Part shown: positions 1-50,602 of the stretch, in pieces | Position numbering within the stretch: position 1 is the stretch's first letter | Layout of the letters: every line of letters starts with the position of its first letter | IMG/VR virus record: IMGVR_UViG_3300027747_000206 | Location: 1 to 50,602 of that record | Length of the DNA: 50,602 nt | Direction: 5' to 3' (one strand) | Source: a virus | Taxonomy: Duplodnaviria; Caudoviricetes | The notes under the pieces: generated by a model | The model's input: the letters and a program-made list of their open reading frames with translations, nothing else | Databases searched by the model: none | What the model was told of the DNA's origin: nothing | Translations under genes and position numbers: made by a program

Positions 1-580
1 TTGTTACGCCTGTTCCTGTGTCATCTAAAAACAAACAAGTTCCATTACCTACAGAAGTATGATAAACACCCCAATTAGATGTAGAACCAGCATATTTTTT
101 AATAATAATACAACCAGGAACAGAACCAAGATTATGTGATATTGTTCTGTTAGCCCCATCCCCCGTGTACGTCACAACATCAAAAAACTTAGTTTGTTTT
201 CTGAATGTCCATGAGACTTGTGTTGACCCTGTTGTATTACTAGAACCCCCGCCATCAGTTCCTAAAGTAAATCCAGTAGCGGTGTATCCCGTTACCGCAC
301 TAGCATCTGTTGTTTGTGCTGATGTGCGTGAAGGAGCTAAACCTTTACTTACGCCCCTTGCGCTATCTGTAATCCACGCAGAATAAGCATTGCTCCTAGA
401 TTTCAACCATAACATCCCACCGCTACCAGCTAGATCAATACCATTAGTAATTGTCTGTGCTGCACCTGTACCAGTGTAAAGGTAAGTGCTAAACACATCC
501 TCGATGTAATTAACAACCGCTGCAGCACCGCCACCATAAGCGTCTTGCGTTGAATTACCTGATGTTTCTTGTAATGGCAT
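1..580 (-). CDS. Tail fibre / receptor-binding-type protein, N-terminal part (runs off the window start)
   Basis: Not in the ORF track. ATG at 580 reads MPLQETSGNSTQDAYGGG...VFSTYLYTGTG...FFDVVTYTGDGANRTISHNLGSVPGCIIIK and stays open to base 1. Same FFDxVxYTG...HNLGxVP motif as the ORF at the window end. Confidence 0.85.
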   Translation of the reverse strand, partial: MPLQETSGNSTQDAYGGGAAAVVNYIEDVFSTYLYTGTGAAQTITNGIDLAGSGGMLWLKSRSNAYSAWITDSARGVSKGLAPSRTSAQTTDASAVTGYTATGFTLGTDGGGSSNTTGSTQVSWTFRKQTKFFDVVTYTGDGANRTISHNLGSVPGCIIIKKYAGSTSNWGVYHTSVGNGTCLFLDDTGTGVT

Positions 581-582
581 GA

Positions 583-1497
583 TTATTTGTACTGTGTTAA
601 TGAAGCTAAAACAGAATATGTTGCACTTGCAGTCTTGATAACGGCAAACCTATAAACATCAAATCCTGACGCATTACCCGCAGTAGGCGCACCACCAATC
701 CACTTAGGCGTGACTGATGTTCCATCTATTGTGACTGCGCTGTTGTAATAAGCCGTAGTGCTTTGAGTTGTGACTAAAGTAAACGTGACTGATTGGCCTG
801 TAGTCAATGCCGTATTTAATGACGTTCCGCTAGAAAACGCAATATTAAGCGTCCAGTTGTTCGCTGCATTAGATGTGTAATACTGAACTGATCCGCTTTG
901 AACATAGTAATTAGTTGTTGAAGATGGGGCAGAAGCTACCACATTGACAGTTTCAGCAGAGTCGAGCAACACCGTACCAAATATGCTTGACGTACCGTTA
1001 AATGTTTGTGTGCCCGTCCAAGTATTGTTGGCGGATAAAGAAACGCCAGCAGTAGGAGCTACCCAAGAAGCTGTAGTTCCATTCGATGTCAGAATGTATG
1101 TGTTAGCACCTATTGCCAATCTTGTTGCGCTATTAGTTCCATTACCAAGAATCAAATCACCTGTTGTGGTGATAGGAGACAAAGCATTAAAAGCCGCAGA
1201 TGCTGTTGTCTGTCCTGTGCCACCATTTGCAATAGCTAATGTTCCAGCAAGCGTTACTGCTCCAGTTGTTGCTGTGTTAGGGGTTAAACCAGTTGTTCCT
1301 GCACTAAATGATGAAACATTTATGTTGCCTGCTTTTGATGCAATAGTTTGTACAACTCCACCACTATCCTTATAGAACAATTTGCCATCAGCGTAGTTAA
1401 TTGCTAACTCACCCGATGCTAAATTAGCCGCTAAAGGTACATTTGTGGTCGTGCCACTGTTGTACGTTATGATTGGTGTATAGCCTGACTGTGCCAT
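583..1497 (-). CDS. Tail fibre-associated protein
   Basis: Thr/Gly/Ala-rich. N-terminal LASGELAINYADGKLFYKD motif and GTLAIANGGTG repeat typical of phage fibres. Confidence 0.75.
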   Translation of the reverse strand: MAQSGYTPIITYNSGTTTNVPLAANLASGELAINYADGKLFYKDSGGVVQTIASKAGNINVSSFSAGTTGLTPNTATTGAVTLAGTLAIANGGTGQTTASAAFNALSPITTTGDLILGNGTNSATRLAIGANTYILTSNGTTASWVAPTAGVSLSANNTWTGTQTFNGTSSIFGTVLLDSAETVNVVASAPSSTTNYYVQSGSVQYYTSNAANNWTLNIAFSSGTSLNTALTTGQSVTFTLVTTQSTTAYYNSAVTIDGTSVTPKWIGGAPTAGNASGFDVYRFAVIKTASATYSVLASLTQYK

Positions 1498-3371
1498 TAG
1501 AATGTTCCTCCGTTGATGCCTGCTGTGAGCGCATTATTTGTGTAATTGTAAGTCAATAATGTGTTTGTTGTAAGAGGTTGATTACCTGTAGCAGATGCAC
1601 TAAATGTCAAGTAATTTGTTGCCCCAGTACCTGCAGACAATCCCACATTGGTTGCATTTGTTGCAGTTCCAGAAGTTGCAGAATTCAAGTTAGCCACCTG
1701 AGTCGTACTAGCTACCGTGAACGGTGCAGTACCAGTTGCCAAAGTGGATGTTATTACACCAGTTGCTGATACCGTTGTGAACGCTCCTGTATTTGCAGTT
1801 GTTGCGCCTACAGTGCCGTTGATGTTGATAGAGGCGGTTCCAGTAAGGTTTGTAACGGTTCCAGAGCTTGGTGTACCCAATGCCCCACCATTGACTACAA
1901 AAGCTCCTGTAGAGCCTGTATTCACGCCTAAAGCAGTAACAACACCAGTTCCAGTTGTTATGGTGCTTGGAGCAACACCTGCACCCCCTCCAATCATAAT
2001 GGCATTCGCAGTTAATACTGCGCTAGATGCCCATGTGCTTGCTGAACTGAAATAAACAATACCACCTGAAGTACCAGCGACTGTCAAAGCAGGGGTTGTG
2101 GTAGCCGTTGCCACCGATATTATTCCACCTGTAAACGATACTGAAGTAACCGTTCCTGAACTTGTGCTTATAGTTGCCCAAGTACCATCTCCACGCAAAT
2201 AAGTTGTGCTTGATGGCGTTCCTGTAACTGCACCTGACAAAGCGGTTACGCTTGAAATTAAAGTTCCACTTGTTGGTAATGTTACCGCAGTGTTAGCTGT
2301 AGCCGTAAAACTTTGCGTAAAAGCACCTGAATGGGTCAAGTTACCTGCTATAGTGATTGTGCTAGAACCATTATTAACTCCTGTTCCACCACTTGAACCA
2401 CCCAAAGTACCAGCCAAAGTAATGGCTCCAGTAGATGCAGTTGAAGGTGTTAACCCACTCAGTGATGTTTGAAACGTTGTTACCCCCCCAGCGCTTCCAT
2501 TCGCAGCTAAAGTAATCCTACCTTGAGCATCAACAGTGATGTTTGCATTGGTATAAGCACCAGCCGTTACAGCAGTATTGGCTAAAGAAATAGTACCTAT
2601 AGATGTGATTGGGCCACCAGTTAAACCAGTTCCAGTTGCAATAGAAGTTACGCCAGAACCTGTTACTATTGCGCCCCAAGCTCCATTAGCATAACCCTCA
2701 AAGGTACCTGTTGAGGTGTTATACCTTAAAGTACCATTAGAGCCTGATCTTTGAGCAGTTGTGCCTGCAGGGATAGTCAATCCTGAAGTACCTGTTAAAA
2801 CAGGGTTGTCAGCAATTGCAATTGTTGGAGCACCACCAGAGGCATTACCATTGGTAATAGTAATTGAATTGGCAGTACCTGTAATGGTTGTTTGACTAAC
2901 AACAGTCCCACTTACAGTTAACAGTCCTGTGCCTGAAACTGAGGCAAAATTAGCCATAATCCCTGACAAACTAATTGTAGGGTCACCACTAATACCACTG
3001 CCATTAGATATAGAAAGCCCTGAGCCAGATACAGCAACTGATCTGTTAATCAATGTGGTACTGCCTGTCTTAACTTGGAAACCTGTTCCAGAGGTCACCA
3101 AGGCCAAAGGAGCACCAACCAAGTTAATAGCAAAAGTAGAGCCTGCACCACCATCTACAGTGGTCATTCCTGCACCTGTGGTGATGTATCTAGATGAACC
3201 CAAAGCACCTGTAGCTTGAGTCATCAAGAAGGGGTAAGTAGACAGGTTAGAAGTAGCTTGGATAGCTCCTGTGGTTGTCTGTACAGTTACCCCATTTTGA
3301 ACGACTGGAACTGCCTCAGTGCCTGTTAGAGCACTTGCTGTTGGTAATTGCGTGATGGTTACATTTGCCAT
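1497..3371 (-). CDS. Tail fibre protein
   Basis: 624 aa, G/T/S/A-rich, with fibre motifs PAGTTAQR...LRYNTSTGTFEGY and VTAGAYTNANITVDAQGRITLA. Confidence 0.8.
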   Translation of the reverse strand: MANVTITQLPTASALTGTEAVPVVQNGVTVQTTTGAIQATSNLSTYPFLMTQATGALGSSRYITTGAGMTTVDGGAGSTFAINLVGAPLALVTSGTGFQVKTGSTTLINRSVAVSGSGLSISNGSGISGDPTISLSGIMANFASVSGTGLLTVSGTVVSQTTITGTANSITITNGNASGGAPTIAIADNPVLTGTSGLTIPAGTTAQRSGSNGTLRYNTSTGTFEGYANGAWGAIVTGSGVTSIATGTGLTGGPITSIGTISLANTAVTAGAYTNANITVDAQGRITLAANGSAGGVTTFQTSLSGLTPSTASTGAITLAGTLGGSSGGTGVNNGSSTITIAGNLTHSGAFTQSFTATANTAVTLPTSGTLISSVTALSGAVTGTPSSTTYLRGDGTWATISTSSGTVTSVSFTGGIISVATATTTPALTVAGTSGGIVYFSSASTWASSAVLTANAIMIGGGAGVAPSTITTGTGVVTALGVNTGSTGAFVVNGGALGTPSSGTVTNLTGTASININGTVGATTANTGAFTTVSATGVITSTLATGTAPFTVASTTQVANLNSATSGTATNATNVGLSAGTGATNYLTFSASATGNQPLTTNTLLTYNYTNNALTAGINGGTF

Positions 3372-3372
3372 G

Positions 3373-3720
3373 TCATTGTCCTGCTGATGGACTCAAAGTG
3401 TCCAAGTTACCATTTTGTTGTGGGGTCTGAGTATTTTGTTCTGGAGACAAGTCATACTGGGTAGTTCCTGTGGTCTCAATTGCATCTGGAACAACTGCAA
3501 TACTATCATCTGGACGAGGAAAGCGTATGGTTATTCTCTCTGTAGGGCGTGCGGCTAACCTGTAGGGATCCATATTATCTGCACAGCCTTGGTCACACAC
3601 ACGAAGTCCGGGAAAGTTTGGGTCGCTCCTCATCACCGAATGAGCACGCTTCATCTTGCACCTGTCGCAAATTGCAATAGATAATGTTGCGTTGCCAAGA
3701 GTGTCTAAGAAGATTCCCAT
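3373..3720 (-). CDS. Small Cys-motif protein (CDRC...CDQGC) of the head-tail region
   Basis: ORF tightly packed in the structural operon, with two Cys pairs. Confidence 0.65.
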   Translation of the reverse strand: MGIFLDTLGNATLSIAICDRCKMKRAHSVMRSDPNFPGLRVCDQGCADNMDPYRLAARPTERITIRFPRPDDSIAVVPDAIETTGTTQYDLSPEQNTQTPQQNGNLDTLSPSAGQ

Positions 3721-4235
3721 TACACAGTTCTCCCTTGCGCTAGTAATGTAGCCCTACGAGATGCAACACGCTTGGCGATCTGCTCAGGCGTTTGTTTGCG
3801 ACCCTTGCCTGCTTTGCCACCAAGACTGCCAAAGTTTTCTGGCATAGGCTTAGATTTGCCAACAAGCCAAGGTGTGGGTCTTGGTACGCCTTTTAATGGG
3901 CTAACGTAGTCTACCCCTCTAGGTTTGGTAACAGGAGGTTTTGTGCCACCTACATTGATGTTCCAACCAATACTCTCAGAAGGACGCAACTTGCTCTCAA
4001 TGTCGTAACAGTAATCTTCATCTGCAATTAAAACAACTTGCTTGACCAAGTTATCCCAACCATACTTATTGACAGCATTGACTAATATTGGGTTATCGTG
4101 CTTGCCTTGCTTGAATGCCCAATGATGCCCATACTTCCAACGATTCTCAGCATTTTTGGACACACCAATATACCCCTCTGAAAACATATCAGAGTGATGA
4201 GGTGCTTTGATCCAATATACTGAGGTAGTAGTCAT
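3720..4235 (-). CDS. Free-standing GIY-YIG homing endonuclease with NUMOD3-like tail
   Basis: SVYWI...GYIGVS...R (GIY-YIG variant), later E and GWNI..GG motifs, C-terminal GRKQTPEQIAKR. Confidence 0.8.
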   Translation of the reverse strand: MTTTSVYWIKAPHHSDMFSEGYIGVSKNAENRWKYGHHWAFKQGKHDNPILVNAVNKYGWDNLVKQVVLIADEDYCYDIESKLRPSESIGWNINVGGTKPPVTKPRGVDYVSPLKGVPRPTPWLVGKSKPMPENFGSLGGKAGKGRKQTPEQIAKRVASRRATLLAQGRTV

Positions 4236-4246
4236 AGTAATACTTT

Positions 4247-5320
4247 TTACCTCGTATAAACTGAAATGTTTGGGCTGAAGTACTCAGGGCTTTTATCCCT
4301 CTCTTCTTGCTCAACATCGTAGAGGAATTTATCAGCCATTTTTTCTAAATAAGGTATGCGTGTTGGGTCAATTGTTGGCAATTCCAAACTCATCCTATGG
4401 GCTAACATAAAAATAACTGCTTCATACCATCTCTGAGGTATAGCTAATTGACCAGAAAGTGATCCAACATCTTGAATATAGGCTGAATACCATACAGTCA
4501 TCTGTACAAAATAGGTATTTGGCACAGGCCATAGAGCCAAAGTAGGATATGGAATGTTTCTCTCAAAGTAAAATTGAAATGGCTGATTAGCAGTAAAGTT
4601 TTTATTAGGTAAATTGGTGTAATCGTCCCTATTTAGCCTAGACATCGTGATTTCACGACTGTTGTTGCCAAAATAAAGCTCACGAAGAGCTAAGGTAGTC
4701 CCTCCAGTGGCTTGCATACGGTAGTAAGCTACGTTGGCCCCGGGGTCTATGTCTTGCCACACCCACTGCAAATCAGTCACAGCGACATTAGTACCAGTGT
4801 ATAGCGTAGTCCATGTTGTTCCATCACTTGAACTCTGTAGCGTATAGTTCCAAGTTGCACTACCACCACCAGAAATGTAAGGCATGAAACCAATAGAGCC
4901 AATATATTGTGGGTCATTAGTTCCATAGACTACTGTAAAGTTACCATTTGCTGAAGATTGCTGTGCATAAGTGTCTACATTGCCATCATAGATGTTTGCA
5001 ACTGAACCACCTGCACTAGAGGTGTAGTTTCCATTAGGTCTAGCCATTGTTCTGTAGAGAACATTCAATACATCATTTGCCCCTGCAGGCAAGTTGTACA
5101 TATATTGATTGGCATTTAATCCAAGGACTAACTTAGTAACAGCAAAGTACTGAATACCTCTGTTCATCATGTTGGACAGAAGAAAGTACAGGTTCTCTCG
5201 TGCGGCTATCTGCTGTTCAGACGTAATCTCCTCAGCTAACTTCCCACACCTACGCACAGCGTGATCAATAACTGTCTGTACGCTGACAACTGTTTGACCT
5301 GTTGTACCTGAGTATGCCAT
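4247..5320 (-). CDS. Head-tail adaptor-like virion protein with inserted discoidin-like domain
   Basis: Adaptor-like N-terminus and C-terminus (RDDYTNLPNK...LWPVP...IPQRWYEA). Central insert LQSSSDGTTWTTL...YYRM resembles the F5/8 type C fold. Confidence 0.6.
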   Translation of the reverse strand: MAYSGTTGQTVVSVQTVIDHAVRRCGKLAEEITSEQQIAARENLYFLLSNMMNRGIQYFAVTKLVLGLNANQYMYNLPAGANDVLNVLYRTMARPNGNYTSSAGGSVANIYDGNVDTYAQQSSANGNFTVVYGTNDPQYIGSIGFMPYISGGGSATWNYTLQSSSDGTTWTTLYTGTNVAVTDLQWVWQDIDPGANVAYYRMQATGGTTLALRELYFGNNSREITMSRLNRDDYTNLPNKNFTANQPFQFYFERNIPYPTLALWPVPNTYFVQMTVWYSAYIQDVGSLSGQLAIPQRWYEAVIFMLAHRMSLELPTIDPTRIPYLEKMADKFLYDVEQEERDKSPEYFSPNISVYTR

Positions 5321-5329
5321 TTGTTTTCC

Positions 5330-5581
5330 TTACCAACCAGAACAGTTCCAACGCTTGAGTGATGCTTTTGCTCTTGGAGCATCTCCCTTTGCGTGAGCAA
5401 CTACCCCTGACATCCTTGCACAAAACGAATCTTTCCTAGCACCACCCTGAGGTTGTGGAGCTTTTAAATGGCTTCCAGTCTCTCTGTTGTACTTAGCCCT
5501 ACCTTTGGCTGTTAAACCTGCTCCCTTGCTTACAGGAAGTTTCTCGCCACGACCTATTGCTAATGAAGGATTCTTTGCCAT
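5330..5581 (-). CDS. Small basic phage protein (DUF6321-like)
   Basis: GLTAKGRAKYN...LKAP...RKDSFCARM...LKRWNC. Start placed at ATG 5581, overlapping the upstream stop (TAATG). Confidence 0.7.
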   Translation of the reverse strand: MAKNPSLAIGRGEKLPVSKGAGLTAKGRAKYNRETGSHLKAPQPQGGARKDSFCARMSGVVAHAKGDAPRAKASLKRWNCSGW

Positions 5582-5880
5582 TACCAACAAGGGCAGACTT
5601 TTCCACCCCCCTTATGTTTTGCAGTTTTAGCTGATTGCTTAAAAGCATCTGCAGTTGGAGCACCTTTAGATCCTGTTTTACGCATATGTTCACCAGAACC
5701 ATGGGCTATACGTTCTTGTTTTGCATGAATATTGGCATAAAGTCCACCTTTGGCAAACTTCTTACCCTCATCAGCCTTAACAAATTCTTTGCCTACCTTT
5801 TGTGGTACGCCACCATATCCACCCTTGGTGTGGGCAGATATTTCCATCAGTTTATGTTGAGCAGGTGATTTGCTTGGCAT
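5581..5880 (-). CDS. Small basic protein with xxKGG motifs
   Basis: MPSKSPAQHKLM...; FAKGG; operon packing. Confidence 0.7.
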   Translation of the reverse strand: MPSKSPAQHKLMEISAHTKGGYGGVPQKVGKEFVKADEGKKFAKGGLYANIHAKQERIAHGSGEHMRKTGSKGAPTADAFKQSAKTAKHKGGGKVCPCW

Positions 5881-5882
5881 GA

Positions 5883-6302
5883 TTAGCCCATAGGATTGAC
5901 GTAATGTTTTTGCATTTCAAGAATGACTGTATACGAATCTCCTGCACCACCATCTAAAGTAGTAAAAGAAATAGATCCAGTTTTTCCTGATCCTGAATTG
6001 TTTGTTAATCCACCAAAACTTGAATAATCTTGCGTGTACGCATTATTTTGTGGAATAGTCTCAATGACTACAGGTGCTGTTGCAACCCAATTCATCTGAA
6101 CCTCAAGTCCATGCGTTAATGCAGTTACTTTAAGAATGCTTACAGCATCACAAGCACCACCTGCATTAGATGCAGTTAAATTTGCAGGGTTAACTTTTAC
6201 AACAGCAGACTCATTTTCGGTCGCAGTCATTGTTGCATAAAATTTCATAATAGCGATTCTCTCGCCATCAAATATTGTTTGCGATGTGGCTGTAATTGCC
6301 AT
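5883..6302 (-). CDS. Putative structural protein
   Basis: Start moved to ATG 6302 (MAITATSQ), which has GGAGA as RBS. Confidence 0.7.
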   Translation of the reverse strand: MAITATSQTIFDGERIAIMKFYATMTATENESAVVKVNPANLTASNAGGACDAVSILKVTALTHGLEVQMNWVATAPVVIETIPQNNAYTQDYSSFGGLTNNSGSGKTGSISFTTLDGGAGDSYTVILEMQKHYVNPMG

Positions 6303-6345
6303 AATTATCTCCAATGAAGAGTGGGAGCCTAAGCCCCCACCTTGC

Positions 6346-7572
6346 TTAACACTTAATACTACCACCACGCTTTTTAGCAGGTGTTACAGTTACCGATTCT
6401 TTACTCTTGGTAACACTGCCTGCAGGCTTGGCTTCATTCATACCCATCAGATTTTTAGCTCCTTGGTATATCTTTGAAGGAATACTTCTAATGTACTTAG
6501 CAGTATCCATATCTTCGTTGTATACACCTTGGAGTGTCTTGTCAAAAGCACCTTTAGATAAGTCATTTACTGGAGGCTTTGAAACAGCACTGCCTTCTTC
6601 ACCACTAAACTTCATGACCTTACCACCCTTTTTAAAGGTGCCAGATAATTGGTTTATGTGAACTGGCTTAGATGCAGGCTTTTGTCCTTGTGGCATTGCC
6701 ACGGCATGACCAGTGCGATTAACACTGCCCCCCGTGGCGAAGTGCTTTTTTAATGCACCACCTTTCTTGTAACCACCACCATTTGACTCTTTAACAGCAC
6801 CAGTTGTTGTATTGGTCACGCCCTTAGGAGTTCCAACAACATTGTCAACAGCGTACTTGTTTACGTTACCACTTATGGCATATTTGGCTTTTCCACCCTT
6901 TTTAAAACCACCTGCGTTGGACATTCTTACGCCACCAGTACCATTAGCATTGTCAGGCTTGGCTTGATGAACCAAAGTTGTGTCGTAATCACCAGAAGAA
7001 GTCTCTGAGTTAATAGATCCACCCTTCTTGTAACCACCTCCATTGCCTTTCTTAACAGAACCAGTGCCATGAGCACTGTCTTTCTTGGAAGTATCCATTT
7101 TAGTTTTTTCGTAAGGCTTTAAATTGCCTTTCATGGTAGTTTTGGTTTCATCAGCATCAATCATCTCACCTGATGCTTGTCCACCTGACTTGAGACCCTT
7201 ATGAGCTTTACTAGCCTTCATGGATTCATGGTGCTTGAGTTCTTTCTCAATCTTGCCCATTTCTTTCATTTCAGCTTTGTGCTCTTTTGGTGACTCCATT
7301 TCTCCACCTTTTTTCATCACAGGTGTAGGCATAGCAGTAGGCATGGCTGTCATAGCCCTACGTCTTATAGCCATTGGAGGCTTTTTAGGAGCCATAGCCA
7401 TCATAGCAGGAGGCATTCCACGAGCCATCATTGGCCCTGCCATACCACCATCCATCATCTTGTGACCATGCTCAGACTTTTTCTTCATGGAAACATGACC
7501 ACCTTTTTTGAGCTTCAGTTCAACTGAAGGCTCAGTGGTCTCCATCTTCACCATTGGTTTAAATTGTCCCAT
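6346..7572 (-). CDS. Lys-rich low-complexity protein with ~10 xxxGG motifs, probable internal head protein
   Basis: Repeated LKKGG/MKKGG/YKKGG/FKKGG/FATGG; GGAGG RBS; position after the capsid genes. Confidence 0.75.
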   Translation of the reverse strand: MGQFKPMVKMETTEPSVELKLKKGGHVSMKKKSEHGHKMMDGGMAGPMMARGMPPAMMAMAPKKPPMAIRRRAMTAMPTAMPTPVMKKGGEMESPKEHKAEMKEMGKIEKELKHHESMKASKAHKGLKSGGQASGEMIDADETKTTMKGNLKPYEKTKMDTSKKDSAHGTGSVKKGNGGGYKKGGSINSETSSGDYDTTLVHQAKPDNANGTGGVRMSNAGGFKKGGKAKYAISGNVNKYAVDNVVGTPKGVTNTTTGAVKESNGGGYKKGGALKKHFATGGSVNRTGHAVAMPQGQKPASKPVHINQLSGTFKKGGKVMKFSGEEGSAVSKPPVNDLSKGAFDKTLQGVYNEDMDTAKYIRSIPSKIYQGAKNLMGMNEAKPAGSVTKSKESVTVTPAKKRGGSIKC

Positions 7573-7584
7573 TTTGGCCTCCTA

Positions 7585-8559
7585 TTAGGATACTAAGTTT
7601 TGGTTGACACCAAGAGCACCAACACGAGTAGCGTTAGGGCCAACTGCAATACCTGGGCACAATATACCCATCACTGTGCGAACAATACCGTTTGATGCAG
7701 TCGCTGGTACATAAGTCCCACGAACATCACCAGTACCTGTGGTTGCTGTAGCAGTGTCTGCTGCAACAAAAGTGCCTGCGTCTTGCGCCAATGTGTTGTT
7801 TGACTTAACGCTTGCAATGTATGCTACGTTAAACACACGAACTGGCAAACCAAGCACATCACTTGTACCGACTACAACAGCAGTTGCAGAACCTGATATT
7901 GTGATACCAGAGATTTGGAAGAACGCTTTCAAACCAGTGACAGCAGTTGCTGCGGTTACTACAGTGATCAATTCACTCATAGGTTGACCATAATAGTCAT
8001 AACCAGTGACGGTGAATGCACGAGCAGTTGTTGAAGAATTTACTTTGACAGCACGAGGTAAATCTAACTGCAATACAGTTGTACCGTCTTGGCGTACAAC
8101 AGATTTAACTGAAGTGCCTGCTGTTAGTGTGACCGCTTGACCAGCGGTTGTTGTTGTCTGCGACGCAGCAATGTTGTTAGTCACTGCTGCTTGAGGCGCC
8201 ACATCCCAAACATAGATACGACCCAATGGGCCAATACCTAAATCCATTGGAGATGGATCATCAAATGCAATGTTGCCATGAGCAATCATTGTGGTGCTTG
8301 ATGCAGTTACTGATTGGTTAATGGTATAGGTACCAGTACCACCAGTTCCTGTGCCAAAAGCAGTAATGTATGTACCGTCGGTCACGCTAGTACCGTCAAC
8401 ATACATACCAATGACAATTGGTGCGCCTTGCAACAATGCAGTCACGGTCAATGTCGTAGTAGACATTGAGCCAGTAAATGTGGTTGTGTAGGGGCGAATA
8501 CCCGTACCCATGTAAGTTTGGGCAGGGCCTAAGAATAGATCATCTGAAAATTGAGGCAT
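7585..8559 (-). CDS. Putative capsid decoration/structural protein
   Basis: Directly downstream of the major capsid gene; Thr/Val/Gly-rich beta composition; AGGAG RBS. Confidence 0.6.
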
Positions 8560-8593
8560 TTTGTCTTCTCCTTGAAAAGCTTGACAAGTTAAT

Positions 8594-8626
8594 AAAAAAA
8601 TAGGGAGAGGTTTGACCCCCTCCCTT
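8594..8626 (-). terminator. Intrinsic terminator after the major capsid gene
   Basis: Minus strand AGGGAGGGG-loop-CCTCTCCCT followed by a T7 run. Confidence 0.8.
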
Positions 8627-8633
8627 TCTAGGC

Positions 8634-9548
8634 TTAAACGCCTGCTGTACCGTAAAGGGCACGAGGATCGGTAAAGCCGGGGATATAACGCTCGGTGGCT
8701 TTATATCTCATGCTGTCCGTTTCGAAGTCACCTTCCATTGTCTTCTCCAAACGTCTACGCATTAAGAGCTTCATGCCCTCAGGAGCGTCAGTCTGTACCC
8801 ACCATGCAGTGGCAGAAGTCAATCTGGAGATAACTGCGGCACCCTCGTCAAGCAAGCCAATAGACTTAATAGGATTCAAGTCATTGTTTGCTGTACCAGT
8901 ACGCAACACAGATTTCAACAGTACTTCAGCTTGGAAGATATTGCCGGGGGCCACTACAAGTTGTCGTGGAACCAAACGAATCTTCTTACCATTGTTGTCC
9001 ACAGCTTGGCGAATCTGAATCAACATCTGTTCAAGAGATGTCTGAGACAAATTAGCTGATGTAGCCAATTGGTTGCTGAACGATCCACTCACGATTGGGT
9101 GAGCAGTGTTGATCAACGATACGCCATCACCACCAACATAAGAACTATTGAATGCTCTGTTCAAAATATTTGCACAGAGAGTTTCTTTAGTCTCAATCAA
9201 TGACTGAGCGAGATGTCGAGCATACACTTGACCGATACGAATATGGTCACCGTCTTCAACCAACACTTTGGTCAATGCGAAGGCGAGGCCATACACATTG
9301 TATACATAGCGTTGGAGGAAGAGTACACCACCTTGCTGATAGGACACTGGTGTTCCATCAGGCAGTTGGGGTGCGGCTCCAAATCCATAAAGGACTGGCT
9401 CTTCGTGGTAGTTTCTAGGAATGCCCTCTTGTTCACGGAAAACACGAGACCATTCATCTTCTCGGAGGTCATAAACGCCATCAAAGCACTCATTCAAAAT
9501 GGGTTCAACGATGGATCTAAAGTCCGTACTTCGCATTGGTGCGGCCAT
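8634..9548 (-). CDS. Major capsid protein (HK97 fold, Mu gpT-like family)
   Basis: 304 aa with GGDGVSL...HP, LVVAP and [23 protein letters not shown] motifs. Follows scaffold; terminator downstream. Confidence 0.9.
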
Positions 9549-9561
9549 GGTTCAGTCCTCC

Positions 9562-10143
9562 TTATGCTACTGAAGTGAAGTTACCAAAGAATTGTGAATA
9601 AGCATTCACTACTCTAAGCACTACATATGAATCACCCCATGCATTATCTGGATAGGGGGCTATATCAACAACTCTCATATCACCTTGTGATCCACTACCA
9701 ATTGCTGTCGATACACCTAAGGTGCAAGCAGACAAGCCAGTAGTAGTAGAACCTGCAGTTGTATTGGAGAAGTTGTACTCAATACCAATAGAGGTTTGAG
9801 CGATGGTTGCATCTGACTGAATTTCATAAACGATATTGTTATCGTTGTAGAAATAGGCCACACATGAACCTGTGAGGAAAGTAGTACTGGCAGGCCAATA
9901 GTTACTTACACGCCTACGACCAGTAGAATCAGTCCACTCGACACCTGCGAAAGCCCCAGACCATGCGGCTCCTGCTGATGCGACTACGATGACACCTGCT
10001 GATGCACTGTATTTTACTGGCTGACCCTTCAAGATATTTGAAGAATAACCAGACGTAATTCCATTGGCTAACGCCTGAGCACGATCCAGACCAGAGGGGT
10101 GGAACGCAGGACGTAAACCAAATGGAGCGTTAGTTGATGACAT
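9562..10143 (-). CDS. Capsid cement/decoration protein
   Basis: NAPFGLRP N-terminus typical of the gene preceding this capsid type. Confidence 0.65.
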   Translation of the reverse strand: MSSTNAPFGLRPAFHPSGLDRAQALANGITSGYSSNILKGQPVKYSASAGVIVVASAGAAWSGAFAGVEWTDSTGRRRVSNYWPASTTFLTGSCVAYFYNDNNIVYEIQSDATIAQTSIGIEYNFSNTTAGSTTTGLSACTLGVSTAIGSGSQGDMRVVDIAPYPDNAWGDSYVVLRVVNAYSQFFGNFTSVA

Positions 10144-10165
10144 AATAACTCCTTGTTAAAAATCC

Positions 10166-10708
10166 TCACCCATGAAATATGGGATCGGGAACATTTTTTC
10201 GGCTTAACTGCTTTAGACCATCGCCTTCAATGTCAGTAAGACTTCTGCCTGAACTGTCTGTTCCTTGAAGTTGCTCAACTTGGACTCTGATCTTCTCAGC
10301 CTCCTCATTGGGTGCCTCATGGTGCATCTGTAACATCACGTCTTGATAAATGTCCATAGGAAGTTTATACAAGATCATTTCATTACAGGCAATAAAACCA
10401 ATGTGCTCTCCTGCTTTGACTTTGTAATTCTCAAAATGAGGCATCTCGTCTGCTTTCACAGGGATATAACCTAATCTCATACGCTTATCAATGCTATCGT
10501 AGCTGTTGGTAGTTGACAGCCAACACAGATGCCACCCCGGCATCTCAGGTACTTTGGGTAAAGCACTCTGTGTCCATTCCTCACTCCACATCTTGCGACG
10601 CTCTTGTGCGCTCATGAACTTCTCTTCTGGAGGTAATCTAGTGGTATCCTGACTAGCACGACTTTCACGACCACCTGCAGTTAAAGATTTTTTTAAACGT
10701 GATTCCAT
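10166..10708 (-). CDS. Conserved head-module protein
   Basis: Lies between scaffold and capsid genes; PGWHLCWLS...RMRLGYIPV motif. Confidence 0.65.
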   Translation of the reverse strand: MESRLKKSLTAGGRESRASQDTTRLPPEEKFMSAQERRKMWSEEWTQSALPKVPEMPGWHLCWLSTTNSYDSIDKRMRLGYIPVKADEMPHFENYKVKAGEHIGFIACNEMILYKLPMDIYQDVMLQMHHEAPNEEAEKIRVQVEQLQGTDSSGRSLTDIEGDGLKQLSRKNVPDPIFHG

Positions 10709-10724
10709 TTGTTTGATTCCTTAG

Positions 10725-11666
10725 TTAAGTGTTATTTCTAGCTTCTTGGGCATATCGCTTGATCATCTTGGCTCTCTTCTGAGGATCATCCCAGAAACCT
10801 GCATCTTTCATCGCTCGAACCTGTTCGGGTCTTAGCGTGATTTGAGTTCGGTTAGAAGAACCATAAACAGTCTCACGTCCAGTGCCAGTCTGCACACTCC
10901 TTGGTCTCTTAACAAACGGTTTACCGTCCATATCGTCATTGTATCTAGGGTTGATACGCTTTGACAAGCGATTATCTAACTCATCCCAATATTCGGAATC
11001 AGAAGGATTCCAACCCTCTTTGACGAGGTCTTCGTCAATTACTTTGGCGATTCTTGAATCGGTATCAGTCCCATTGGGGTTGTACCAAGAATTCCTCTCC
11101 ATCCAGTCAGATGCGTGCTTCTGAACCTTTGGATCAGGAATATTGTTAGTTTGACGTGGTCTGACCTGAGCATCTTTAAAGCCTTTTAAGTCTCTAATAG
11201 CTGTCCTAGTCTCGTCCCACATCTCTTGTGCTTTGTTAAAAGCATCACCATCACTTACTTGCATGGCCTCAGACATCTTCATCTTGGCATACTGCAATCT
11301 AAGCTCTTGGTCTTCAATAGCCTTGTCTATACGAGCTAAGTCTGCACTGTGGGTTTTGTGCTCCACAACTGCTAGACGCCCCATAAGAGCCTCGTTTTGT
11401 CTTCTAAGAAGGTTCAGTTGGGCTTCCTTCTCGCTAGAAGTGGCTTTGGCTATCTCTTTCTTGTACCTACGCTTTGCTCGTCTAGCATCACGAATGGCTT
11501 GGGTGTCATCTGGATGGTCTTCTCCACCATCATCAGGAACTGAACCACCCTCAGCCTTTTGTTCTTCTTCCTCAGGCATTAAATCCTCAGGAAGATCGAC
11601 CAATGCTGAACCATCAACCTTTTCTTTTACGTTAATGTCTAACTTTTCTGTTGTTTCTGTGCTCAT
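10725..11666 (-). CDS. Capsid scaffolding protein
   Basis: Acidic N-terminus, coiled coil, WMERNSWY and YWDELDNRL motifs, basic C-terminal helix; between portal and capsid. Confidence 0.7.
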   Translation of the reverse strand: MSTETTEKLDINVKEKVDGSALVDLPEDLMPEEEEQKAEGGSVPDDGGEDHPDDTQAIRDARRAKRRYKKEIAKATSSEKEAQLNLLRRQNEALMGRLAVVEHKTHSADLARIDKAIEDQELRLQYAKMKMSEAMQVSDGDAFNKAQEMWDETRTAIRDLKGFKDAQVRPRQTNNIPDPKVQKHASDWMERNSWYNPNGTDTDSRIAKVIDEDLVKEGWNPSDSEYWDELDNRLSKRINPRYNDDMDGKPFVKRPRSVQTGTGRETVYGSSNRTQITLRPEQVRAMKDAGFWDDPQKRAKMIKRYAQEARNNT

Positions 11667-12094
11667 ATGAACGCCCTCATTGCTAGTGGATCACAAGTGA
11701 CTTTGGCTATGACTTCGTGGTCGTTTAGGATCATGAACAAGGCTTTATCCTCGTCTTTTTCACCCTCAACTTCAACTTCCCACCTGTCACCACCCCATTT
11801 TGGGACACGGATGTAGTCTCCAACCTCACACCATGAGCCTTCAGGCCAACCTTGCATAGTGTCTCGGTTTTTGAATGCTAGAGGGCCAATCTCAATGACC
11901 TTAGCTACCATGTTTTGCCACTTTTCAGTCTCTTTGGTCTCTGAAACCAAAATGATCCCTGCACTAGTCGTTCTCGTCTTAGTTCTTCTGAGTTGAACTA
12001 AGATTCTTCCACCTAATGGCTTCGCTCCCGGATCTACAACTGGAAAGGCCCAATTTATCTCAGCTTCGCTAGAAGCTACGGTGCTATCGCTCAT
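11663..12094 (-). CDS. groES: GroES/Cpn10-like co-chaperonin
   Basis: KPLGGRILVQ...TSAGIIL...AKVIEIGP...VGDYI...ILNDHEVIAKV matches the Cpn10 pattern. Confidence 0.85.
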   Translation of the reverse strand: MSDSTVASSEAEINWAFPVVDPGAKPLGGRILVQLRRTKTRTTSAGIILVSETKETEKWQNMVAKVIEIGPLAFKNRDTMQGWPEGSWCEVGDYIRVPKWGGDRWEVEVEGEKDEDKALFMILNDHEVIAKVTCDPLAMRAFI

Positions 12095-12278
12095 TCTCTT
12101 TTTCCTCTTCTTGATCTAACAAGTTGTTAATGGCATCCAAAACTTCTTGGTGCCCCAAATAAATACCCACCATACGTTGGTACGCTTCCCATGTAGAAGC
12201 ATTTCCTGCTCCAAGAGAAAAAGCTATTTCAGCTTGGCGTGCCTTAGTAACGCTGATGACTTGAGTTATAGAGATCAT
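12084..12278 (-). CDS. Small helical head-module protein
   Basis: 64-aa ORF overlapping the groES start (WEAYQRMVG motif). Confidence 0.7.
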   Translation of the reverse strand: MISITQVISVTKARQAEIAFSLGAGNASTWEAYQRMVGIYLGHQEVLDAINNLLDQEEEKENER

Positions 12279-12431
12279 TTATTTTTTCTTTGCTTGTGCT
12301 AGTCCTCCTTGTGGTTTAGTTGGCTTTGTATCGCCTTTGCCCTTTAAAGATGTGCCATCAAGCTTTTCGCCCATAGCGATACGCTTGTGTTGACGAACTA
12401 ATTCGCCTTTTTGCTCTGCATCACTAGACAT
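12279..12431 (-). CDS. Small basic protein (50 aa)
   Basis: Hand-translated MSSDAEQKGELVRQHKRIAMGE...AKKK. GGAGG RBS; fills the gap after portal. Confidence 0.65.
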   Translation of the reverse strand: MSSDAEQKGELVRQHKRIAMGEKLDGTSLKGKGDTKPTKPQGGLAQAKKK

Positions 12432-14982
12432 TTTGTCCTCCTAGAAAGTTCTGAGCTTGGTTTTCAAGTCCCAGTGCAGTTTTCACCTGCTCGTGTTGCA
12501 ATTTGCCCCCTTCATGGGTCAATTTTGCAGATTCAATACGCTCTTTGGTGCGGTTATCTTCAGTATTTATAGCTAAATCCATCTGTTTTTCAGCCATAAA
12601 CTTGTCAGCATCAGCTTTTAGCTTGGCTTGTTCCAATTGTTGGCTATTAACTAGCTTGGCTTGAGCCATTTGAGCGTCAACTTGGTCTTTTTGTGCCCTA
12701 CGCTGTGTCTCAGCCATAGAAGTTTGCACCAAAGCCTGAGCGTCAGCGTCCATTGGGGGCTGTGCTTGCTGTTTTAATTGCTGAATTTGTTGCATCATCT
12801 GTTGGAAAATGGGCATAACGTGGGCAAATGTCTGCTCAGAGTCTTGTTGGACGTGCTGAGAGGCCAATGCATACAGTTTGTCAGCCTTGGGAGTAATCTC
12901 AGGGTTGTCGTAGTCAATCATCTTGCCCCTCATGGCCTTCTCAACATACTCATTCATCCTAGATTGATACCACATACCAAAGTGTTGTTGTATATGAGTG
13001 ACCATAGGTTGTATCAAAGAAGGCATGATCAATGGGTTTGCACCACCAAACACTGGATTTTGATAGAAATCTAAGTGACTTTGTATGTGAGCAAGGTGAT
13101 CTTGGGTGTCATATGCTTTAGCAGGCTGACCAGTCATCATCAAGACATTCTCTTGTGAGCTATCAATCATGTCCTCTACAGGCTCCATGATCATTAACTC
13201 ATTGATCTGAGGTATCTTCATCTGCTTCAAAAATCGCTCAAGCACTGCCTTTTGGTTAAAAGCTTGTGGGTACTGAGCCATGATGGACATCACAGCCTGA
13301 GTCTGAGCCATTCTCTGGGTTTCAGAGAAAATATGTGGATCAGAGACTGGTATAACATCAGTGTTTCGCTTGAAGTCTTCCCTATGGATGTCCAAGTCAA
13401 CGACCATCTCACCACGTCTTTGGTCATCTAGATACCATCTATTCAGCCTACCCAAAACTTTCAAGACACGAGCTTGTGACTCGTGCAATCGGGCATGGAT
13501 GGCTGAGTAGACGTGAGCACCTTGTTCGATAAGGGCTTGGGCTGTTCCTACAGGCATATTGTTGCCTGCTTCTGCAATCTTCTCTTCTGAGGTGGACACC
13601 ACCCCTTTAGCCGCATTTGTGAGCCAACCCAACAACTCCATCAGCACTGGGCTAGGAGGATTAAAAGGCATGGGCATGGCTATCTTGCGTACATCGTCAA
13701 CGCCCGGGGCACCCTCAATCTCAGCCACCTGAGTGACCTCAACTTGTTGGGTTTGACCAGACATCCTCGCACCCTTGATCTTCAACATTGTTGCTGAATT
13801 GTTGATATGTGCAGAGTCTAGGAGAGCACGAAGCGATCCTGTGAGAGCCGCAGACAGTCCCCCAATGAGATGAGGCAATCCAATCGCATAAGCTCCACGC
13901 CAAGGTATGAACTTGAACTCTATAAGCCAATCCAACTTGGTCATGGTCTCATCGCCCTCTTCCCAATTCCGATAGAGGCCAACGCACTTCATGTCTAACT
14001 CATCAATCATCATGATGTAAGGAGCAGTCTCGCCCTTAGTGCGTCTGTCTTCATCCATCTCTAGCCATGTATAGATGTGGAATACGTTCCTGACTCCATC
14101 GTCATTGTCTTGAAATTTCTTACCTTCGATCTTGGCGTTTGCTTTTTCAGCGTAGCTCATCTCAGGCTCTGCAGACGCTCTGATCATACTGATGTCTCTG
14201 TAGAGACCTGAGTCCACCCTTCGTTGGAACTCCCAAGAGGTAATGGTATTGACCTCAGTCACCCTTTGGGCAGTGTAGAAGTTGCCTGAGGCATAGGGTA
14301 GGTAGATGTTATCTATGGGCACAAACTCTGTACAGGGACGTTTTTTGCCTTCGTCATACCACATTTTGAGGTACTGTGAGCCACCAAGAGGAAGTTGGGT
14401 CAGTAACTGCTCTTGTTCGTCCCTGAACTCTTCGATTTGCTCTGTTAACTGCCAGTTCATGTAGTCACGTTTACGCTCTGCTACTTCAACTTTCTTCTTG
14501 TCAACATCACCAATAATCTTTGTTCTAGTTGGGCCATCAGGTGGGAACATCTCCTTGATGGCTCTGGAGGCAAAGTCTACGCAAGCCTCAGCCATGATGG
14601 GATGGACTACCTTGGAAGCTCCGAGGAAGTTAGCCCCTCCGGGGGCATCCTTACCCAACCCTGTTCTCTTCAATCCTTCTTCGTACTGTTTGTCTCGCTC
14701 CTCACGACTCTGCTTGTCGTTCTCTACGAGGTCTACATAACGCATAGCAATACGGTTTAGCTCATAGGGATCAAACTCCTCAGCCAAGTTTTGGTAGAAG
14801 TCCTCGTCCTCCTCAGGGCCTTGGTAGTCATCAGTCGTGATAATTGCAGAGCCATCAGGCAGTTCCTCGATGTCCATCTCTTCCTCAGGTAGGTCAACAG
14901 TGACGCTACCATCCTCTGCAGGCTCAGACACGCCATCGACAAAGCGTTGGTAGTCTTGTTCAATAGGCATTTCAGTAGCCAT
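12424..14982 (-). CDS. Portal protein
   Basis: 852 aa, with Gln-rich C-terminal coiled barrel as in P22-type portals; downstream of terminase. Confidence 0.9.
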   Translation of the reverse strand: MATEMPIEQDYQRFVDGVSEPAEDGSVTVDLPEEEMDIEELPDGSAIITTDDYQGPEEDEDFYQNLAEEFDPYELNRIAMRYVDLVENDKQSREERDKQYEEGLKRTGLGKDAPGGANFLGASKVVHPIMAEACVDFASRAIKEMFPPDGPTRTKIIGDVDKKKVEVAERKRDYMNWQLTEQIEEFRDEQEQLLTQLPLGGSQYLKMWYDEGKKRPCTEFVPIDNIYLPYASGNFYTAQRVTEVNTITSWEFQRRVDSGLYRDISMIRASAEPEMSYAEKANAKIEGKKFQDNDDGVRNVFHIYTWLEMDEDRRTKGETAPYIMMIDELDMKCVGLYRNWEEGDETMTKLDWLIEFKFIPWRGAYAIGLPHLIGGLSAALTGSLRALLDSAHINNSATMLKIKGARMSGQTQQVEVTQVAEIEGAPGVDDVRKIAMPMPFNPPSPVLMELLGWLTNAAKGVVSTSEEKIAEAGNNMPVGTAQALIEQGAHVYSAIHARLHESQARVLKVLGRLNRWYLDDQRRGEMVVDLDIHREDFKRNTDVIPVSDPHIFSETQRMAQTQAVMSIMAQYPQAFNQKAVLERFLKQMKIPQINELMIMEPVEDMIDSSQENVLMMTGQPAKAYDTQDHLAHIQSHLDFYQNPVFGGANPLIMPSLIQPMVTHIQQHFGMWYQSRMNEYVEKAMRGKMIDYDNPEITPKADKLYALASQHVQQDSEQTFAHVMPIFQQMMQQIQQLKQQAQPPMDADAQALVQTSMAETQRRAQKDQVDAQMAQAKLVNSQQLEQAKLKADADKFMAEKQMDLAINTEDNRTKERIESAKLTHEGGKLQHEQVKTALGLENQAQNFLGGQNV

Positions 14983-14984
14983 AA

Positions 14985-17072
14985 TTATTTCCTTTTAATC
15001 CATGTATCTGGTGTCATATGGTGCTTTGCAACAAAGTCATCGTGTAGCTTTTGTGGTGGTATTTTGTGTTCTTTAGATATGTGTGCCATTAACTTGTCTA
15101 TTGAGTGATAGTCTGTCTTAGGTAAGGCAGGCAGATTGGTCTCTAAGCTAAGGACTGCACCACCTTTAGCTAACTTCCTGTCTGCCAGTTCCATAAACAT
15201 GGTGTCAGGGTTACTACTGATAGACACACTTCCACCACGTTTCATTTCAGGCTCAGGCTGTGCTTCTCTAATTGCTTCTGCACCTAAGATTGGCAAAGGC
15301 AAATGGCCTCCATAATAAAGCTCACGCCAATCACTTTTTTTCATTACTGGAGAATTAGCTTGTGTGTATCCTGCATTCTTATGTGCTTGCAATGCATCAG
15401 CCATTTCAGACCATGATTGCCTTGGAAGCTTTCTAAAGTCTGGGTGGGCAAACTCATGGGGTTCAATACGCCCACGATACATATCCCATTTACGCCATTG
15501 CTCAGGAAACAACTCTAATATTGGATTTTGACCTCTTGACTGATCAACATAATCAACTACTTTGCTGTAGAAAGGATTGAAATCTTGAAATGTTTTAGGC
15601 TCATAAGCAAGTTTTTCTGGTGTTGCAACACTAGGAATATCATTGAGTTCACCACTCTTCAATCTATACATTCTTCCCATTTGTGTGCCACCAATTACGT
15701 TTATGGCGGCATCTTCTACTTTATTAGGATCTGCTTCTAATATTGCTTTTGTAGTAGGTTTAGTACCCAAAAGTGCTGACATTCTTCCCCTAAATGCCTC
15801 ACCCACATCTGGATCATCCAACATTTGTTTATATGAGTTTCTGATCATATGCAAGTCAACAGCAGAAGTGTTGGCCTTTTCGAGGTCTAACCATGGTGTA
15901 CCTAAAGATGCAGTCTTTGGCCCAAGACCCGGCACCTGATTCATAACCCTTGTGGTCACATCCCTCATAGTCTCATTAGGCTGAAGCTTAAACATTTCAG
16001 GTTTATCTAATATTAACTTAGCCAATACTGCCTGATTACCTAAATCTGCTGTACCTGAAACACCCATACCACCACGACCTGCGGCTCCAGTGCCCAATTG
16101 CAAATCAGCAGTCTTAGATAAGTTTGGCTCTCCAACACGACCTGCTAAAGCCTTTAGCTCATCCATGTTCACAAGTCTAGCTCTTTGTGCTAAGAACTCG
16201 TTGGGAGTCAATGGAGCATTTGGAGACAATAGAGCAAAGTTCAGCCTATTGAACATATCCACTTCATCTGGATTTTCAATCTTATGCGTCCTAATGAACT
16301 TCTTCATCAATTGATCATGCACATCTTTGGGCAAAGAATTTGGATCAATATTCATTGCCTTGATCTTGAACATATCAGGTATGGTAAAAGTGCCCTCAAG
16401 ACCGCCGGGAATCTTCACCTCTCTGCCCGTAGTCAAGTCAGATATACCAAGTGGCACATCAGGGCTGACACTCATATTGACACCATGCTTGGCACCCCAT
16501 TCAGCCCATTCTTTCTCAGAGGCTTTAGGGCCGGGGGTTCTTGCAGGCTCTGCCCTATATCTATTTCTATTTGCCAATGCTTCTTCTACTGAGCTAACAG
16601 GTATTTGCTCCAATCCCTTGGCCTTAAAAACAGGGTTTGTCATCATAGAACGAGCAATGTCTTCTTCTTTACCTGTAAGCTTGGCAACTTCTTTCATCGA
16701 TCTAGGAATGCCACCACTCTCTTGAATTTGCTCAAAAGCCTTTTGATAAGCATCAAATTCCGAGGGACGGAGACCTAATGACTTTGCTGTTTTAGGCTTA
16801 ATCACACCTGCATTCATGTCCATCATGGAATTGGTCGCTTTGTCAGCCAATTCATTGAATGCTTGTCTATTTGTGATTTTGAGTGGATTGCGTGAATCAC
16901 CAAAAGCTTGGTTATGCAAGTCTGCAATTTGCTTTTGATTGTCAATGAGTTGACCAGAAGCTTGTTGCACCACTCCAGATGGATTAGACAAAAGGTCTTT
17001 GAGTTGGCGTTTAGCCCTATCGCCAAAGGAATAAATAGCGGGCAAGACACCGCTTAGTAGTGCATCAGCCAT
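14985..17072 (-). CDS. Multidomain protein with HhH-GPD-superfamily DNA glycosylase/lyase-like domain
   Basis: FALLSPN...VPGLGPKTAS (helix-hairpin-helix with Lys)...SAVDLHMIR (conserved Asp); C-terminal MKRGG/LAKGG. Confidence 0.7.
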   Translation of the reverse strand: MADALLSGVLPAIYSFGDRAKRQLKDLLSNPSGVVQQASGQLIDNQKQIADLHNQAFGDSRNPLKITNRQAFNELADKATNSMMDMNAGVIKPKTAKSLGLRPSEFDAYQKAFEQIQESGGIPRSMKEVAKLTGKEEDIARSMMTNPVFKAKGLEQIPVSSVEEALANRNRYRAEPARTPGPKASEKEWAEWGAKHGVNMSVSPDVPLGISDLTTGREVKIPGGLEGTFTIPDMFKIKAMNIDPNSLPKDVHDQLMKKFIRTHKIENPDEVDMFNRLNFALLSPNAPLTPNEFLAQRARLVNMDELKALAGRVGEPNLSKTADLQLGTGAAGRGGMGVSGTADLGNQAVLAKLILDKPEMFKLQPNETMRDVTTRVMNQVPGLGPKTASLGTPWLDLEKANTSAVDLHMIRNSYKQMLDDPDVGEAFRGRMSALLGTKPTTKAILEADPNKVEDAAINVIGGTQMGRMYRLKSGELNDIPSVATPEKLAYEPKTFQDFNPFYSKVVDYVDQSRGQNPILELFPEQWRKWDMYRGRIEPHEFAHPDFRKLPRQSWSEMADALQAHKNAGYTQANSPVMKKSDWRELYYGGHLPLPILGAEAIREAQPEPEMKRGGSVSISSNPDTMFMELADRKLAKGGAVLSLETNLPALPKTDYHSIDKLMAHISKEHKIPPQKLHDDFVAKHHMTPDTWIKRK

Positions 17073-17100
17073 TCTGACCTCGTAGGGTGGGAATACACCT

Positions 17101-17129
17101 ATTATGACTAGGGTTTGGGTTTTGGTCTA
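17101..17129 (-). promoter_or_regulatory. Putative sigma70-like promoter for the head operon
   Basis: TAGACC-17 bp-CATAAT in the terL/cargo intergenic gap. Confidence 0.45.
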
Positions 17130-17131
17130 CC

Positions 17132-18568
17132 TTACTGTGCATAGGGGTTGCCTTTGGACTTAGCCATTCCTGAGTCCACATAATCGTCTTCATCGTAGTC
17201 ATCTGGCCTTGGCCCATCAACATCTAACCATCCAGTGTCCCTTAGGAACCTCAAAGCTTGGGTCATGGCATCTACATAATCATCGTGAGCAGACTCAGGG
17301 AAGGCGCAGACTTGGCTGACCATGCCTTCTGCCCAGTCTTTGACAAAGCCCTTGTTCTTACCACTCTCAGGTATCCAGACTCGACCATGAACTATGACAG
17401 GGCTGACCACATTGAGCCTTTGGACTTTGTCGATGCGACCCGGGTTATAAGCCCGAACAGGCAAATGTGCTCTCTGAAGGTCTTGGATCAACTGAATGCC
17501 TGCTGACTTGTCCTCCACTAGTATCAAGTCCACCCTCTTCTTGTCCTTACCCTCGCCAAACACCACCTCGAACTCTTCTTTGACCTTGGGGCGTAGATCA
17601 GGGTACTGGAGTCTATCTTGCCAACAGTCGATCACCATGGCACTCATTGGGCCATCAGTGGGTTTAAAGACTCCAAGGGTTATACAAGCAGTGGCATCGT
17701 TCTGAGTCTTCTCTGAGGTTGCACAGTCGTAGCTTTGGACAATGTACTCAAACTTAGGGAAAGCTTTACCAGAAGGCCAAAGCTTGAACATAGACCTCTT
17801 AATGATGCCAGTGTCCTCAGGATCTAGGATTTCAGCATAAATCTCTTGTTTTCCTAATTTGGTGCCTTCGTATTGGAGGATCTGCTTTCTGAATGAGGGT
17901 GCTAAGTTAGCTAGGTTAGTGTAGGTCGAGGCTGTGGTCACCACCACATCATCCCCATCCCTACCTACCAAGTCCACGATCAAGTCCTTTGGTCTAGGCG
18001 TAGTGGTGCAGATTATCCTTGTCTTGGCGCCTAGGCGTACTGCAAACTGGATTTGATCCCAAGCGTCTGTGATGTAGTCCCATGCGGCTAACTCATCGCA
18101 CCAAGCACCATGCCACTGGCCTCCCCTGAAACGCTCAGGCTCTGAGGCAGGGATACCCTTCAGTAAGGAGCCATTGGTCAGGTAAAGCTCGTGAAAGCTC
18201 TTGTTGTAGTCTTTGATCAATTCTTGGGGGATAACATTCAGGAGTCCAGAGTCCCCCTCAAACATGGTTCCCCTCACGTCACTAGAGGTAGGGCCTGCAC
18301 ATAGCCACCTAGAGTTAGGAGTCTCCCATGCCCACCTTCCAATTGTTTCTGACGCTGTTCTGGTCTTCCCTGCCCCCCTACCTGCTAATAGGAGCCAAAT
18401 GTTCCACCAATCCCCTGAAGGGACAATCTGATGGTCATGGGCGTTGGCTAACCAACTCATGTGCCATTTGAAGGCTGTAAGCTCCTCTAGGGATAAATGA
18501 TTTAGGTTTGCCTGAAGTTCTGGGTTCTCTAAGTATTCTTGAATGTCATCCAGAATGTCAGTCTGCAT
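17132..18568 (-). CDS. terL: Terminase large subunit
   Basis: Walker A LAGRGAGKT, Walker B AWCDE, TTTP coupling motif, nuclease HDDYVDA. Confidence 0.95.
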   Translation of the reverse strand: MQTDILDDIQEYLENPELQANLNHLSLEELTAFKWHMSWLANAHDHQIVPSGDWWNIWLLLAGRGAGKTRTASETIGRWAWETPNSRWLCAGPTSSDVRGTMFEGDSGLLNVIPQELIKDYNKSFHELYLTNGSLLKGIPASEPERFRGGQWHGAWCDELAAWDYITDAWDQIQFAVRLGAKTRIICTTTPRPKDLIVDLVGRDGDDVVVTTASTYTNLANLAPSFRKQILQYEGTKLGKQEIYAEILDPEDTGIIKRSMFKLWPSGKAFPKFEYIVQSYDCATSEKTQNDATACITLGVFKPTDGPMSAMVIDCWQDRLQYPDLRPKVKEEFEVVFGEGKDKKRVDLILVEDKSAGIQLIQDLQRAHLPVRAYNPGRIDKVQRLNVVSPVIVHGRVWIPESGKNKGFVKDWAEGMVSQVCAFPESAHDDYVDAMTQALRFLRDTGWLDVDGPRPDDYDEDDYVDSGMAKSKGNPYAQ

Positions 18569-18905
18569 TTTTCAACTGACGCTTGAGTTCGATGTTCTTA
18601 ACCAAGTCAGCCACCACTTCCTTGGCTTTGACATCTATCGTCATATGACCATCCACTTGACCAGTGTGATCTAAACGAGCTAGTTTGGGAATGTGATACT
18701 CCACTACGCTCTGGAAGAGTTCAAAGGCTTTGGCAGGATTGGGCTTGATCTCATACTCTGGGTCTCCATCAGCTACCTTGTCGAGCCACTCAGTGAGCCT
18801 ATGAGCGTTTCCATCCACAAATGAAGCTATGGCCTGCCTAGCCTCTTGCGTAGCCTTGTTGGGCGTTCCTACCTGTCTACCACCTGTTTTCTGACCTACT
18901 GTCAT
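18558..18905 (-). CDS. terS: Terminase small subunit
   Basis: KTGGRQVGTPNK N-terminus; overlaps the terL start. Confidence 0.8.
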   Translation of the reverse strand: MTVGQKTGGRQVGTPNKATQEARQAIASFVDGNAHRLTEWLDKVADGDPEYEIKPNPAKAFELFQSVVEYHIPKLARLDHTGQVDGHMTIDVKAKEVVADLVKNIELKRQLKNAD

Positions 18906-19020
18906 GACATTACCTCTAAGTTAATCTACTTCAGATAAATTAGTGGATGCTAACAATAATATTGGGTCATTGTTGCATTCCCTATCTAAAGTCTTATGCA
19001 GTATGTAGTTTAAATGATTA

Positions 19021-19302
19021 TTATCCTTGTAGCAATCTCTTTTGTAATGATTTATTGGTCTCTTTGAGTTCTTCGAGCTTTGTACTTGTTTCTGAGAGTT
19101 TGTTTTCGAGGAACTGAAGTCTTGCTTGGGCGTACTGTACCCAATTCATCCACTCTAAATCGCTGACCTCTTCTGTTTTTGGAGTTTTTGGTACTGGTGC
19201 CTTAGTAGTCTTTGCGTCAACTACAATTTGAGTTGGAACCATTATTTTGGATTTTTTTATTAAAGGAGTCTTAATTGATTCAATAGTCGATGTTTTTGTC
19301 AT
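19021..19302 (-). CDS. Hypothetical protein with C-terminal coiled coil
   Basis: GGAG RBS and an upstream TGgTATAAT extended -10. Confidence 0.6.
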   Translation of the reverse strand: MTKTSTIESIKTPLIKKSKIMVPTQIVVDAKTTKAPVPKTPKTEEVSDLEWMNWVQYAQARLQFLENKLSETSTKLEELKETNKSLQKRLLQG

Positions 19303-19335
19303 CTTTAGTTCTCCAAATTATACCACAAATGTTAT

Positions 19336-19617
19336 TTACTGTCTCTGAGAAGGTATGCGATTTCTTATGGCCTCTACAGCATTCTTGAGGGCTGTGCATA
19401 CCTCACCTTCATCTTCTAAGTCTGCCAAGCTTTGAACCCTCTCTGCACAAGCCTCACGCTCAATCATTACTGCTGTCTTTGAAGTATCAATAGCTACTGC
19501 CATGATCTCTGCCATCTTTTGGCTTAACTTTTCGTTAAACTCGTGCTCAGTGAATAACTGCTGACCAGTCCCTTTAGCTAAAAACTGCCTTTGGAAGTCG
19601 CTCATTGGTTTGCTCAT
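19336..19617 (-). CDS. Hypothetical phage protein (EREACA motif)
   Basis: ORF in the early-gene train. Confidence 0.65.
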   Translation of the reverse strand: MSKPMSDFQRQFLAKGTGQQLFTEHEFNEKLSQKMAEIMAVAIDTSKTAVMIEREACAERVQSLADLEDEGEVCTALKNAVEAIRNRIPSQRQ

Positions 19618-19647
19618 TTGCCATCCCTTAATCTTTTGTTAATTGTA

Positions 19648-19890
19648 TCATGTGTTCTTATCCTTGAGTCTAAGTTCTACTATTTCAATCAGTTTAATTG
19701 CATTAGATGTTTTAAATTTTTTCATCATTTCAATTTTGTCTTCTGCATCAAGACCAGTAAACTTTTTCTTAGGATTAAAATATATGTTTAAGTTGTGGCT
19801 TATTAATTTACCATTTTTTAATAAGTTAACTATGTCTGTAATTGTTAAAATCAACTCATCTGGTGTATTTAGATTGTTCTTATAGTTCAT
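19648..19890 (-). CDS. Hypothetical protein, very AT-rich
   Basis: ATGA overlap with the upstream gene; GGAG RBS. Confidence 0.5.
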   Translation of the reverse strand: MNYKNNLNTPDELILTITDIVNLLKNGKLISHNLNIYFNPKKKFTGLDAEDKIEMMKKFKTSNAIKLIEIVELRLKDKNT

Positions 19891-20423
19891 GTGTTTTTCT
19901 CCTTTAGTTTGGCTTCAATGGCGTGATGAAAAGCTACATGATGTGGCACTGCGCCATACACTTGTTCTTGTATTTCATCTCTTTCTTGGGGTGTTAGTCC
20001 TACCCATGTGCGTTGTGGTGGGATGGTGTACAGTTTTGTGCCAATTGGCAATGCAGGTTCATGCCACCAAGAATGTGTTACATTTGCCCCCGATTCAGAT
20101 ATGACTGTTGCCACAGGCTTATCTTTTGTTTCTGTTTGTGCAATAAACTTTTCAGCACACGCAACGCAATATAGGGCATAGCCACCACCAACACCACATT
20201 CAGCACACGATACAGGTTCATCTTTTGTTTCTAGTTGTTCTTTATAGGTAGATTTAGATGCCATGTTTTGCACATCAATAGCAAGACGCAGTGCAGTAAT
20301 GGCTTGATTAATAAAGTGTTCGGGACGGCTTTTTACTTGCTCATGCGAATATGGGTCAAGACAAGTCGCCACACTTCTTTCCAACGCCTTCAATGCAAGG
20401 CGTAATGCTTCGTCTTTAGTCAT
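19887..20423 (-). CDS. Hypothetical modular phage protein
   Basis: Likely start MTKDEALRLALKALE; CxxC..CxxC insert; WVGLT...IEAKLKEKN end. Confidence 0.65.
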   Translation of the reverse strand: MTKDEALRLALKALERSVATCLDPYSHEQVKSRPEHFINQAITALRLAIDVQNMASKSTYKEQLETKDEPVSCAECGVGGGYALYCVACAEKFIAQTETKDKPVATVISESGANVTHSWWHEPALPIGTKLYTIPPQRTWVGLTPQERDEIQEQVYGAVPHHVAFHHAIEAKLKEKNT

Positions 20424-20856
20424 AATACCCATCTTCATCTAGAAAAGTTATTGCTAACTCTTTCTCAGACTCTTTGATAGGCTCAATACCATGCTCAAGC
20501 TCTATTGCTCTCGCAAACTTCCTCCAGTCCATCTCATGCCTGTATAAGGCATGGACTCTCTCCTCGGAAAGTGGCTCTTTCTGTAACCTTGTGATGAGTT
20601 CGTTCTTTTGTCTAAGTTCTATGTCGTAGTAATAAAGAATCTCACGCATAGACTCAATCTCTTCTTTCATAGATTGTTTTGTTGTTTTTGGCTCGTCCAC
20701 AGGCGTGTACTCCTCTTTAGCAATTGCAATTGCATCTTTCAGGGCAGAAATTATTCCATAACGAACAATAAAGTTAGTTCCTTCTTGATCAATGTAAAGG
20801 TCTGCATTACAGCTTCCATCATCATTGTTTGTAAGTCTTTTTAGTTCAATTTTCAT
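20416..20856 (-). CDS. Hypothetical protein
   Basis: GAGG RBS; FARAIE motif; overlapping operon packing. Confidence 0.65.
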   Translation of the reverse strand: MKIELKRLTNNDDGSCNADLYIDQEGTNFIVRYGIISALKDAIAIAKEEYTPVDEPKTTKQSMKEEIESMREILYYYDIELRQKNELITRLQKEPLSEERVHALYRHEMDWRKFARAIELEHGIEPIKESEKELAITFLDEDGYYD

Positions 20857-20868
20857 GATTTACATCCT

Positions 20869-21063
20869 CTATTTGGAATCATTTTTTCTTTCATTATGAT
20901 TCTTTAATAAGTTGTTTATTTGACCCTCGCTGTACCACCCTGATTCAATGAACAGCTTGTCAACATCATACACATCTTTCTCTAATCTATTATTAATGTG
21001 TCTTTTACGCCACCCTAAAAGGTGTCTGTCAAGCATTTCAAATTCTTTGTCTGTTGTTTTCAT
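20869..21063 (-). CDS. Hypothetical protein
   Basis: Start moved to ATG 21063 (MKTTDKEF) with GAGGAG RBS. Confidence 0.55.
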   Translation of the reverse strand: MKTTDKEFEMLDRHLLGWRKRHINNRLEKDVYDVDKLFIESGWYSEGQINNLLKNHNERKNDSK

Positions 21064-21176
21064 TTGTTCATCTCCTCGTACATTAACCAAAAAATTATGG
21101 CTGACATTGTAAAAACGCCCATGACCCCTGCCAGGATGAGCACCCATGAAATAATGTTGTAAAAGCTGTTAATCAT
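21060..21176 (-). CDS. Small membrane protein (38 aa)
   Basis: Hand-translated MINSFYNIISWVLILAGVMGVFTMSAIIFWLMYEEMNK; ATGA overlap with the next gene. Confidence 0.55.
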   Translation of the reverse strand: MINSFYNIISWVLILAGVMGVFTMSAIIFWLMYEEMNK

Positions 21177-21259
21177 TTTTTTTAGTCAAAACTTTTTGCA
21201 AGGCCAACAACAATTGTTTTGCCTCGTCACGAGTAAACATCATCTCGTCAATCTCCTGT

Positions 21260-21460
21260 TTATTCATCATCAAACTCCTCTGGATACTCGTCGGTGTTGG
21301 CTCGGTCTTCGTCGGTCTCGATGGGGGTGTGCAGTGCCTCGTACTCACGCTTAACTTGCCGACGGCGCTCGTCCTCCGCCAACTGCTCTGGTGTGATGGC
21401 CTTGAACTGCTTGAGCAATTCGGCCTCAACTTCGTTAAACAAGTTGTTCATGTCGTTCAT
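21260..21460 (-). CDS. Hypothetical acidic protein
   Basis: ATGA overlap; GAGG RBS; locally more GC-rich. Confidence 0.6.
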   Translation of the reverse strand: MNDMNNLFNEVEAELLKQFKAITPEQLAEDERRRQVKREYEALHTPIETDEDRANTDEYPEEFDDE

Positions 21461-21645
21461 GCTGTCACCTCTTTTGCCAAGATGGCTTGTAGGCCAGCCA
21501 ACAACTGCTCTGCCTCGTCACGAGTAAATTGAGTGCTAAAAGTAGCATTATGAGCTTGAAGACCAAGCCATACGTTTTCACCAAACTCATCAATAGATAC
21601 TCTTACGCCATCTTCGTTGTGGATAATTGTGTTTAAGTCTTTCAT
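21457..21645 (-). CDS. Hypothetical protein
   Basis: AAGGA RBS just downstream of a UUCG hairpin. Confidence 0.6.
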   Translation of the reverse strand: MKDLNTIIHNEDGVRVSIDEFGENVWLGLQAHNATFSTQFTRDEAEQLLAGLQAILAKEVTA

Positions 21646-21660
21646 AATTGTTCCTTTGTA

Positions 21661-21674
21661 GCCCCCGAAGGGGC
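21661..21674 (-). other. GC hairpin with C(UUCG)G tetraloop
   Basis: Minus strand GCCCC-TTCG-GGGGC, intergenic, with no U tract. Confidence 0.65.
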
Positions 21675-21681
21675 AGTTGAT

Positions 21682-21951
21682 TTAACTATATTTTTTGATG
21701 AATGCTTGGAGTTTGCGTACTTCAGCCTTAGCCCACTTTTGCTGAGATTCGCCATTTTCTCCACGCAAGTCTTCTGCATTCCAGTGTGACTCATTTGGAT
21801 CGGTGAATAATCCTAAAACATATTTGGCCTCATGCAATATTTCTGCATCGGTGTAGTCTTCAATTTGCTTTTTGTCATCAGTAGAGATGTTGTCCAATGA
21901 GTAAGCCAACTCACTGATTGCCATTGCTGATTTGATGATTGCTCTTGTCAT
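21682..21951 (-). CDS. Hypothetical early protein
   Basis: AAGGA RBS. Confidence 0.65.
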   Translation of the reverse strand: MTRAIIKSAMAISELAYSLDNISTDDKKQIEDYTDAEILHEAKYVLGLFTDPNESHWNAEDLRGENGESQQKWAKAEVRKLQAFIKKYS

Positions 21952-21961
21952 GGTATTTCCT

Positions 21962-22255
21962 TTAACGTGAAGTTACTTTGACTGAGAACACTGCTGTGAC
22001 CTTGGTGTTGTCAATGATCACCTCGTCAGGAATGTTGTAAATTTCTGCAATTGCTTTCCAGTCTGTGGTCTTGCGATTGGACTCAATGTATGTGGCTTTG
22101 AACAGAGCACCTTCAACTACCTTAGCACCACCCATGGATGCTTTATCTTTGATGCTGTCTTTGATTGCATCTGCTTGTGCTGTGAGTTCTGCAATGCGAG
22201 CGAGTAATTCGCCAAGTGTGTCTACTGGGGAGAGGGTGAGGTCGTTTGCGTTCAT
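21962..22255 (-). CDS. Hypothetical early protein
   Basis: First gene after a strong promoter; AAGGA RBS. Confidence 0.7.
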   Translation of the reverse strand: MNANDLTLSPVDTLGELLARIAELTAQADAIKDSIKDKASMGGAKVVEGALFKATYIESNRKTTDWKAIAEIYNIPDEVIIDNTKVTAVFSVKVTSR

Positions 22256-22298
22256 GTTAATTTCCTTTTCAAATAAAACTGGACATCCAGTGATACGA

Positions 22299-22326
22299 AT
22301 CTTAACAGAAAGTTAATGCTTGTCAA
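22299..22326 (-). promoter_or_regulatory. Strong sigma70 promoter with overlapping 15-bp palindrome
   Basis: TTGACA-16 bp-TAAGAT with extended TG; TTAAC-N5-GTTAA at 22302-22316. Confidence 0.75.
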
Positions 22327-22330
22327 ACAC

Positions 22331-22612
22331 CTATTTTAATTCCCCACCTTGCAGTAGGGTTATTACCCTTTTTACAGTGATGTTTAGGGCATCCATCATC
22401 TCCATCTTCTTGATAGCCCACATCCTTTTTTGCCCATGCCACCCCATAGTTGGCCCTTGGTGGCAGTCCCAACAGAGAGCCACGACTGTGTACTGGCACG
22501 ACTGCTTAACATGGTGTGCAGAGCTAGGGGGAGGGGCATCACAGACTGAACAGGGAAGTTCCTTGACCAGTCCGATGTAAGCCCTCTCCTTGGCTGACAG
22601 GTTGTTGTTCAT
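22331..22612 (-). CDS. Zn-finger HNH-like nuclease (Ref/DUF968-like)
   Basis: LPCSVC...AHH...VALCWDCH. Confidence 0.7.
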   Translation of the reverse strand: MNNNLSAKERAYIGLVKELPCSVCDAPPPSSAHHVKQSCQYTVVALCWDCHQGPTMGWHGQKRMWAIKKMEMMDALNITVKRVITLLQGGELK

Positions 22613-23157
22613 GCTAGTGCCAATAAAAAATCTGAGGGATCATATCTGTAAACATTTATAGGTCTTTTGCTTGTTTGCTTCCAAGTATTTTTGTGGCTAA
22701 TTCCAAACCTAGAAGCAATTTTTATCCATCCCATAGCATTCCAAAACAAATTGGATTCCAAATCATCAGCACAACCTGCACTAAAAGCAAATGTACCTTG
22801 CGTTTTACCATAATCAACAACAACATCTAATAGCTTTCTGCCACGCAAAAATTTTCTAGCGTCTGTTTGTAAACAAATTTGAGCTATTTTTCCTTTTTTA
22901 CTAATAGCATTAGGAATTCCAAAACTTGCCAAACAAAAGCCTACTAAATCACCATTACATTCGATAACAAACATTTTGTCGTTGCAAACATTACTCCATC
23001 TATCACCTGTTTTAATACCTGTAATTGCTGATTCGTAAGCCATTTTTGGAATAAAACCTAAACTGTGACTTTCTTTTTTGGACAAAGAAATAACATAAGG
23101 CAAATCAATAAGTGTTGCTCTACGAACAACTCCCAAATCATCACTTATATTTTCCAT
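22609..23157 (-). CDS. GNAT-family acetyltransferase
   Basis: LVGF...IAQICLQTDARKFLRGRKL (motif A)...LESNLFWNAMGW (motif B). Confidence 0.75.
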   Translation of the reverse strand: MENISDDLGVVRRATLIDLPYVISLSKKESHSLGFIPKMAYESAITGIKTGDRWSNVCNDKMFVIECNGDLVGFCLASFGIPNAISKKGKIAQICLQTDARKFLRGRKLLDVVVDYGKTQGTFAFSAGCADDLESNLFWNAMGWIKIASRFGISHKNTWKQTSKRPINVYRYDPSDFLLALA

Positions 23158-23158
23158 A

Positions 23159-23500
23159 TTACACCGTAGCCTTGTCTACTGCTCGGTTACTGGCCTCTTG
23201 ACTACGCCAGACCTCTACACGAGCTTGTGCGGCAATCAATTGCCACCTCAGCGTTTCTTCTTCCTGATAAGCCTCTTTAATGGCTCCTAGGTGAGCTTTG
23301 TAGCGTGGGTGGCTATATGCGTACCTCTCTTGTGCGTTGACAGCCTCCATGCCCTTTTCTAGAGCCTCTACCATAAGCTCTGCCTTGATTGTCTTCCTAA
23401 GCTCATCAGCATAAACTCTCTCTGACTTAGCAATTCCAAAAACAGCACCATTCTTATAAATAAAATCTATTGAATCGTGTGGATCGATAGTTCTAGACAT
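23159..23500 (-). CDS. Conserved helical phage protein
   Basis: AQERYAYSHP...EVWRS motif; operon packing. Confidence 0.65.
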   Translation of the reverse strand: MSRTIDPHDSIDFIYKNGAVFGIAKSERVYADELRKTIKAELMVEALEKGMEAVNAQERYAYSHPRYKAHLGAIKEAYQEEETLRWQLIAAQARVEVWRSQEASNRAVDKATV

Positions 23501-23885
23501 TTGCTACTCTCCCATCTCTGTAAAAAAGTTGATTACCTCGTCTGCTTGCCCATTTAAAGTGGTCATCTGCATGGGGTCTAACAGCTTCAACTTCTTTGTG
23601 TGTGTACGTTGTCCATACAACTTTTTCTTTTCTCTGAAGTTTTTTCTTAACAAATCTACCCATGTTGTCTAAACGAGAAATGCCAACAGGAGTTATTTTA
23701 TAAACTGTGTCAACCCTTGAGATCATTCGGTCGTTAACCAATGGTTGAATAATGTGTAAATCAAAAATATTTGTTGATTCTTTAAAGTCTATGGACTTCC
23801 TAAGTGTTAAAGAATCCATCGCAAGATTTTCCAATTTGCATAGCGCTTGATGGATTTTGCTTCCAATTGTGTATTTACTTATCAT
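23493..23885 (-). CDS. Hypothetical protein, possible winged helix
   Basis: LVNDRMI...YKITPVG pattern. Confidence 0.55.
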   Translation of the reverse strand: MISKYTIGSKIHQALCKLENLAMDSLTLRKSIDFKESTNIFDLHIIQPLVNDRMISRVDTVYKITPVGISRLDNMGRFVKKKLQRKEKVVWTTYTHKEVEAVRPHADDHFKWASRRGNQLFYRDGRVANV

Positions 23886-24336
23886 TTTTTCTCCTAAAAA
23901 ATTCTGATATTAATAAAGCCTCTGCACGTCCATTGTGTTTTTTGAGGGTTAAAGGTGCGTTAGGAAACAAGTTTCTAGCCATTTCTAAACTTTCATCTTT
24001 GCTAGAACTCAATTTAAGCAATTTTTTCCAAACTTGAGGGGTGACCATCAACACCTCTGTTTTAAAGCGTCTGGCGAGGCTACAGGCACCTCCAAATGCC
24101 ATTCCAAACTTAAAGGTAGAACTCAATCCTTGTTTTGGCATTGAGTGGACTTTTTCTAAGACCACGACAATGTCTTGACCATCACGAGCTTGAGCCATCT
24201 CATCCCAAATCTTTTCGGTATCTAAGACTCCATTCTCATCGTGGTGCATATCTCCACAAGACCAGTACTTTCCATGGAGATCAATCATCCCCCAAGCACC
24301 TGAGAGTCCTGCGTCAATTCCCACAATTAGCTTCAT
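23875..24336 (-). CDS. RuvC-like Holliday junction resolvase
   Basis: IVGIDAGLSGA, VVLEKV, STFKFG, VTPQVWKK, AEALLI. Confidence 0.85.
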   Translation of the reverse strand: MKLIVGIDAGLSGAWGMIDLHGKYWSCGDMHHDENGVLDTEKIWDEMAQARDGQDIVVVLEKVHSMPKQGLSSTFKFGMAFGGACSLARRFKTEVLMVTPQVWKKLLKLSSSKDESLEMARNLFPNAPLTLKKHNGRAEALLISEFFRRKNDK

Positions 24337-24541
24337 CCCTTAACTCCTTGAGCCTTTGAGCTACTGCTTTGCCCAAACCCACCCACATTCCAGTCTCGTC
24401 TTGTTCCAGTTCCTTGACTCTCAGTCTCGCATGGTCGATAGATCCCTGATTCATGGCCATTTTTGCATAATGTTCTGTCACACAGATCACCTGTAAGTTC
24501 GAGGGCTTTGTCAATGAGGAAGGGTGGTGCATTGTGTCCAT
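24314..24541 (-). CDS. Hypothetical protein (true start probably internal)
   Basis: C-terminal part HYAKMA...RVKELEQD...GLGKAVAQRLKE looks protein-like; overlaps 24333-24584. Confidence 0.45.
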   Translation of the reverse strand: MDTMHHPSSLTKPSNLQVICVTEHYAKMAMNQGSIDHARLRVKELEQDETGMWVGLGKAVAQRLKELRDEANCGN

Positions 24542-24584
24542 GACGTATTTGGTCTAAAAGATCTTGGGCTTGATAGTAATTCAA
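24333..24584 (-). CDS. Hypothetical protein
   Basis: GGAG RBS; the ORF track start overlaps the upstream stop and the stop overlaps the ruvC-like start. Confidence 0.5.
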   Translation of the reverse strand: MNYYQAQDLLDQIRHGHNAPPFLIDKALELTGDLCDRTLCKNGHESGIYRPCETESQGTGTRRDWNVGGFGQSSSSKAQGVKG

Positions 24585-24793
24585 AATGGGTCTCCATTCA
24601 GTGGTTCGTAATAATTTGAAATAGACTTTGGCTGAGGTGTAGCAAGTTTTTGAGCATTAAGTCTAGAAGTTATAACACCCCACTCGGAAGGGTCACCCCA
24701 CTGGTGGGCAGAACATAGGGGTTTACCCATTTTGACAGTCCAAAAGTTGGGGCAACCATTGGCAGAACACATCAAATGATTGTCTTCGTACAT
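24581..24793 (-). CDS. Small Cys/His protein
   Basis: CSANGCP...LCSAH. Confidence 0.6.
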   Translation of the reverse strand: MYEDNHLMCSANGCPNFWTVKMGKPLCSAHQWGDPSEWGVITSRLNAQKLATPQPKSISNYYEPLNGDPF

Positions 24794-25185
24794 CAGAATC
24801 TCCCTCTAAACATTTTTTTTAGTTCTTTCATCTTTTCAAGACCTTCAGACTTGGCTTTTTCCTGTTCTTCTTGATTAAAAATCTTGGGCTTGTACTCAAT
24901 CAAGGTTTGTGTTGGTGGCAAAGATGGGCCTAAGTTGCACAAATCCCTAAACTTGATTGCAGAGGGAGGAAACTCAGGATGCAAGTGTTTCAAGGCAAAA
25001 TCCATTGAGGGCTTAAAAGTTAAAAATTTGCCAATCAATTCCATCCAAATCTTTCTGACCATTTGAGGCTCAGAAGTTTCAAAGTGTCTGTCAAAAGAGC
25101 TTCCATATACAGCACTCATGTAAGTGAAAATGTAGTCAAGACCCTCATCCTGAGAGCAAGAATCAAGTTCCGAGTAATGTGACAT
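24793..25185 (-). CDS. Putative helicase loader/inhibitor (lambda P-position gene)
   Basis: Directly downstream of the initiator; FPPSAIKFRDLC motif. Confidence 0.55.
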   Translation of the reverse strand: MSHYSELDSCSQDEGLDYIFTYMSAVYGSSFDRHFETSEPQMVRKIWMELIGKFLTFKPSMDFALKHLHPEFPPSAIKFRDLCNLGPSLPPTQTLIEYKPKIFNQEEQEKAKSEGLEKMKELKKMFRGRF

Positions 25186-25924
25186 TTTTTTCTCCTATAA
25201 GTCCACGAGTTAAACCAGATAGAACTTTTTTACTAGCTTGTGCCCTTTTAGACAATCCAGAGTCTTGCTCCTGAAGGTTCTTTTCGTACCAAGCAGTCTT
25301 GAAAGATGCCCAGTTTGACAGACAACAATATTGAACTCCTTGTTGGTCAGACAAGTTGCATTTTCGGAACTCGTTTTGTATTTGCTCCCAAGAAGTTTCG
25401 GTCATCGGAAGTTTTTTGGATTTCCGTATTTGTAACCAATCAGACCAAACTTGGTTATCCACATTTGGTGGACAAGCAACGCTAGTTGCTTTCTCTCTAT
25501 CTGGTTTATGGTTTATGGTTATTGGTTTATGGTTATTGGTTGGTTGAACGTCCGTTGAACGCTCGTTAAACGTCTGTTGAACATCAGTAGTACGTTTGTT
25601 GGCTCTCTGTTGAGCAGATGCTCGACCTGCCCTAGATGCTTGCTCCTTTTTGCCATGATATTCCTCAATTTCCTTATCAGCACGATGGTTAATATACCCA
25701 TCTTCTGTAGACACAAAAAACTCTTCGAGTATTGAAAGCACTTCTTGCTCGTGTTCACGCAAGCCTATCTGACGAGCAATTTCTCGCTGTTTGATGGGTT
25801 CCTCGTGAAGATAATAATGATCCAAAAGCCTGCGATAAGCAAGATCTTCTATTGGGGTCAAATGGTGCGTGTGTGACTTATAGTCACCTATGTGAAAATT
25901 AAAATAATGCATACCTGCTTTCAT
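25163..25924 (-). CDS. Replication initiator, YdaU/DUF1376 family
   Basis: MHYFNFHIGDYKSHTHHL...AYRRLLDHYY...R.D.EI; contains internal iterons. Confidence 0.85.
   Translation of the reverse strand: MKAGMHYFNFHIGDYKSHTHHLTPIEDLAYRRLLDHYYLHEEPIKQREIARQIGLREHEQEVLSILEEFFVSTEDGYINHRADKEIEEYHGKKEQASRAGRASAQQRANKRTTDVQQTFNERSTDVQPTNNHKPITINHKPDREKATSVACPPNVDNQVWSDWLQIRKSKKLPMTETSWEQIQNEFRKCNLSDQQGVQYCCLSNWASFKTAWYEKNLQEQDSGLSKRAQASKKVLSGLTRGLIGEKNVTLLGT
25503..25586. repeat. Probable replication origin: four 11-bp iterons plus 7-bp repeats
   Basis: gttgaacgtcc/gttgaacgctc/gttaaacgtct/gttgaacatca at 25543-25586, next to ggtttat/ggttatt x5. Confidence 0.7.
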
Positions 25925-25943
25925 CGGTCGCTTTCACTGAAAG

Positions 25944-26000
25944 AAACAATGGAAGGACGGTGAAAGAATCGTCTTTTCGGGAGCTACCCTATCCATGTTT
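25944..26000 (-). ncRNA. Structured leader element upstream of the initiator
   Basis: Stem ATGGA/TCCAT encloses AGGGTAGCTCCCGAAAA and hairpin GACG-ATTCTTTCAC-CGTC. Confidence 0.5.
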
Positions 26001-26008
26001 TCAATATC

Positions 26009-26212
26009 TTACATTAAAAAAATGTCTGGTCTCAAATCTTTTTTAGTGACTAACCCTATGGTTGCCTCTTCAATCTTTTTTGCAAGTTTAGGGCTTGGTT
26101 GCTTACGCCCATGAATAATTAAACTCAACCAAGTTGCAGTGATGCCTAAATACTTTGACATTTCACTGATGGCTCCTTTAGGTTCTTCTTTGAAATATTC
26201 TTTTAAATTCAT
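26009..26212 (-). CDS. Cro/YdaS-like HTH regulator
   Basis: Start MNLKEYF at 26212; HTH, then PSPKLAKKIEEAT.G.VT..DLRPD. Confidence 0.85.
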   Translation of the reverse strand: MNLKEYFKEEPKGAISEMSKYLGITATWLSLIIHGRKQPSPKLAKKIEEATIGLVTKKDLRPDIFLM

Positions 26213-26229
26213 TCTTTTATCCTTGTTAA

Positions 26230-26468
26230 TTGTTGGCGCTCCCATAGAGCAGGGTAGGGGGAACAACACTCTTTAATATCTTCTCCCACGGAGCTAAACC
26301 GCTTCGCCAACACGGATGGGGACTGATCCGTCAAGATAGCATCACAAGTACGATTAACGGTTCGCCCTGATTTGCCCAATCCCCATGCGTGTTGGTTGTT
26401 GGCTCCCATAAAGCAGGGTTAGGTACACCTCTTTCGAGACCTTCGGAGCTAAACCAATTTACCAACAA
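26230..26468 (-). ncRNA. Tandem array of three structured RNA cassettes in the early leader
   Basis: Two copies of GGTTTAGCTCCG-[hairpin]-ACCCTGCTYTATGGGAGC, each closed by TGTTGG/CCAACA, flank a third long stem. Confidence 0.65.
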
Positions 26469-26472
26469 ACAG

Positions 26473-26495
26473 ATCATACCATAACTTATAGTTAA
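26473..26495 (-). promoter_or_regulatory. Leftward early promoter (extended -10) with operator-like palindrome
   Basis: TGgTATGAT; ATAAC-N5-GTTAA at 26481-26495. Confidence 0.6.
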
Positions 26496-26525
26496 AAATA
26501 ACCATGTAATTGAATCAAGTATTAC

Positions 26526-26554
26526 TTAACTTTAAATTAAGATCATGCTAAGAT
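26526..26554 (+). promoter_or_regulatory. Rightward early promoter with operator-like palindrome
   Basis: TTAACT-17 bp-TAAGAT with extended TG; TTAAC-N5-ATTAA at 26526-26540. Confidence 0.6.
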
Positions 26555-26588
26555 GTGTGTACTGCATAAGCAGGTTATTGGAGCACAC

Positions 26589-26807
26589 ATGGAAAAAGTA
26601 CCTTGTTATACAACTAAGTCAGGACTCAAGATTGGGTCTTACTATCAACTAAAACCTTGTCCTCTCAATAGAGATGAAGAGCGTATCCAAGCAATTTTAC
26701 TAGGCATAGAACACGACTGGTCACCAAGAAGGACTGGTTGGTTTAGCTTGTATTGCGTTGCAGTCATGATTTTTGTCACTGTCTTAATGTCATGGGAAAA
26801 AACATGA
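26589..26807 (+). CDS. Small protein with C-terminal TM segment
   Basis: Start MEKVPCYTTKSGLKIG with GGAG RBS. Confidence 0.65.
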   Translation: MEKVPCYTTKSGLKIGSYYQLKPCPLNRDEERIQAILLGIEHDWSPRRTGWFSLYCVAVMIFVTVLMSWEKT

Positions 26808-26902
26808 ACAAACACCAACTTGTAGAAAAAGTAAGCAGGGTTGTCTTTCTTTTGGCAATCATTGTTTTAACATTTGATTTTTTAATTTGGAGACCACATT
26901 GA
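26804..26902 (+). CDS. Small membrane protein (32 aa)
   Basis: Hand-translated MNKHQLVEKVSRVVFLLAIIVLTFDFLIWRPH; ATGA overlap. Confidence 0.55.
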   Translation: MNKHQLVEKVSRVVFLLAIIVLTFDFLIWRPH

Positions 26903-27120
26903 AAGTACTATCAGTTTCATGGAATGCCAATTCAGACATTACCAAAATAAAGTTTACAGAAGAATTTTTAACAGTAGATTGGATTGTAAAAGCAGATGTT
27001 TTAAAAGACTTAGCTTACATCATTGAAAATCAATATCAATCAGTCCTTGACAACAGCGAACCAGTTAAATGGTCAAACAAGAAAACAGAAGAAATTTTAA
27101 GGAGTTGGAAGTATGAGTAA
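26899..27120 (+). CDS. Hypothetical protein
   Basis: TTG start overlapping the upstream stop, after GGAG. Confidence 0.55.
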   Translation: MKVLSVSWNANSDITKIKFTEEFLTVDWIVKADVLKDLAYIIENQYQSVLDNSEPVKWSNKKTEEILRSWKYE

Positions 27121-27277
27121 CAGAACTTTTTACGAAGATTTTAAAGAGATTTTTAACGAGCAAGACGACATCGAAGCAGACTTATGGGAGATAGAAGCAA
27201 GAGCCAAAAACTTACCACCAAAAGAACTTGAACAAGTAATCAAATTTTTAACACAACTTCAGAAAGATATATCATGA
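27113..27277 (+). CDS. Hypothetical acidic protein (54 aa)
   Basis: Hand-translated MSNRTFYEDF...QKDIS; AAGGAG RBS; ATGA overlap with the next gene. Confidence 0.6.
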   Translation: MSNRTFYEDFKEIFNEQDDIEADLWEIEARAKNLPPKELEQVIKFLTQLQKDIS

Positions 27278-27906
27278 ATTTTTATGTAGAAAGCAATCAA
27301 GAACGTACCTTTAAAAACGTACCTGCAGGGTCACATTTGGCTCGTTGTTACAGAATTATTGACCTTGGCTCACAGAAGTCTGAGTACATGGGAGAGATCA
27401 AAGTCCAACGCAAGATTATGGTTGGTTGGGAACTCTTTGGAGAAGATGACGAGGGACTTCCCTTGATCACTGATGATGGCAAACCCATGGCTATCTTTAA
27501 GAACTATACCCTATCTTGGGCAGAGAATGCTACCCTCAGGAAAGACTTACAGTCTTGGAGGAACAAACCTTGGACAGACTCCGAAGCTAAACGCTTTGAC
27601 CTCAAGTCCATCCTCAATCAATACGGTATGCTCAATGTGATCCATAGGGACGTAAATGGAAAAGTGTATGCCAATGTATCTACCATCTCTCCTGTGCCAT
27701 CTATGATCAAACAGGCAGGGCTTCCTAAGCCTGTGAACGCCAATCAGATCTTTACACTAGCAGATCCTGATATGGTGCTATTTGAGACTTTTAGCAAGGG
27801 TCTAAAGGACAAGATTATGGGTAGCCCTGAGTGGGCAATGTATGCAGGAAAAGGAGTTGTTAAATCTTCTCCTTTGGCAGACATAGACGATGACTTGCCT
27901 TTTTAA
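27274..27906 (+). CDS. Putative single-stranded DNA-binding protein
   Basis: PAGSHLARCYRIIDLG N-terminus and SSB-type acidic tail DDDLPF. Confidence 0.65.
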   Translation: MNFYVESNQERTFKNVPAGSHLARCYRIIDLGSQKSEYMGEIKVQRKIMVGWELFGEDDEGLPLITDDGKPMAIFKNYTLSWAENATLRKDLQSWRNKPWTDSEAKRFDLKSILNQYGMLNVIHRDVNGKVYANVSTISPVPSMIKQAGLPKPVNANQIFTLADPDMVLFETFSKGLKDKIMGSPEWAMYAGKGVVKSSPLADIDDDLPF

Positions 27907-27908
27907 TC

Positions 27909-28277
27909 ATGGATCATTTACTTCACATTATCAAAGAAAACAGACATTTGTTTTCAGATGAGTTTGTAGAGTGGATTCAAAAAAATGAACACGTTTGGAA
28001 CGCTTTTTGTAACGAAGCAATCAAAATTCACAATAAAGGTTTCAAACACTACTCAGCAAGAACAATACTTCATGTATTGAGACATCATTCAGCTATTAGC
28101 GAAAATGGAACGGAATGGAAAATTAGTGACCATTCTTCTCCTTATTTGGCAAGACTTTTTGACCTTTGTTATCCAGAAAAAGCTGGATTATGGTCTTTTA
28201 AACTTTGCAAAACAGCTAAAAAAGATGCCTACGTTAGAGAATACGGATCACTTTTTAAGGAACAACATGATAGTTAG
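27909..28277 (+). CDS. Hypothetical phage protein
   Basis: YSARTILHVLRHHS...PYLARLF motif. Confidence 0.65.
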   Translation: MDHLLHIIKENRHLFSDEFVEWIQKNEHVWNAFCNEAIKIHNKGFKHYSARTILHVLRHHSAISENGTEWKISDHSSPYLARLFDLCYPEKAGLWSFKLCKTAKKDAYVREYGSLFKEQHDS

Positions 28278-29022
28278 AGCATCAGAATCACAACATTGGT
28301 ATGACAGGGAGGGAAAGCCTGCCTATACCGTAATAGCAAAGAATGGCTCGCCTAGGGCTACCACCCTAAGAGATGCTAGAAAACTTAACTTAGTGCCCTC
28401 AGTGACTACAGTCTTGGCTGTAGCCTCACGCCCTGCACTGGAGGCTTGGAAGCTCAATCAAATGATGTTGGCTTGCATGACCATTACGAGAGGTCGTGAT
28501 GAGACTGAAAAAGACTTTATCGAGAGAATCGTAAAGGATTCTAAGGAACAGGCAAAGATGGCCTCAGAGCGTGGAACCACCATTCATGGAGCCTTAGAAA
28601 GCTTCTACGAAGGGATCATGCTTGCAGAGTTTATGGACTATCAGGCAGGGGTAGACAAGGCTGTCAGGGCGCATTTTGGGTCTCCTGAGTGGTCTACAGA
28701 AAAGTCTTTCTGCCATGAGGCAGGATTTGGAGGAAAGGTCGATCTCCACACCAAAGATGGTGACGGAATTGTAATTGACTTCAAAACAAAAGAGTTTGTC
28801 GATCCATCAAAAGTGGAGGCGTATGACGAGCAGTTACTCCAGTTGTCAGCCTACAGGCTAGGACTTGGATTACCTAAAGCTAGATGTGCAAATGTCTTTG
28901 TATCAGTCATTGATCAAGGGCTTTGCAAGATAGTGGAATGGTCAGAAGAAGATTTAAAGAGGGGTGAGCAAATGTTTCTCTCTTTATTGAACTATTGGCA
29001 ACTTAAAAATCAACACAAGTAA
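28267..29022 (+). CDS. PD-(D/E)XK exonuclease
   Basis: PSVTTVL, RGTTIH, E...GKVD...IDFKT, QLSAY; start moved to MIVRASE. Confidence 0.85.
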   Translation: MIVRASESQHWYDREGKPAYTVIAKNGSPRATTLRDARKLNLVPSVTTVLAVASRPALEAWKLNQMMLACMTITRGRDETEKDFIERIVKDSKEQAKMASERGTTIHGALESFYEGIMLAEFMDYQAGVDKAVRAHFGSPEWSTEKSFCHEAGFGGKVDLHTKDGDGIVIDFKTKEFVDPSKVEAYDEQLLQLSAYRLGLGLPKARCANVFVSVIDQGLCKIVEWSEEDLKRGEQMFLSLLNYWQLKNQHK

Positions 29023-29030
29023 GGATCAAA

Positions 29031-29369
29031 ATGGAAAAAAAAGTTGAATTGTATTTTACTGTCGCAGAAACAATGTACATAAAAAAAGCAATTGAAGAAA
29101 ACAATAAAGACATAATTGACTACATTGATGAATGCATCGAACTAACAAAATCTGAAATTGAATTCATAGAAACAGCAGAAGATAGACAGATAGAAAACCT
29201 TCGAGAGGCTAACAAAACTCTTTTAGAGACAATTGACATCTATAAACAAAGAGAATTAGAAATTCGAGATGTTGAGATAGATCAGTTTCAAGCAGATCTT
29301 AGAGATATGATTGCAAAACACAAACCACGCAAAGTAAGCAGACCAAAAGGAAGTAAAAATGCAAAATAA
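29031..29369 (+). CDS. Hypothetical protein
   Basis: AAGGA RBS; C-terminal RPKGSKN. Confidence 0.6.
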   Translation: MEKKVELYFTVAETMYIKKAIEENNKDIIDYIDECIELTKSEIEFIETAEDRQIENLREANKTLLETIDIYKQRELEIRDVEIDQFQADLRDMIAKHKPRKVSRPKGSKNAK

Positions 29370-29589
29370 ATATGTAAGTGAAGAAGACATCAAACAAGTC
29401 TTTTTTCAATCAAAAATGGACAATGTAGAAGGTTACGACTTTGACGAGTTGTTGGATTTTGCAGACAAAGTGATCATGTTTGCGTCTTTTAACATTGCCA
29501 GAGTTGAGAGGGATATGTGTATTGGCTTTGTTAAGACTCTTAATGTTGAAGTAGCTCAAGCTCTTAAAGACAAAAGGGGTAACCTTTGA
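29359..29589 (+). CDS. Hypothetical protein
   Basis: Overlapping operon packing. Confidence 0.6.
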   Translation: MQNKYVSEEDIKQVFFQSKMDNVEGYDFDELLDFADKVIMFASFNIARVERDMCIGFVKTLNVEVAQALKDKRGNL

Positions 29590-29801
29590 CTCCAAAAGAG
29601 TTTGTTGTGGAGCTAATAGGGGAGGAATGGGAAGGAACACTTCCAAGCCTACTGGTACACATTCAAAGGTCTTTGGAGGATGCTCATAGGTATAGGACGG
29701 TTAGAGACTTTGCAAAGAAATTAACTTTTAATGAGCATCCTAGAGAAAGGTCAGAGTTTGATGCATTTGACGATCTTGTAGATGCTCAAGGAAATGGATA
29801 A
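29586..29801 (+). CDS. Hypothetical protein
   Basis: TTG start overlapping the upstream stop; ends at a terminator. Confidence 0.55.
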   Translation: MTPKEFVVELIGEEWEGTLPSLLVHIQRSLEDAHRYRTVRDFAKKLTFNEHPRERSEFDAFDDLVDAQGNG

Positions 29802-29824
29802 AAAAAGGGGGGCACACGCCCCCC
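29800..29824 (-). terminator. Intrinsic terminator at the early/late convergence
   Basis: G6C-ACAC-GC6 hairpin with an A7 run on + (U tract on -). Confidence 0.8.
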
Positions 29825-29855
29825 AAAGTTCCTTTGCAATGGCAACTACAAGGAA

Positions 29856-31622
29856 TTATCTAGAAGGGACATTGATTGTCCCTAAGTCTGTTAAATCAGG
29901 CTGTGCATTGCTCATACCAGTTAAGGCAGACAATCCACTAGATGCATAAGGTTGGGCATTCTTAACAAATTGTGGCCTTGGTGAAGTAACTACATTAGAT
30001 AATAGTTTTCTAGAAACTGGATTGTACATAGAACCAGTTAATGCCAAAGGCATACCCAATCCTGCAACTGTGTTACTTAGCCCCTCTACAGCAGTTCCTC
30101 CCACAAGCTTACCCATACCTTGCCCAGTCATTAAACGCTGTGCTGTAAAGCTATCAGGCAATGTTGGGCCAAGTACATTCTTAATGTTTTCTGCTTGTGG
30201 CTCCATCAGGCCAGTTCTGGTGGCTTGTTGGGCGTTTGTGCCCATCTTGTGGGTAGAGGAGGCAAACTGAGATGGAGTAAATACGCTTCCTTCTGCCCCC
30301 AACTTTCTAGCAGAATCTTCTATTCTTAAATACCTTTTGAAGAACTCGTGGATGCCTTTAAGTTCTTTGGCATGAGCAGGGTTGACATTAGCTAATTCAT
30401 CCCTCAAACCCTCTTGAAATGCCCTTACAGCTTTACCAAGCCTTCTATTTTGTGCGTCACTACCACTCATTAAGTCTTTAGCTAATGTGCCTAAATCACT
30501 CTCAGCATCCCTGAATTGTTGGCCTGTTAATTTGTAATTTCCTTGAAGCAAAGGCGTATAAAAATTGTCTTTAATAATAGAAGCAAATTCTTCTTTTTTA
30601 TCAGGATGTAAACCCCTCAAAGCATTTACTTCAACACTTGCTAAATTAGACAGGGTATTTGGTTTAGGCGTAAAGTCAATCTTATTGGCTATGTTAGTGT
30701 AAGAGTTGTTAACCTTGTTATTTAAGAAAGACATCATCTCTGTGCCTGCCTCAATACCTTTTGGCAACTGTTCGCCAATGTGCTTTAAGGCTTCGTTAGC
30801 AACAGCTTTGTTCATGCTCTTGTTGACGCTCTCAAGCTCGTTACGAATCAGCATACCTGATATGGGCATACTGGTAGCAAGCTTCTCGGTATTTTGAAGA
30901 GCTTTGCCAATGAAGGGGATCTGCCCTGCGAGTTGCCCCGGGGTAAACTCCTTGATCCCCATATCAATCAACTTCTGCATCTCAGGCGTAACCTTGGGAT
31001 TCATCAACATCTGCGTACCCTTACCTACAAGGGCACCTCCTGCAGTCGAGGCCAATGTAGCAGGAACTTTCTCTTCTAAGAACTCACCATAACTATCTGT
31101 AGGTTTTGTAGGTGTTAAAAGACCAGAAGTCAATCCACCAATGCCAGATTTGAATAACTCTGACTTACCTAAAGCACTTGGTATCTTGCCTGCCATTTGA
31201 TAAGCTTTCATGGCTAAAGGGCCAACCATAGCACCCTCACCCATCAAAGAACCTGCTGTAGATACTGCAGGATAGGATATATCAGATGCGTGTTGTCTAA
31301 GCCTTTGCACTATGTCAGCAGGAGCCTGTACATTGGCAAATTGAGCAAGTGCGGCAGGGGCAGACATCAATCCTGCAAGAGCAGACTCAGCCACAGCTTG
31401 AGGCATATTGGCAGAACGCTCAGTGTCTTGCAATTGCCTACGACCAGTCATCTGTGGGAAGACACCAGTGGCGGCTCCTCCACTTGTGTCAGTGGGAGCT
31501 TTTTGTGCCATGTATTGCTCACGAGCAACATTCTCTATTTGCTCAGGCGTAGCACCCTCAGGGCCTTGTATCGTTAAGATAGAACCATCAGGAGTTTGTA
31601 CTTTGTAGATTGCATCAGCCAT
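29856..31622 (-). CDS. Internal virion / DNA ejection protein
   Basis: YKVQTPDG..LTIQGPEGAT N-terminus; Gly/Ala hydrophobic helices; last gene of the tail operon. Confidence 0.65.
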   Translation of the reverse strand: MADAIYKVQTPDGSILTIQGPEGATPEQIENVAREQYMAQKAPTDTSGGAATGVFPQMTGRRQLQDTERSANMPQAVAESALAGLMSAPAALAQFANVQAPADIVQRLRQHASDISYPAVSTAGSLMGEGAMVGPLAMKAYQMAGKIPSALGKSELFKSGIGGLTSGLLTPTKPTDSYGEFLEEKVPATLASTAGGALVGKGTQMLMNPKVTPEMQKLIDMGIKEFTPGQLAGQIPFIGKALQNTEKLATSMPISGMLIRNELESVNKSMNKAVANEALKHIGEQLPKGIEAGTEMMSFLNNKVNNSYTNIANKIDFTPKPNTLSNLASVEVNALRGLHPDKKEEFASIIKDNFYTPLLQGNYKLTGQQFRDAESDLGTLAKDLMSGSDAQNRRLGKAVRAFQEGLRDELANVNPAHAKELKGIHEFFKRYLRIEDSARKLGAEGSVFTPSQFASSTHKMGTNAQQATRTGLMEPQAENIKNVLGPTLPDSFTAQRLMTGQGMGKLVGGTAVEGLSNTVAGLGMPLALTGSMYNPVSRKLLSNVVTSPRPQFVKNAQPYASSGLSALTGMSNAQPDLTDLGTINVPSR

Positions 31623-33295
31623 TATTTAGCCTTTTCAACACCAATGATTTTGAATCCACCTATTTGGGGCATAGGAGATGGTGTAGGAGTTTGAGAAGAA
31701 GTTGATGAACCTTTTAATAATTCATCTGGCTCAAGGAAAACTGGCTTTTCACCCCTACTCTGTCTATTGATATTTTCAATACCATTTCTTACATAACGAT
31801 CAATCATGTTTAGAGATGCATCAAAAGCTTTTTTGGATCCTTGTGGATCAAGAGTAGTTATTAAGTTGGTAATCTTAGAACCTTCAGCATTAGACAAAGC
31901 TCCAAAACCTTTCATGCTTTGAATGTTTGCAATAAAACTTGCAGATTTTAAACTTTCAAGTTGATTTGCAAAGTCTCTAGCTTCCAATGTAGGAATTTTA
32001 GACAAAACACCACCAAGAACAGGGAACGTACCAGTAGAACGGCCGGGGTGATTTCTCAAACTTTCAGCCTTGAAAGCTAAATCTTTCAAAGGCGTTTCTT
32101 GTGCTCTAAGTTTTTCCAGTCTATCGGTTTCTTTCAAATCTTTCTTTTCTTTAGCTTCTTCAATCTTTCTATCAATTTCAGATTGTTTCAATTGATTTGC
32201 AAAAGCGTGTTGTGATTGAGCTATAGCCTGATTGGTCGTTGCGATCATCATGGCGTTAGCCATTTGAGCGTTTCTGTCCAAGTGCTGTTGCATTTGTTGG
32301 TTGAGTTCGGTGGCTTTCTTAGCCGCAGTCTCTGGATCCATGGATGGTGCAAGCTTGGAGTAATGGTCAATCAAACCCTTATATCCCTCACCTTGTTTGC
32401 CTAGCATTTCAGCAGTCAACTTCAAGGTGTCAAATGGGTTGGACGTATCCCCCATTTCACCTATCATTCCACTTGCTCTCATTTTTTTGATAGCATCTGC
32501 AAGTTTTTCAGAAGCACCTAATGGATCTCCAGTTAGCTTGACATACTCACCAAACTTAGCAGGGTTGATCTTGAACTTGGCTTCTACAGTGCCATCAGGC
32601 TTAATATATTGTGTGGTTGTAATCAATTGATTACCAACTGTTGACAATGCTTCTTGTTTTTGTTCTGCAATCAATTGTTGCAAGAACTTTGGATCTTTAG
32701 TAATAGAGGCTAGTTTCATAGCCATCTCTGGACTCATCCTCAGACCTTTGGGAGTCTGCTGATACAAGTTGCCCATAGTTTCTTCAATGTCTTTTTCACG
32801 CTGACGCTCAGATCCTTGACGAGCTAACGCCATCCTAGCTTGTAGATTAGTTACATTTTCTCTAGCTTCTTGATCTTGAGATTTTCCAACTTCTTCAGCT
32901 ACGTTACCTAAAGATTCAAAAAAACTACCTGTCTTAGTTGGTCTAAAGAAGCCTCTAGATAAAGCCAAACCCATGTTGCTAAAGGGTTGTTTTTGCTCTA
33001 AAGACTTAGACAGTAATTGTTCAGCTTCATCATATATTTGATCATACTTGTTCTTGTATGGCTCGGTTGTTTTCGTAGCCAATGGAGCCAATGGAGTTTC
33101 TACACTTGCTCCACGAGCTTGTTCTTGAACAGGAGGTGCAGGAGGAGTCAAAGGTGCATACTGACCTGATTGAGCAGGAGGTTGTCCCATAGGAGGAGCA
33201 CCAGTAACTTGACTCATAATCTCATTTGTAGATAGATAAGTTCTTCTTGGGTCTCCACCACCAATAACGCTAGGATTTAAAGTTGGTAATGCCAT
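31622..33295 (-). CDS. Internal virion / DNA ejection protein
   Basis: Helical, with GFGALSNAEG motif; position in the ejection cluster. Confidence 0.65.
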   Translation of the reverse strand: MALPTLNPSVIGGGDPRRTYLSTNEIMSQVTGAPPMGQPPAQSGQYAPLTPPAPPVQEQARGASVETPLAPLATKTTEPYKNKYDQIYDEAEQLLSKSLEQKQPFSNMGLALSRGFFRPTKTGSFFESLGNVAEEVGKSQDQEARENVTNLQARMALARQGSERQREKDIEETMGNLYQQTPKGLRMSPEMAMKLASITKDPKFLQQLIAEQKQEALSTVGNQLITTTQYIKPDGTVEAKFKINPAKFGEYVKLTGDPLGASEKLADAIKKMRASGMIGEMGDTSNPFDTLKLTAEMLGKQGEGYKGLIDHYSKLAPSMDPETAAKKATELNQQMQQHLDRNAQMANAMMIATTNQAIAQSQHAFANQLKQSEIDRKIEEAKEKKDLKETDRLEKLRAQETPLKDLAFKAESLRNHPGRSTGTFPVLGGVLSKIPTLEARDFANQLESLKSASFIANIQSMKGFGALSNAEGSKITNLITTLDPQGSKKAFDASLNMIDRYVRNGIENINRQSRGEKPVFLEPDELLKGSSTSSQTPTPSPMPQIGGFKIIGVEKAK

Positions 33296-33304
33296 ATTTA
33301 GTCC

Positions 33305-34414
33305 TTAGTCGATCATGCCGGGATTGTTGGGTTTACCAAAATCACCCCAAGATGCTTCAATTTCAGCATTAGTTGGAGAATTGGCATTACTAAATGTGTT
33401 AGAAGTACTTGATCCACCACTGATTGTTCCATCAGAGTTTAAAGTCAAACCACCACCTAAATCAGCACTACCATCAGAGTTAAACTTGAATAGACCACCA
33501 CTGCCAGAGCCACTAAACAAGCTTTTTATGCCACTTACAGCGCTATTGTTACCACCTGCGAATAATGAAGCTAGTCCTGCTATTTGACCTAATGGAGAAG
33601 CCCCATAACTAGATGCAGGGCCAGAGTAGGTTTGAGTCGTTGCTGTAGGTACTGTATAACCCCTAAGAAGTCCTGCCACATTAGTAGCAGTATTCAAAGG
33701 TGCATTGATCAGTGCTTGGTTTTGGGCCTGTGATTGTGCTCCTAAGCTTGCTCCTGCGTTTAATCCCTGAACTGTTGCGCTCTCAAGCCCTGTTCCTAAT
33801 TGACCTTGTACATTAGCTATTTGGCCTTGGTTCTGTTGTTGTTGGAGGGCTTGTGTTACAGCATCTTTGTAGGCTTGAGACATATTGGCAGACTCCTGAG
33901 CACCCAAACCTTGTTGAATGCCTCCAAGGGTCTGCCCAGTAGCATTCATAAGCCTCTGTGAACCTGTACTACCTGAAGATACTCCCATGGCCTGTAAAGC
34001 AGGTAAGATGCTTTGATTAATATTTTGTGCAGTATTTGTCTCTAAATTTCTGTTAACTGCATTAGTGTAAGGGTTCAAAAAGTTATTGATCTGACTAGAA
34101 CCTATGTTTTGAGATGCATTCTGTGCTGTTTGTGCTCCTGCATTTAGTGGATTCAAACCTGCTAGTAATAAATTTTGAGTATTTGCTTGACCTTCGGGAG
34201 TGCCATAAATGTTATTTTGCAACTGAGACAATGGTGCAACATAGGGAGCACCTGCATTTAAATTGCCTTCAAGAGTTTGATTAGGATTTAAAGCACTAGT
34301 TCCTGCAGTACCCAAATTACTCAAAAATCCCAAATACTGGGCAGGAGCTATGGTCTGCGAGGTTTGTGTAGTATTGACATTGGGTGGTGCAATACCTGAA
34401 AATATGTCTGCCAT
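33305..34414 (-). CDS. Internal virion / DNA transfer protein
   Basis: Gln/Gly/Asn-rich; NFLNPY and SPLGQIAGLA motifs. Confidence 0.65.
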   Translation of the reverse strand: MADIFSGIAPPNVNTTQTSQTIAPAQYLGFLSNLGTAGTSALNPNQTLEGNLNAGAPYVAPLSQLQNNIYGTPEGQANTQNLLLAGLNPLNAGAQTAQNASQNIGSSQINNFLNPYTNAVNRNLETNTAQNINQSILPALQAMGVSSGSTGSQRLMNATGQTLGGIQQGLGAQESANMSQAYKDAVTQALQQQQNQGQIANVQGQLGTGLESATVQGLNAGASLGAQSQAQNQALINAPLNTATNVAGLLRGYTVPTATTQTYSGPASSYGASPLGQIAGLASLFAGGNNSAVSGIKSLFSGSGSGGLFKFNSDGSADLGGGLTLNSDGTISGGSSTSNTFSNANSPTNAEIEASWGDFGKPNNPGMID

Positions 34415-37400
34415 TACTTTTTCCTACCTTTCAGATAGTCTAGAGGGGATTTTAATGCATTTGGTGGCAAATCGCTAGGGTGAGCTTTTCTAGCCCTAGC
34501 CCTAATGGAATGCATCATTTCGTACAGTTTGTCAGTCCCTGCCTTGGTAGAGCCATTTCCTAAGGCTGAGACCACGTCTGCAGGGAATACAAACTCTCCA
34601 TCAGCCAACATAGCAGGAATATCGTCAGAAGTACCATCGCCTTCTCCTGCTACATGGGCACCTTGCCTAAAGTCGTGTCTATTGTTAACAACAGGCAACG
34701 CTCCACCAGAAAGATGGGCTAAAGGTTTTACATGACCACCAGTTTTATAAGTTTGACCTGTCATATCTTTTAAAGATAAAACATCTTCTACAGACTGAGG
34801 CTCTTGACCATACCTATAGTAACCAGAGTCTTGAGGAGCACTTCTTTGTTGAAGAATGCTTGCTAATCGTGGATCAATCATAGATTTCTCGCTTTGCTGT
34901 GATTCTCTAGCCAAGGCTTCTAGTTTAGCCAATGGATCTTGAAATGCTTTCTTTGTCATGTAAGTCTTGAGTAAGGACTCAACGATTGGATTGGGAATGT
35001 GCCCCGGCCCACCCTGAGGAATGTATGGGGAAACTGTACTTGGCTGTGTTTTTGTTGTTGTAGGAGTAGGTGTCGGAGTAGGTGTTGGAGTAGGGCTAGG
35101 AGTAGGCGTAGGCTTTACTGGAGGCTTTGGAGGCTCAGATGGAGGCTTAGGTGGCTCCACAGGAGGCTTGGGTGGTTCTACTGGAGGTTTAGGAGGCTCT
35201 ACTGGGGGTTTAGGAGGTTCTACTGGGGGCTTGGGAGGTTCTACAGGAGGTTTGGGAGGCGTGACCACTACTGTAGGTGGATCAATAATTTCACCAGTCT
35301 TTAAGTCTATAACAGTAGTTGTCGTTGTATTGGTAACAGGATCTACAACAATTTCAGTTTTAGTGTTTGTTGTTGGATCAGTAATTGTTTTTGTTTGTTC
35401 GTTTGTCTGATTGTTTATTACTGTTTTTTCAACAATATTTGTTTTTGTATCAGTTTTAGTCTCTGTTTTAGTATCAGGATTGGTTACGACTTCAGTTTTA
35501 GTGTTTGTTGTTGGATCAGTAATTGTTTTTGTTTGTTCGTTTGTCTGATTGTTTATTACTGTTTTTTCAACAATATTTGTTTTTGTATCAGTTTTAGTTT
35601 CTGTTTTGGTATCAGGATTGGTTACGACTTCAGTCTTGGTATTTGTTTTAGGGTCATTAACAACTTCTGTTTTAGTGTTTGTTTTAGGATCTACAACAGT
35701 CTTGGTCTCAACTTTGGTATTTGGGTTGGTAACTGTTTGAGTTTGAACTTGTGTATTAGGATCAGTTGTAACTTCAGTTTGTACTTTGGTTTCAGGATCA
35801 ATCTGAGTTTCAGTTTTTACTTGTGTCTCAGGATCAACATGAGTCTCGGTGGCTATATCAGGGTTAAAAGATGGAGCTAAAGCCAAAGACCCAATTGTGG
35901 GGGCTTGATTTGTTGTTTGAACAGTAGGAGTAATGTTTACAACATTTTGGCTAGTGTCGTTGGCTGACATACCACCATTGACTTTAGAAACATTGCCTAC
36001 ATTGGTAATCGTTGGAGCAGTAACAGGTGTATTGGTTTGATCGTTTGTGGCTACATAGTTAGAACCACCCTGACCTATTGCATTAGCACCACCCACCATG
36101 GCATGAGCACCACCTACGGTCAAAATAGTTTGTACAGCAGTGTCTTTAACAGCTTTTAAATAATCTTCTAAGCTTGCATCTTGGTGTAACCCAATACCCT
36201 TAATCTTATCTACACCAAATTGCATGGCAGTCGTAACTTGTTCTGCTAATTGTTCATTGGCTTGAATACCAACAAAGCTTTTTACAGCATTGATCATGTC
36301 TGCAGTTGAGGCAGTAGCAGGTAGGCTTTTCAGAAGCTTGCTCATCCCCGGCACTCCTATCGCCTCCCCTATCATCTCTGCTGAAGACATTAACGTAGTG
36401 CGAATAGCGTTCTGAGTGTTATCTAAACCTGCTTTAGCACCCTCCACCCATGAATTATTGGCAACAATAGCACCCATGGTAGGGACTGCGGCCAAGGGGC
36501 CTCCCACCATTGCAGAGCCAACAGACTCAATGGTGGATGCAATAGCTCCTGCTACATTCTTTTCTTGACCAACAAGCTTGTTCATACCTGTTGATGCAGA
36601 ATTAGCTAAAAGGTCTTGTACTTTGTTCAATCCACTAGTATCAAATCCTAAAGTACTGCCTAATAATTGAGCACCTCTAACACCTAAACCTGCAATATCA
36701 GAACCTGCTTGACTAAATCCTGCCTTAATTACATTCAAAGGATTGGTCTGATCAGATTCTTTTAAGGTATCACCTGTATTAATGTTATATATTGCTTGAC
36801 CAGTCAATGGGTCTGTAGTATTGCCTAAATTCTTAATTAACTCTTTATTAGCTTGGTCACTAGCATTTAAAACAGCTTGATTGGTATCAAATCCAGAATA
36901 TCTAACTGAACGAGGGTCAAGGCTACTTATGCCTGCTTTAGGGCCTGTGTTAGTGTCCCATTCACTAATCATGCCTGCTTTAGGGCCTGCATTGGTATCC
37001 CACTCACTAACTGGTTTAGTTGCCTTTGGAGTTACTTTTGTAACTGTAGGAGTTGTAGCAGATAAAACATCTTTTTCTGTTGGGCTAGGAGGGCTTATTG
37101 TATAAGTGTCTCCATTCCATGTAAATTGATGGTAACCTGCATTGTCAGCAACTTTAGATGCATCATCAAGAGTTTTGCTTTTAGTTGCATCAAATACTTG
37201 ACTGCTAAGAATATCTTTTGTTATTGCATCATTAACTACATTTTCTGTTGGGCTTGTAGGATTGGATGTATAAGTTTTTCCACCAAATGTAAATTTGTTA
37301 TATCCTGCATCATCTGCCATTTTTTGTGCAGACATTACATCAGAAGCTTCCGATGCATCAAATGTATTTTGCTGATTAATTGTGTTATTAATAGCAGAGT

Positions 37401-38661
37401 TCTGTAAACTATTAAAATCTGATATTGACCCAGTATATTTTGCGTTTGTACTTTTATCTATTGCATCTTGTTCAGCTTGTGTGTCTTTAAAATCTTGAAC
37501 TGTTGCTTTGGCTGATGCTACTGCTATATTAATAGCAAGTTGTGATGGTTTTTGTCCAGTTAAAACGCCTGCAATAGCATTGTTAACCATTGCTTGTTGA
37601 GCTTTGGTTAAATCGTTATATCCTTCAACTTGACTAGCAACAGCAGGAATTGCAGAGCTAATACCTCCACTTACCAAAGCCTTTAATGGATCAGCCTTGC
37701 CACCACTACCTATTTCAGAAGAAGTTAAACTTTGTACAGCACCACCAAGAATATTGCTTCCTGTTGCTCCAGAAACAAAGTCACCTGCCATGGGAGCTAA
37801 TGTTTGAGCCGCACTCCCAAGTACAAATGCTTTTCCAATATCCAGAACATTCCCACCATTGATCGCAGTGCTACCTGCACTGATGTATGGAATTAACTCA
37901 GGATTACCAGTGACCGTTGCAAAAATAGCAGGTAATGGGCCTAAGTCTTTTAAAACACCTTTTGCCCATGATCCAGAGTTTCCTGGACTATAAACAACTT
38001 GTGTTGATGGATCAGAAACAGGTTGTACATTTCCAGTTTTAGGGTCAACATAAACAAATGTGTTCATGTTTCCACCAGTTGAGCTTGAAGGTATTTGATA
38101 TATGTTATTGCCAAGATTTATTACATAATCTGTTATCAAATTTCCATTTGCATCTCTCAATCCAAATTGGTTTACAAGAAAACCTTCACCATCATCAACA
38201 AGAGCATTTTTTATTGTTGCTTTACCTGTTTGAATGGTGTCATAAGTATTTTTAAAAATATCACTTGAGTCTTGCCATATTGAATCTGCTGTCGTAGGTG
38301 CTTTATTGCTTGTGTCAGAAAAAAGGTTTAGTGGAGATGGGTTAGTAGATAAATCTCCTTCTGCCACTTGTTGCAATGCACCAGAAACATTGGATTGATC
38401 TAATGCACCACTTTGCAATCCATTCAGCACTTGAGATGGGCTAGTGTAAACTGGTGAACTCAAAGGTGCAGTTGTAGTATTGGTGACCCTGTTGTATTCA
38501 TCTTGAATTGCTTTTTGATCAACACCTGTTGCATTAGCTACATCAGCTACAGATACGCCAAACTGATCCATTGCGGCGGCAATGTCAGCATTAGTCCCAC
38601 CTTGATCTTGTAGACCTTTGATGTAATCAGCTATCTGTTGTGATGAATATTGTTCTGCCAT
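34414..38661 (-). CDS. Large internal virion protein with repeat linkers
   Basis: 1415 aa; hydrophobic Gly/Ala segments; Thr/Pro repeats; C-terminal GDGTSDDIPAMLADGEFV domain. Confidence 0.7.
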   Translation of the reverse strand: MAEQYSSQQIADYIKGLQDQGGTNADIAAAMDQFGVSVADVANATGVDQKAIQDEYNRVTNTTTAPLSSPVYTSPSQVLNGLQSGALDQSNVSGALQQVAEGDLSTNPSPLNLFSDTSNKAPTTADSIWQDSSDIFKNTYDTIQTGKATIKNALVDDGEGFLVNQFGLRDANGNLITDYVINLGNNIYQIPSSSTGGNMNTFVYVDPKTGNVQPVSDPSTQVVYSPGNSGSWAKGVLKDLGPLPAIFATVTGNPELIPYISAGSTAINGGNVLDIGKAFVLGSAAQTLAPMAGDFVSGATGSNILGGAVQSLTSSEIGSGGKADPLKALVSGGISSAIPAVASQVEGYNDLTKAQQAMVNNAIAGVLTGQKPSQLAINIAVASAKATVQDFKDTQAEQDAIDKSTNAKYTGSISDFNSLQNSAINNTINQQNTFDASEASDVMSAQKMADDAGYNKFTFGGKTYTSNPTSPTENVVNDAITKDILSSQVFDATKSKTLDDASKVADNAGYHQFTWNGDTYTISPPSPTEKDVLSATTPTVTKVTPKATKPVSEWDTNAGPKAGMISEWDTNTGPKAGISSLDPRSVRYSGFDTNQAVLNASDQANKELIKNLGNTTDPLTGQAIYNINTGDTLKESDQTNPLNVIKAGFSQAGSDIAGLGVRGAQLLGSTLGFDTSGLNKVQDLLANSASTGMNKLVGQEKNVAGAIASTIESVGSAMVGGPLAAVPTMGAIVANNSWVEGAKAGLDNTQNAIRTTLMSSAEMIGEAIGVPGMSKLLKSLPATASTADMINAVKSFVGIQANEQLAEQVTTAMQFGVDKIKGIGLHQDASLEDYLKAVKDTAVQTILTVGGAHAMVGGANAIGQGGSNYVATNDQTNTPVTAPTITNVGNVSKVNGGMSANDTSQNVVNITPTVQTTNQAPTIGSLALAPSFNPDIATETHVDPETQVKTETQIDPETKVQTEVTTDPNTQVQTQTVTNPNTKVETKTVVDPKTNTKTEVVNDPKTNTKTEVVTNPDTKTETKTDTKTNIVEKTVINNQTNEQTKTITDPTTNTKTEVVTNPDTKTETKTDTKTNIVEKTVINNQTNEQTKTITDPTTNTKTEIVVDPVTNTTTTTVIDLKTGEIIDPPTVVVTPPKPPVEPPKPPVEPPKPPVEPPKPPVEPPKPPVEPPKPPSEPPKPPVKPTPTPSPTPTPTPTPTPTTTKTQPSTVSPYIPQGGPGHIPNPIVESLLKTYMTKKAFQDPLAKLEALARESQQSEKSMIDPRLASILQQRSAPQDSGYYRYGQEPQSVEDVLSLKDMTGQTYKTGGHVKPLAHLSGGALPVVNNRHDFRQGAHVAGEGDGTSDDIPAMLADGEFVFPADVVSALGNGSTKAGTDKLYEMMHSIRARARKAHPSDLPPNALKSPLDYLKGRKK
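35060..35260 (-). repeat. PPKPPVE x7 and (PT)n coding repeats
   Basis: Visible in the translation as 21-bp and 6-bp units. Confidence 0.85.
35353..35634. repeat. Near-perfect 138-bp tandem duplication
   Basis: ttcagttttagtgtttg starts at 35353 and 35491; a 46-aa unit is repeated. Confidence 0.9.
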
Positions 38662-38925
38662 TTATGTTCTCGGTTGATAAGCGTTAATTACTTGTTGTAC
38701 CCACTCATCCCAATTATCAAACTCATAAGGCGAAGGAATAGCCTCGTTGTTAAACAAGTCAATTGCTTTCATTCCTAAAGCCCATGATTGCCAATCTGTT
38801 TGGTCATCAGGTATTTCTAACTGATTACTAGCAAATGCCTCACACATCAAGGATGCCCAAGATTGGAAGTCATGATACCTAGGATCGTAAATTAGGGCTT
38901 GAACATTTAAAGCATTAGTAGCCAT
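38662..38925 (-). CDS. Small Trp-rich tail-module protein
   Basis: Between nozzle and ejection genes; TAATG overlap. Confidence 0.65.
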   Translation of the reverse strand: MATNALNVQALIYDPRYHDFQSWASLMCEAFASNQLEIPDDQTDWQSWALGMKAIDLFNNEAIPSPYEFDNWDEWVQQVINAYQPRT

Positions 38926-41411
38926 TAATAACCTCTTACATCGCCAATATCTGCACCCACAATTACCTTACCAAGTTGGTAATTGCCACCTGAGACATTG
39001 GAGACAAATCTAAGTCTTAGCTCTCTTCGTTGTTCTTTTAAGTCTATCTTGTTCGTGTTTTGATCAAAGGTGTATGGCCCAGACACATAGTCAGTAGACT
39101 GAGCAAAAGGTCTACCTGTGATGTACAAGTCCATGGTGCCTGAAAGAATGAAGTCAGGCTCTAGCCTCTCTATCCTTAACCAATTGTTTTGGCCTATAGG
39201 TTGAGGTTGCGAAGGGCCTCCTCCCACCCATCCTAAGTCACTGGTCTCAAAGAAAGAATAAATGGCTGTAGCATTGCCACCCTTAACAGCATCTGTTCCA
39301 ATCTCATGTTGATAAAGAGAAACAAATTGCATGGTGGTGGTAATGGTCATTTGGAAGCCAGAACCTGTTGTACCTATGTACCCTGTACCTGAGCCTGTAG
39401 AGGCACTTAATACATCACCCACTGAGTAACCATAACCATGGCTAGTTATGTAGACTGTAGTTACAGCACCACCAGTGACAATCACAATAGCCTGAGCACC
39501 TGTTCCAGTGCCTCCAGTAAGGTTTACAGCAACATAAGTACCATTGGTATAGGCTGAACCACCATTGGTGATAGAAAACCCATTAACGCCTCCTGAGAGG
39601 TTTACGTTCCAATCAGCATTGATAGGATAGTGGAAGACCTGAGAGAAGTACCCTGCTGACCTTTGTGAACCCACAGCTATGCCTGCATCGTACCAACACT
39701 TCTCACGCACATTAAAGATAATGGCATCATTACACTCTGTAGAGTCACCTTTGGGATAAAACCACCATATTTCTCCATAACGAGTAACTTTGGTGGCATA
39801 AACTTTTTGCCTTTGAGCATAATTTAAATTATCAAAGAAGTAGTTCTGATTCATGGTGTTTTCAATCTCTTTGACCACACCGTTATAAAGCATAAATCGA
39901 TCTACACCACACCAATAAAAGACACCATCGTACTCAATTACAGACTGAGAAGAAAGAATTGATGACTGACTTGTAATCAAGTCATATCTCCAATAAAAAG
40001 ATACTGCAGTACCACCTACAGTCACCGTAGTAGGCGTATAAGAAACACGAATAACGCTATCCAAACTCCAGAACAGTCCTGATGGAGCATTAGATCCACC
40101 ACGAACTGGCAAACCTTGGACAATCTTACCTGTAGCTACGTTTGTAGCATTAGAAGTAGCAGAAACCCAGTCGTTAGCATTACCTGCACCAGAGTTCTGT
40201 ATCAACCCATCGTTTCCATAAATAAAGATATATGGATGAAGAGTAACTATTCCACCAGATATAGCTAAGTTATTATCAAAAGTTAATGTAGCAGAAGTAT
40301 TTAGAGTAAAAGTTAATCCAGTCGTTGTACCTGCTGTGGTTGTGACTCCAGTTCCACCATAAGAACTAGATAGAGTAAATGTTGTTGTTCCATTGGTTAC
40401 AGTTATGTAATAGGTTCCTGCAGTAATACCTGTTGAGGTACCTGTATTGGTTCCAGTCACATAGACTGACTGACCAACTTTAAGTGTAGTTGCAGTACAA
40501 GAGCACTGACCTGCTGTGCCAGTGACTGCCACGATTGCCAAAGAAGCACCTGTGGAGGCTGTAGCAGGTAAAGACAAGGTTATGGTGTTAGCAATAATGC
40601 TAACCACTGTGGTTCCTGTTTGAATGCCTGTGCCAGTGACAGTTTGGCCTGATCCAATAATGAATGAATTGGTAAATGGATAATCAATAACAGCAGTTGT
40701 ACTTCCATTGGTTGTATTCACATTTTGAGTAAATACACCCATCTTTGACATCGAGAAGTTTGTATAGGTCAGAGTCACAGTACCAGAGGCAGTAGCATTC
40801 TTGGTCAAAGTAACTGTCAACCCTAATACAGAAGCTACAAAGGTATTTGATGGAATACCTGTTCCTGTAACAGCTAAACCAACAACAACTAGTGAATTTG
40901 GTGCAGAAAGAACAACACTAGCACTACCACTAGTAGTGGTACTAAAAAGAGTAAAGTATCCATTGATTGGGCCTACTAAAGGAGATGTATCTACCGTACT
41001 GTCAATTTCTGCAAGATTTTGACCTGCATGGGCAAGAAGTAAGTTATTACCTGAGCCAGAAACATCAAAGAAAGTATCAAACTGCCAAAGATTATTATTA
41101 TTGGGAGTGAAACCATACAAAAGAAAGTCCGATATACCAGTTCCAATGCCCACATTGTTAATGGGTAAGACTTGTAAACCATTGTTGTATCCAGAAAAGA
41201 TTTGGGTAAAACCGTTTTGTGGATTGACATAAATACCTCTAGATGGCCCTGCTAAAAAAGCAGTAATCTCTTTATAACCTAGTATCTTTCTAGGTCTGCC
41301 ACGCTGAAACCTCACCCACTGACCATCAGTGTAGAAGTTTCTGTCAAAGACAGTACCATCACGCTGTACGCCTGCTACAGTGTCTAGGGCAAATACTTTT
41401 TTCATTGTCAT
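38925..41411 (-). CDS. Tail nozzle / packaged-DNA stabilisation protein with inserted beta modules
   Basis: 828 aa; WVRFQRGRPRK N-terminus, FYWCG..RF and YGEIWWFYP motifs; position after adaptor. Confidence 0.7.
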   Translation of the reverse strand: MTMKKVFALDTVAGVQRDGTVFDRNFYTDGQWVRFQRGRPRKILGYKEITAFLAGPSRGIYVNPQNGFTQIFSGYNNGLQVLPINNVGIGTGISDFLLYGFTPNNNNLWQFDTFFDVSGSGNNLLLAHAGQNLAEIDSTVDTSPLVGPINGYFTLFSTTTSGSASVVLSAPNSLVVVGLAVTGTGIPSNTFVASVLGLTVTLTKNATASGTVTLTYTNFSMSKMGVFTQNVNTTNGSTTAVIDYPFTNSFIIGSGQTVTGTGIQTGTTVVSIIANTITLSLPATASTGASLAIVAVTGTAGQCSCTATTLKVGQSVYVTGTNTGTSTGITAGTYYITVTNGTTTFTLSSSYGGTGVTTTAGTTTGLTFTLNTSATLTFDNNLAISGGIVTLHPYIFIYGNDGLIQNSGAGNANDWVSATSNATNVATGKIVQGLPVRGGSNAPSGLFWSLDSVIRVSYTPTTVTVGGTAVSFYWRYDLITSQSSILSSQSVIEYDGVFYWCGVDRFMLYNGVVKEIENTMNQNYFFDNLNYAQRQKVYATKVTRYGEIWWFYPKGDSTECNDAIIFNVREKCWYDAGIAVGSQRSAGYFSQVFHYPINADWNVNLSGGVNGFSITNGGSAYTNGTYVAVNLTGGTGTGAQAIVIVTGGAVTTVYITSHGYGYSVGDVLSASTGSGTGYIGTTGSGFQMTITTTMQFVSLYQHEIGTDAVKGGNATAIYSFFETSDLGWVGGGPSQPQPIGQNNWLRIERLEPDFILSGTMDLYITGRPFAQSTDYVSGPYTFDQNTNKIDLKEQRRELRLRFVSNVSGGNYQLGKVIVGADIGDVRGY

Positions 41412-42637
41412 TAGAATGTCCCTGCCTGTATTCCATTGGCTGTCAGCAGAAATTTATTTACCCCCTGAATAGAGATACCAAACTGCCCTGTAGCAGGTCT
41501 CCATATACCAGTGTTATTTTCATTTGCAAAGTTAATGGCAGGAGTACCAACAGTACCATCAATAATACTTAATGAAGTAGCTCCAACTTGCACTGTATTG
41601 GCATTAAAAAAGTTAGTTCCATCACAAATAACAGTTACTTGAGAGCCTGCAGGAACAGTGTAAGTATTTCCATACCCAGTGGTAATCCTAAGATTAAAAC
41701 CATTGTTTGAAGCTTGATTACTAATAACATATAAGTTCACCACAGGAGGGAACACAATAGTTACATCTGCAGTCATAGTTCCTACATACTCTTGAATCAC
41801 ACTTTGAGCTTGTGACGTTGTAAGAGTATAGGTTCCTGCAACAACAGGAAAAACCAAAGCAGTAAACACAAAGACATTGCTTGTTCCATAACCCACAGAC
41901 ATATACTGTGTTCCATCGCACACAATAAATGAGGACTCGTTAGGAGCATATGTCTTAGTTGTTAATGTATCAAAAGTGTTTGCACCACTACAAGCAATAG
42001 AAAGCGTTCCAGTTCCATTGTTTTTAAACAAACAAAACCAATTGTTTCCTAAGCTAGAAGCTAAAGGAAGAGTTACTGTGCCTGCTCCACCACTCCATAC
42101 CTTTGTTTGTGCCCTATCACTAGCCAAGAAAGTGTATCCATTGGTAATGGATTGAGCAGGATGCGTCTGATTTAAAGTAGTAGATTGAGATTGGAGGCCA
42201 TACCCTGCCAACGCTGACGCATCAGGGCTAGAAGTACCTGTCCCTAGGGTAATAGATACCCAAGTGCCTTGAGTGTCTGGATTAGCTGTTAGGTAGACAT
42301 ACTTAGCTTGACCACTAGTAAGTGTAGTAATCGTATTTAAGCCTTGATAATCTTTGATCGTAATGGTAGAAGCACCAAGATTACGAATAAAGGCATCTGT
42401 ACCCACAGAGGTCTGATTGGCAGGGGGCATATAGAGACTGTACGCACCTGTAGGGGTGACATCCATAATCCGAGCCGCATACGGTACCGAGGCGTTAGAA
42501 CTCACAGGCCACTGTAATTGCGTGTTAGCAGTCAACGACAGCGACAAATAAGATACGTCTGTAGGTTGAATTACATCACCAGTAAAGGGTGAGGTAAAGC
42601 TACCTGCTGATCCAGTAAAGGGTGTGCTAAAAGGCAT
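41411..42637 (-). CDS. Tail protein
   Basis: VTLPLAS, CDGT repeats, DGTVGTPAINF...TGIWR. Confidence 0.65.
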   Translation of the reverse strand: MPFSTPFTGSAGSFTSPFTGDVIQPTDVSYLSLSLTANTQLQWPVSSNASVPYAARIMDVTPTGAYSLYMPPANQTSVGTDAFIRNLGASTITIKDYQGLNTITTLTSGQAKYVYLTANPDTQGTWVSITLGTGTSSPDASALAGYGLQSQSTTLNQTHPAQSITNGYTFLASDRAQTKVWSGGAGTVTLPLASSLGNNWFCLFKNNGTGTLSIACSGANTFDTLTTKTYAPNESSFIVCDGTQYMSVGYGTSNVFVFTALVFPVVAGTYTLTTSQAQSVIQEYVGTMTADVTIVFPPVVNLYVISNQASNNGFNLRITTGYGNTYTVPAGSQVTVICDGTNFFNANTVQVGATSLSIIDGTVGTPAINFANENNTGIWRPATGQFGISIQGVNKFLLTANGIQAGTF

Positions 42638-43275
42638 TATGCATCCACAGCGATTGCCTGACGATCAGCAATACGCAACTTGTCCTCGTTGGTAAGGGTC
42701 TGCATGATCAGGTCATATTGAGCTTTCCACATAGGCACTCTATCGTCATTCTTCAGATAAGGCATGGCCTGTAACAAAGAACCATAAAGTATGGCTTGTG
42801 GTGCGTAAATGGTAAACCAATTGGTTTGATTGGTTGAACTCAATGGTTGATTCCTCTGATAGTACAGAACCTCAAAAGAATAAGCAGAGTCAGGCGTAGG
42901 GGCTACAAACCAATGAGTGTAGTCATAGTCACAGTAGTAAAGAGGTGCTCCAGTGCCTGTTGTAGCATTGGGTGTGTACTCTTTAAGATACTCGTACTTT
43001 CTGAGTAAGATAGGTTGTGAGGAACCACTAACTGTGACGTTCATAGATACAGTTTTGTGCCAATCAGTTGGTTTAGCTACTATGGCTGTATTGGCTACAA
43101 AAGCACTTTCAGATACGTTTAAATTACCTAAAAACTTGATTTGGGAAGCAATTACTTGCTCTGCCAACATGATGAAAGTAGGTATGTAAGATATTGTTTG
43201 AGCGTCAGTACGCTCTAGATAGACTTGGATATTGTCTACTAAAGAGTCATATGTCATAACAACTGGTGCAGTCAT
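42637..43275 (-). CDS. Tail adaptor (tail tubular A-like)
   Basis: MTYDSL...IPTFIMLAE, APTPDSAY, LYGSLLQA.PYLKND motifs. Confidence 0.75.
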   Translation of the reverse strand: MTAPVVMTYDSLVDNIQVYLERTDAQTISYIPTFIMLAEQVIASQIKFLGNLNVSESAFVANTAIVAKPTDWHKTVSMNVTVSGSSQPILLRKYEYLKEYTPNATTGTGAPLYYCDYDYTHWFVAPTPDSAYSFEVLYYQRNQPLSSTNQTNWFTIYAPQAILYGSLLQAMPYLKNDDRVPMWKAQYDLIMQTLTNEDKLRIADRQAIAVDA

Positions 43276-43403
43276 AATAACGCTCCCTTAATTGTGATGG
43301 CAGTAGGAATAAAGTTTACTACAGCAGGGTCTGATCGTTCTAAGTATTGCAATACCAGAGCAGTCAAACTATCGTAAGTTAAAACATAGGAAGGCGTAGT
43401 CAT
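43272..43403 (-). pseudogene. Truncated divergent paralog of the adaptor N-terminus (43 aa)
   Basis: MTTPSYVLTYDSLTALVLQYLERSDPAVVNFIPT aligns with MTAPVVMTYDSLVDNIQVYLERTDAQTISYIPT. Confidence 0.7.
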
Positions 43404-43434
43404 TCATTGCCCTTTATAGCCATTGCATTCGTTG

Positions 43435-43463
43435 ATTTTATCCTCTGTTATAGAGGGAAGCAA
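43435..43463 (-). promoter_or_regulatory. Putative promoter for the tail/ejection operon
   Basis: TTGCTT-17 bp-TAAAAT; the spacer contains inverted repeat CCTCT-N5-AGAGG. Confidence 0.5.
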
Positions 43464-43502
43464 GGACAATATATTTTTTTTACGCCTAGTTTTATGCTTG
43501 AT

Positions 43503-43530
43503 TTGTCACAAAAATTGACCAAAATATAAT
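43503..43530 (+). promoter_or_regulatory. Sigma70 promoter of the acidic protein gene
   Basis: TTGTCA-16 bp-TATAAT, followed by AGGAG RBS. Confidence 0.6.
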
Positions 43531-43555
43531 TTTTAACCAATCCTAGGAGCTTTCC

Positions 43556-43807
43556 ATGCAATACGAATTAACCGTTGAAGACTTTTCCCTTGACCTCGAA
43601 ATTGAGATGAAATCATCAGATTTTGACTTACTTTCTGACATCCAGAATGCAATCGCTGAAATCGTTGAAATCTACAAAGATGAATCTTATCTAGAGATTG
43701 AAGAAGACGAAGAAGATGAGGAGGAAGAAGACGAGGAAGAAGAAGACGAGGAAGAAGAGGAAGATGTAATTGGCAGTCAAGGCACAACCATTATCATCAA
43801 TAGATAA
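43556..43807 (+). CDS. Small extremely acidic protein
   Basis: Poly-E/D tract; has its own promoter, RBS and terminator. Confidence 0.75.
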   Translation: MQYELTVEDFSLDLEIEMKSSDFDLLSDIQNAIAEIVEIYKDESYLEIEEDEEDEEEEDEEEEDEEEEEDVIGSQGTTIIINR

Positions 43808-43832
43808 AAAAGGGGCTTTATGCCCTTTTTTT
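43806..43832. terminator. Bidirectional intrinsic terminator
   Basis: A-run, GGGC/GCCC hairpin, T7 run, between convergent genes. Confidence 0.75.
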
Positions 43833-43844
43833 GTGTACACAAAT

Positions 43845-44798
43845 TTAGACTTTGATCACTTTGCCCCTGAATTCAACGTGTTTGGCATCTACTACGTTGA
43901 CTACTTCAGGCCACAACATATGCCCTCGATGGAATGTCAGCACTACAAAACCTGATCTCCAGTTTGTAGGGGAGTTTTCTAGATAATTCTCAAATTGTGG
44001 CCCAGTTGGGTCAGCAAGAGTCCCTGTATCAACCCCAAAGCGAGTTCCATTGTAATCATTGAATGGAGTTACCTTTAGGCTATGTAAGTGCCCTGTGACC
44101 ATAGAAACGCCTGCATTTACAGTGTTATTATGAGTTGCATGAATTCCACCTTTCCACCTGTGTTTTACAATAACGCTGTCAGTTATCCAAGTGCTCCAAC
44201 AAGGCTCCCATAAAGGGAAGTGATCTTTAAGGGAAAACCCTTTAACAAATTCATATTGAGGAGCATTACTAGCTAATCTGTTTTCAAATCTAGCGTCATG
44301 GTTACCTAAAGGCCATATTAACTTAACTTTGTGATTGACCTTCTTGGCCTCGTCTTCTATCTCTCCAAGGGCTATTTCACAGGCTTTAAGCTCTTGAATA
44401 ATGCTTGGGGTACTATCCCATCCAATTCTTGGAAAACGGCTTATAGAGGCTCCATCAAAGGCATCCCCATTGTTGATAACAGCCTTTAATCCTTCAACAT
44501 TTTGAATAGCCCAAATTAACCCTTTATATGCAGTTGTCTTGATGCTAGGCCAGAAATGAGCATCTGAAAATACAATAACTGTGCCATTTTCTATACCTAG
44601 GTTTACCCTTAGTGGTTTAGGTGCAATCATATCCCTTACCTCCAATGTATCCATGTTTTCTTTGTAATAAGCCTCTAACCTATTTCTTCTACTTTGTATC
44701 CCTCTGACAGAAAGACCAAGGTTTTTAGCCATAATTGTGGGATTTTTGTTAAACATCTCAAAGAGAGTTATAAATTCCATGTCGCTGTAAAACTTCAT
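43845..44798 (-). CDS. Calcineurin-like metallophosphoesterase
   Basis: DAH, GD.FD, GNHD, H and GHLH motifs; start moved to MKFYSD (ATGA overlap). Confidence 0.85.
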   Translation of the reverse strand: MKFYSDMEFITLFEMFNKNPTIMAKNLGLSVRGIQSRRNRLEAYYKENMDTLEVRDMIAPKPLRVNLGIENGTVIVFSDAHFWPSIKTTAYKGLIWAIQNVEGLKAVINNGDAFDGASISRFPRIGWDSTPSIIQELKACEIALGEIEDEAKKVNHKVKLIWPLGNHDARFENRLASNAPQYEFVKGFSLKDHFPLWEPCWSTWITDSVIVKHRWKGGIHATHNNTVNAGVSMVTGHLHSLKVTPFNDYNGTRFGVDTGTLADPTGPQFENYLENSPTNWRSGFVVLTFHRGHMLWPEVVNVVDAKHVEFRGKVIKV

Positions 44799-45214
44799 AA
44801 ATGCTTTCTCCAATAGAGAGTTAGTTTCCCACCCCAAGGTAAGGTAGGTTCAAACAGTTTATAACCACATGAAATCAATGAGTTTGCAGATGGAAAGTTG
44901 TCTGTAGTGTCTGTGATTAACCAATTCCATCCCAAGGAGCGTGCTTTACGTTCTCTTGCTTTAATAAGCTTCTTTTGTATACCTTTCCCCCTAAACGATC
45001 TAATAACTCCAGAGCGACATAAATAACCACAATCGCCCCAACGAGTACTAGGTACAAGCCCACAGAAAGCAATACAAACATCTCCATCAAAAGCCCCCCA
45101 CCAATAGCCTTTAGATACATCGTATATCTCGTCTTGGGGAAGGCATTGCTTTTGCATCTTATTTAAAAGATGTTCATGAACAATGTTATCCAAGAGCTTG
45201 ATTTTCATGAACAT
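44795..45214 (-). CDS. GNAT-family acetyltransferase
   Basis: YLCRSGV...FRGKGIQKKLI, N.PSANSL..CGY; start placed downstream of the terminator. Confidence 0.8.
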   Translation of the reverse strand: MFMKIKLLDNIVHEHLLNKMQKQCLPQDEIYDVSKGYWWGAFDGDVCIAFCGLVPSTRWGDCGYLCRSGVIRSFRGKGIQKKLIKARERKARSLGWNWLITDTTDNFPSANSLISCGYKLFEPTLPWGGKLTLYWRKHL

Positions 45215-45244
45215 ATTGTCGTAAAAGTATGTGACACATTTACG

Positions 45245-45272
45245 AAAAAAAAGGGAGTATTTAACTCCCTTT
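45245..45272 (-). terminator. Intrinsic terminator after endolysin
   Basis: AAAGGGAGT-loop-ACTCCC followed by T8. Confidence 0.8.
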
Positions 45273-45275
45273 GTA

Positions 45276-45707
45276 TTAACTATAAACTCTTGTGCCTTGT
45301 TTATCAATTATCAATGCTTGTCTTCTAGGTTTCCCATTTGGTTCATTTGGAATGCTTATATGCGTCCATCTATCAAATTCTCTGATGATTTGATCAAATG
45401 GTATGTCTGATGCAATTATGGCTTTAACTACATCATTTGGTGTCAAAGTAGGCACACGAAAATCGCAAGCGCAACCCACACGATGCTGAGAACGATCAGA
45501 GCTTCCCACCGAGTCATTAACTTGTTTTGACCTAAACGCTGAGTTAACCATAATTGGCTTGTTGCCAAGTAATCCTTTGACTTGCTCAAGAAGCTCTGCC
45601 AGACGTTTAAGATTGTTTTTTTCAAGGTCATTAGGTTCATTATTAAACTCCCTGTGGTCAGTTACTGTTAATTCTTCAAGAGAAAAATGGGGTGTAAGTT
45701 GTGTCAT
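45276..45707 (-). CDS. Endolysin, peptidase M15 family
   Basis: HFSLEEL, SAFRS..VN..VG.S..SQH..G.ACD, WTHIS. Confidence 0.9.
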   Translation of the reverse strand: MTQLTPHFSLEELTVTDHREFNNEPNDLEKNNLKRLAELLEQVKGLLGNKPIMVNSAFRSKQVNDSVGSSDRSQHRVGCACDFRVPTLTPNDVVKAIIASDIPFDQIIREFDRWTHISIPNEPNGKPRRQALIIDKQGTRVYS

Positions 45708-45943
45708 GGTGTAGGACTTGATTTGTGAAGCAAGTCATCTTTGGCTTGTGAACCACTAGATGAACCAAAATAATAAGATAGTACTAACATCAAAGCACCA
45801 TCTAAAGTGCCCAGTACCCTTGCAACCAATTCTCTCATGGATGCGTCAATTACATGGTTGAGTAAGAAAAATTGAACTAACACCCATGCAACCACCACCA
45901 AGACTGAGAGTATTGGGGGGATGAAGATTAAAAACTCTTTCAT
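45704..45943 (-). CDS. Putative holin
   Basis: Two hydrophobic segments; YYFGSSSGS motif; precedes endolysin. Confidence 0.65.
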   Translation of the reverse strand: MKEFLIFIPPILSVLVVVAWVLVQFFLLNHVIDASMRELVARVLGTLDGALMLVLSYYFGSSSGSQAKDDLLHKSSPTP

Positions 45944-46689
45944 TTCTGAATAAGTCCGTTTGTGATGACTACAGGTGCAATCGTGAGTTTATTAACTGCG
46001 TTGTTCAAAGCATTTAAATCTGAGGTAATCAAAGAATTGTATGCTGTTGCTTGATTGGTCAAAGCAGTCGATATGTTGGTTGCGTTGCTTGTTGCCATGC
46101 TAGACAAAGCTGTGTTGGCGTTGTTAGCCATACTTGTCAGGGCGGTATTGGAGCTATTGCCCATGCTTGTTAGAGCTGTATTGGAGCTGTTGCCCATGTT
46201 AAACAGAGCTGTTGTTGCGTTACTCGCCACACTTGTAATTGCTGAATTACCATTTGAGGACATACTTGCTTGGTTGTTAGACCCTGTGTTGGCAATGCTT
46301 GCAAACGTAGAGTTTGTGCTCAAAGCAGTAGTCGTGGCGTTGTTAGACTGGGTTGTGGCTACCTTGGCGTTGGCGTAAATACCAAAACCTTGAACAGCAG
46401 AAGGAATCAGCAAAGAAGCCCATTTAAGAGCATCATCTCCTGAGCTTCTAGGAGCCTCTAGGCGTTGTTCTTGGGGGGCATTCATACCCATTTGCATCGA
46501 CATAACCGCCGCAACCGAGGCTGTAGGGTCACCTTTTTTAACAATCTCAGCCAATACAGCGTACCTAGCTTTTTCAGATTCAGCTTTGTAGCGAGCTATT
46601 GCCACCTGAGTTTCTGAGTATTTTGTGTAGTCAGTAGAGGCGCACCCTACCAAAGCTAAAACAATTAACGGTGTGGTTAGTTTAATCAT
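45940..46689 (-). CDS. Lipoprotein with 11-aa Ser/Asn/Thr repeats
   Basis: Signal peptide with lipobox LVGC; SNTALTSMGNS-type repeats. Confidence 0.7.
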   Translation of the reverse strand: MIKLTTPLIVLALVGCASTDYTKYSETQVAIARYKAESEKARYAVLAEIVKKGDPTASVAAVMSMQMGMNAPQEQRLEAPRSSGDDALKWASLLIPSAVQGFGIYANAKVATTQSNNATTTALSTNSTFASIANTGSNNQASMSSNGNSAITSVASNATTALFNMGNSSNTALTSMGNSSNTALTSMANNANTALSSMATSNATNISTALTNQATAYNSLITSDLNALNNAVNKLTIAPVVITNGLIQK

Positions 46690-47164
46690 CTATCTTCTCC
46701 TTGAGAGTTTCTCTTACTTGGTTGTAGGTGGATATGCAAGCGTTGAGTGCGAGGATGGCCTTGTCACCGTCTGCTGTGATGTTGATAAGATCTTGAGAAG
46801 TCTTTGGGTCAAGATCGGCTCTTGCATTTGAATCTCCGCTGGCAGTTCTGGTGGAGTCGGCGGTACATACACTATTGGAGGCGAAGGGGACTGACAAGCG
46901 CAAAGCCCCAGACTGCACGTCAGCAGTAAGCTTGAAAATCTTAGTCTGTGCTTCATCATTTGCCTTCCTCAATTCATTTGTGGTTGTAGTTACTTTGGCG
47001 TTTAGCTCGGTTTCTTTGGCACGAGCTTCTTGATTAGCTCTTGCAACCTTTGCCACAGCCTCGTCATAACATTCTTTATATCCTGCGTGGTGACCATAAA
47101 AATATGCTCCTGTGATCGTAAGTATTACACTCAGTAGTACCCACGGGTTGAATAAACTAAACAT
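46682..47164 (-). CDS. i-spanin (Rz-like)
   Basis: N-terminal TM, coiled coil, G.LRLSV...C and LNACI motifs. Confidence 0.85.
   Translation of the reverse strand: MFSLFNPWVLLSVILTITGAYFYGHHAGYKECYDEAVAKVARANQEARAKETELNAKVTTTTNELRKANDEAQTKIFKLTADVQSGALRLSVPFASNSVCTADSTRTASGDSNARADLDPKTSQDLINITADGDKAILALNACISTYNQVRETLKEKIDD
46714..46959 (-). CDS. o-spanin (Rz1-like), embedded in the i-spanin gene
   Basis: Alternate frame; lipobox LCAC followed by a Pro-rich stretch. Confidence 0.75.
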   Translation of the reverse strand: MMKHRLRFSSLLLTCSLGLCACQSPSPPIVYVPPTPPELPAEIQMQEPILTQRLLKILSTSQQTVTRPSSHSTLAYPPTTK

Positions 47165-47246
47165 TACTTTGAATCCAAATGATACTTAGACTTTTGATAC
47201 TCGTTGTGAACATAGTACATCAACCCAACAAACTCAAGCACCAAAA

Positions 47247-47720
47247 TCAAAATTGCAGCGCAAACGGTTGCCCGTACTTGGTACTTTTCAATAAGAAGTC
47301 TACGTCTGTACGCAGCTTCTGCCACGGCTTTTTTTGCTCACGCTCAACTTTCTCACGTTCTTTTTGCACCACTACCCGCATATCAGCAAACTTAGACCAA
47401 AGTCCTGGCATCCCTACCTGATAGATAATCATCTCTCTTAAATCAGTTTCCATCTGTTGCATCTGCTCTTGACGCAATACCCTGTTCATGGCTTCTTCAT
47501 TGATGGAAATATTTTTGGGTAAAGGAACTTTTTGAGCCTCCTTCTCAGCAACCTTGAACTCTTCGTTGTGCGTGAAGAACTTACCCAAATGCTGACTGAT
47601 GTCGGTGACTATCCCTGATAAATCTTTACCATCTTCTTTGAACTCGTTATAAAGCTCCACGCATTCTTTGATTCCTGCGTGTGCCGCCTTACAAGCCGCA
47701 AAAATGGTGATTGGATCCAT
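47247..47720 (-). CDS. Lysis-region helical protein; -1 frame extension to 47164 adds a TM segment
   Basis: ORF plus slippery A AAA AAG at 47328-47334. Confidence 0.7.
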   Translation of the reverse strand: MDPITIFAACKAAHAGIKECVELYNEFKEDGKDLSGIVTDISQHLGKFFTHNEEFKVAEKEAQKVPLPKNISINEEAMNRVLRQEQMQQMETDLREMIIYQVGMPGLWSKFADMRVVVQKEREKVEREQKKPWQKLRTDVDFLLKSTKYGQPFALQF

Positions 47721-47723
47721 TTG

Positions 47724-49097
47724 TTAATTTTTTAATCCCGCCAACATTCTTTTGTTATATTGTGTATACAGAGAATTGGGATCGTCGTGATCGATGGTGT
47801 TAAAACCTATAATCCTATTGCTATTAGGATTTATTGTGTACTCTTTACCGCCTGAAATAATATGGACATATCCATTTTGATCATTATATTGATCTGTTAT
47901 TGGATTAATTTTTGATGAATAAACATCCCCTATAGCATTTGTGCTTTGTGATGCAGGTCTATAAACAGGAACTGGAATAGAACTAGAACTAGCTCTAGCT
48001 CTATCTGCAACAAATTTTAAATCTTCAGCAGTTGGTGCTATTGAGTTTGCATCACTAGCCAATAATAAAGATTGCATATAAGGTGTCCAATCTTTATATT
48101 GCCCTTTGTAAAGTTGGTTCATAATAGCCACAGAATTTTCTGGATTTGTAGCCTTTGCTATTCTTGCTAAATTATTAACATCTTTTGCAGATAAATTTGG
48201 ATATTGTGATATTTCTTTTAAAAGAGTTGGGTCAGTTATCCCAAACACTTTTTGTACATTTTGATATGAATCATATTGATTGATCAATGCTTGTTTATCA
48301 GCAACACTAGTTAATGCTTTGATTTGATCACCAATTGTTTTTGTTGGATCATAAGTGGTATTGGCAGAAGGTTGACTTGTAAAACCTTGTGCTTGTGCAA
48401 AACCTTGTGCTTGTTGGATTGCTTGTGGTTGTTGCATTGCCTGTGGTTGTTGCATTGCCTGTGGTTGTTGCATTGCAGACATACTTGCAAGTGGTGAAGG
48501 TGGTGTAACACTTGTAAGTATAGGTGTACCCTCTGATGTGTAAGGCCCTTGTGGGCCATATAACACATCATCACGCAACATATTTGTTGTATCCACCAAA
48601 GGAATTATTGGTGGAGGTGGTGTAACACTTGTAAGTATAGGTGTACCTTCTGATGTGAAAGGCCCTTGTGGGCCATATAACATATCATTATCAAAACCAC
48701 CTCTCATATCTCTTAAAGGACTTATTGGTGGAGGTGGTGTAACACTTGTAAGTATAGGTGTACCTTCTGATGTGTAAGGCCCTTGTGGGCGATACAACAT
48801 ATCATTATCTTGACCACCTCTCATATCTCTTAAAGGATTTATTGGTGGAGGAGTTGTTGGAAAACCAGTTGAACCTGTTTGACTTGAATCAGTGGGATAA
48901 CTTTGTATTGGAGGAGGATTTAAAAAATTAGTTAAACCTGTTTGACCTTGATTAAACAAATTTTTTATGTTTTGATTGGTTTGATAGGCTTCATTTTGAC
49001 TAGCCAATAATTGACGTTGAGCAGTTACATCATCGCCTGTTTGTCCTGCCAAAGCATTCCATTGTGCATTTAAAGTTGGATCTGAAGAAAAAGCCAT
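47724..49097 (-). CDS. Hypothetical repeat-containing protein
   Basis: 457 aa; AAGGA RBS; internal tandem repeats. Confidence 0.7.
   Translation of the reverse strand: MAFSSDPTLNAQWNALAGQTGDDVTAQRQLLASQNEAYQTNQNIKNLFNQGQTGLTNFLNPPPIQSYPTDSSQTGSTGFPTTPPPINPLRDMRGGQDNDMLYRPQGPYTSEGTPILTSVTPPPPISPLRDMRGGFDNDMLYGPQGPFTSEGTPILTSVTPPPPIIPLVDTTNMLRDDVLYGPQGPYTSEGTPILTSVTPPSPLASMSAMQQPQAMQQPQAMQQPQAIQQAQGFAQAQGFTSQPSANTTYDPTKTIGDQIKALTSVADKQALINQYDSYQNVQKVFGITDPTLLKEISQYPNLSAKDVNNLARIAKATNPENSVAIMNQLYKGQYKDWTPYMQSLLLASDANSIAPTAEDLKFVADRARASSSSIPVPVYRPASQSTNAIGDVYSSKINPITDQYNDQNGYVHIISGGKEYTINPNSNRIIGFNTIDHDDPNSLYTQYNKRMLAGLKN
48499..48852. repeat. Three 117-bp (39-aa) tandem repeats
   Basis: ggtggtgtaacacttgtaagtataggtgtacc at 48499, 48616 and 48733. 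Confidence 0.9.
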
Positions 49098-49108
49098 AAT
49101 TTATCCTT

Positions 49109-49303
49109 TTACATTCCTAAAAATTTTTTGAAAAACTCACCTGCCACATTAGGCCCCAGAAGAACAAGCAACATCACTCCATAAAGCAAATACTCTATCT
49201 TTGCCATACGCTTTTCCCCCTCTTTGAGAGAGTTGGCTATTTGTTGGTATCTTTCTTCACAGACAGCAACGTGAACAGCTAAATCTTTGTCAGTATCATT
49301 CAT
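49109..49303 (-). CDS. Small coiled-coil plus TM protein (holin/XhlA-like)
   Basis: HVAVCEERY...RMAKIE followed by a hydrophobic helix. Confidence 0.6.
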   Translation of the reverse strand: MNDTDKDLAVHVAVCEERYQQIANSLKEGEKRMAKIEYLLYGVMLLVLLGPNVAGEFFKKFLGM

Positions 49304-49743
49304 GGTTCAGTAGGCCAAATCATGTCCCAAGGAAATCTTGTTTCTTTAGGTAAATCCCTGAGTGCTTGCCTGTATGTTGCCCATGTGGTCTTGTTTACTG
49401 GCGCATCTGCAACTTGTGTCCAATCCGTATCTTTAAGCTTTGTATCACGTTGTTCACGCACAGACTTTGCTTGTTGCTCATCTACTACCGTTTTTACAGA
49501 ATCTTCAAAATCAACAATTTTCCATTTGGTAAACCATTGACCATCTATTTGCTCTACGCCATCACGGGCAATCCCTTGATAACGAGTAAATGTTGGAGTA
49601 GGGCCTTCCAAGACTACGCTTGCACCTAGTGAGCTAAGAATCTCAGGCGTTGTGATGTCCCATGTTGGGCCACCGTTTGAAAGCGTATATGCACGAAACT
49701 CTGATTCGTACATTACTTGACCGTCTTGTGTTCTGATTTCCAT
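49300..49743 (-). CDS. Tail fibre assembly chaperone
   Basis: VREQRDTKLKDTDWTQ..D.P...W.TYRQALRDLP...WP..P. Confidence 0.8.
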   Translation of the reverse strand: MEIRTQDGQVMYESEFRAYTLSNGGPTWDITTPEILSSLGASVVLEGPTPTFTRYQGIARDGVEQIDGQWFTKWKIVDFEDSVKTVVDEQQAKSVREQRDTKLKDTDWTQVADAPVNKTTWATYRQALRDLPKETRFPWDMIWPTEP

Positions 49744-49752
49744 GATTTGTCC

Positions 49753-50602
49753 TTATGCTATTGCTAAGAAAATGTAAGTTGCTGAACTTGTATTGATTGC
49801 AGCCAATATTGCAGCATTTACAGTAAATCCACCTGTTGTGGTAGTGACTGAGCCAAGCGTTGCGGCCTCTGCTGCTGTGCTATTTAAAAACAAATAGGGG
49901 TCTGTTAATACCGTCATACCACGGGCGGTGTCGTAGACATACCAACCACCAGTTGAATCAGTGCGCTTGATTAACACAAACCTAGCTCCACCCGTAAAGC
50001 CACACGCTATGGCTTGAGTTGTGCCGTTACCTGTGTATGAACCAACTTTAGAAACACCAGCACAAGTAGCAAATAGGTAGGCAACATAGGTTGCGCCAGC
50101 AGAATTAACTGCGCCAGCAATTGATACGGTAAAGACACTTGATGTTGGTGTCGTGTTATTCCAAACAAATGCATTAGATGATGTAGCATCAGTTTTGTTT
50201 AAGTAAATTACATCTGTATTACCCAAAGGTGCGGCATAAACAGCCCATTGATTACCAGCCGCAGACCTACTCTTTACAATCATCAACTCAGGAACTACAC
50301 CAAGATTATGTGTAAACGTTGTATTGGCTCCCGTCCCTGTATAACAAACCTCATCAAAAAATGATGGCGCACGTCCAAAGTTCCAGTTAATATAAGAACT
50401 ACCTGATACATTAACATCATAGTTATCTGCATCAGACCCTAAAACATAACCTGTTTGATTTGCAAAACTAGTTAATGTGTAAACATCCGATACTTCAGCA
50501 CCTGTAGTATTTGAATATACTAAATTTGTTGCTCCACGCAACCTATCAAAAACTTTTGCGGCTTGCCATCCGGGCGTTCTGTCCATAATAAAAGTTGTAT
50601 CA
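49753..50602 (-). CDS. Tail fibre / receptor-binding-type protein, C-terminal part (enters from the window end)
   Basis: Frame is open to the last base (..DTTFIMDRTP..); FFDEVCYTG...HNLGVVP repeats; ends TYIFLAIA. Confidence 0.85.
   Translation of the reverse strand, partial: DTTFIMDRTPGWQAAKVFDRLRGATNLVYSNTTGAEVSDVYTLTSFANQTGYVLGSDADNYDVNVSGSSYINWNFGRAPSFFDEVCYTGTGANTTFTHNLGVVPELMIVKSRSAAGNQWAVYAAPLGNTDVIYLNKTDATSSNAFVWNNTTPTSSVFTVSIAGAVNSAGATYVAYLFATCAGVSKVGSYTGNGTTQAIACGFTGGARFVLIKRTDSTGGWYVYDTARGMTVLTDPYLFLNSTAAEAATLGSVTTTTGGFTVNAAILAAINTSSATYIFLAIA

What the first reader, a model, noticed from the sequence alone, without database searches (positions are those of the whole stretch)
14985..17072. 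HhH-GPD DNA glycosylase/lyase as probable virion cargo between terminase and portal
Seen: FALLSPN, then VPGLGPKTAS (about 15905-15935) and AVDLHMIR (about 15840-15865), then QWRKWD. Established: this order matches the HhH-GPD superfamily (EndoIII/OGG), where the HhH Lys and downstream Asp are catalytic; no Fe-S Cys cluster is present. The gene heads the late head operon, not the DNA-metabolism region, and carries the xxxGG tag. Inference: a base-excision enzyme is packaged and injected. It could repair oxidised phage DNA, remove defence-installed base adducts, or attack modified host or competitor DNA. I know of no characterised system like this.
Basis: partly seen in the sequence, partly recalled or inferred. 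Interest (0 to 1): 0.85.

Follow-up and report, generated by a model that had tools for sequence, protein, structure and literature searches.

The report
Glycosylase-like enzyme in phage head module
A gene between the DNA-packaging motor and the portal of an uncultured phage encodes a very divergent relative of DNA base-excision enzymes, which in related phages is fused to domains typical of proteins thought to be injected with the DNA, so it is probably a new kind of virion-delivered DNA-acting enzyme.

Summary
ORF 14985..17072 (-) encodes 695 aa with all four quoted motifs in the stated order, and it lies between TerL and portal.

No Pfam, NCBIfam or PDB sequence search recognises the conserved core (aa ~135-590). 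Two AlphaFold models do place aa ~250-590 next to HhH-GPD glycosylases. All 8 best PDB matches of the domain model are Ogg2, EndoIII or MUTYH enzymes, but the scores are weak (E 0.13-2.7, TM up to 0.51). Lys386 and Asp406 align with Lys120 and Asp138 of E. coli endonuclease III. They are invariant in 257 of 257 covering homologue rows. The protein has no cysteine, so no Fe-S cluster.

The family has 259 clusters and is essentially limited to uncultured phages. In 71 of 80 IMG/VR loci it sits next to TerL and/or portal, in three different gene orders. Relatives are often giant "polyvalent" proteins carrying ART-PolyVal, LPD23, GNAT, PcfJ or methyltransferase domains.

Best reading: a head-packaged, injected bifunctional glycosylase/AP-lyase-like module. 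The fold is well supported. Catalysis and packaging are inferred. Substrate and purpose are unknown. The "xxxGG tag" is a real, recurring inter-domain junction motif of unknown meaning.

Verdict: new variant of known kinds; interest about 0.62.

The parts
14985..17072 (-). Whole ORF, 695 aa (P0001), stop codon included
16788..17072 (-). N-terminal helical, low-confidence module (aa 1-95). It varies between phage lineages. The same module recurs at aa 690-781 of the slot protein of locus L004.
   Evidence: pLDDT 36-58 over most of aa 1-70; alignment A1; phmmer
15303..16670 (-). Conserved family core (aa ~135-590), modelled with pLDDT mostly above 90
15633..16295 (-). HhH-GPD-like helical domain (aa ~260-480). 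The Atlas structural matches run on to about aa 590.
   Evidence: Foldseek; Atlas; hhalign
16218..16238 (-). FALLSPN (aa 279-285), aligned with AVLLSAQ of E. coli endonuclease III; S283 is S in 256 of 257 rows
15906..15935 (-). Helix-hairpin-helix motif VPGLGPKTAS with the invariant putative nucleophile Lys386
   Evidence: Pfam HHH E 0.23, below cut-off
15840..15863 (-). AVDLHMIR with invariant Asp406, 20 residues after Lys386
15438..15512 (-). C-terminal conserved helix and loop of the core, FPEQWRKWD..R.R.EPHEFAHPD (aa 521-545). F522, Q525, W526, W529, D530, R533 and H539 are invariant family-wide. The HEFAH string is not conserved in distant members, so it is not a zincin motif.
15138..15287 (-). 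Disordered linker with the junction motif (aa 596-645): MKRGG-SVSISSNPDTMFMELADRKL-AKGG.
   Evidence: pLDDT 25-40; regex; recurs at domain junctions in L003 (twice), L004, L005 and L068
14988..15104 (-). Small C-terminal three-helix domain (aa ~657-695). It is shared with the N-terminal region of a large cyanophage 'tail fiber protein' and with phrog_10346.
17132..18568 (-). Terminase large subunit (context)
   Evidence: Pfam Terminase_6N/6C; PHROG
12424..14982 (-). Portal protein (context)
   Evidence: phrog_1216, E 8e-18

Best explanation
The ORF encodes a stand-alone, short version of a module that occurs in 'polyvalent' proteins of uncultured tailed phages.

Its constant core (aa ~135-590) is built around a very divergent HhH-GPD domain. 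That domain keeps the arrangement of bifunctional glycosylase/AP-lyases of the EndoIII/Ogg type: a helix-hairpin-helix carrying a lysine (Lys386) and an aspartate 20 residues downstream (Asp406). It has no Fe-S cluster.

Proposed mechanism:
1. The protein is made late with the head proteins and built into the capsid near the portal. This is inferred from gene position and fusion partners.
2. It leaves the virion with the DNA at infection (inferred).
3. In the cell it binds duplex DNA through the HhH, flips out a base, and cuts the N-glycosidic bond and/or the AP site through a Lys386 Schiff base, with Asp406 as the activating carboxylate. This is inferred from invariance and from alignment with the catalytic pair of endonuclease III.

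The substrate is unknown. Of the possible purposes, I rank immediate clean-up of the incoming phage genome (oxidised, UV- or defence-modified bases) slightly above attack on host or competitor DNA.

What is shown: the gene, its position, the family, the invariant residues, the predicted fold neighbours and the fusions. What is not shown: catalysis, packaging, injection and the target.
For: Fold:
- Full-length AF2 model: mean pLDDT 79, core mostly above 90. Best PDB matches are Tm1821 Ogg2 (3n0u; prob 0.92-0.95) and MjOgg (3knt).
- Domain model aa 250-490: pLDDT 72. Its 8 best PDB matches are all HhH-GPD enzymes; the top one is 3knt_C (prob 0.99, TMq 0.44, TMt 0.51).
- ESM Atlas structural neighbours are viral 'HhH-GPD/8-oxoguanine glycosylase' clusters, TM 0.38-0.52.

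Sequence register:
- hhalign of the family profile against E. coli Nth aligns K386 with K120 and D406 with D138.
- Against a 12-row HhH-GPD alignment the match is collinear over 189 columns with score 24.1. Controls scored 10.8 (reversed) and 7.9-14.1 (20 column shuffles).

Invariance: K386 and D406 are each kept in 257 of 257 covering rows and are among only 13 invariant columns at 23-31% identity.

Cargo:
- 71 of 80 IMG/VR loci have TerL and/or portal on the same strand within 6 kb or less, in three orders: core-TerL(-portal) in 42, TerL-core-portal in 11 plus 8 partial, and TerL/portal-core in 10 (PHROG confirmation).
- In the nearest kin L003 (TerL 91%, portal 92% identical) the same slot holds a 1706-aa protein made of the core plus ART-PolyVal.
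- Other partners are ART-PolyVal, LPD23, GNAT, PcfJ and a methyltransferase.
- 58 of the 150 listed cluster representatives are 1000 aa or longer, up to 4969 aa.
- Iyer et al. 2017 (PMC5512222; passages read) argue that such phage proteins are packaged and injected.
- No convincing terminator lies between TerS and the major capsid gene.
Against: - No sequence method recognises the domain. Pfam gives only HHH at E 0.23. PF00730, PF22175 and PF23802 find nothing in the window even at E<=10. NCBIfam finds nothing. The PDB phmmer and profile searches find no glycosylase.
- Every Foldseek E-value is above 0.1, rmsd is 6-11 A and TM is at or below about 0.5.
- hhalign probabilities are 1.6-4%.
- The domain carries large additions with invariant residues of unknown role: the Gly-rich loop G334/G337 and the C-terminal W526/W529/D530/R533/H539 block. 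The chemistry may therefore differ from classic glycosylases.
- Packaging rests on gene neighbourhood and fusions only. The window's own protein carries no second recognised effector domain, and no MuF or peptidase domain was found.
- No cultured phage has a homologue, so no virion proteome exists.
- In 42 loci the gene lies just upstream of TerL, sometimes with overlapping stop and start. That fits a role in DNA packaging equally well.
Confidence: 0.5

Rival explanations
1. A late enzyme of DNA packaging rather than cargo. An HhH-GPD-type glycosylase/lyase would work with the terminase on replicated DNA, for example by removing abnormal bases or making nicks or ends before or during packaging. 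It would not be delivered to the next cell.
For: In 42 of 80 loci the gene lies immediately upstream of TerL, where small terminase subunits usually sit. In L008 its stop overlaps the TerL start. In the window it lies between TerL and portal. The catalytic-looking Lys and Asp are invariant.
Against: Fusion to ART-PolyVal, GNAT, LPD23, PcfJ and methyltransferase domains in proteins of up to 4969 aa is typical of delivered effectors, not of packaging enzymes. In 10 loci the gene follows the portal, where minor head proteins usually lie. The window has a separate TerS-like ORF (18558..18905) overlapping the TerL start.
Confidence: 0.2
2. A structural minor head or pilot protein, analogous to SPP1 gp7 or Mu F. 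It would use the HhH only to hold DNA near the portal and would serve as the anchor that carries variable effector domains into the capsid. It would have no catalysis of its own.
For: The core is the constant part, and the other domains vary around it. It always neighbours TerL/portal. HhH motifs are general DNA binders. No MuF-like gene was seen in the window's head module.
Against: The lysine and aspartate are completely invariant and lie in the register of the EndoIII catalytic pair. A further set of polar and aromatic residues is also invariant. This is more than DNA binding should need. There is no similarity to Phage_Mu_F in Pfam at E<=1.
Confidence: 0.15
3. The resemblance to HhH-GPD is convergent or spurious. 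The core would be an all-helical domain of another, unknown function (enzymatic or not) that happens to contain an HhH-like hairpin.
For: No HMM or PDB sequence match. Foldseek E-values are 0.1-3 and TM is about 0.5 or less. hhalign probability is 4% or less. ESM Atlas feature hits (DUF7178, 0.75-0.79) are below the level that the tool calls more than a lead.
Against: Three largely independent signals agree. All 8 best PDB neighbours of the domain model belong to one superfamily. Alignment with EndoIII is collinear and scores above all 21 controls. The two residues that define the superfamily's bifunctional enzymes are invariant at the right spacing.
Confidence: 0.12

Closest known systems
Ogg2-type 8-oxoguanine DNA glycosylase/lyases (M. 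jannaschii MjOgg, PDB 3knt/3fhf; T. maritima Tm1821, PDB 3n0u)
   Same: They are the best structural neighbours of both models. They share the all-helical two-lobed fold, the HhH with a lysine, an aspartate about 18-20 residues later, and the lack of an Fe-S cluster. The catalytic roles of these residues are recalled from the literature, not from a call.
   Different: Identity in the structural alignments is only 12-18%. The Ogg-HhH HMM (PF22175) finds nothing. The domain is embedded in a ~450-aa core with an N-terminal alpha/beta part, a Gly-rich insert (G334/G337) and a C-terminal Trp-rich block. It is encoded in a phage head module and fused to effector domains in relatives.
Endonuclease III (E. 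coli Nth) and MutY/MUTYH, classic HhH-GPD (PF00730)
   Same: The profile alignment puts FALLSPN on AVLLSAQ, GLGPK386TA on GVGRK120TA and AVD406LH on AVD138TH. D. radiodurans EndoIII and MUTYH are among the best 8 fold matches.
   Different: There are no cysteines, hence no 4Fe-4S loop. PF00730 does not match. The statistical support is marginal.
Phage polyvalent proteins (Iyer et al. 2017, PMC5512222) and packaged effectors such as T4 Alt and P1 Dar proteins
   Same: Relatives of this protein are fused to ART-PolyVal, LPD23, GNAT, PcfJ and methyltransferase domains. They are encoded by phages with a terminase-portal system, next to those genes. That paper proposes that such proteins are packaged and injected (passages read).
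   Different: The window's copy is short, with the core plus one small domain. No MuF, zincin peptidase or other anchor domain was found. The word 'glycosylase' does not occur in that paper's main text, and 'HhH' occurs once, in another context. Its supplementary domain lists could not be seen, so the core might correspond to one of its unnamed LPDs. No Pfam LPD model matches it.
Phage-encoded HhH-GPD repair genes in DNA-metabolism regions (e.g. Streptomyces phage Sf3 gp35; PMC5336643, passages read) and T4 endonuclease V
   Same: These are phage-borne base-excision enzymes.
   Different: They are recognisable by Pfam, lie among replication and nucleotide genes, stand alone, and have no link to the head module or to polyvalent proteins.
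Host antiviral HhH glycosylases (bioRxiv 10.1101/2025.10.29.685425, passages read)
   Same: They are divergent members of the HhH superfamily recruited into phage-host conflict.
   Different: Those are bacterial and act on modified phage DNA. The present protein is on the phage side and probably travels in the virion.

Membership tests
HhH-GPD superfamily (Pfam PF00730 / Ogg-HhH PF22175) | Significant match to the family HMM | tested here: not met
   Pfam scan of P0001 at E<=1 gives only HHH (PF00633) at E 0.23, 11.8 bits against a cut-off of 24. PF00730 and PF22175 searched over the window at E<=10 give 0 matches, while the controls ring. None of 54 family members hits either model at E<=0.01.
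HhH-GPD superfamily | Helix-hairpin-helix (h-P-G-h-G-x-K/x-T-A) followed by a conserved Asp about 18-20 residues later | tested here: met
   VPGLGPK386TAS ... AVD406LH. K and D are each kept in 257 of 257 covering rows. They align with K120/D138 of E. coli Nth.
HhH-GPD superfamily | All-helical two-lobed fold shared with EndoIII/Ogg/MutY/AlkA | tested here: met
   The best 8 of 25 PDB matches of the domain model are all HhH-GPD enzymes (prob up to 0.99, TMt 0.51). The full model's best 3 matches are Ogg2 enzymes. Caveat: all E-values are above 0.1 and rmsd is 6-11 A, and these are predicted models only.
HhH-GPD superfamily | Profile-profile homology | tested here: inconclusive
   hhalign gives E 0.01-0.03 and probability 1.6-4%. 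The score of 24.1 is above the reversed control (10.8) and 20 shuffled controls (max 14.1), and the alignment is collinear.
EndoIII/MutY subgroup | Four-cysteine 4Fe-4S cluster loop | tested here: not met
   P0001 has 0 Cys.
HhH-GPD bifunctional glycosylase/lyases | Base excision and beta-lyase activity through a lysine Schiff base | not testable with these tools
   Needs enzyme assays and borohydride trapping.
Phage polyvalent proteins (Iyer et al. 2017) | Several unrelated effector domains in one polypeptide | tested here: inconclusive
   The window's protein has the core plus one small C-terminal domain and no second recognised enzyme. Relatives qualify: L003 has 1706 aa with ART-PolyVal, P0167 has ART-PolyVal plus a methyltransferase, and 58 of 150 representatives are 1000 aa or longer.
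Phage polyvalent proteins | Encoded with the terminase-portal and virion genes | tested here: met
   71 of 80 loci have TerL and/or portal within 6 kb or less on the same strand. In the window the gene lies between the two.
Phage polyvalent proteins / packaged effectors | Presence in the virion and delivery into the host | not testable with these tools
   No cultured phage in the 50,697-record collection carries a homologue, so no virion proteome can be consulted.
MuF / SPP1 gp7 minor head proteins (PF04233) | Match to the Phage_Mu_F model | tested here: not met
   No such match at E<=1.

The most novel reading that the evidence does not exclude
This family would be the first known base-excision enzyme that tailed phages carry inside the capsid and inject with their DNA. 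It would be a lysine/aspartate HhH-GPD glycosylase-lyase that acts within seconds of entry. It could strip damaged or defence-installed bases from the incoming genome, or nick host or rival DNA that carries a particular modification. In the window's lineage it would be cut out of larger polyproteins at a conserved K-x-G-G junction peptide that flanks the modules.
Probability: 0.3. Interest if true: 0.8.

Novelty: new variant of a known kind. Interest (0 to 1): 0.62.

Why it matters
Injected phage proteins decide the first minutes of an infection, yet few enzymatic ones are known (T4 Alt, N4 virion RNA polymerase, P1 Dar). I know of no characterised DNA glycosylase/lyase delivered with the genome of a tailed phage. 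My five literature searches found none.

If real, it would add base excision to the repertoire of entry-phase weapons or self-protection. It would mirror the recently described host glycosylases that attack modified phage DNA.

The family is sizeable: 259 clusters at 50% identity, and 94 relatives confirmed in the IMG/VR scan. It is restricted to uncultured, apparently aquatic or soil phages and has no Pfam, PHROG or NCBIfam model. Naming it would annotate many large 'hypothetical' virion proteins.

The conserved core is compact and well modelled, so it is directly testable in vitro.

Tried and rejected
Sequence searches on P0001 that did not recognise the core:
- Pfam: only HHH, below cut-off.
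- PHROG: only phrog_10346, on the C-terminal 78 aa.
- NCBIfam: nothing.
- PDB phmmer: 4 weak, irrelevant hits, E>=0.097.
- PDB search with the family profile: 0 hits.

HMM searches of the window: PF00730, PF22175 and PF23802 (DUF7178, suggested by the ESM Atlas) gave nothing at E<=10. The DUF7178 lead is therefore unconfirmed.

Zincin idea: the string HEFAH (aa 539-543) looks like HExxH, but H543 is not conserved in distant members. Rejected.

Searches for cultured or plasmid homologues:
- tblastn of P0001, P0143 and P0182 against the phage collection found no core match.
- P0182 against plasmids found none.
- The genome-contig scan used a single peptide pattern and gave only 2 MAG contigs. 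Its sensitivity is limited.

The slot protein of MW202545.1 (TerL 62% identical) is unrelated to P0001 (BLASTP E 1.3) and carries GP88.

The promoter/terminator scan was not above shuffled expectation.

Tools and data not available or not used:
- Supplementary files of Iyer et al. 2017, which hold its domain lists, could not be read.
Full report
**1. What is at the coordinates.**
The minus strand of 14985..17072 holds one open frame of 695 aa (P0001). A GAGG lies 7 nt before its ATG. Its stop is 2 nt from the ATG of the next gene. The gene upstream (17132..18568) is a large terminase subunit (Pfam Terminase_6N/6C). The gene downstream (12424..14982) is a portal (phrog_1216). A 115-aa TerS-like ORF overlaps the TerL start. 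Further downstream come a GroES-like gene, a scaffold-like gene and the major capsid gene (Phage_capsid_4). The only convincing terminator follows the capsid gene. The gene is therefore inside the head operon, but third in it rather than at its head.

The protein has no cysteine. The window is a 50.6-kb IMG/VR virus record estimated to be 90% complete.

**2. Anatomy of the protein.**
An AlphaFold2 model from a 35-sequence alignment has mean pLDDT 79. It shows:
- aa 1-66, low confidence, helical;
- aa ~100-590, one compact body, mostly pLDDT above 90;
- aa 590-656, disordered;
- aa 657-694, a small three-helix domain.

Alignments show that only aa ~135-590 are conserved in the family. In the most distant members only aa ~200-590 are conserved. 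N-termini and C-termini differ from lineage to lineage.

**3. Is the centre an HhH-GPD domain?**
Sequence methods say nothing:
- Pfam gives only a sub-threshold HHH hit (E 0.23).
- PF00730, PF22175 and PF23802 find nothing in the window at E<=10.
- NCBIfam finds nothing.
- Neither PDB sequence search finds a glycosylase.

Fold comparison points consistently one way:
- The full model's best PDB matches are the Ogg2-type 8-oxoguanine glycosylases Tm1821 and MjOgg (prob 0.92-0.95 and 0.75; E 0.11-0.41).
- A separate model of aa 250-490 (pLDDT 72) has as its 8 best matches only HhH-GPD enzymes: MjOgg, Tm1821, D. radiodurans EndoIII and MUTYH. The best has prob 0.99 and TM 0.44/0.51.
- The ESM Atlas's own model has viral 'HhH-GPD / 8-oxoguanine glycosylase' clusters as nearest structures, TM 0.38-0.52, with the aligned range running to about aa 590.
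- In BFVD an archaeal-virus endonuclease III appears at rank 26.

None of these scores is significant by E-value. I therefore checked the register by profile alignment:
- Against E. coli Nth alone, the only alignment found puts GLGPK386TA on GVGRK120TA and AVD406LH on AVD138TH.
- Against a 12-row HhH-GPD alignment built from E. coli and two MAG genomes, the domain aligns collinearly over 189 columns. FALLSPN lies on AVLLSAQ. The score is 24.1, against 10.8 for the reversed template and 7.9-14.1 for 20 column shuffles.
- HH-suite probability stays at 4% or less.

That K120 and D138 are the catalytic pair of endonuclease III is my recollection of the literature, not a call.

**4. Conservation.**
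They are. Among the 261 proteins held at that point (P0001 plus the hits), 259 gave 266 domain rows. In the 257 rows that cover the columns, position 386 is K in 257 and position 406 is D in 257. The remaining 9 rows are fragments.

At 23-31% identity only 13 columns are invariant: G334, G337, G382, K386, D406, F522, Q525, W526, W529, D530, R533, H539 and G568. The Gly-rich loop and the C-terminal Trp/Asp/Arg/His block have no counterpart that I can name in classic HhH-GPD enzymes. They may shape the substrate pocket. The HEFAH string is not conserved in distant members, so it is not a zincin site.

**5. The family and where it lives.**
- A profile search of 1.84 billion cluster representatives found 259 with E<=1e-3 and 169 with E<=1e-30.
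- Of the 150 listed, 58 are 1000 aa or longer, 35 are 1500 or longer and 18 are 2000 or longer; the maximum is 4969 aa.
- No core homologue was found in 50,697 GenBank phage records with three different queries, nor in 72,556 plasmids.
- One peptide-pattern scan of 185,579 species genomes gave two MAG contigs.
- BFVD holds one uncharacterised homologue from an uncultured phage, 48% identical.

The family thus seems confined to uncultured phages and has no name in any library I could search.

**6. Fusion partners.**
Pfam on relatives finds:
- ART-PolyVal in P0003, P0006, P0123, P0167, L003, L059 and L068;
- LPD23 in P0044 and P0120;
- GNAT in P0083;
- PcfJ in P0121 and P0122;
- a methyltransferase in P0167;
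- DUF3293 in 2 of 54 members, and Patatin as a weak hit in 1 of 54 (E 0.0099).

Several giants have nothing recognisable: P0152, P0161, P0184, P0227, P0072, P0099, L053 and the first ORF of L081.

These are the hallmarks of the 'polyvalent proteins' of Iyer et al. 2017. From the passages I read, those authors propose that the phage versions are packaged in the capsid and injected. Their main text does not contain 'glycosylase', and it mentions HhH once in another context. Their supplementary tables could not be opened.

**7. Genomic context across 80 IMG/VR loci.**
These are the best 80 of 94 confirmed relatives. I used TerL and portal proteins from the window and from three PHROG-verified loci as queries. 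The results were:
- core immediately upstream of TerL(-portal): 42 loci;
- TerL-core-portal, as in the window: 11 loci, plus 7 with only an upstream TerL and 1 with only a downstream portal;
- TerL and/or portal upstream of the core: 10 loci;
- neither detected: 9 loci, most of them with short flanks.

In three of those nine (L036, L080, L082) a pair of large upstream ORFs could not be identified. In total 71 of 80 loci have the packaging genes within 6 kb on the same strand. Core identity stays at 50-70% between lineages whose TerL and portal are not detectably similar. The module therefore moves between phage types but keeps this neighbourhood.

In the window's nearest relative (L003; TerL 91%, portal 92% identical) the slot gene is 1706 aa. 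It comprises an unknown 850-aa N-terminal part, the core and ART-PolyVal. In MW202545.1 (TerL 62% identical) the slot holds an unrelated 890-aa protein with a GP88 domain. In Caulobacter phage GB2A (TerL 40% identical) no ORF is annotated between TerL and the next large ORF, only a tRNA. The slot is therefore a variable cargo-like locus, and the window carries a minimal version.

**8. The 'xxxGG tag'.**
The disordered linker holds MKRGG and LAKGG. The 50-aa stretch around them recurs at domain borders of lineage-A slot proteins:
- twice in L003, just before and just after the core;
- once each in L004, L005 and L068.

The window protein's N-terminal module reappears in L004 directly after such a junction. 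The same hydrophobic-K-[KRT]-G-G-x-[VI] motif occurs 8 times in the 408-aa ORF 6346..7572, and also in two other virion-region ORFs. It is thus a real, lineage-specific linear motif at module junctions. Whether it is a protease site, a binding peptide or a recombination joint is unknown. I found no protease in the head module.

**9. Interpretation.**
The fold assignment rests on predicted structure, motif register and invariance. I put it at about 0.85. That the domain is catalytically active on DNA as a glycosylase and/or AP lyase follows from the invariant Lys/Asp pair, and I put that at about 0.6. That the protein is packaged and injected follows from neighbourhood and fusions, at about 0.55-0.6. 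The joint reading is my best explanation at 0.5, on the assumption that these odds are correlated.

Rivals are a packaging-associated DNA-processing enzyme (0.2), a non-catalytic gp7/MuF-like DNA-binding anchor (0.15), and a spurious fold resemblance (0.12).

The purpose (self-repair, removal of defence adducts, or attack on modified DNA) cannot be decided here. The window shows no DNA-modification genes among the ORFs I scanned. It appears to rely on host replication, having only a primosomal/O-like protein and an exonuclease. This mildly favours a role in protecting or repairing the incoming genome.

**10. Literature.**
Five full-text searches found no report of a virion-packaged HhH-GPD enzyme in a tailed phage. 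They did find:
- phage HhH-GPD genes in DNA-metabolism regions (PMC5336643, passages);
- T4 endonuclease V-type enzymes in jumbo phages (PMC7824862, passages);
- host antiviral HhH glycosylases (bioRxiv 10.1101/2025.10.29.685425, passages).

The library does not cover subscription journals, so absence there is not proof.

**11. Verdict.**
This is a new variant of known kinds: a divergent HhH-GPD domain used as a module of phage polyvalent or head-associated proteins. Interest 0.62.

Noticed in passing
window 6346-7572 (-): A 408-aa Lys/Gly/Met-rich, low-complexity ORF downstream of the capsid gene. It has 8 copies of the hydrophobic-K-[KR]-G-G motif, including three longer repeats of the type TGxVK..NGGG[YF]KKGG. 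It has no Pfam or PHROG match. It could be an internal head or DNA-binding protein.
   Followed up: partly
window 5581-5880 (-) and 34414-38661 (-): The same K-x-G-G motif occurs near the C-terminus of a 99-aa ORF (KHKGGGKV) and at aa 1306 of the 1415-aa ORF (YKTGGHV), which is probably a tape-measure-like protein. The motif seems confined to virion-region genes of this phage.
   Followed up: partly
L003 1916-7036; L004; L005; L068: The ~40-aa junction peptide of the window protein (aa 596-645) flanks the core on both sides in L003 and sits at domain borders in L004, L005 and L068. The window protein's N-terminal module (aa 1-95) recurs at aa 690-781 of the L004 protein. This indicates module shuffling at these junctions.
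   Followed up: partly
window 14988-15104 (-); L083 4001-4198: The C-terminal three-helix domain is 45% identical to a stretch near the N-terminus of a very large 'tail fiber protein' (about 1880 aa by its coordinates). That gene lies two genes downstream of the small terminase gene in Synechococcus phages MA01, MA10, ME01 and MC09. The domain also matches phrog_10346 (unknown function).
   Followed up: partly
window 11663-12094 (-): A GroES-like co-chaperonin gene (phrog_3188, E 5e-11) lies in the head module just after the portal. It is conserved in the related loci (L003, L050, L053, L054, L055, L068) and is annotated 'chaperonin 10 kd subunit' in MW202545.1.
   Followed up: no
L001 8636-11308 (MW202545.1): In the nearest GenBank phage (TerL 62% identical) the TerL-portal slot holds an unrelated 890-aa protein with a GP88 (PF17338) domain and its own AKMAKGG motif. 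The slot seems to be a swap site for large accessory proteins.
   Followed up: partly
window 31622-33295 (-): A 557-aa ORF matches phrog_2534, described as 'released from the phage upon host infection' (E 1e-23). It is a second candidate ejected protein in this phage.
   Followed up: no
L002 2445-5248 (Caulobacter phage GB2A): The large terminase is annotated in two pieces separated by a DNA methyltransferase gene. The tblastn search reported 3 places in the record. This is possibly an interrupted TerL gene.
   Followed up: no
The genome search control for PF23802: The viral family DUF7178, the ESM Atlas's nearest 'feature' neighbour, rings below cut-off in E. coli, M. jannaschii and H. volcanii. 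It may itself be an HhH-GPD-like viral family.
   Followed up: no

Follow-up and report, generated by a model that had tools for sequence, protein, structure and literature searches.

What is the array of structured RNA that lies between the divergent control region and the cro-like gene of this phage, and what could such an array do there? The stretch of DNA analysed (the window) is an entire IMG/VR virus record of 50,602 bp, with an estimated completeness of about 90%. The array region occupies positions 26229-26481 (minus strand), with the control region on one side and the cro-like gene on the other. Read from the promoter along the minus strand, the order is a -10-like element, three cassettes (A, B and C), an AAGGA Shine-Dalgarno sequence and an ATG at 26212. 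A first-pass annotation had described these cassettes as a tandem array with a constant scaffold and a variable insert, and had suggested that they might serve as antisense guides, decoys or ribozyme-like units. The features of the region are as follows.

26473..26481, minus strand: putative extended -10 element (TGgTATGAT), read by eye; 5-6 nt separate its end from the first paired base of A
26395..26468, minus strand: cassette A, family copy 1 (covariance model R1, 68.3 bits, E 2.3e-17, filters off)
26307..26395, minus strand: cassette B, conserved accessory hairpin (minimum free energy -39.3 kcal/mol, z -4.66)
26229..26313, minus strand: cassette C, family copy 2 (covariance model R1, 101.8 bits, E 5.6e-27, filters off)
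26009..26212, minus strand: Cro-like helix-turn-helix gene, 67 aa (phrog_35 'transcriptional repressor', E 2e-12), the first gene after the array
25931..25999, minus strand: int-alpA RNA (Rfam RF02996, 39.3 bits against a gathering score of 35.8)

Two copies of one RNA domain in the early leader

The annotation was right that the early leader holds a tandem array of structured RNA units: the 261-nt leader folds at -87 kcal/mol (z -2.93), and none of 200 shuffled versions folds as well. One self-contained RNA domain of 75-90 nt (the unit), which lies outside Rfam 15, is present twice in tandem, as cassettes A and C. The covariance model, run with filters off, recovers these two copies and no other in the 50.6-kb window (101.8 and 68.3 bits), the next best match scoring 10.2 bits. 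As the annotation had noticed, the two share a UGUUGG/CCAACA closing stem; they also share the blocks GGUUUAGCUCCG and ACCCUGCUYUAUGGGAGC. In C, the closing helix P1 pairs 26312-26305 with 26238-26231, P2 pairs 26302-26299 with 26291-26288 around the loop L2 (UUUAGCU, 26298-26292), the P3 arm takes up 26287-26256, and P4 pairs 26254-26252 with 26243-26241 around the loop L4 (UGCUCUAU, 26251-26244). Cassette A has its P1 at 26467-26462 with 26402-26397 and a short P3 with a GAAA cap. The scaffold is indeed constant apart from a single variable arm, P3, and what had been taken for different hairpins in A and C is this one homologous arm, shortened in A.

The Shine-Dalgarno sequence of the cro-like gene stands about 10 nt past P1 of C. 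Between this gene and a primosomal/replication gene lies the int-alpA RNA, a branched stem with a U-rich run after it, which is found in matching position in two related loci (L005 and L170; loci are given by number where they must be told apart). Nearly all large open reading frames of the window are on the strand of the array and behind its putative promoter. A transcription start had been predicted near 26466; it is not confirmed, since the only sign of it is the extended -10 read by eye, which a consensus promoter scan did not list and whose -35 is poor. The record (about 90% complete) has no recognisable integrase or S24-type repressor domain, which agrees with the earlier description of a phage without a CI repressor, but the unit is specific neither to repressor-less phages nor to cro leaders. 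We also considered the UG27 reverse-transcriptase ncRNA array, which has a reverse transcriptase gene beside it, as set out in the available text of bioRxiv 10.64898/2026.09.22.753630, and rejected it on finding no RVT_1 match in the whole record.

Could the conserved blocks be coding? In the window the AUG of L4 is in frame with the cro-like gene, and elsewhere with terL or the gene of L207; in L170 it is out of frame. Because these in-frame AUGs are inconsistent and P4 covaries through the would-be codons, a coding feature was rejected, and a relative without the unit shows that TerL starts after P1. The 66-aa open reading frame that runs through A, B and C is treated as a by-product of RNA conservation, and the array as non-coding.

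A covarying junction and its competitor hairpin

The unit is modelled from covariation as a four-way junction, with its arms ordered and sized as in a tRNA cloverleaf. Covariance analysis, which the annotation had suggested, gives this model a clear signal: across 63 diverse members 96.6% of the aligned cells pair, and 17 of the 18 pairs change on both sides. None of 500 shuffles reaches this level, partners slid by 1-3 columns pair in at most 47.7% of cells, and a 40-sequence set gives the same covariation picture. The alignments were fitted to the model, which favours structure, and the fold itself is taken from covariation in these alignments, as single-sequence energy minimisation often misses P2 and P4; we nevertheless take the signal to be real because the slid controls are low and the pair types are many. 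The presence of G-U pairs fixes the functional strand, which is the strand that the annotation had chosen.

P1 has 7-8 bp in the window and up to 20 bp elsewhere (10-20 bp in L304, L305, L306, L310 and L301, lengths that bacterial copies reach), and reads GUUGGCG/CGCCAAC in the window and GGGCGGG/CCCGCCC in other members. The junction is AAA after P1 and AG after P4. P2, at the position of the D-arm, has 4 bp and a 7-nt loop, NUUAGCN; its stem is CGG/CCG, with the variants AGG/CCU, GAGU/ACUU and CAGGU/ACCUG. P3 is the variable arm, at the position of the anticodon arm, and comes in a few conserved types, whose 3' side mostly contains AGAGUGUUGUUC and otherwise UUCAAUUGCG; A has a trimmed form of the first type that retains AAAGAG-GUGU. 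The GUGUUG of P3 might be thought a mimic of the P1 5' strand, but this was ruled out, as it persists where P1 is GGGCGGG. P4, at the position of the T-arm, has 3 bp and an 8-nt loop, UGCUUNAU; it occurs as CCC/GGG, UCC/GGA, CGC/GCG, CAC/GUG and CUC/GAG, and its loop-closing C-G pair is present in 63 of 63 members. The covariation of P4 to GCG, GGA, GUG and GAG rules out GGGAG as a general Shine-Dalgarno sequence.

Conservation, which includes about 25 near-invariant bases, is concentrated in both outer loops and the junction. Resemblances of L4 to boxA and of L2 to ops were dropped as too weak. The AGC of L2 can pair with the GCU of L4 in 40 of 40 sequences, including four with C-to-U changes that retain a wobble pair, and the two loops may meet in an elbow contact; this contact is unproven because both segments hardly vary. 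A pseudoknot of GCUCC/GGAGC with GGU/ACC, drawn in the annotation, fails on the same set of 40 members: its pairing is 79.2% against 78.5% in shuffles, the central U-A is broken in 31 of 40, and the end pair of GGU/ACC is broken in 26 of 40. The blocks in question belong instead to the P2 stem (GG/CC) and to P4 (CCC/GGG), both of which covary. What survives of the earlier description is its shared blocks, its stems and the place of its B hairpin; its pseudoknot and its separate hairpins do not, and its transcription start is unconfirmed.

Cassette B is the long stem that had been described, formed by a basal helix CCAACACG/CGUGUUGG and a lower helix AUGGGGAUUG/CAGUCCCCAU, and none of 200 shuffles matches its fold. 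A corresponding hairpin stands 5' of the unit in the window, L005, L004, L207, L182, L166, L160, L174, L170 and the bacterial locus L306. Over eight lineages its pairing reaches 90.9% of cells, against at most 50.3% in slid controls, and both sides have changed in 5 of 18 pairs; in L170, for example, AUGGGG/CCCCAU has become GUAGAG/CUCUAC. The 3' arm of B, CGUGUUGG, is at the same time the 5' arm of the closing helix of C, so that B and P1 are mutually exclusive, and the competition that the annotation had seen in one array recurs as a strand overlap in all eight of the diverged pairs of B and unit that were aligned. We regard this conserved competition between B and P1 as the most mechanistically suggestive feature found.

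Distribution and placement of the unit

How widespread is the unit? A first pattern, consisting of the two conserved blocks, matched 8 viral contigs and no bacterial genome. The covariance model R1, built on the first 11 copies and run on 91 viral loci recovered with a 3' 16-mer, matched 58 times at E <= 4e-14, in 56 of 92 sources, with about a dozen weaker, divergent matches besides. A scan with the 5' half returned 101 stretches, and among the matches listed 64 of 68 new loci fit the family model. The family was found in 55 and then in 64 further viral contigs, over 120 in all, and a specific 24-base pattern is present in at least 120 metagenomic contigs. The same pattern, searched in bacteria with one genome per species, matches a single contig, from Achromobacter dolens. 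A second model, R2, applied to the genomes around A. dolens, finds the unit in 3 of 151 genomes at the level of the order, 5 of 151 at that of the family and 1 of 151 at that of the class, each count including the starting A. dolens genome; a few Burkholderiaceae genomes carry the unit. The 16-mer gave 120 matches in bacterial genomes, of which 100 were scored, and the 23 weak ones listed (at most 20.2 bits) were read as chance. There is no true blastn match in 50,697 deposited phage genomes, and a search for prophages with the Cro protein gave one locus, which is irrelevant.

The annotation's expectation of novelty with respect to Rfam held: in Rfam 15 no family matches the A, B or C region (cmscan of 25800-26900, even at E <= 10), and at gathering and E-value thresholds the window and 13-14 related loci yield int-alpA only. 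We have here a large, sequence-diverse family with unusually clean covariation and no Rfam 15 match. A literature search did not find the family described. The available text of Fremin et al. 2023 (PMC10690425) speaks of a catalogue of phage RNA candidates without names, about 10,000 in number, of which 14 lie upstream of a large terminase gene; the motif may already be included there. The family is new to Rfam 15, and in kind it belongs with structured leader and intercistronic RNAs of phages that have tRNA-like features; there is a real chance that it is something further from that known kind.

In all its contexts the unit lies on the sense strand of the neighbouring genes. It lies in the leader of a cro-like gene in the window, L005, L170 and L264, and just past such a gene in L304. 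In a large group of phages it sits exactly between terS and terL, where the terS frame stops at the UAG of L2, the terL start follows directly after P1, and the GGGAG of P4/J41 is 8 nt before the likely terL start. Promoter-proximal units also stand ahead of two other, unrelated packaging operons, so that three unrelated terminase types are represented in total. These terminase contexts had prompted us to consider a phi29 pRNA-like packaging RNA, an idea that was dropped because the copies of the window lie far from terL. Other units are found before an SNF2 helicase gene, between ordinary cistrons (L283 and L310) and in prophage-like loci of bacterial genomes. In Achromobacter dolens two tandem copies follow a lipoprotein open reading frame and face a lysis cassette, with a reverse-oriented terminator next and no same-strand gene behind them; tandem copies are seen in the window and in L301. 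Where a promoter can be recognised, it is close: 5-7 nt separate the end of the -10 element from the first paired base in L003 (where the promoter scores 12/12) and L002, and the spacing read by eye in the window, L173, L192, L006 and L170 is similar. The unit occupies control points of the phage: it stands where early transcripts begin and where packaging operons are entered.

The unit is a movable module. In MW202674, whose TerL is 72.8% identical to that of the unit-bearing relative, the stop of terS and the start of terL overlap and the unit is absent; in the alignment the unit appears as an insertion whose limits are exactly the two P1 strands. Related phages carry it at other sites, as in L283, where it lies between two cistrons and the upstream frame stops 3 nt before P1. 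We propose that it is a movable module of phages with Burkholderiaceae-type hosts.

What the unit may do

Any account of function has to explain a movable domain, a tRNA-like layout whose conserved bases cluster at the places of a tRNA elbow and core, placement at 5' ends and between cistrons, a conserved competitor for P1 on its upstream side, and restriction to phages of one host family. Our preferred explanation, held tentatively, is that the unit works in cis, as a tRNA-like module by which RNA ends are defined or stabilised. At a promoter, the closing helix P1 would close off the 5' end of the transcript, beginning with its very first base. For a unit inside an operon or behind B, the end would be made by a host enzyme that recognises the shape of a tRNA and cuts where the 5' strand of P1 begins. 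In both situations the phage RNA downstream would begin with a base-paired, nuclease-resistant end, and the competition between B and P1 would keep the unit from folding until B had been opened or cleaved. The analysis shows the family, its fold, B, the insertion as a module and the positions; the host factor, the cutting and the stabilisation are inferred. RNase P is a candidate for the cutting enzyme because bacterial RNase P cuts phage RNAs that are not tRNAs, namely P1/P7 C4, P4 CI and phi80 M3 RNA (available text of PMC5499578).

The likeness to tRNA is one of layout. The closing helix of the unit has 7-8 bp and is followed by an arm of 4 bp that carries a 7-nt loop, by the variable arm and by a short arm whose loop-closing pair is invariant; the four helices follow the cloverleaf order (with 17 of 18 pairs covarying), and conservation lies in the outer loops and junction, with a possible loop-loop elbow. 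In contrast to tRNA, the unit lacks the consensus of the T-loop and of the D-loop, the signature of an anticodon loop and a CCA end; its P4 has 3 bp and its P1 up to 20 bp. A true tRNA or tmRNA was rejected: ARAGORN finds none in the window and none in 29 related loci, and no Rfam tRNA model matches at E <= 10. These mismatches, together with that of the C4 model, also count against the reading in terms of RNA ends, as does the absence of a conserved RCCA-like tail after P1. RNase P measures 12 bp, and the P1 helices of 10-20 bp noted above do not fit this rule. For sealing a 5' end a plain hairpin would do, so the invariance of the loops points to a partner more specific than the proposed mechanism needs. 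Finally, the A. dolens copies have no same-strand gene downstream, and the promoter of the window was missed by the scan.

A host partner of another kind would be RNA polymerase. In the available text of PMC9378689, the put RNAs of phage HK022 consist of two stem-loops in a V shape, and putL is base-paired from nt 3 of the PL transcript. By analogy, the unit could be an RNA-only processive antiterminator, whose nascent fold binds the host RNA polymerase and gives read-through in early and packaging operons; we consider this rather unlikely. HK022 put itself binds the zinc-binding domain of the polymerase beta' subunit and suppresses termination. The parallels are considerable: putL and putR are cis RNAs of about 70 nt, directly behind an early promoter or after cro, that pair almost from the first transcribed nucleotide and need no phage protein, and the unit takes the same positions on the sense strand behind the early promoter (window, L005, L170 and L264) or after cro (L304), besides its promoter-proximal place ahead of terS/terL/portal operons. 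There is material downstream on which an antiterminator might act, such as int-alpA with its U-run after cro, a terminator with 7 GC pairs about 95 nt downstream in L305, and a hairpin with a U-run before the helicase gene of L003, which was seen by eye, although the scan did not find it. With nearly all genes of the window on one strand behind the putative promoter, and with loops that are invariant in unrelated phages of one host family, a contact with a conserved host surface would fit. Against this, put is a V-shaped pair with a short triplex and no closing helix, whereas the unit is a closed four-way junction with other conserved bases (the two were compared by description); the window has one strong same-strand terminator only in 19.5 kb; and the A. 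dolens copies have no operon downstream. The upstream frame stops inside L2 in the terS-terL phages and 3 nt before P1 in L283, and ribosomes that terminate there would unfold P1, which conflicts with an RNA that needs to stay on the polymerase. If the junction and loops instead bound a small molecule or protein, the unit would be an aptamer or switch that chooses between P1 and B or sequesters its ligand and in this way tunes the expression of the genes that follow, which seems unlikely to us. A purine riboswitch has a variable closing P1, two hairpin loops that may kiss and a conserved junction, and the unit resembles it in its P1 of variable length, its two hairpins with conserved loops of 7-8 nt, its junction and its possible loop-loop contact, with an arm that looks dispensable as in small riboswitches. 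The exclusive pairing of B and P1, kept in eight lineages with compensatory changes, the tandem copies in the window and L301, and the GGGAG close to the likely terL start would suit such a switch. Riboswitch classes, though, accompany genes tied to their ligand, and the genes downstream of the unit have no common function and no metabolic link. The unit has an extra variable arm and matches no known riboswitch class of Rfam in the window or related loci. Its competitor B is upstream and not in a downstream expression platform, none of which was found, no terminator or Shine-Dalgarno-sequestering helix is consistently linked to P1, the GGGAG is not conserved (GCGAC, GGAAG and GUGAA occur), and P1 helices of 12-20 bp would not switch.

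Placement of the unit does not depend on the gene next to it, and close relatives differ in its presence and position, which suits an RNA acting in trans (a decoy, sponge or small RNA, for instance against host defence) that would be of use at any transcribed site and would for that reason be scattered as a moron-like module. A strong promoter is often found at the first base of the unit, sometimes with a second promoter after it (L160, 11/12), copies may be in tandem, the A. dolens copies lie past the lipoprotein gene in an accessory region with no gene downstream, and a host nuclease or enzyme might take the tRNA-like shape for a tRNA. As a mimic of an anticodon loop L2 would be poor, since it has C in place of the purine that such a loop carries at position 37; moreover no 3' terminator or processing signal consistently delimits a small RNA, no complementary target of L4 or of the P3 loop of C was found in the window, and intercistronic copies overlap coding ends, which makes a trans role quite unlikely. 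Gene independence is equally typical of the self-cleaving ribozymes of phage metagenomes (hammerhead, twister, twister-sister, pistol and hatchet), which the unit resembles in its size and in its distribution over metagenomic phages, intergenic, on the sense strand and sometimes in tandem. Its compact fold combines about 25 near-invariant bases with stems that vary and perhaps a tertiary contact between loops, and twister-sister can be a four-way junction. A new class of ribozyme is still decidedly unlikely: the conserved core bases differ from those of the known classes, no Rfam ribozyme model matches even at E <= 10, 146 kb of related loci contain no known ribozyme near the unit, the conserved bases are mostly in hairpin loops and not in the junction or internal loops, and copies flush with the transcription start would have no upstream part to shed. 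The annotation drew its analogy with P1 C4 and P4 CI, immunity RNAs that are processed from early leaders; on this reading the units would be antisense or immunity RNAs, guided by their variable inserts to targets in phage or host. The unit is like these small phage RNAs in lying in an early leader and in having a closed stem with internal hairpins, and the record has no detected integrase or S24 repressor. C4, however, has two hairpins on a stem and not a four-way junction, and its Rfam model (RF01695) has no match at E <= 10 in 25800-26900 nor at its gathering score in the window and 13 related loci. The unit also occurs far from immunity regions. Its conserved loops are identical in unrelated phages, and P3 comes in a few conserved types and not as phage-specific guides. 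A search of the window for complements of L4 and of the P3 loop of C, with up to 3 mismatches, found nothing beyond chance: the perfect complements are the opposite strand of the units themselves, and the weaker ones number 9 against 6.5 expected and 1, a self-match, against 0.07. With no antisense targets found for these two loops, an immunity RNA of this type is not supported, and we hold it to be very improbable.

The preferred reading in terms of RNA ends stands beside a broader one, which we give a sizeable though less than even chance: that the unit is an active RNA of an undescribed class (an RNA-only antiterminator unrelated to put, a new self-cleaving ribozyme, or a phage-specific aptamer or sponge that takes up a host signal), carried from one phage genome to another as a module of 75-90 nt with its closing helix as the boundary, for which B would act as a folding gate. 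Any of these mechanisms would add an RNA tool that Burkholderiaceae phages use on a conserved host machine. The unit is short and well defined, and the competition between B and P1 offers a ready experimental handle on it.

Reading frames across and opposite the array

Two open reading frames of the window lie within or beside the array.

Window 26209-26409, minus strand: 66-aa frame across the array
Window 26553-26807, plus strand: first leftward frame, divergent from the array

The 66-aa frame starts at an AUG within loop L4 of cassette A, runs on through the accessory hairpin (B) and the second unit copy (C), and stops at a TGA overlapping the cro ATG (ATGA); cro is itself in frame with the AUG of cassette C's own L4. 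The related locus L170 has a comparable 41-aa frame, with its stop adjoining its cro ATG. We regard these frames as probable by-products of RNA conservation, with a leader peptide as a possible alternative. The product of the divergent frame, kept at the equivalent position in L264 and L170, is a small protein whose tail is hydrophobic; it is not a CI-like repressor.

The int-alpA RNA and variant units

The phage groups that carry the unit repeatedly carry the Rfam int-alpA RNA as well, and some loci hold a unit-like element at the position of cassette A.

Window 25931-25999, minus strand: int-alpA RNA (Rfam match)
L005 509-576: int-alpA RNA
L170 7694-7761: int-alpA RNA
L208 8796-8862: int-alpA RNA
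L133 4774-4839: int-alpA RNA
L004 about 5413-5476, plus strand: unit-like element
L170 about 7160-7243, plus strand: unit-like element

In three of these groups the int-alpA RNA lies directly 3' of the cro-like gene, has a U-rich run at its end and resembles a branched terminator separating cro from the replication genes. The two unit-like elements keep the closing helix of the unit (GGUUGG.../...CCAACC) around a different or degenerate interior, which in L170 contains UUAAGCU and GAUGGAGCG. Such elements could represent either a sister motif or copies of the unit that have decayed.

Neighbouring elements in related loci

L002 9212-9337 (also in L004, L006, L008 and L301): GC-rich hairpin with preceding A-run
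L174 3330-3560, minus strand: B-like hairpin apex and upstream region
L160 1440-1602, minus strand: promoter, structured RNA and hairpin after the unit
L306 (Burkholderiaceae genome) about 1301-1434, minus strand: B and unit pair

The A-run and GC-rich hairpin abut the unit's 3' end in all five loci, and the hairpin is a terminator serving the opposite strand. About 90 nt from it in L002 lies a promoter on the minus strand, which could give a short antisense transcript terminating there. T-arm-like hairpins (GGUUCGAUUCC, GGGGAUUCGACCCC) occur in L174 within the apical portion of the B-like hairpin and upstream of it; ARAGORN called no tRNA or tmRNA. Directly 3' of the L160 unit, a promoter matching 11 of 12 consensus positions is followed by a structured RNA of about 110 nt and then a long hairpin and U-run; the whole resembles another small RNA gene. 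Downstream of the L306 pair, a gene resembling a moron-type accessory gene encodes a small peptide that is Cys-rich and begins with a signal-like segment.
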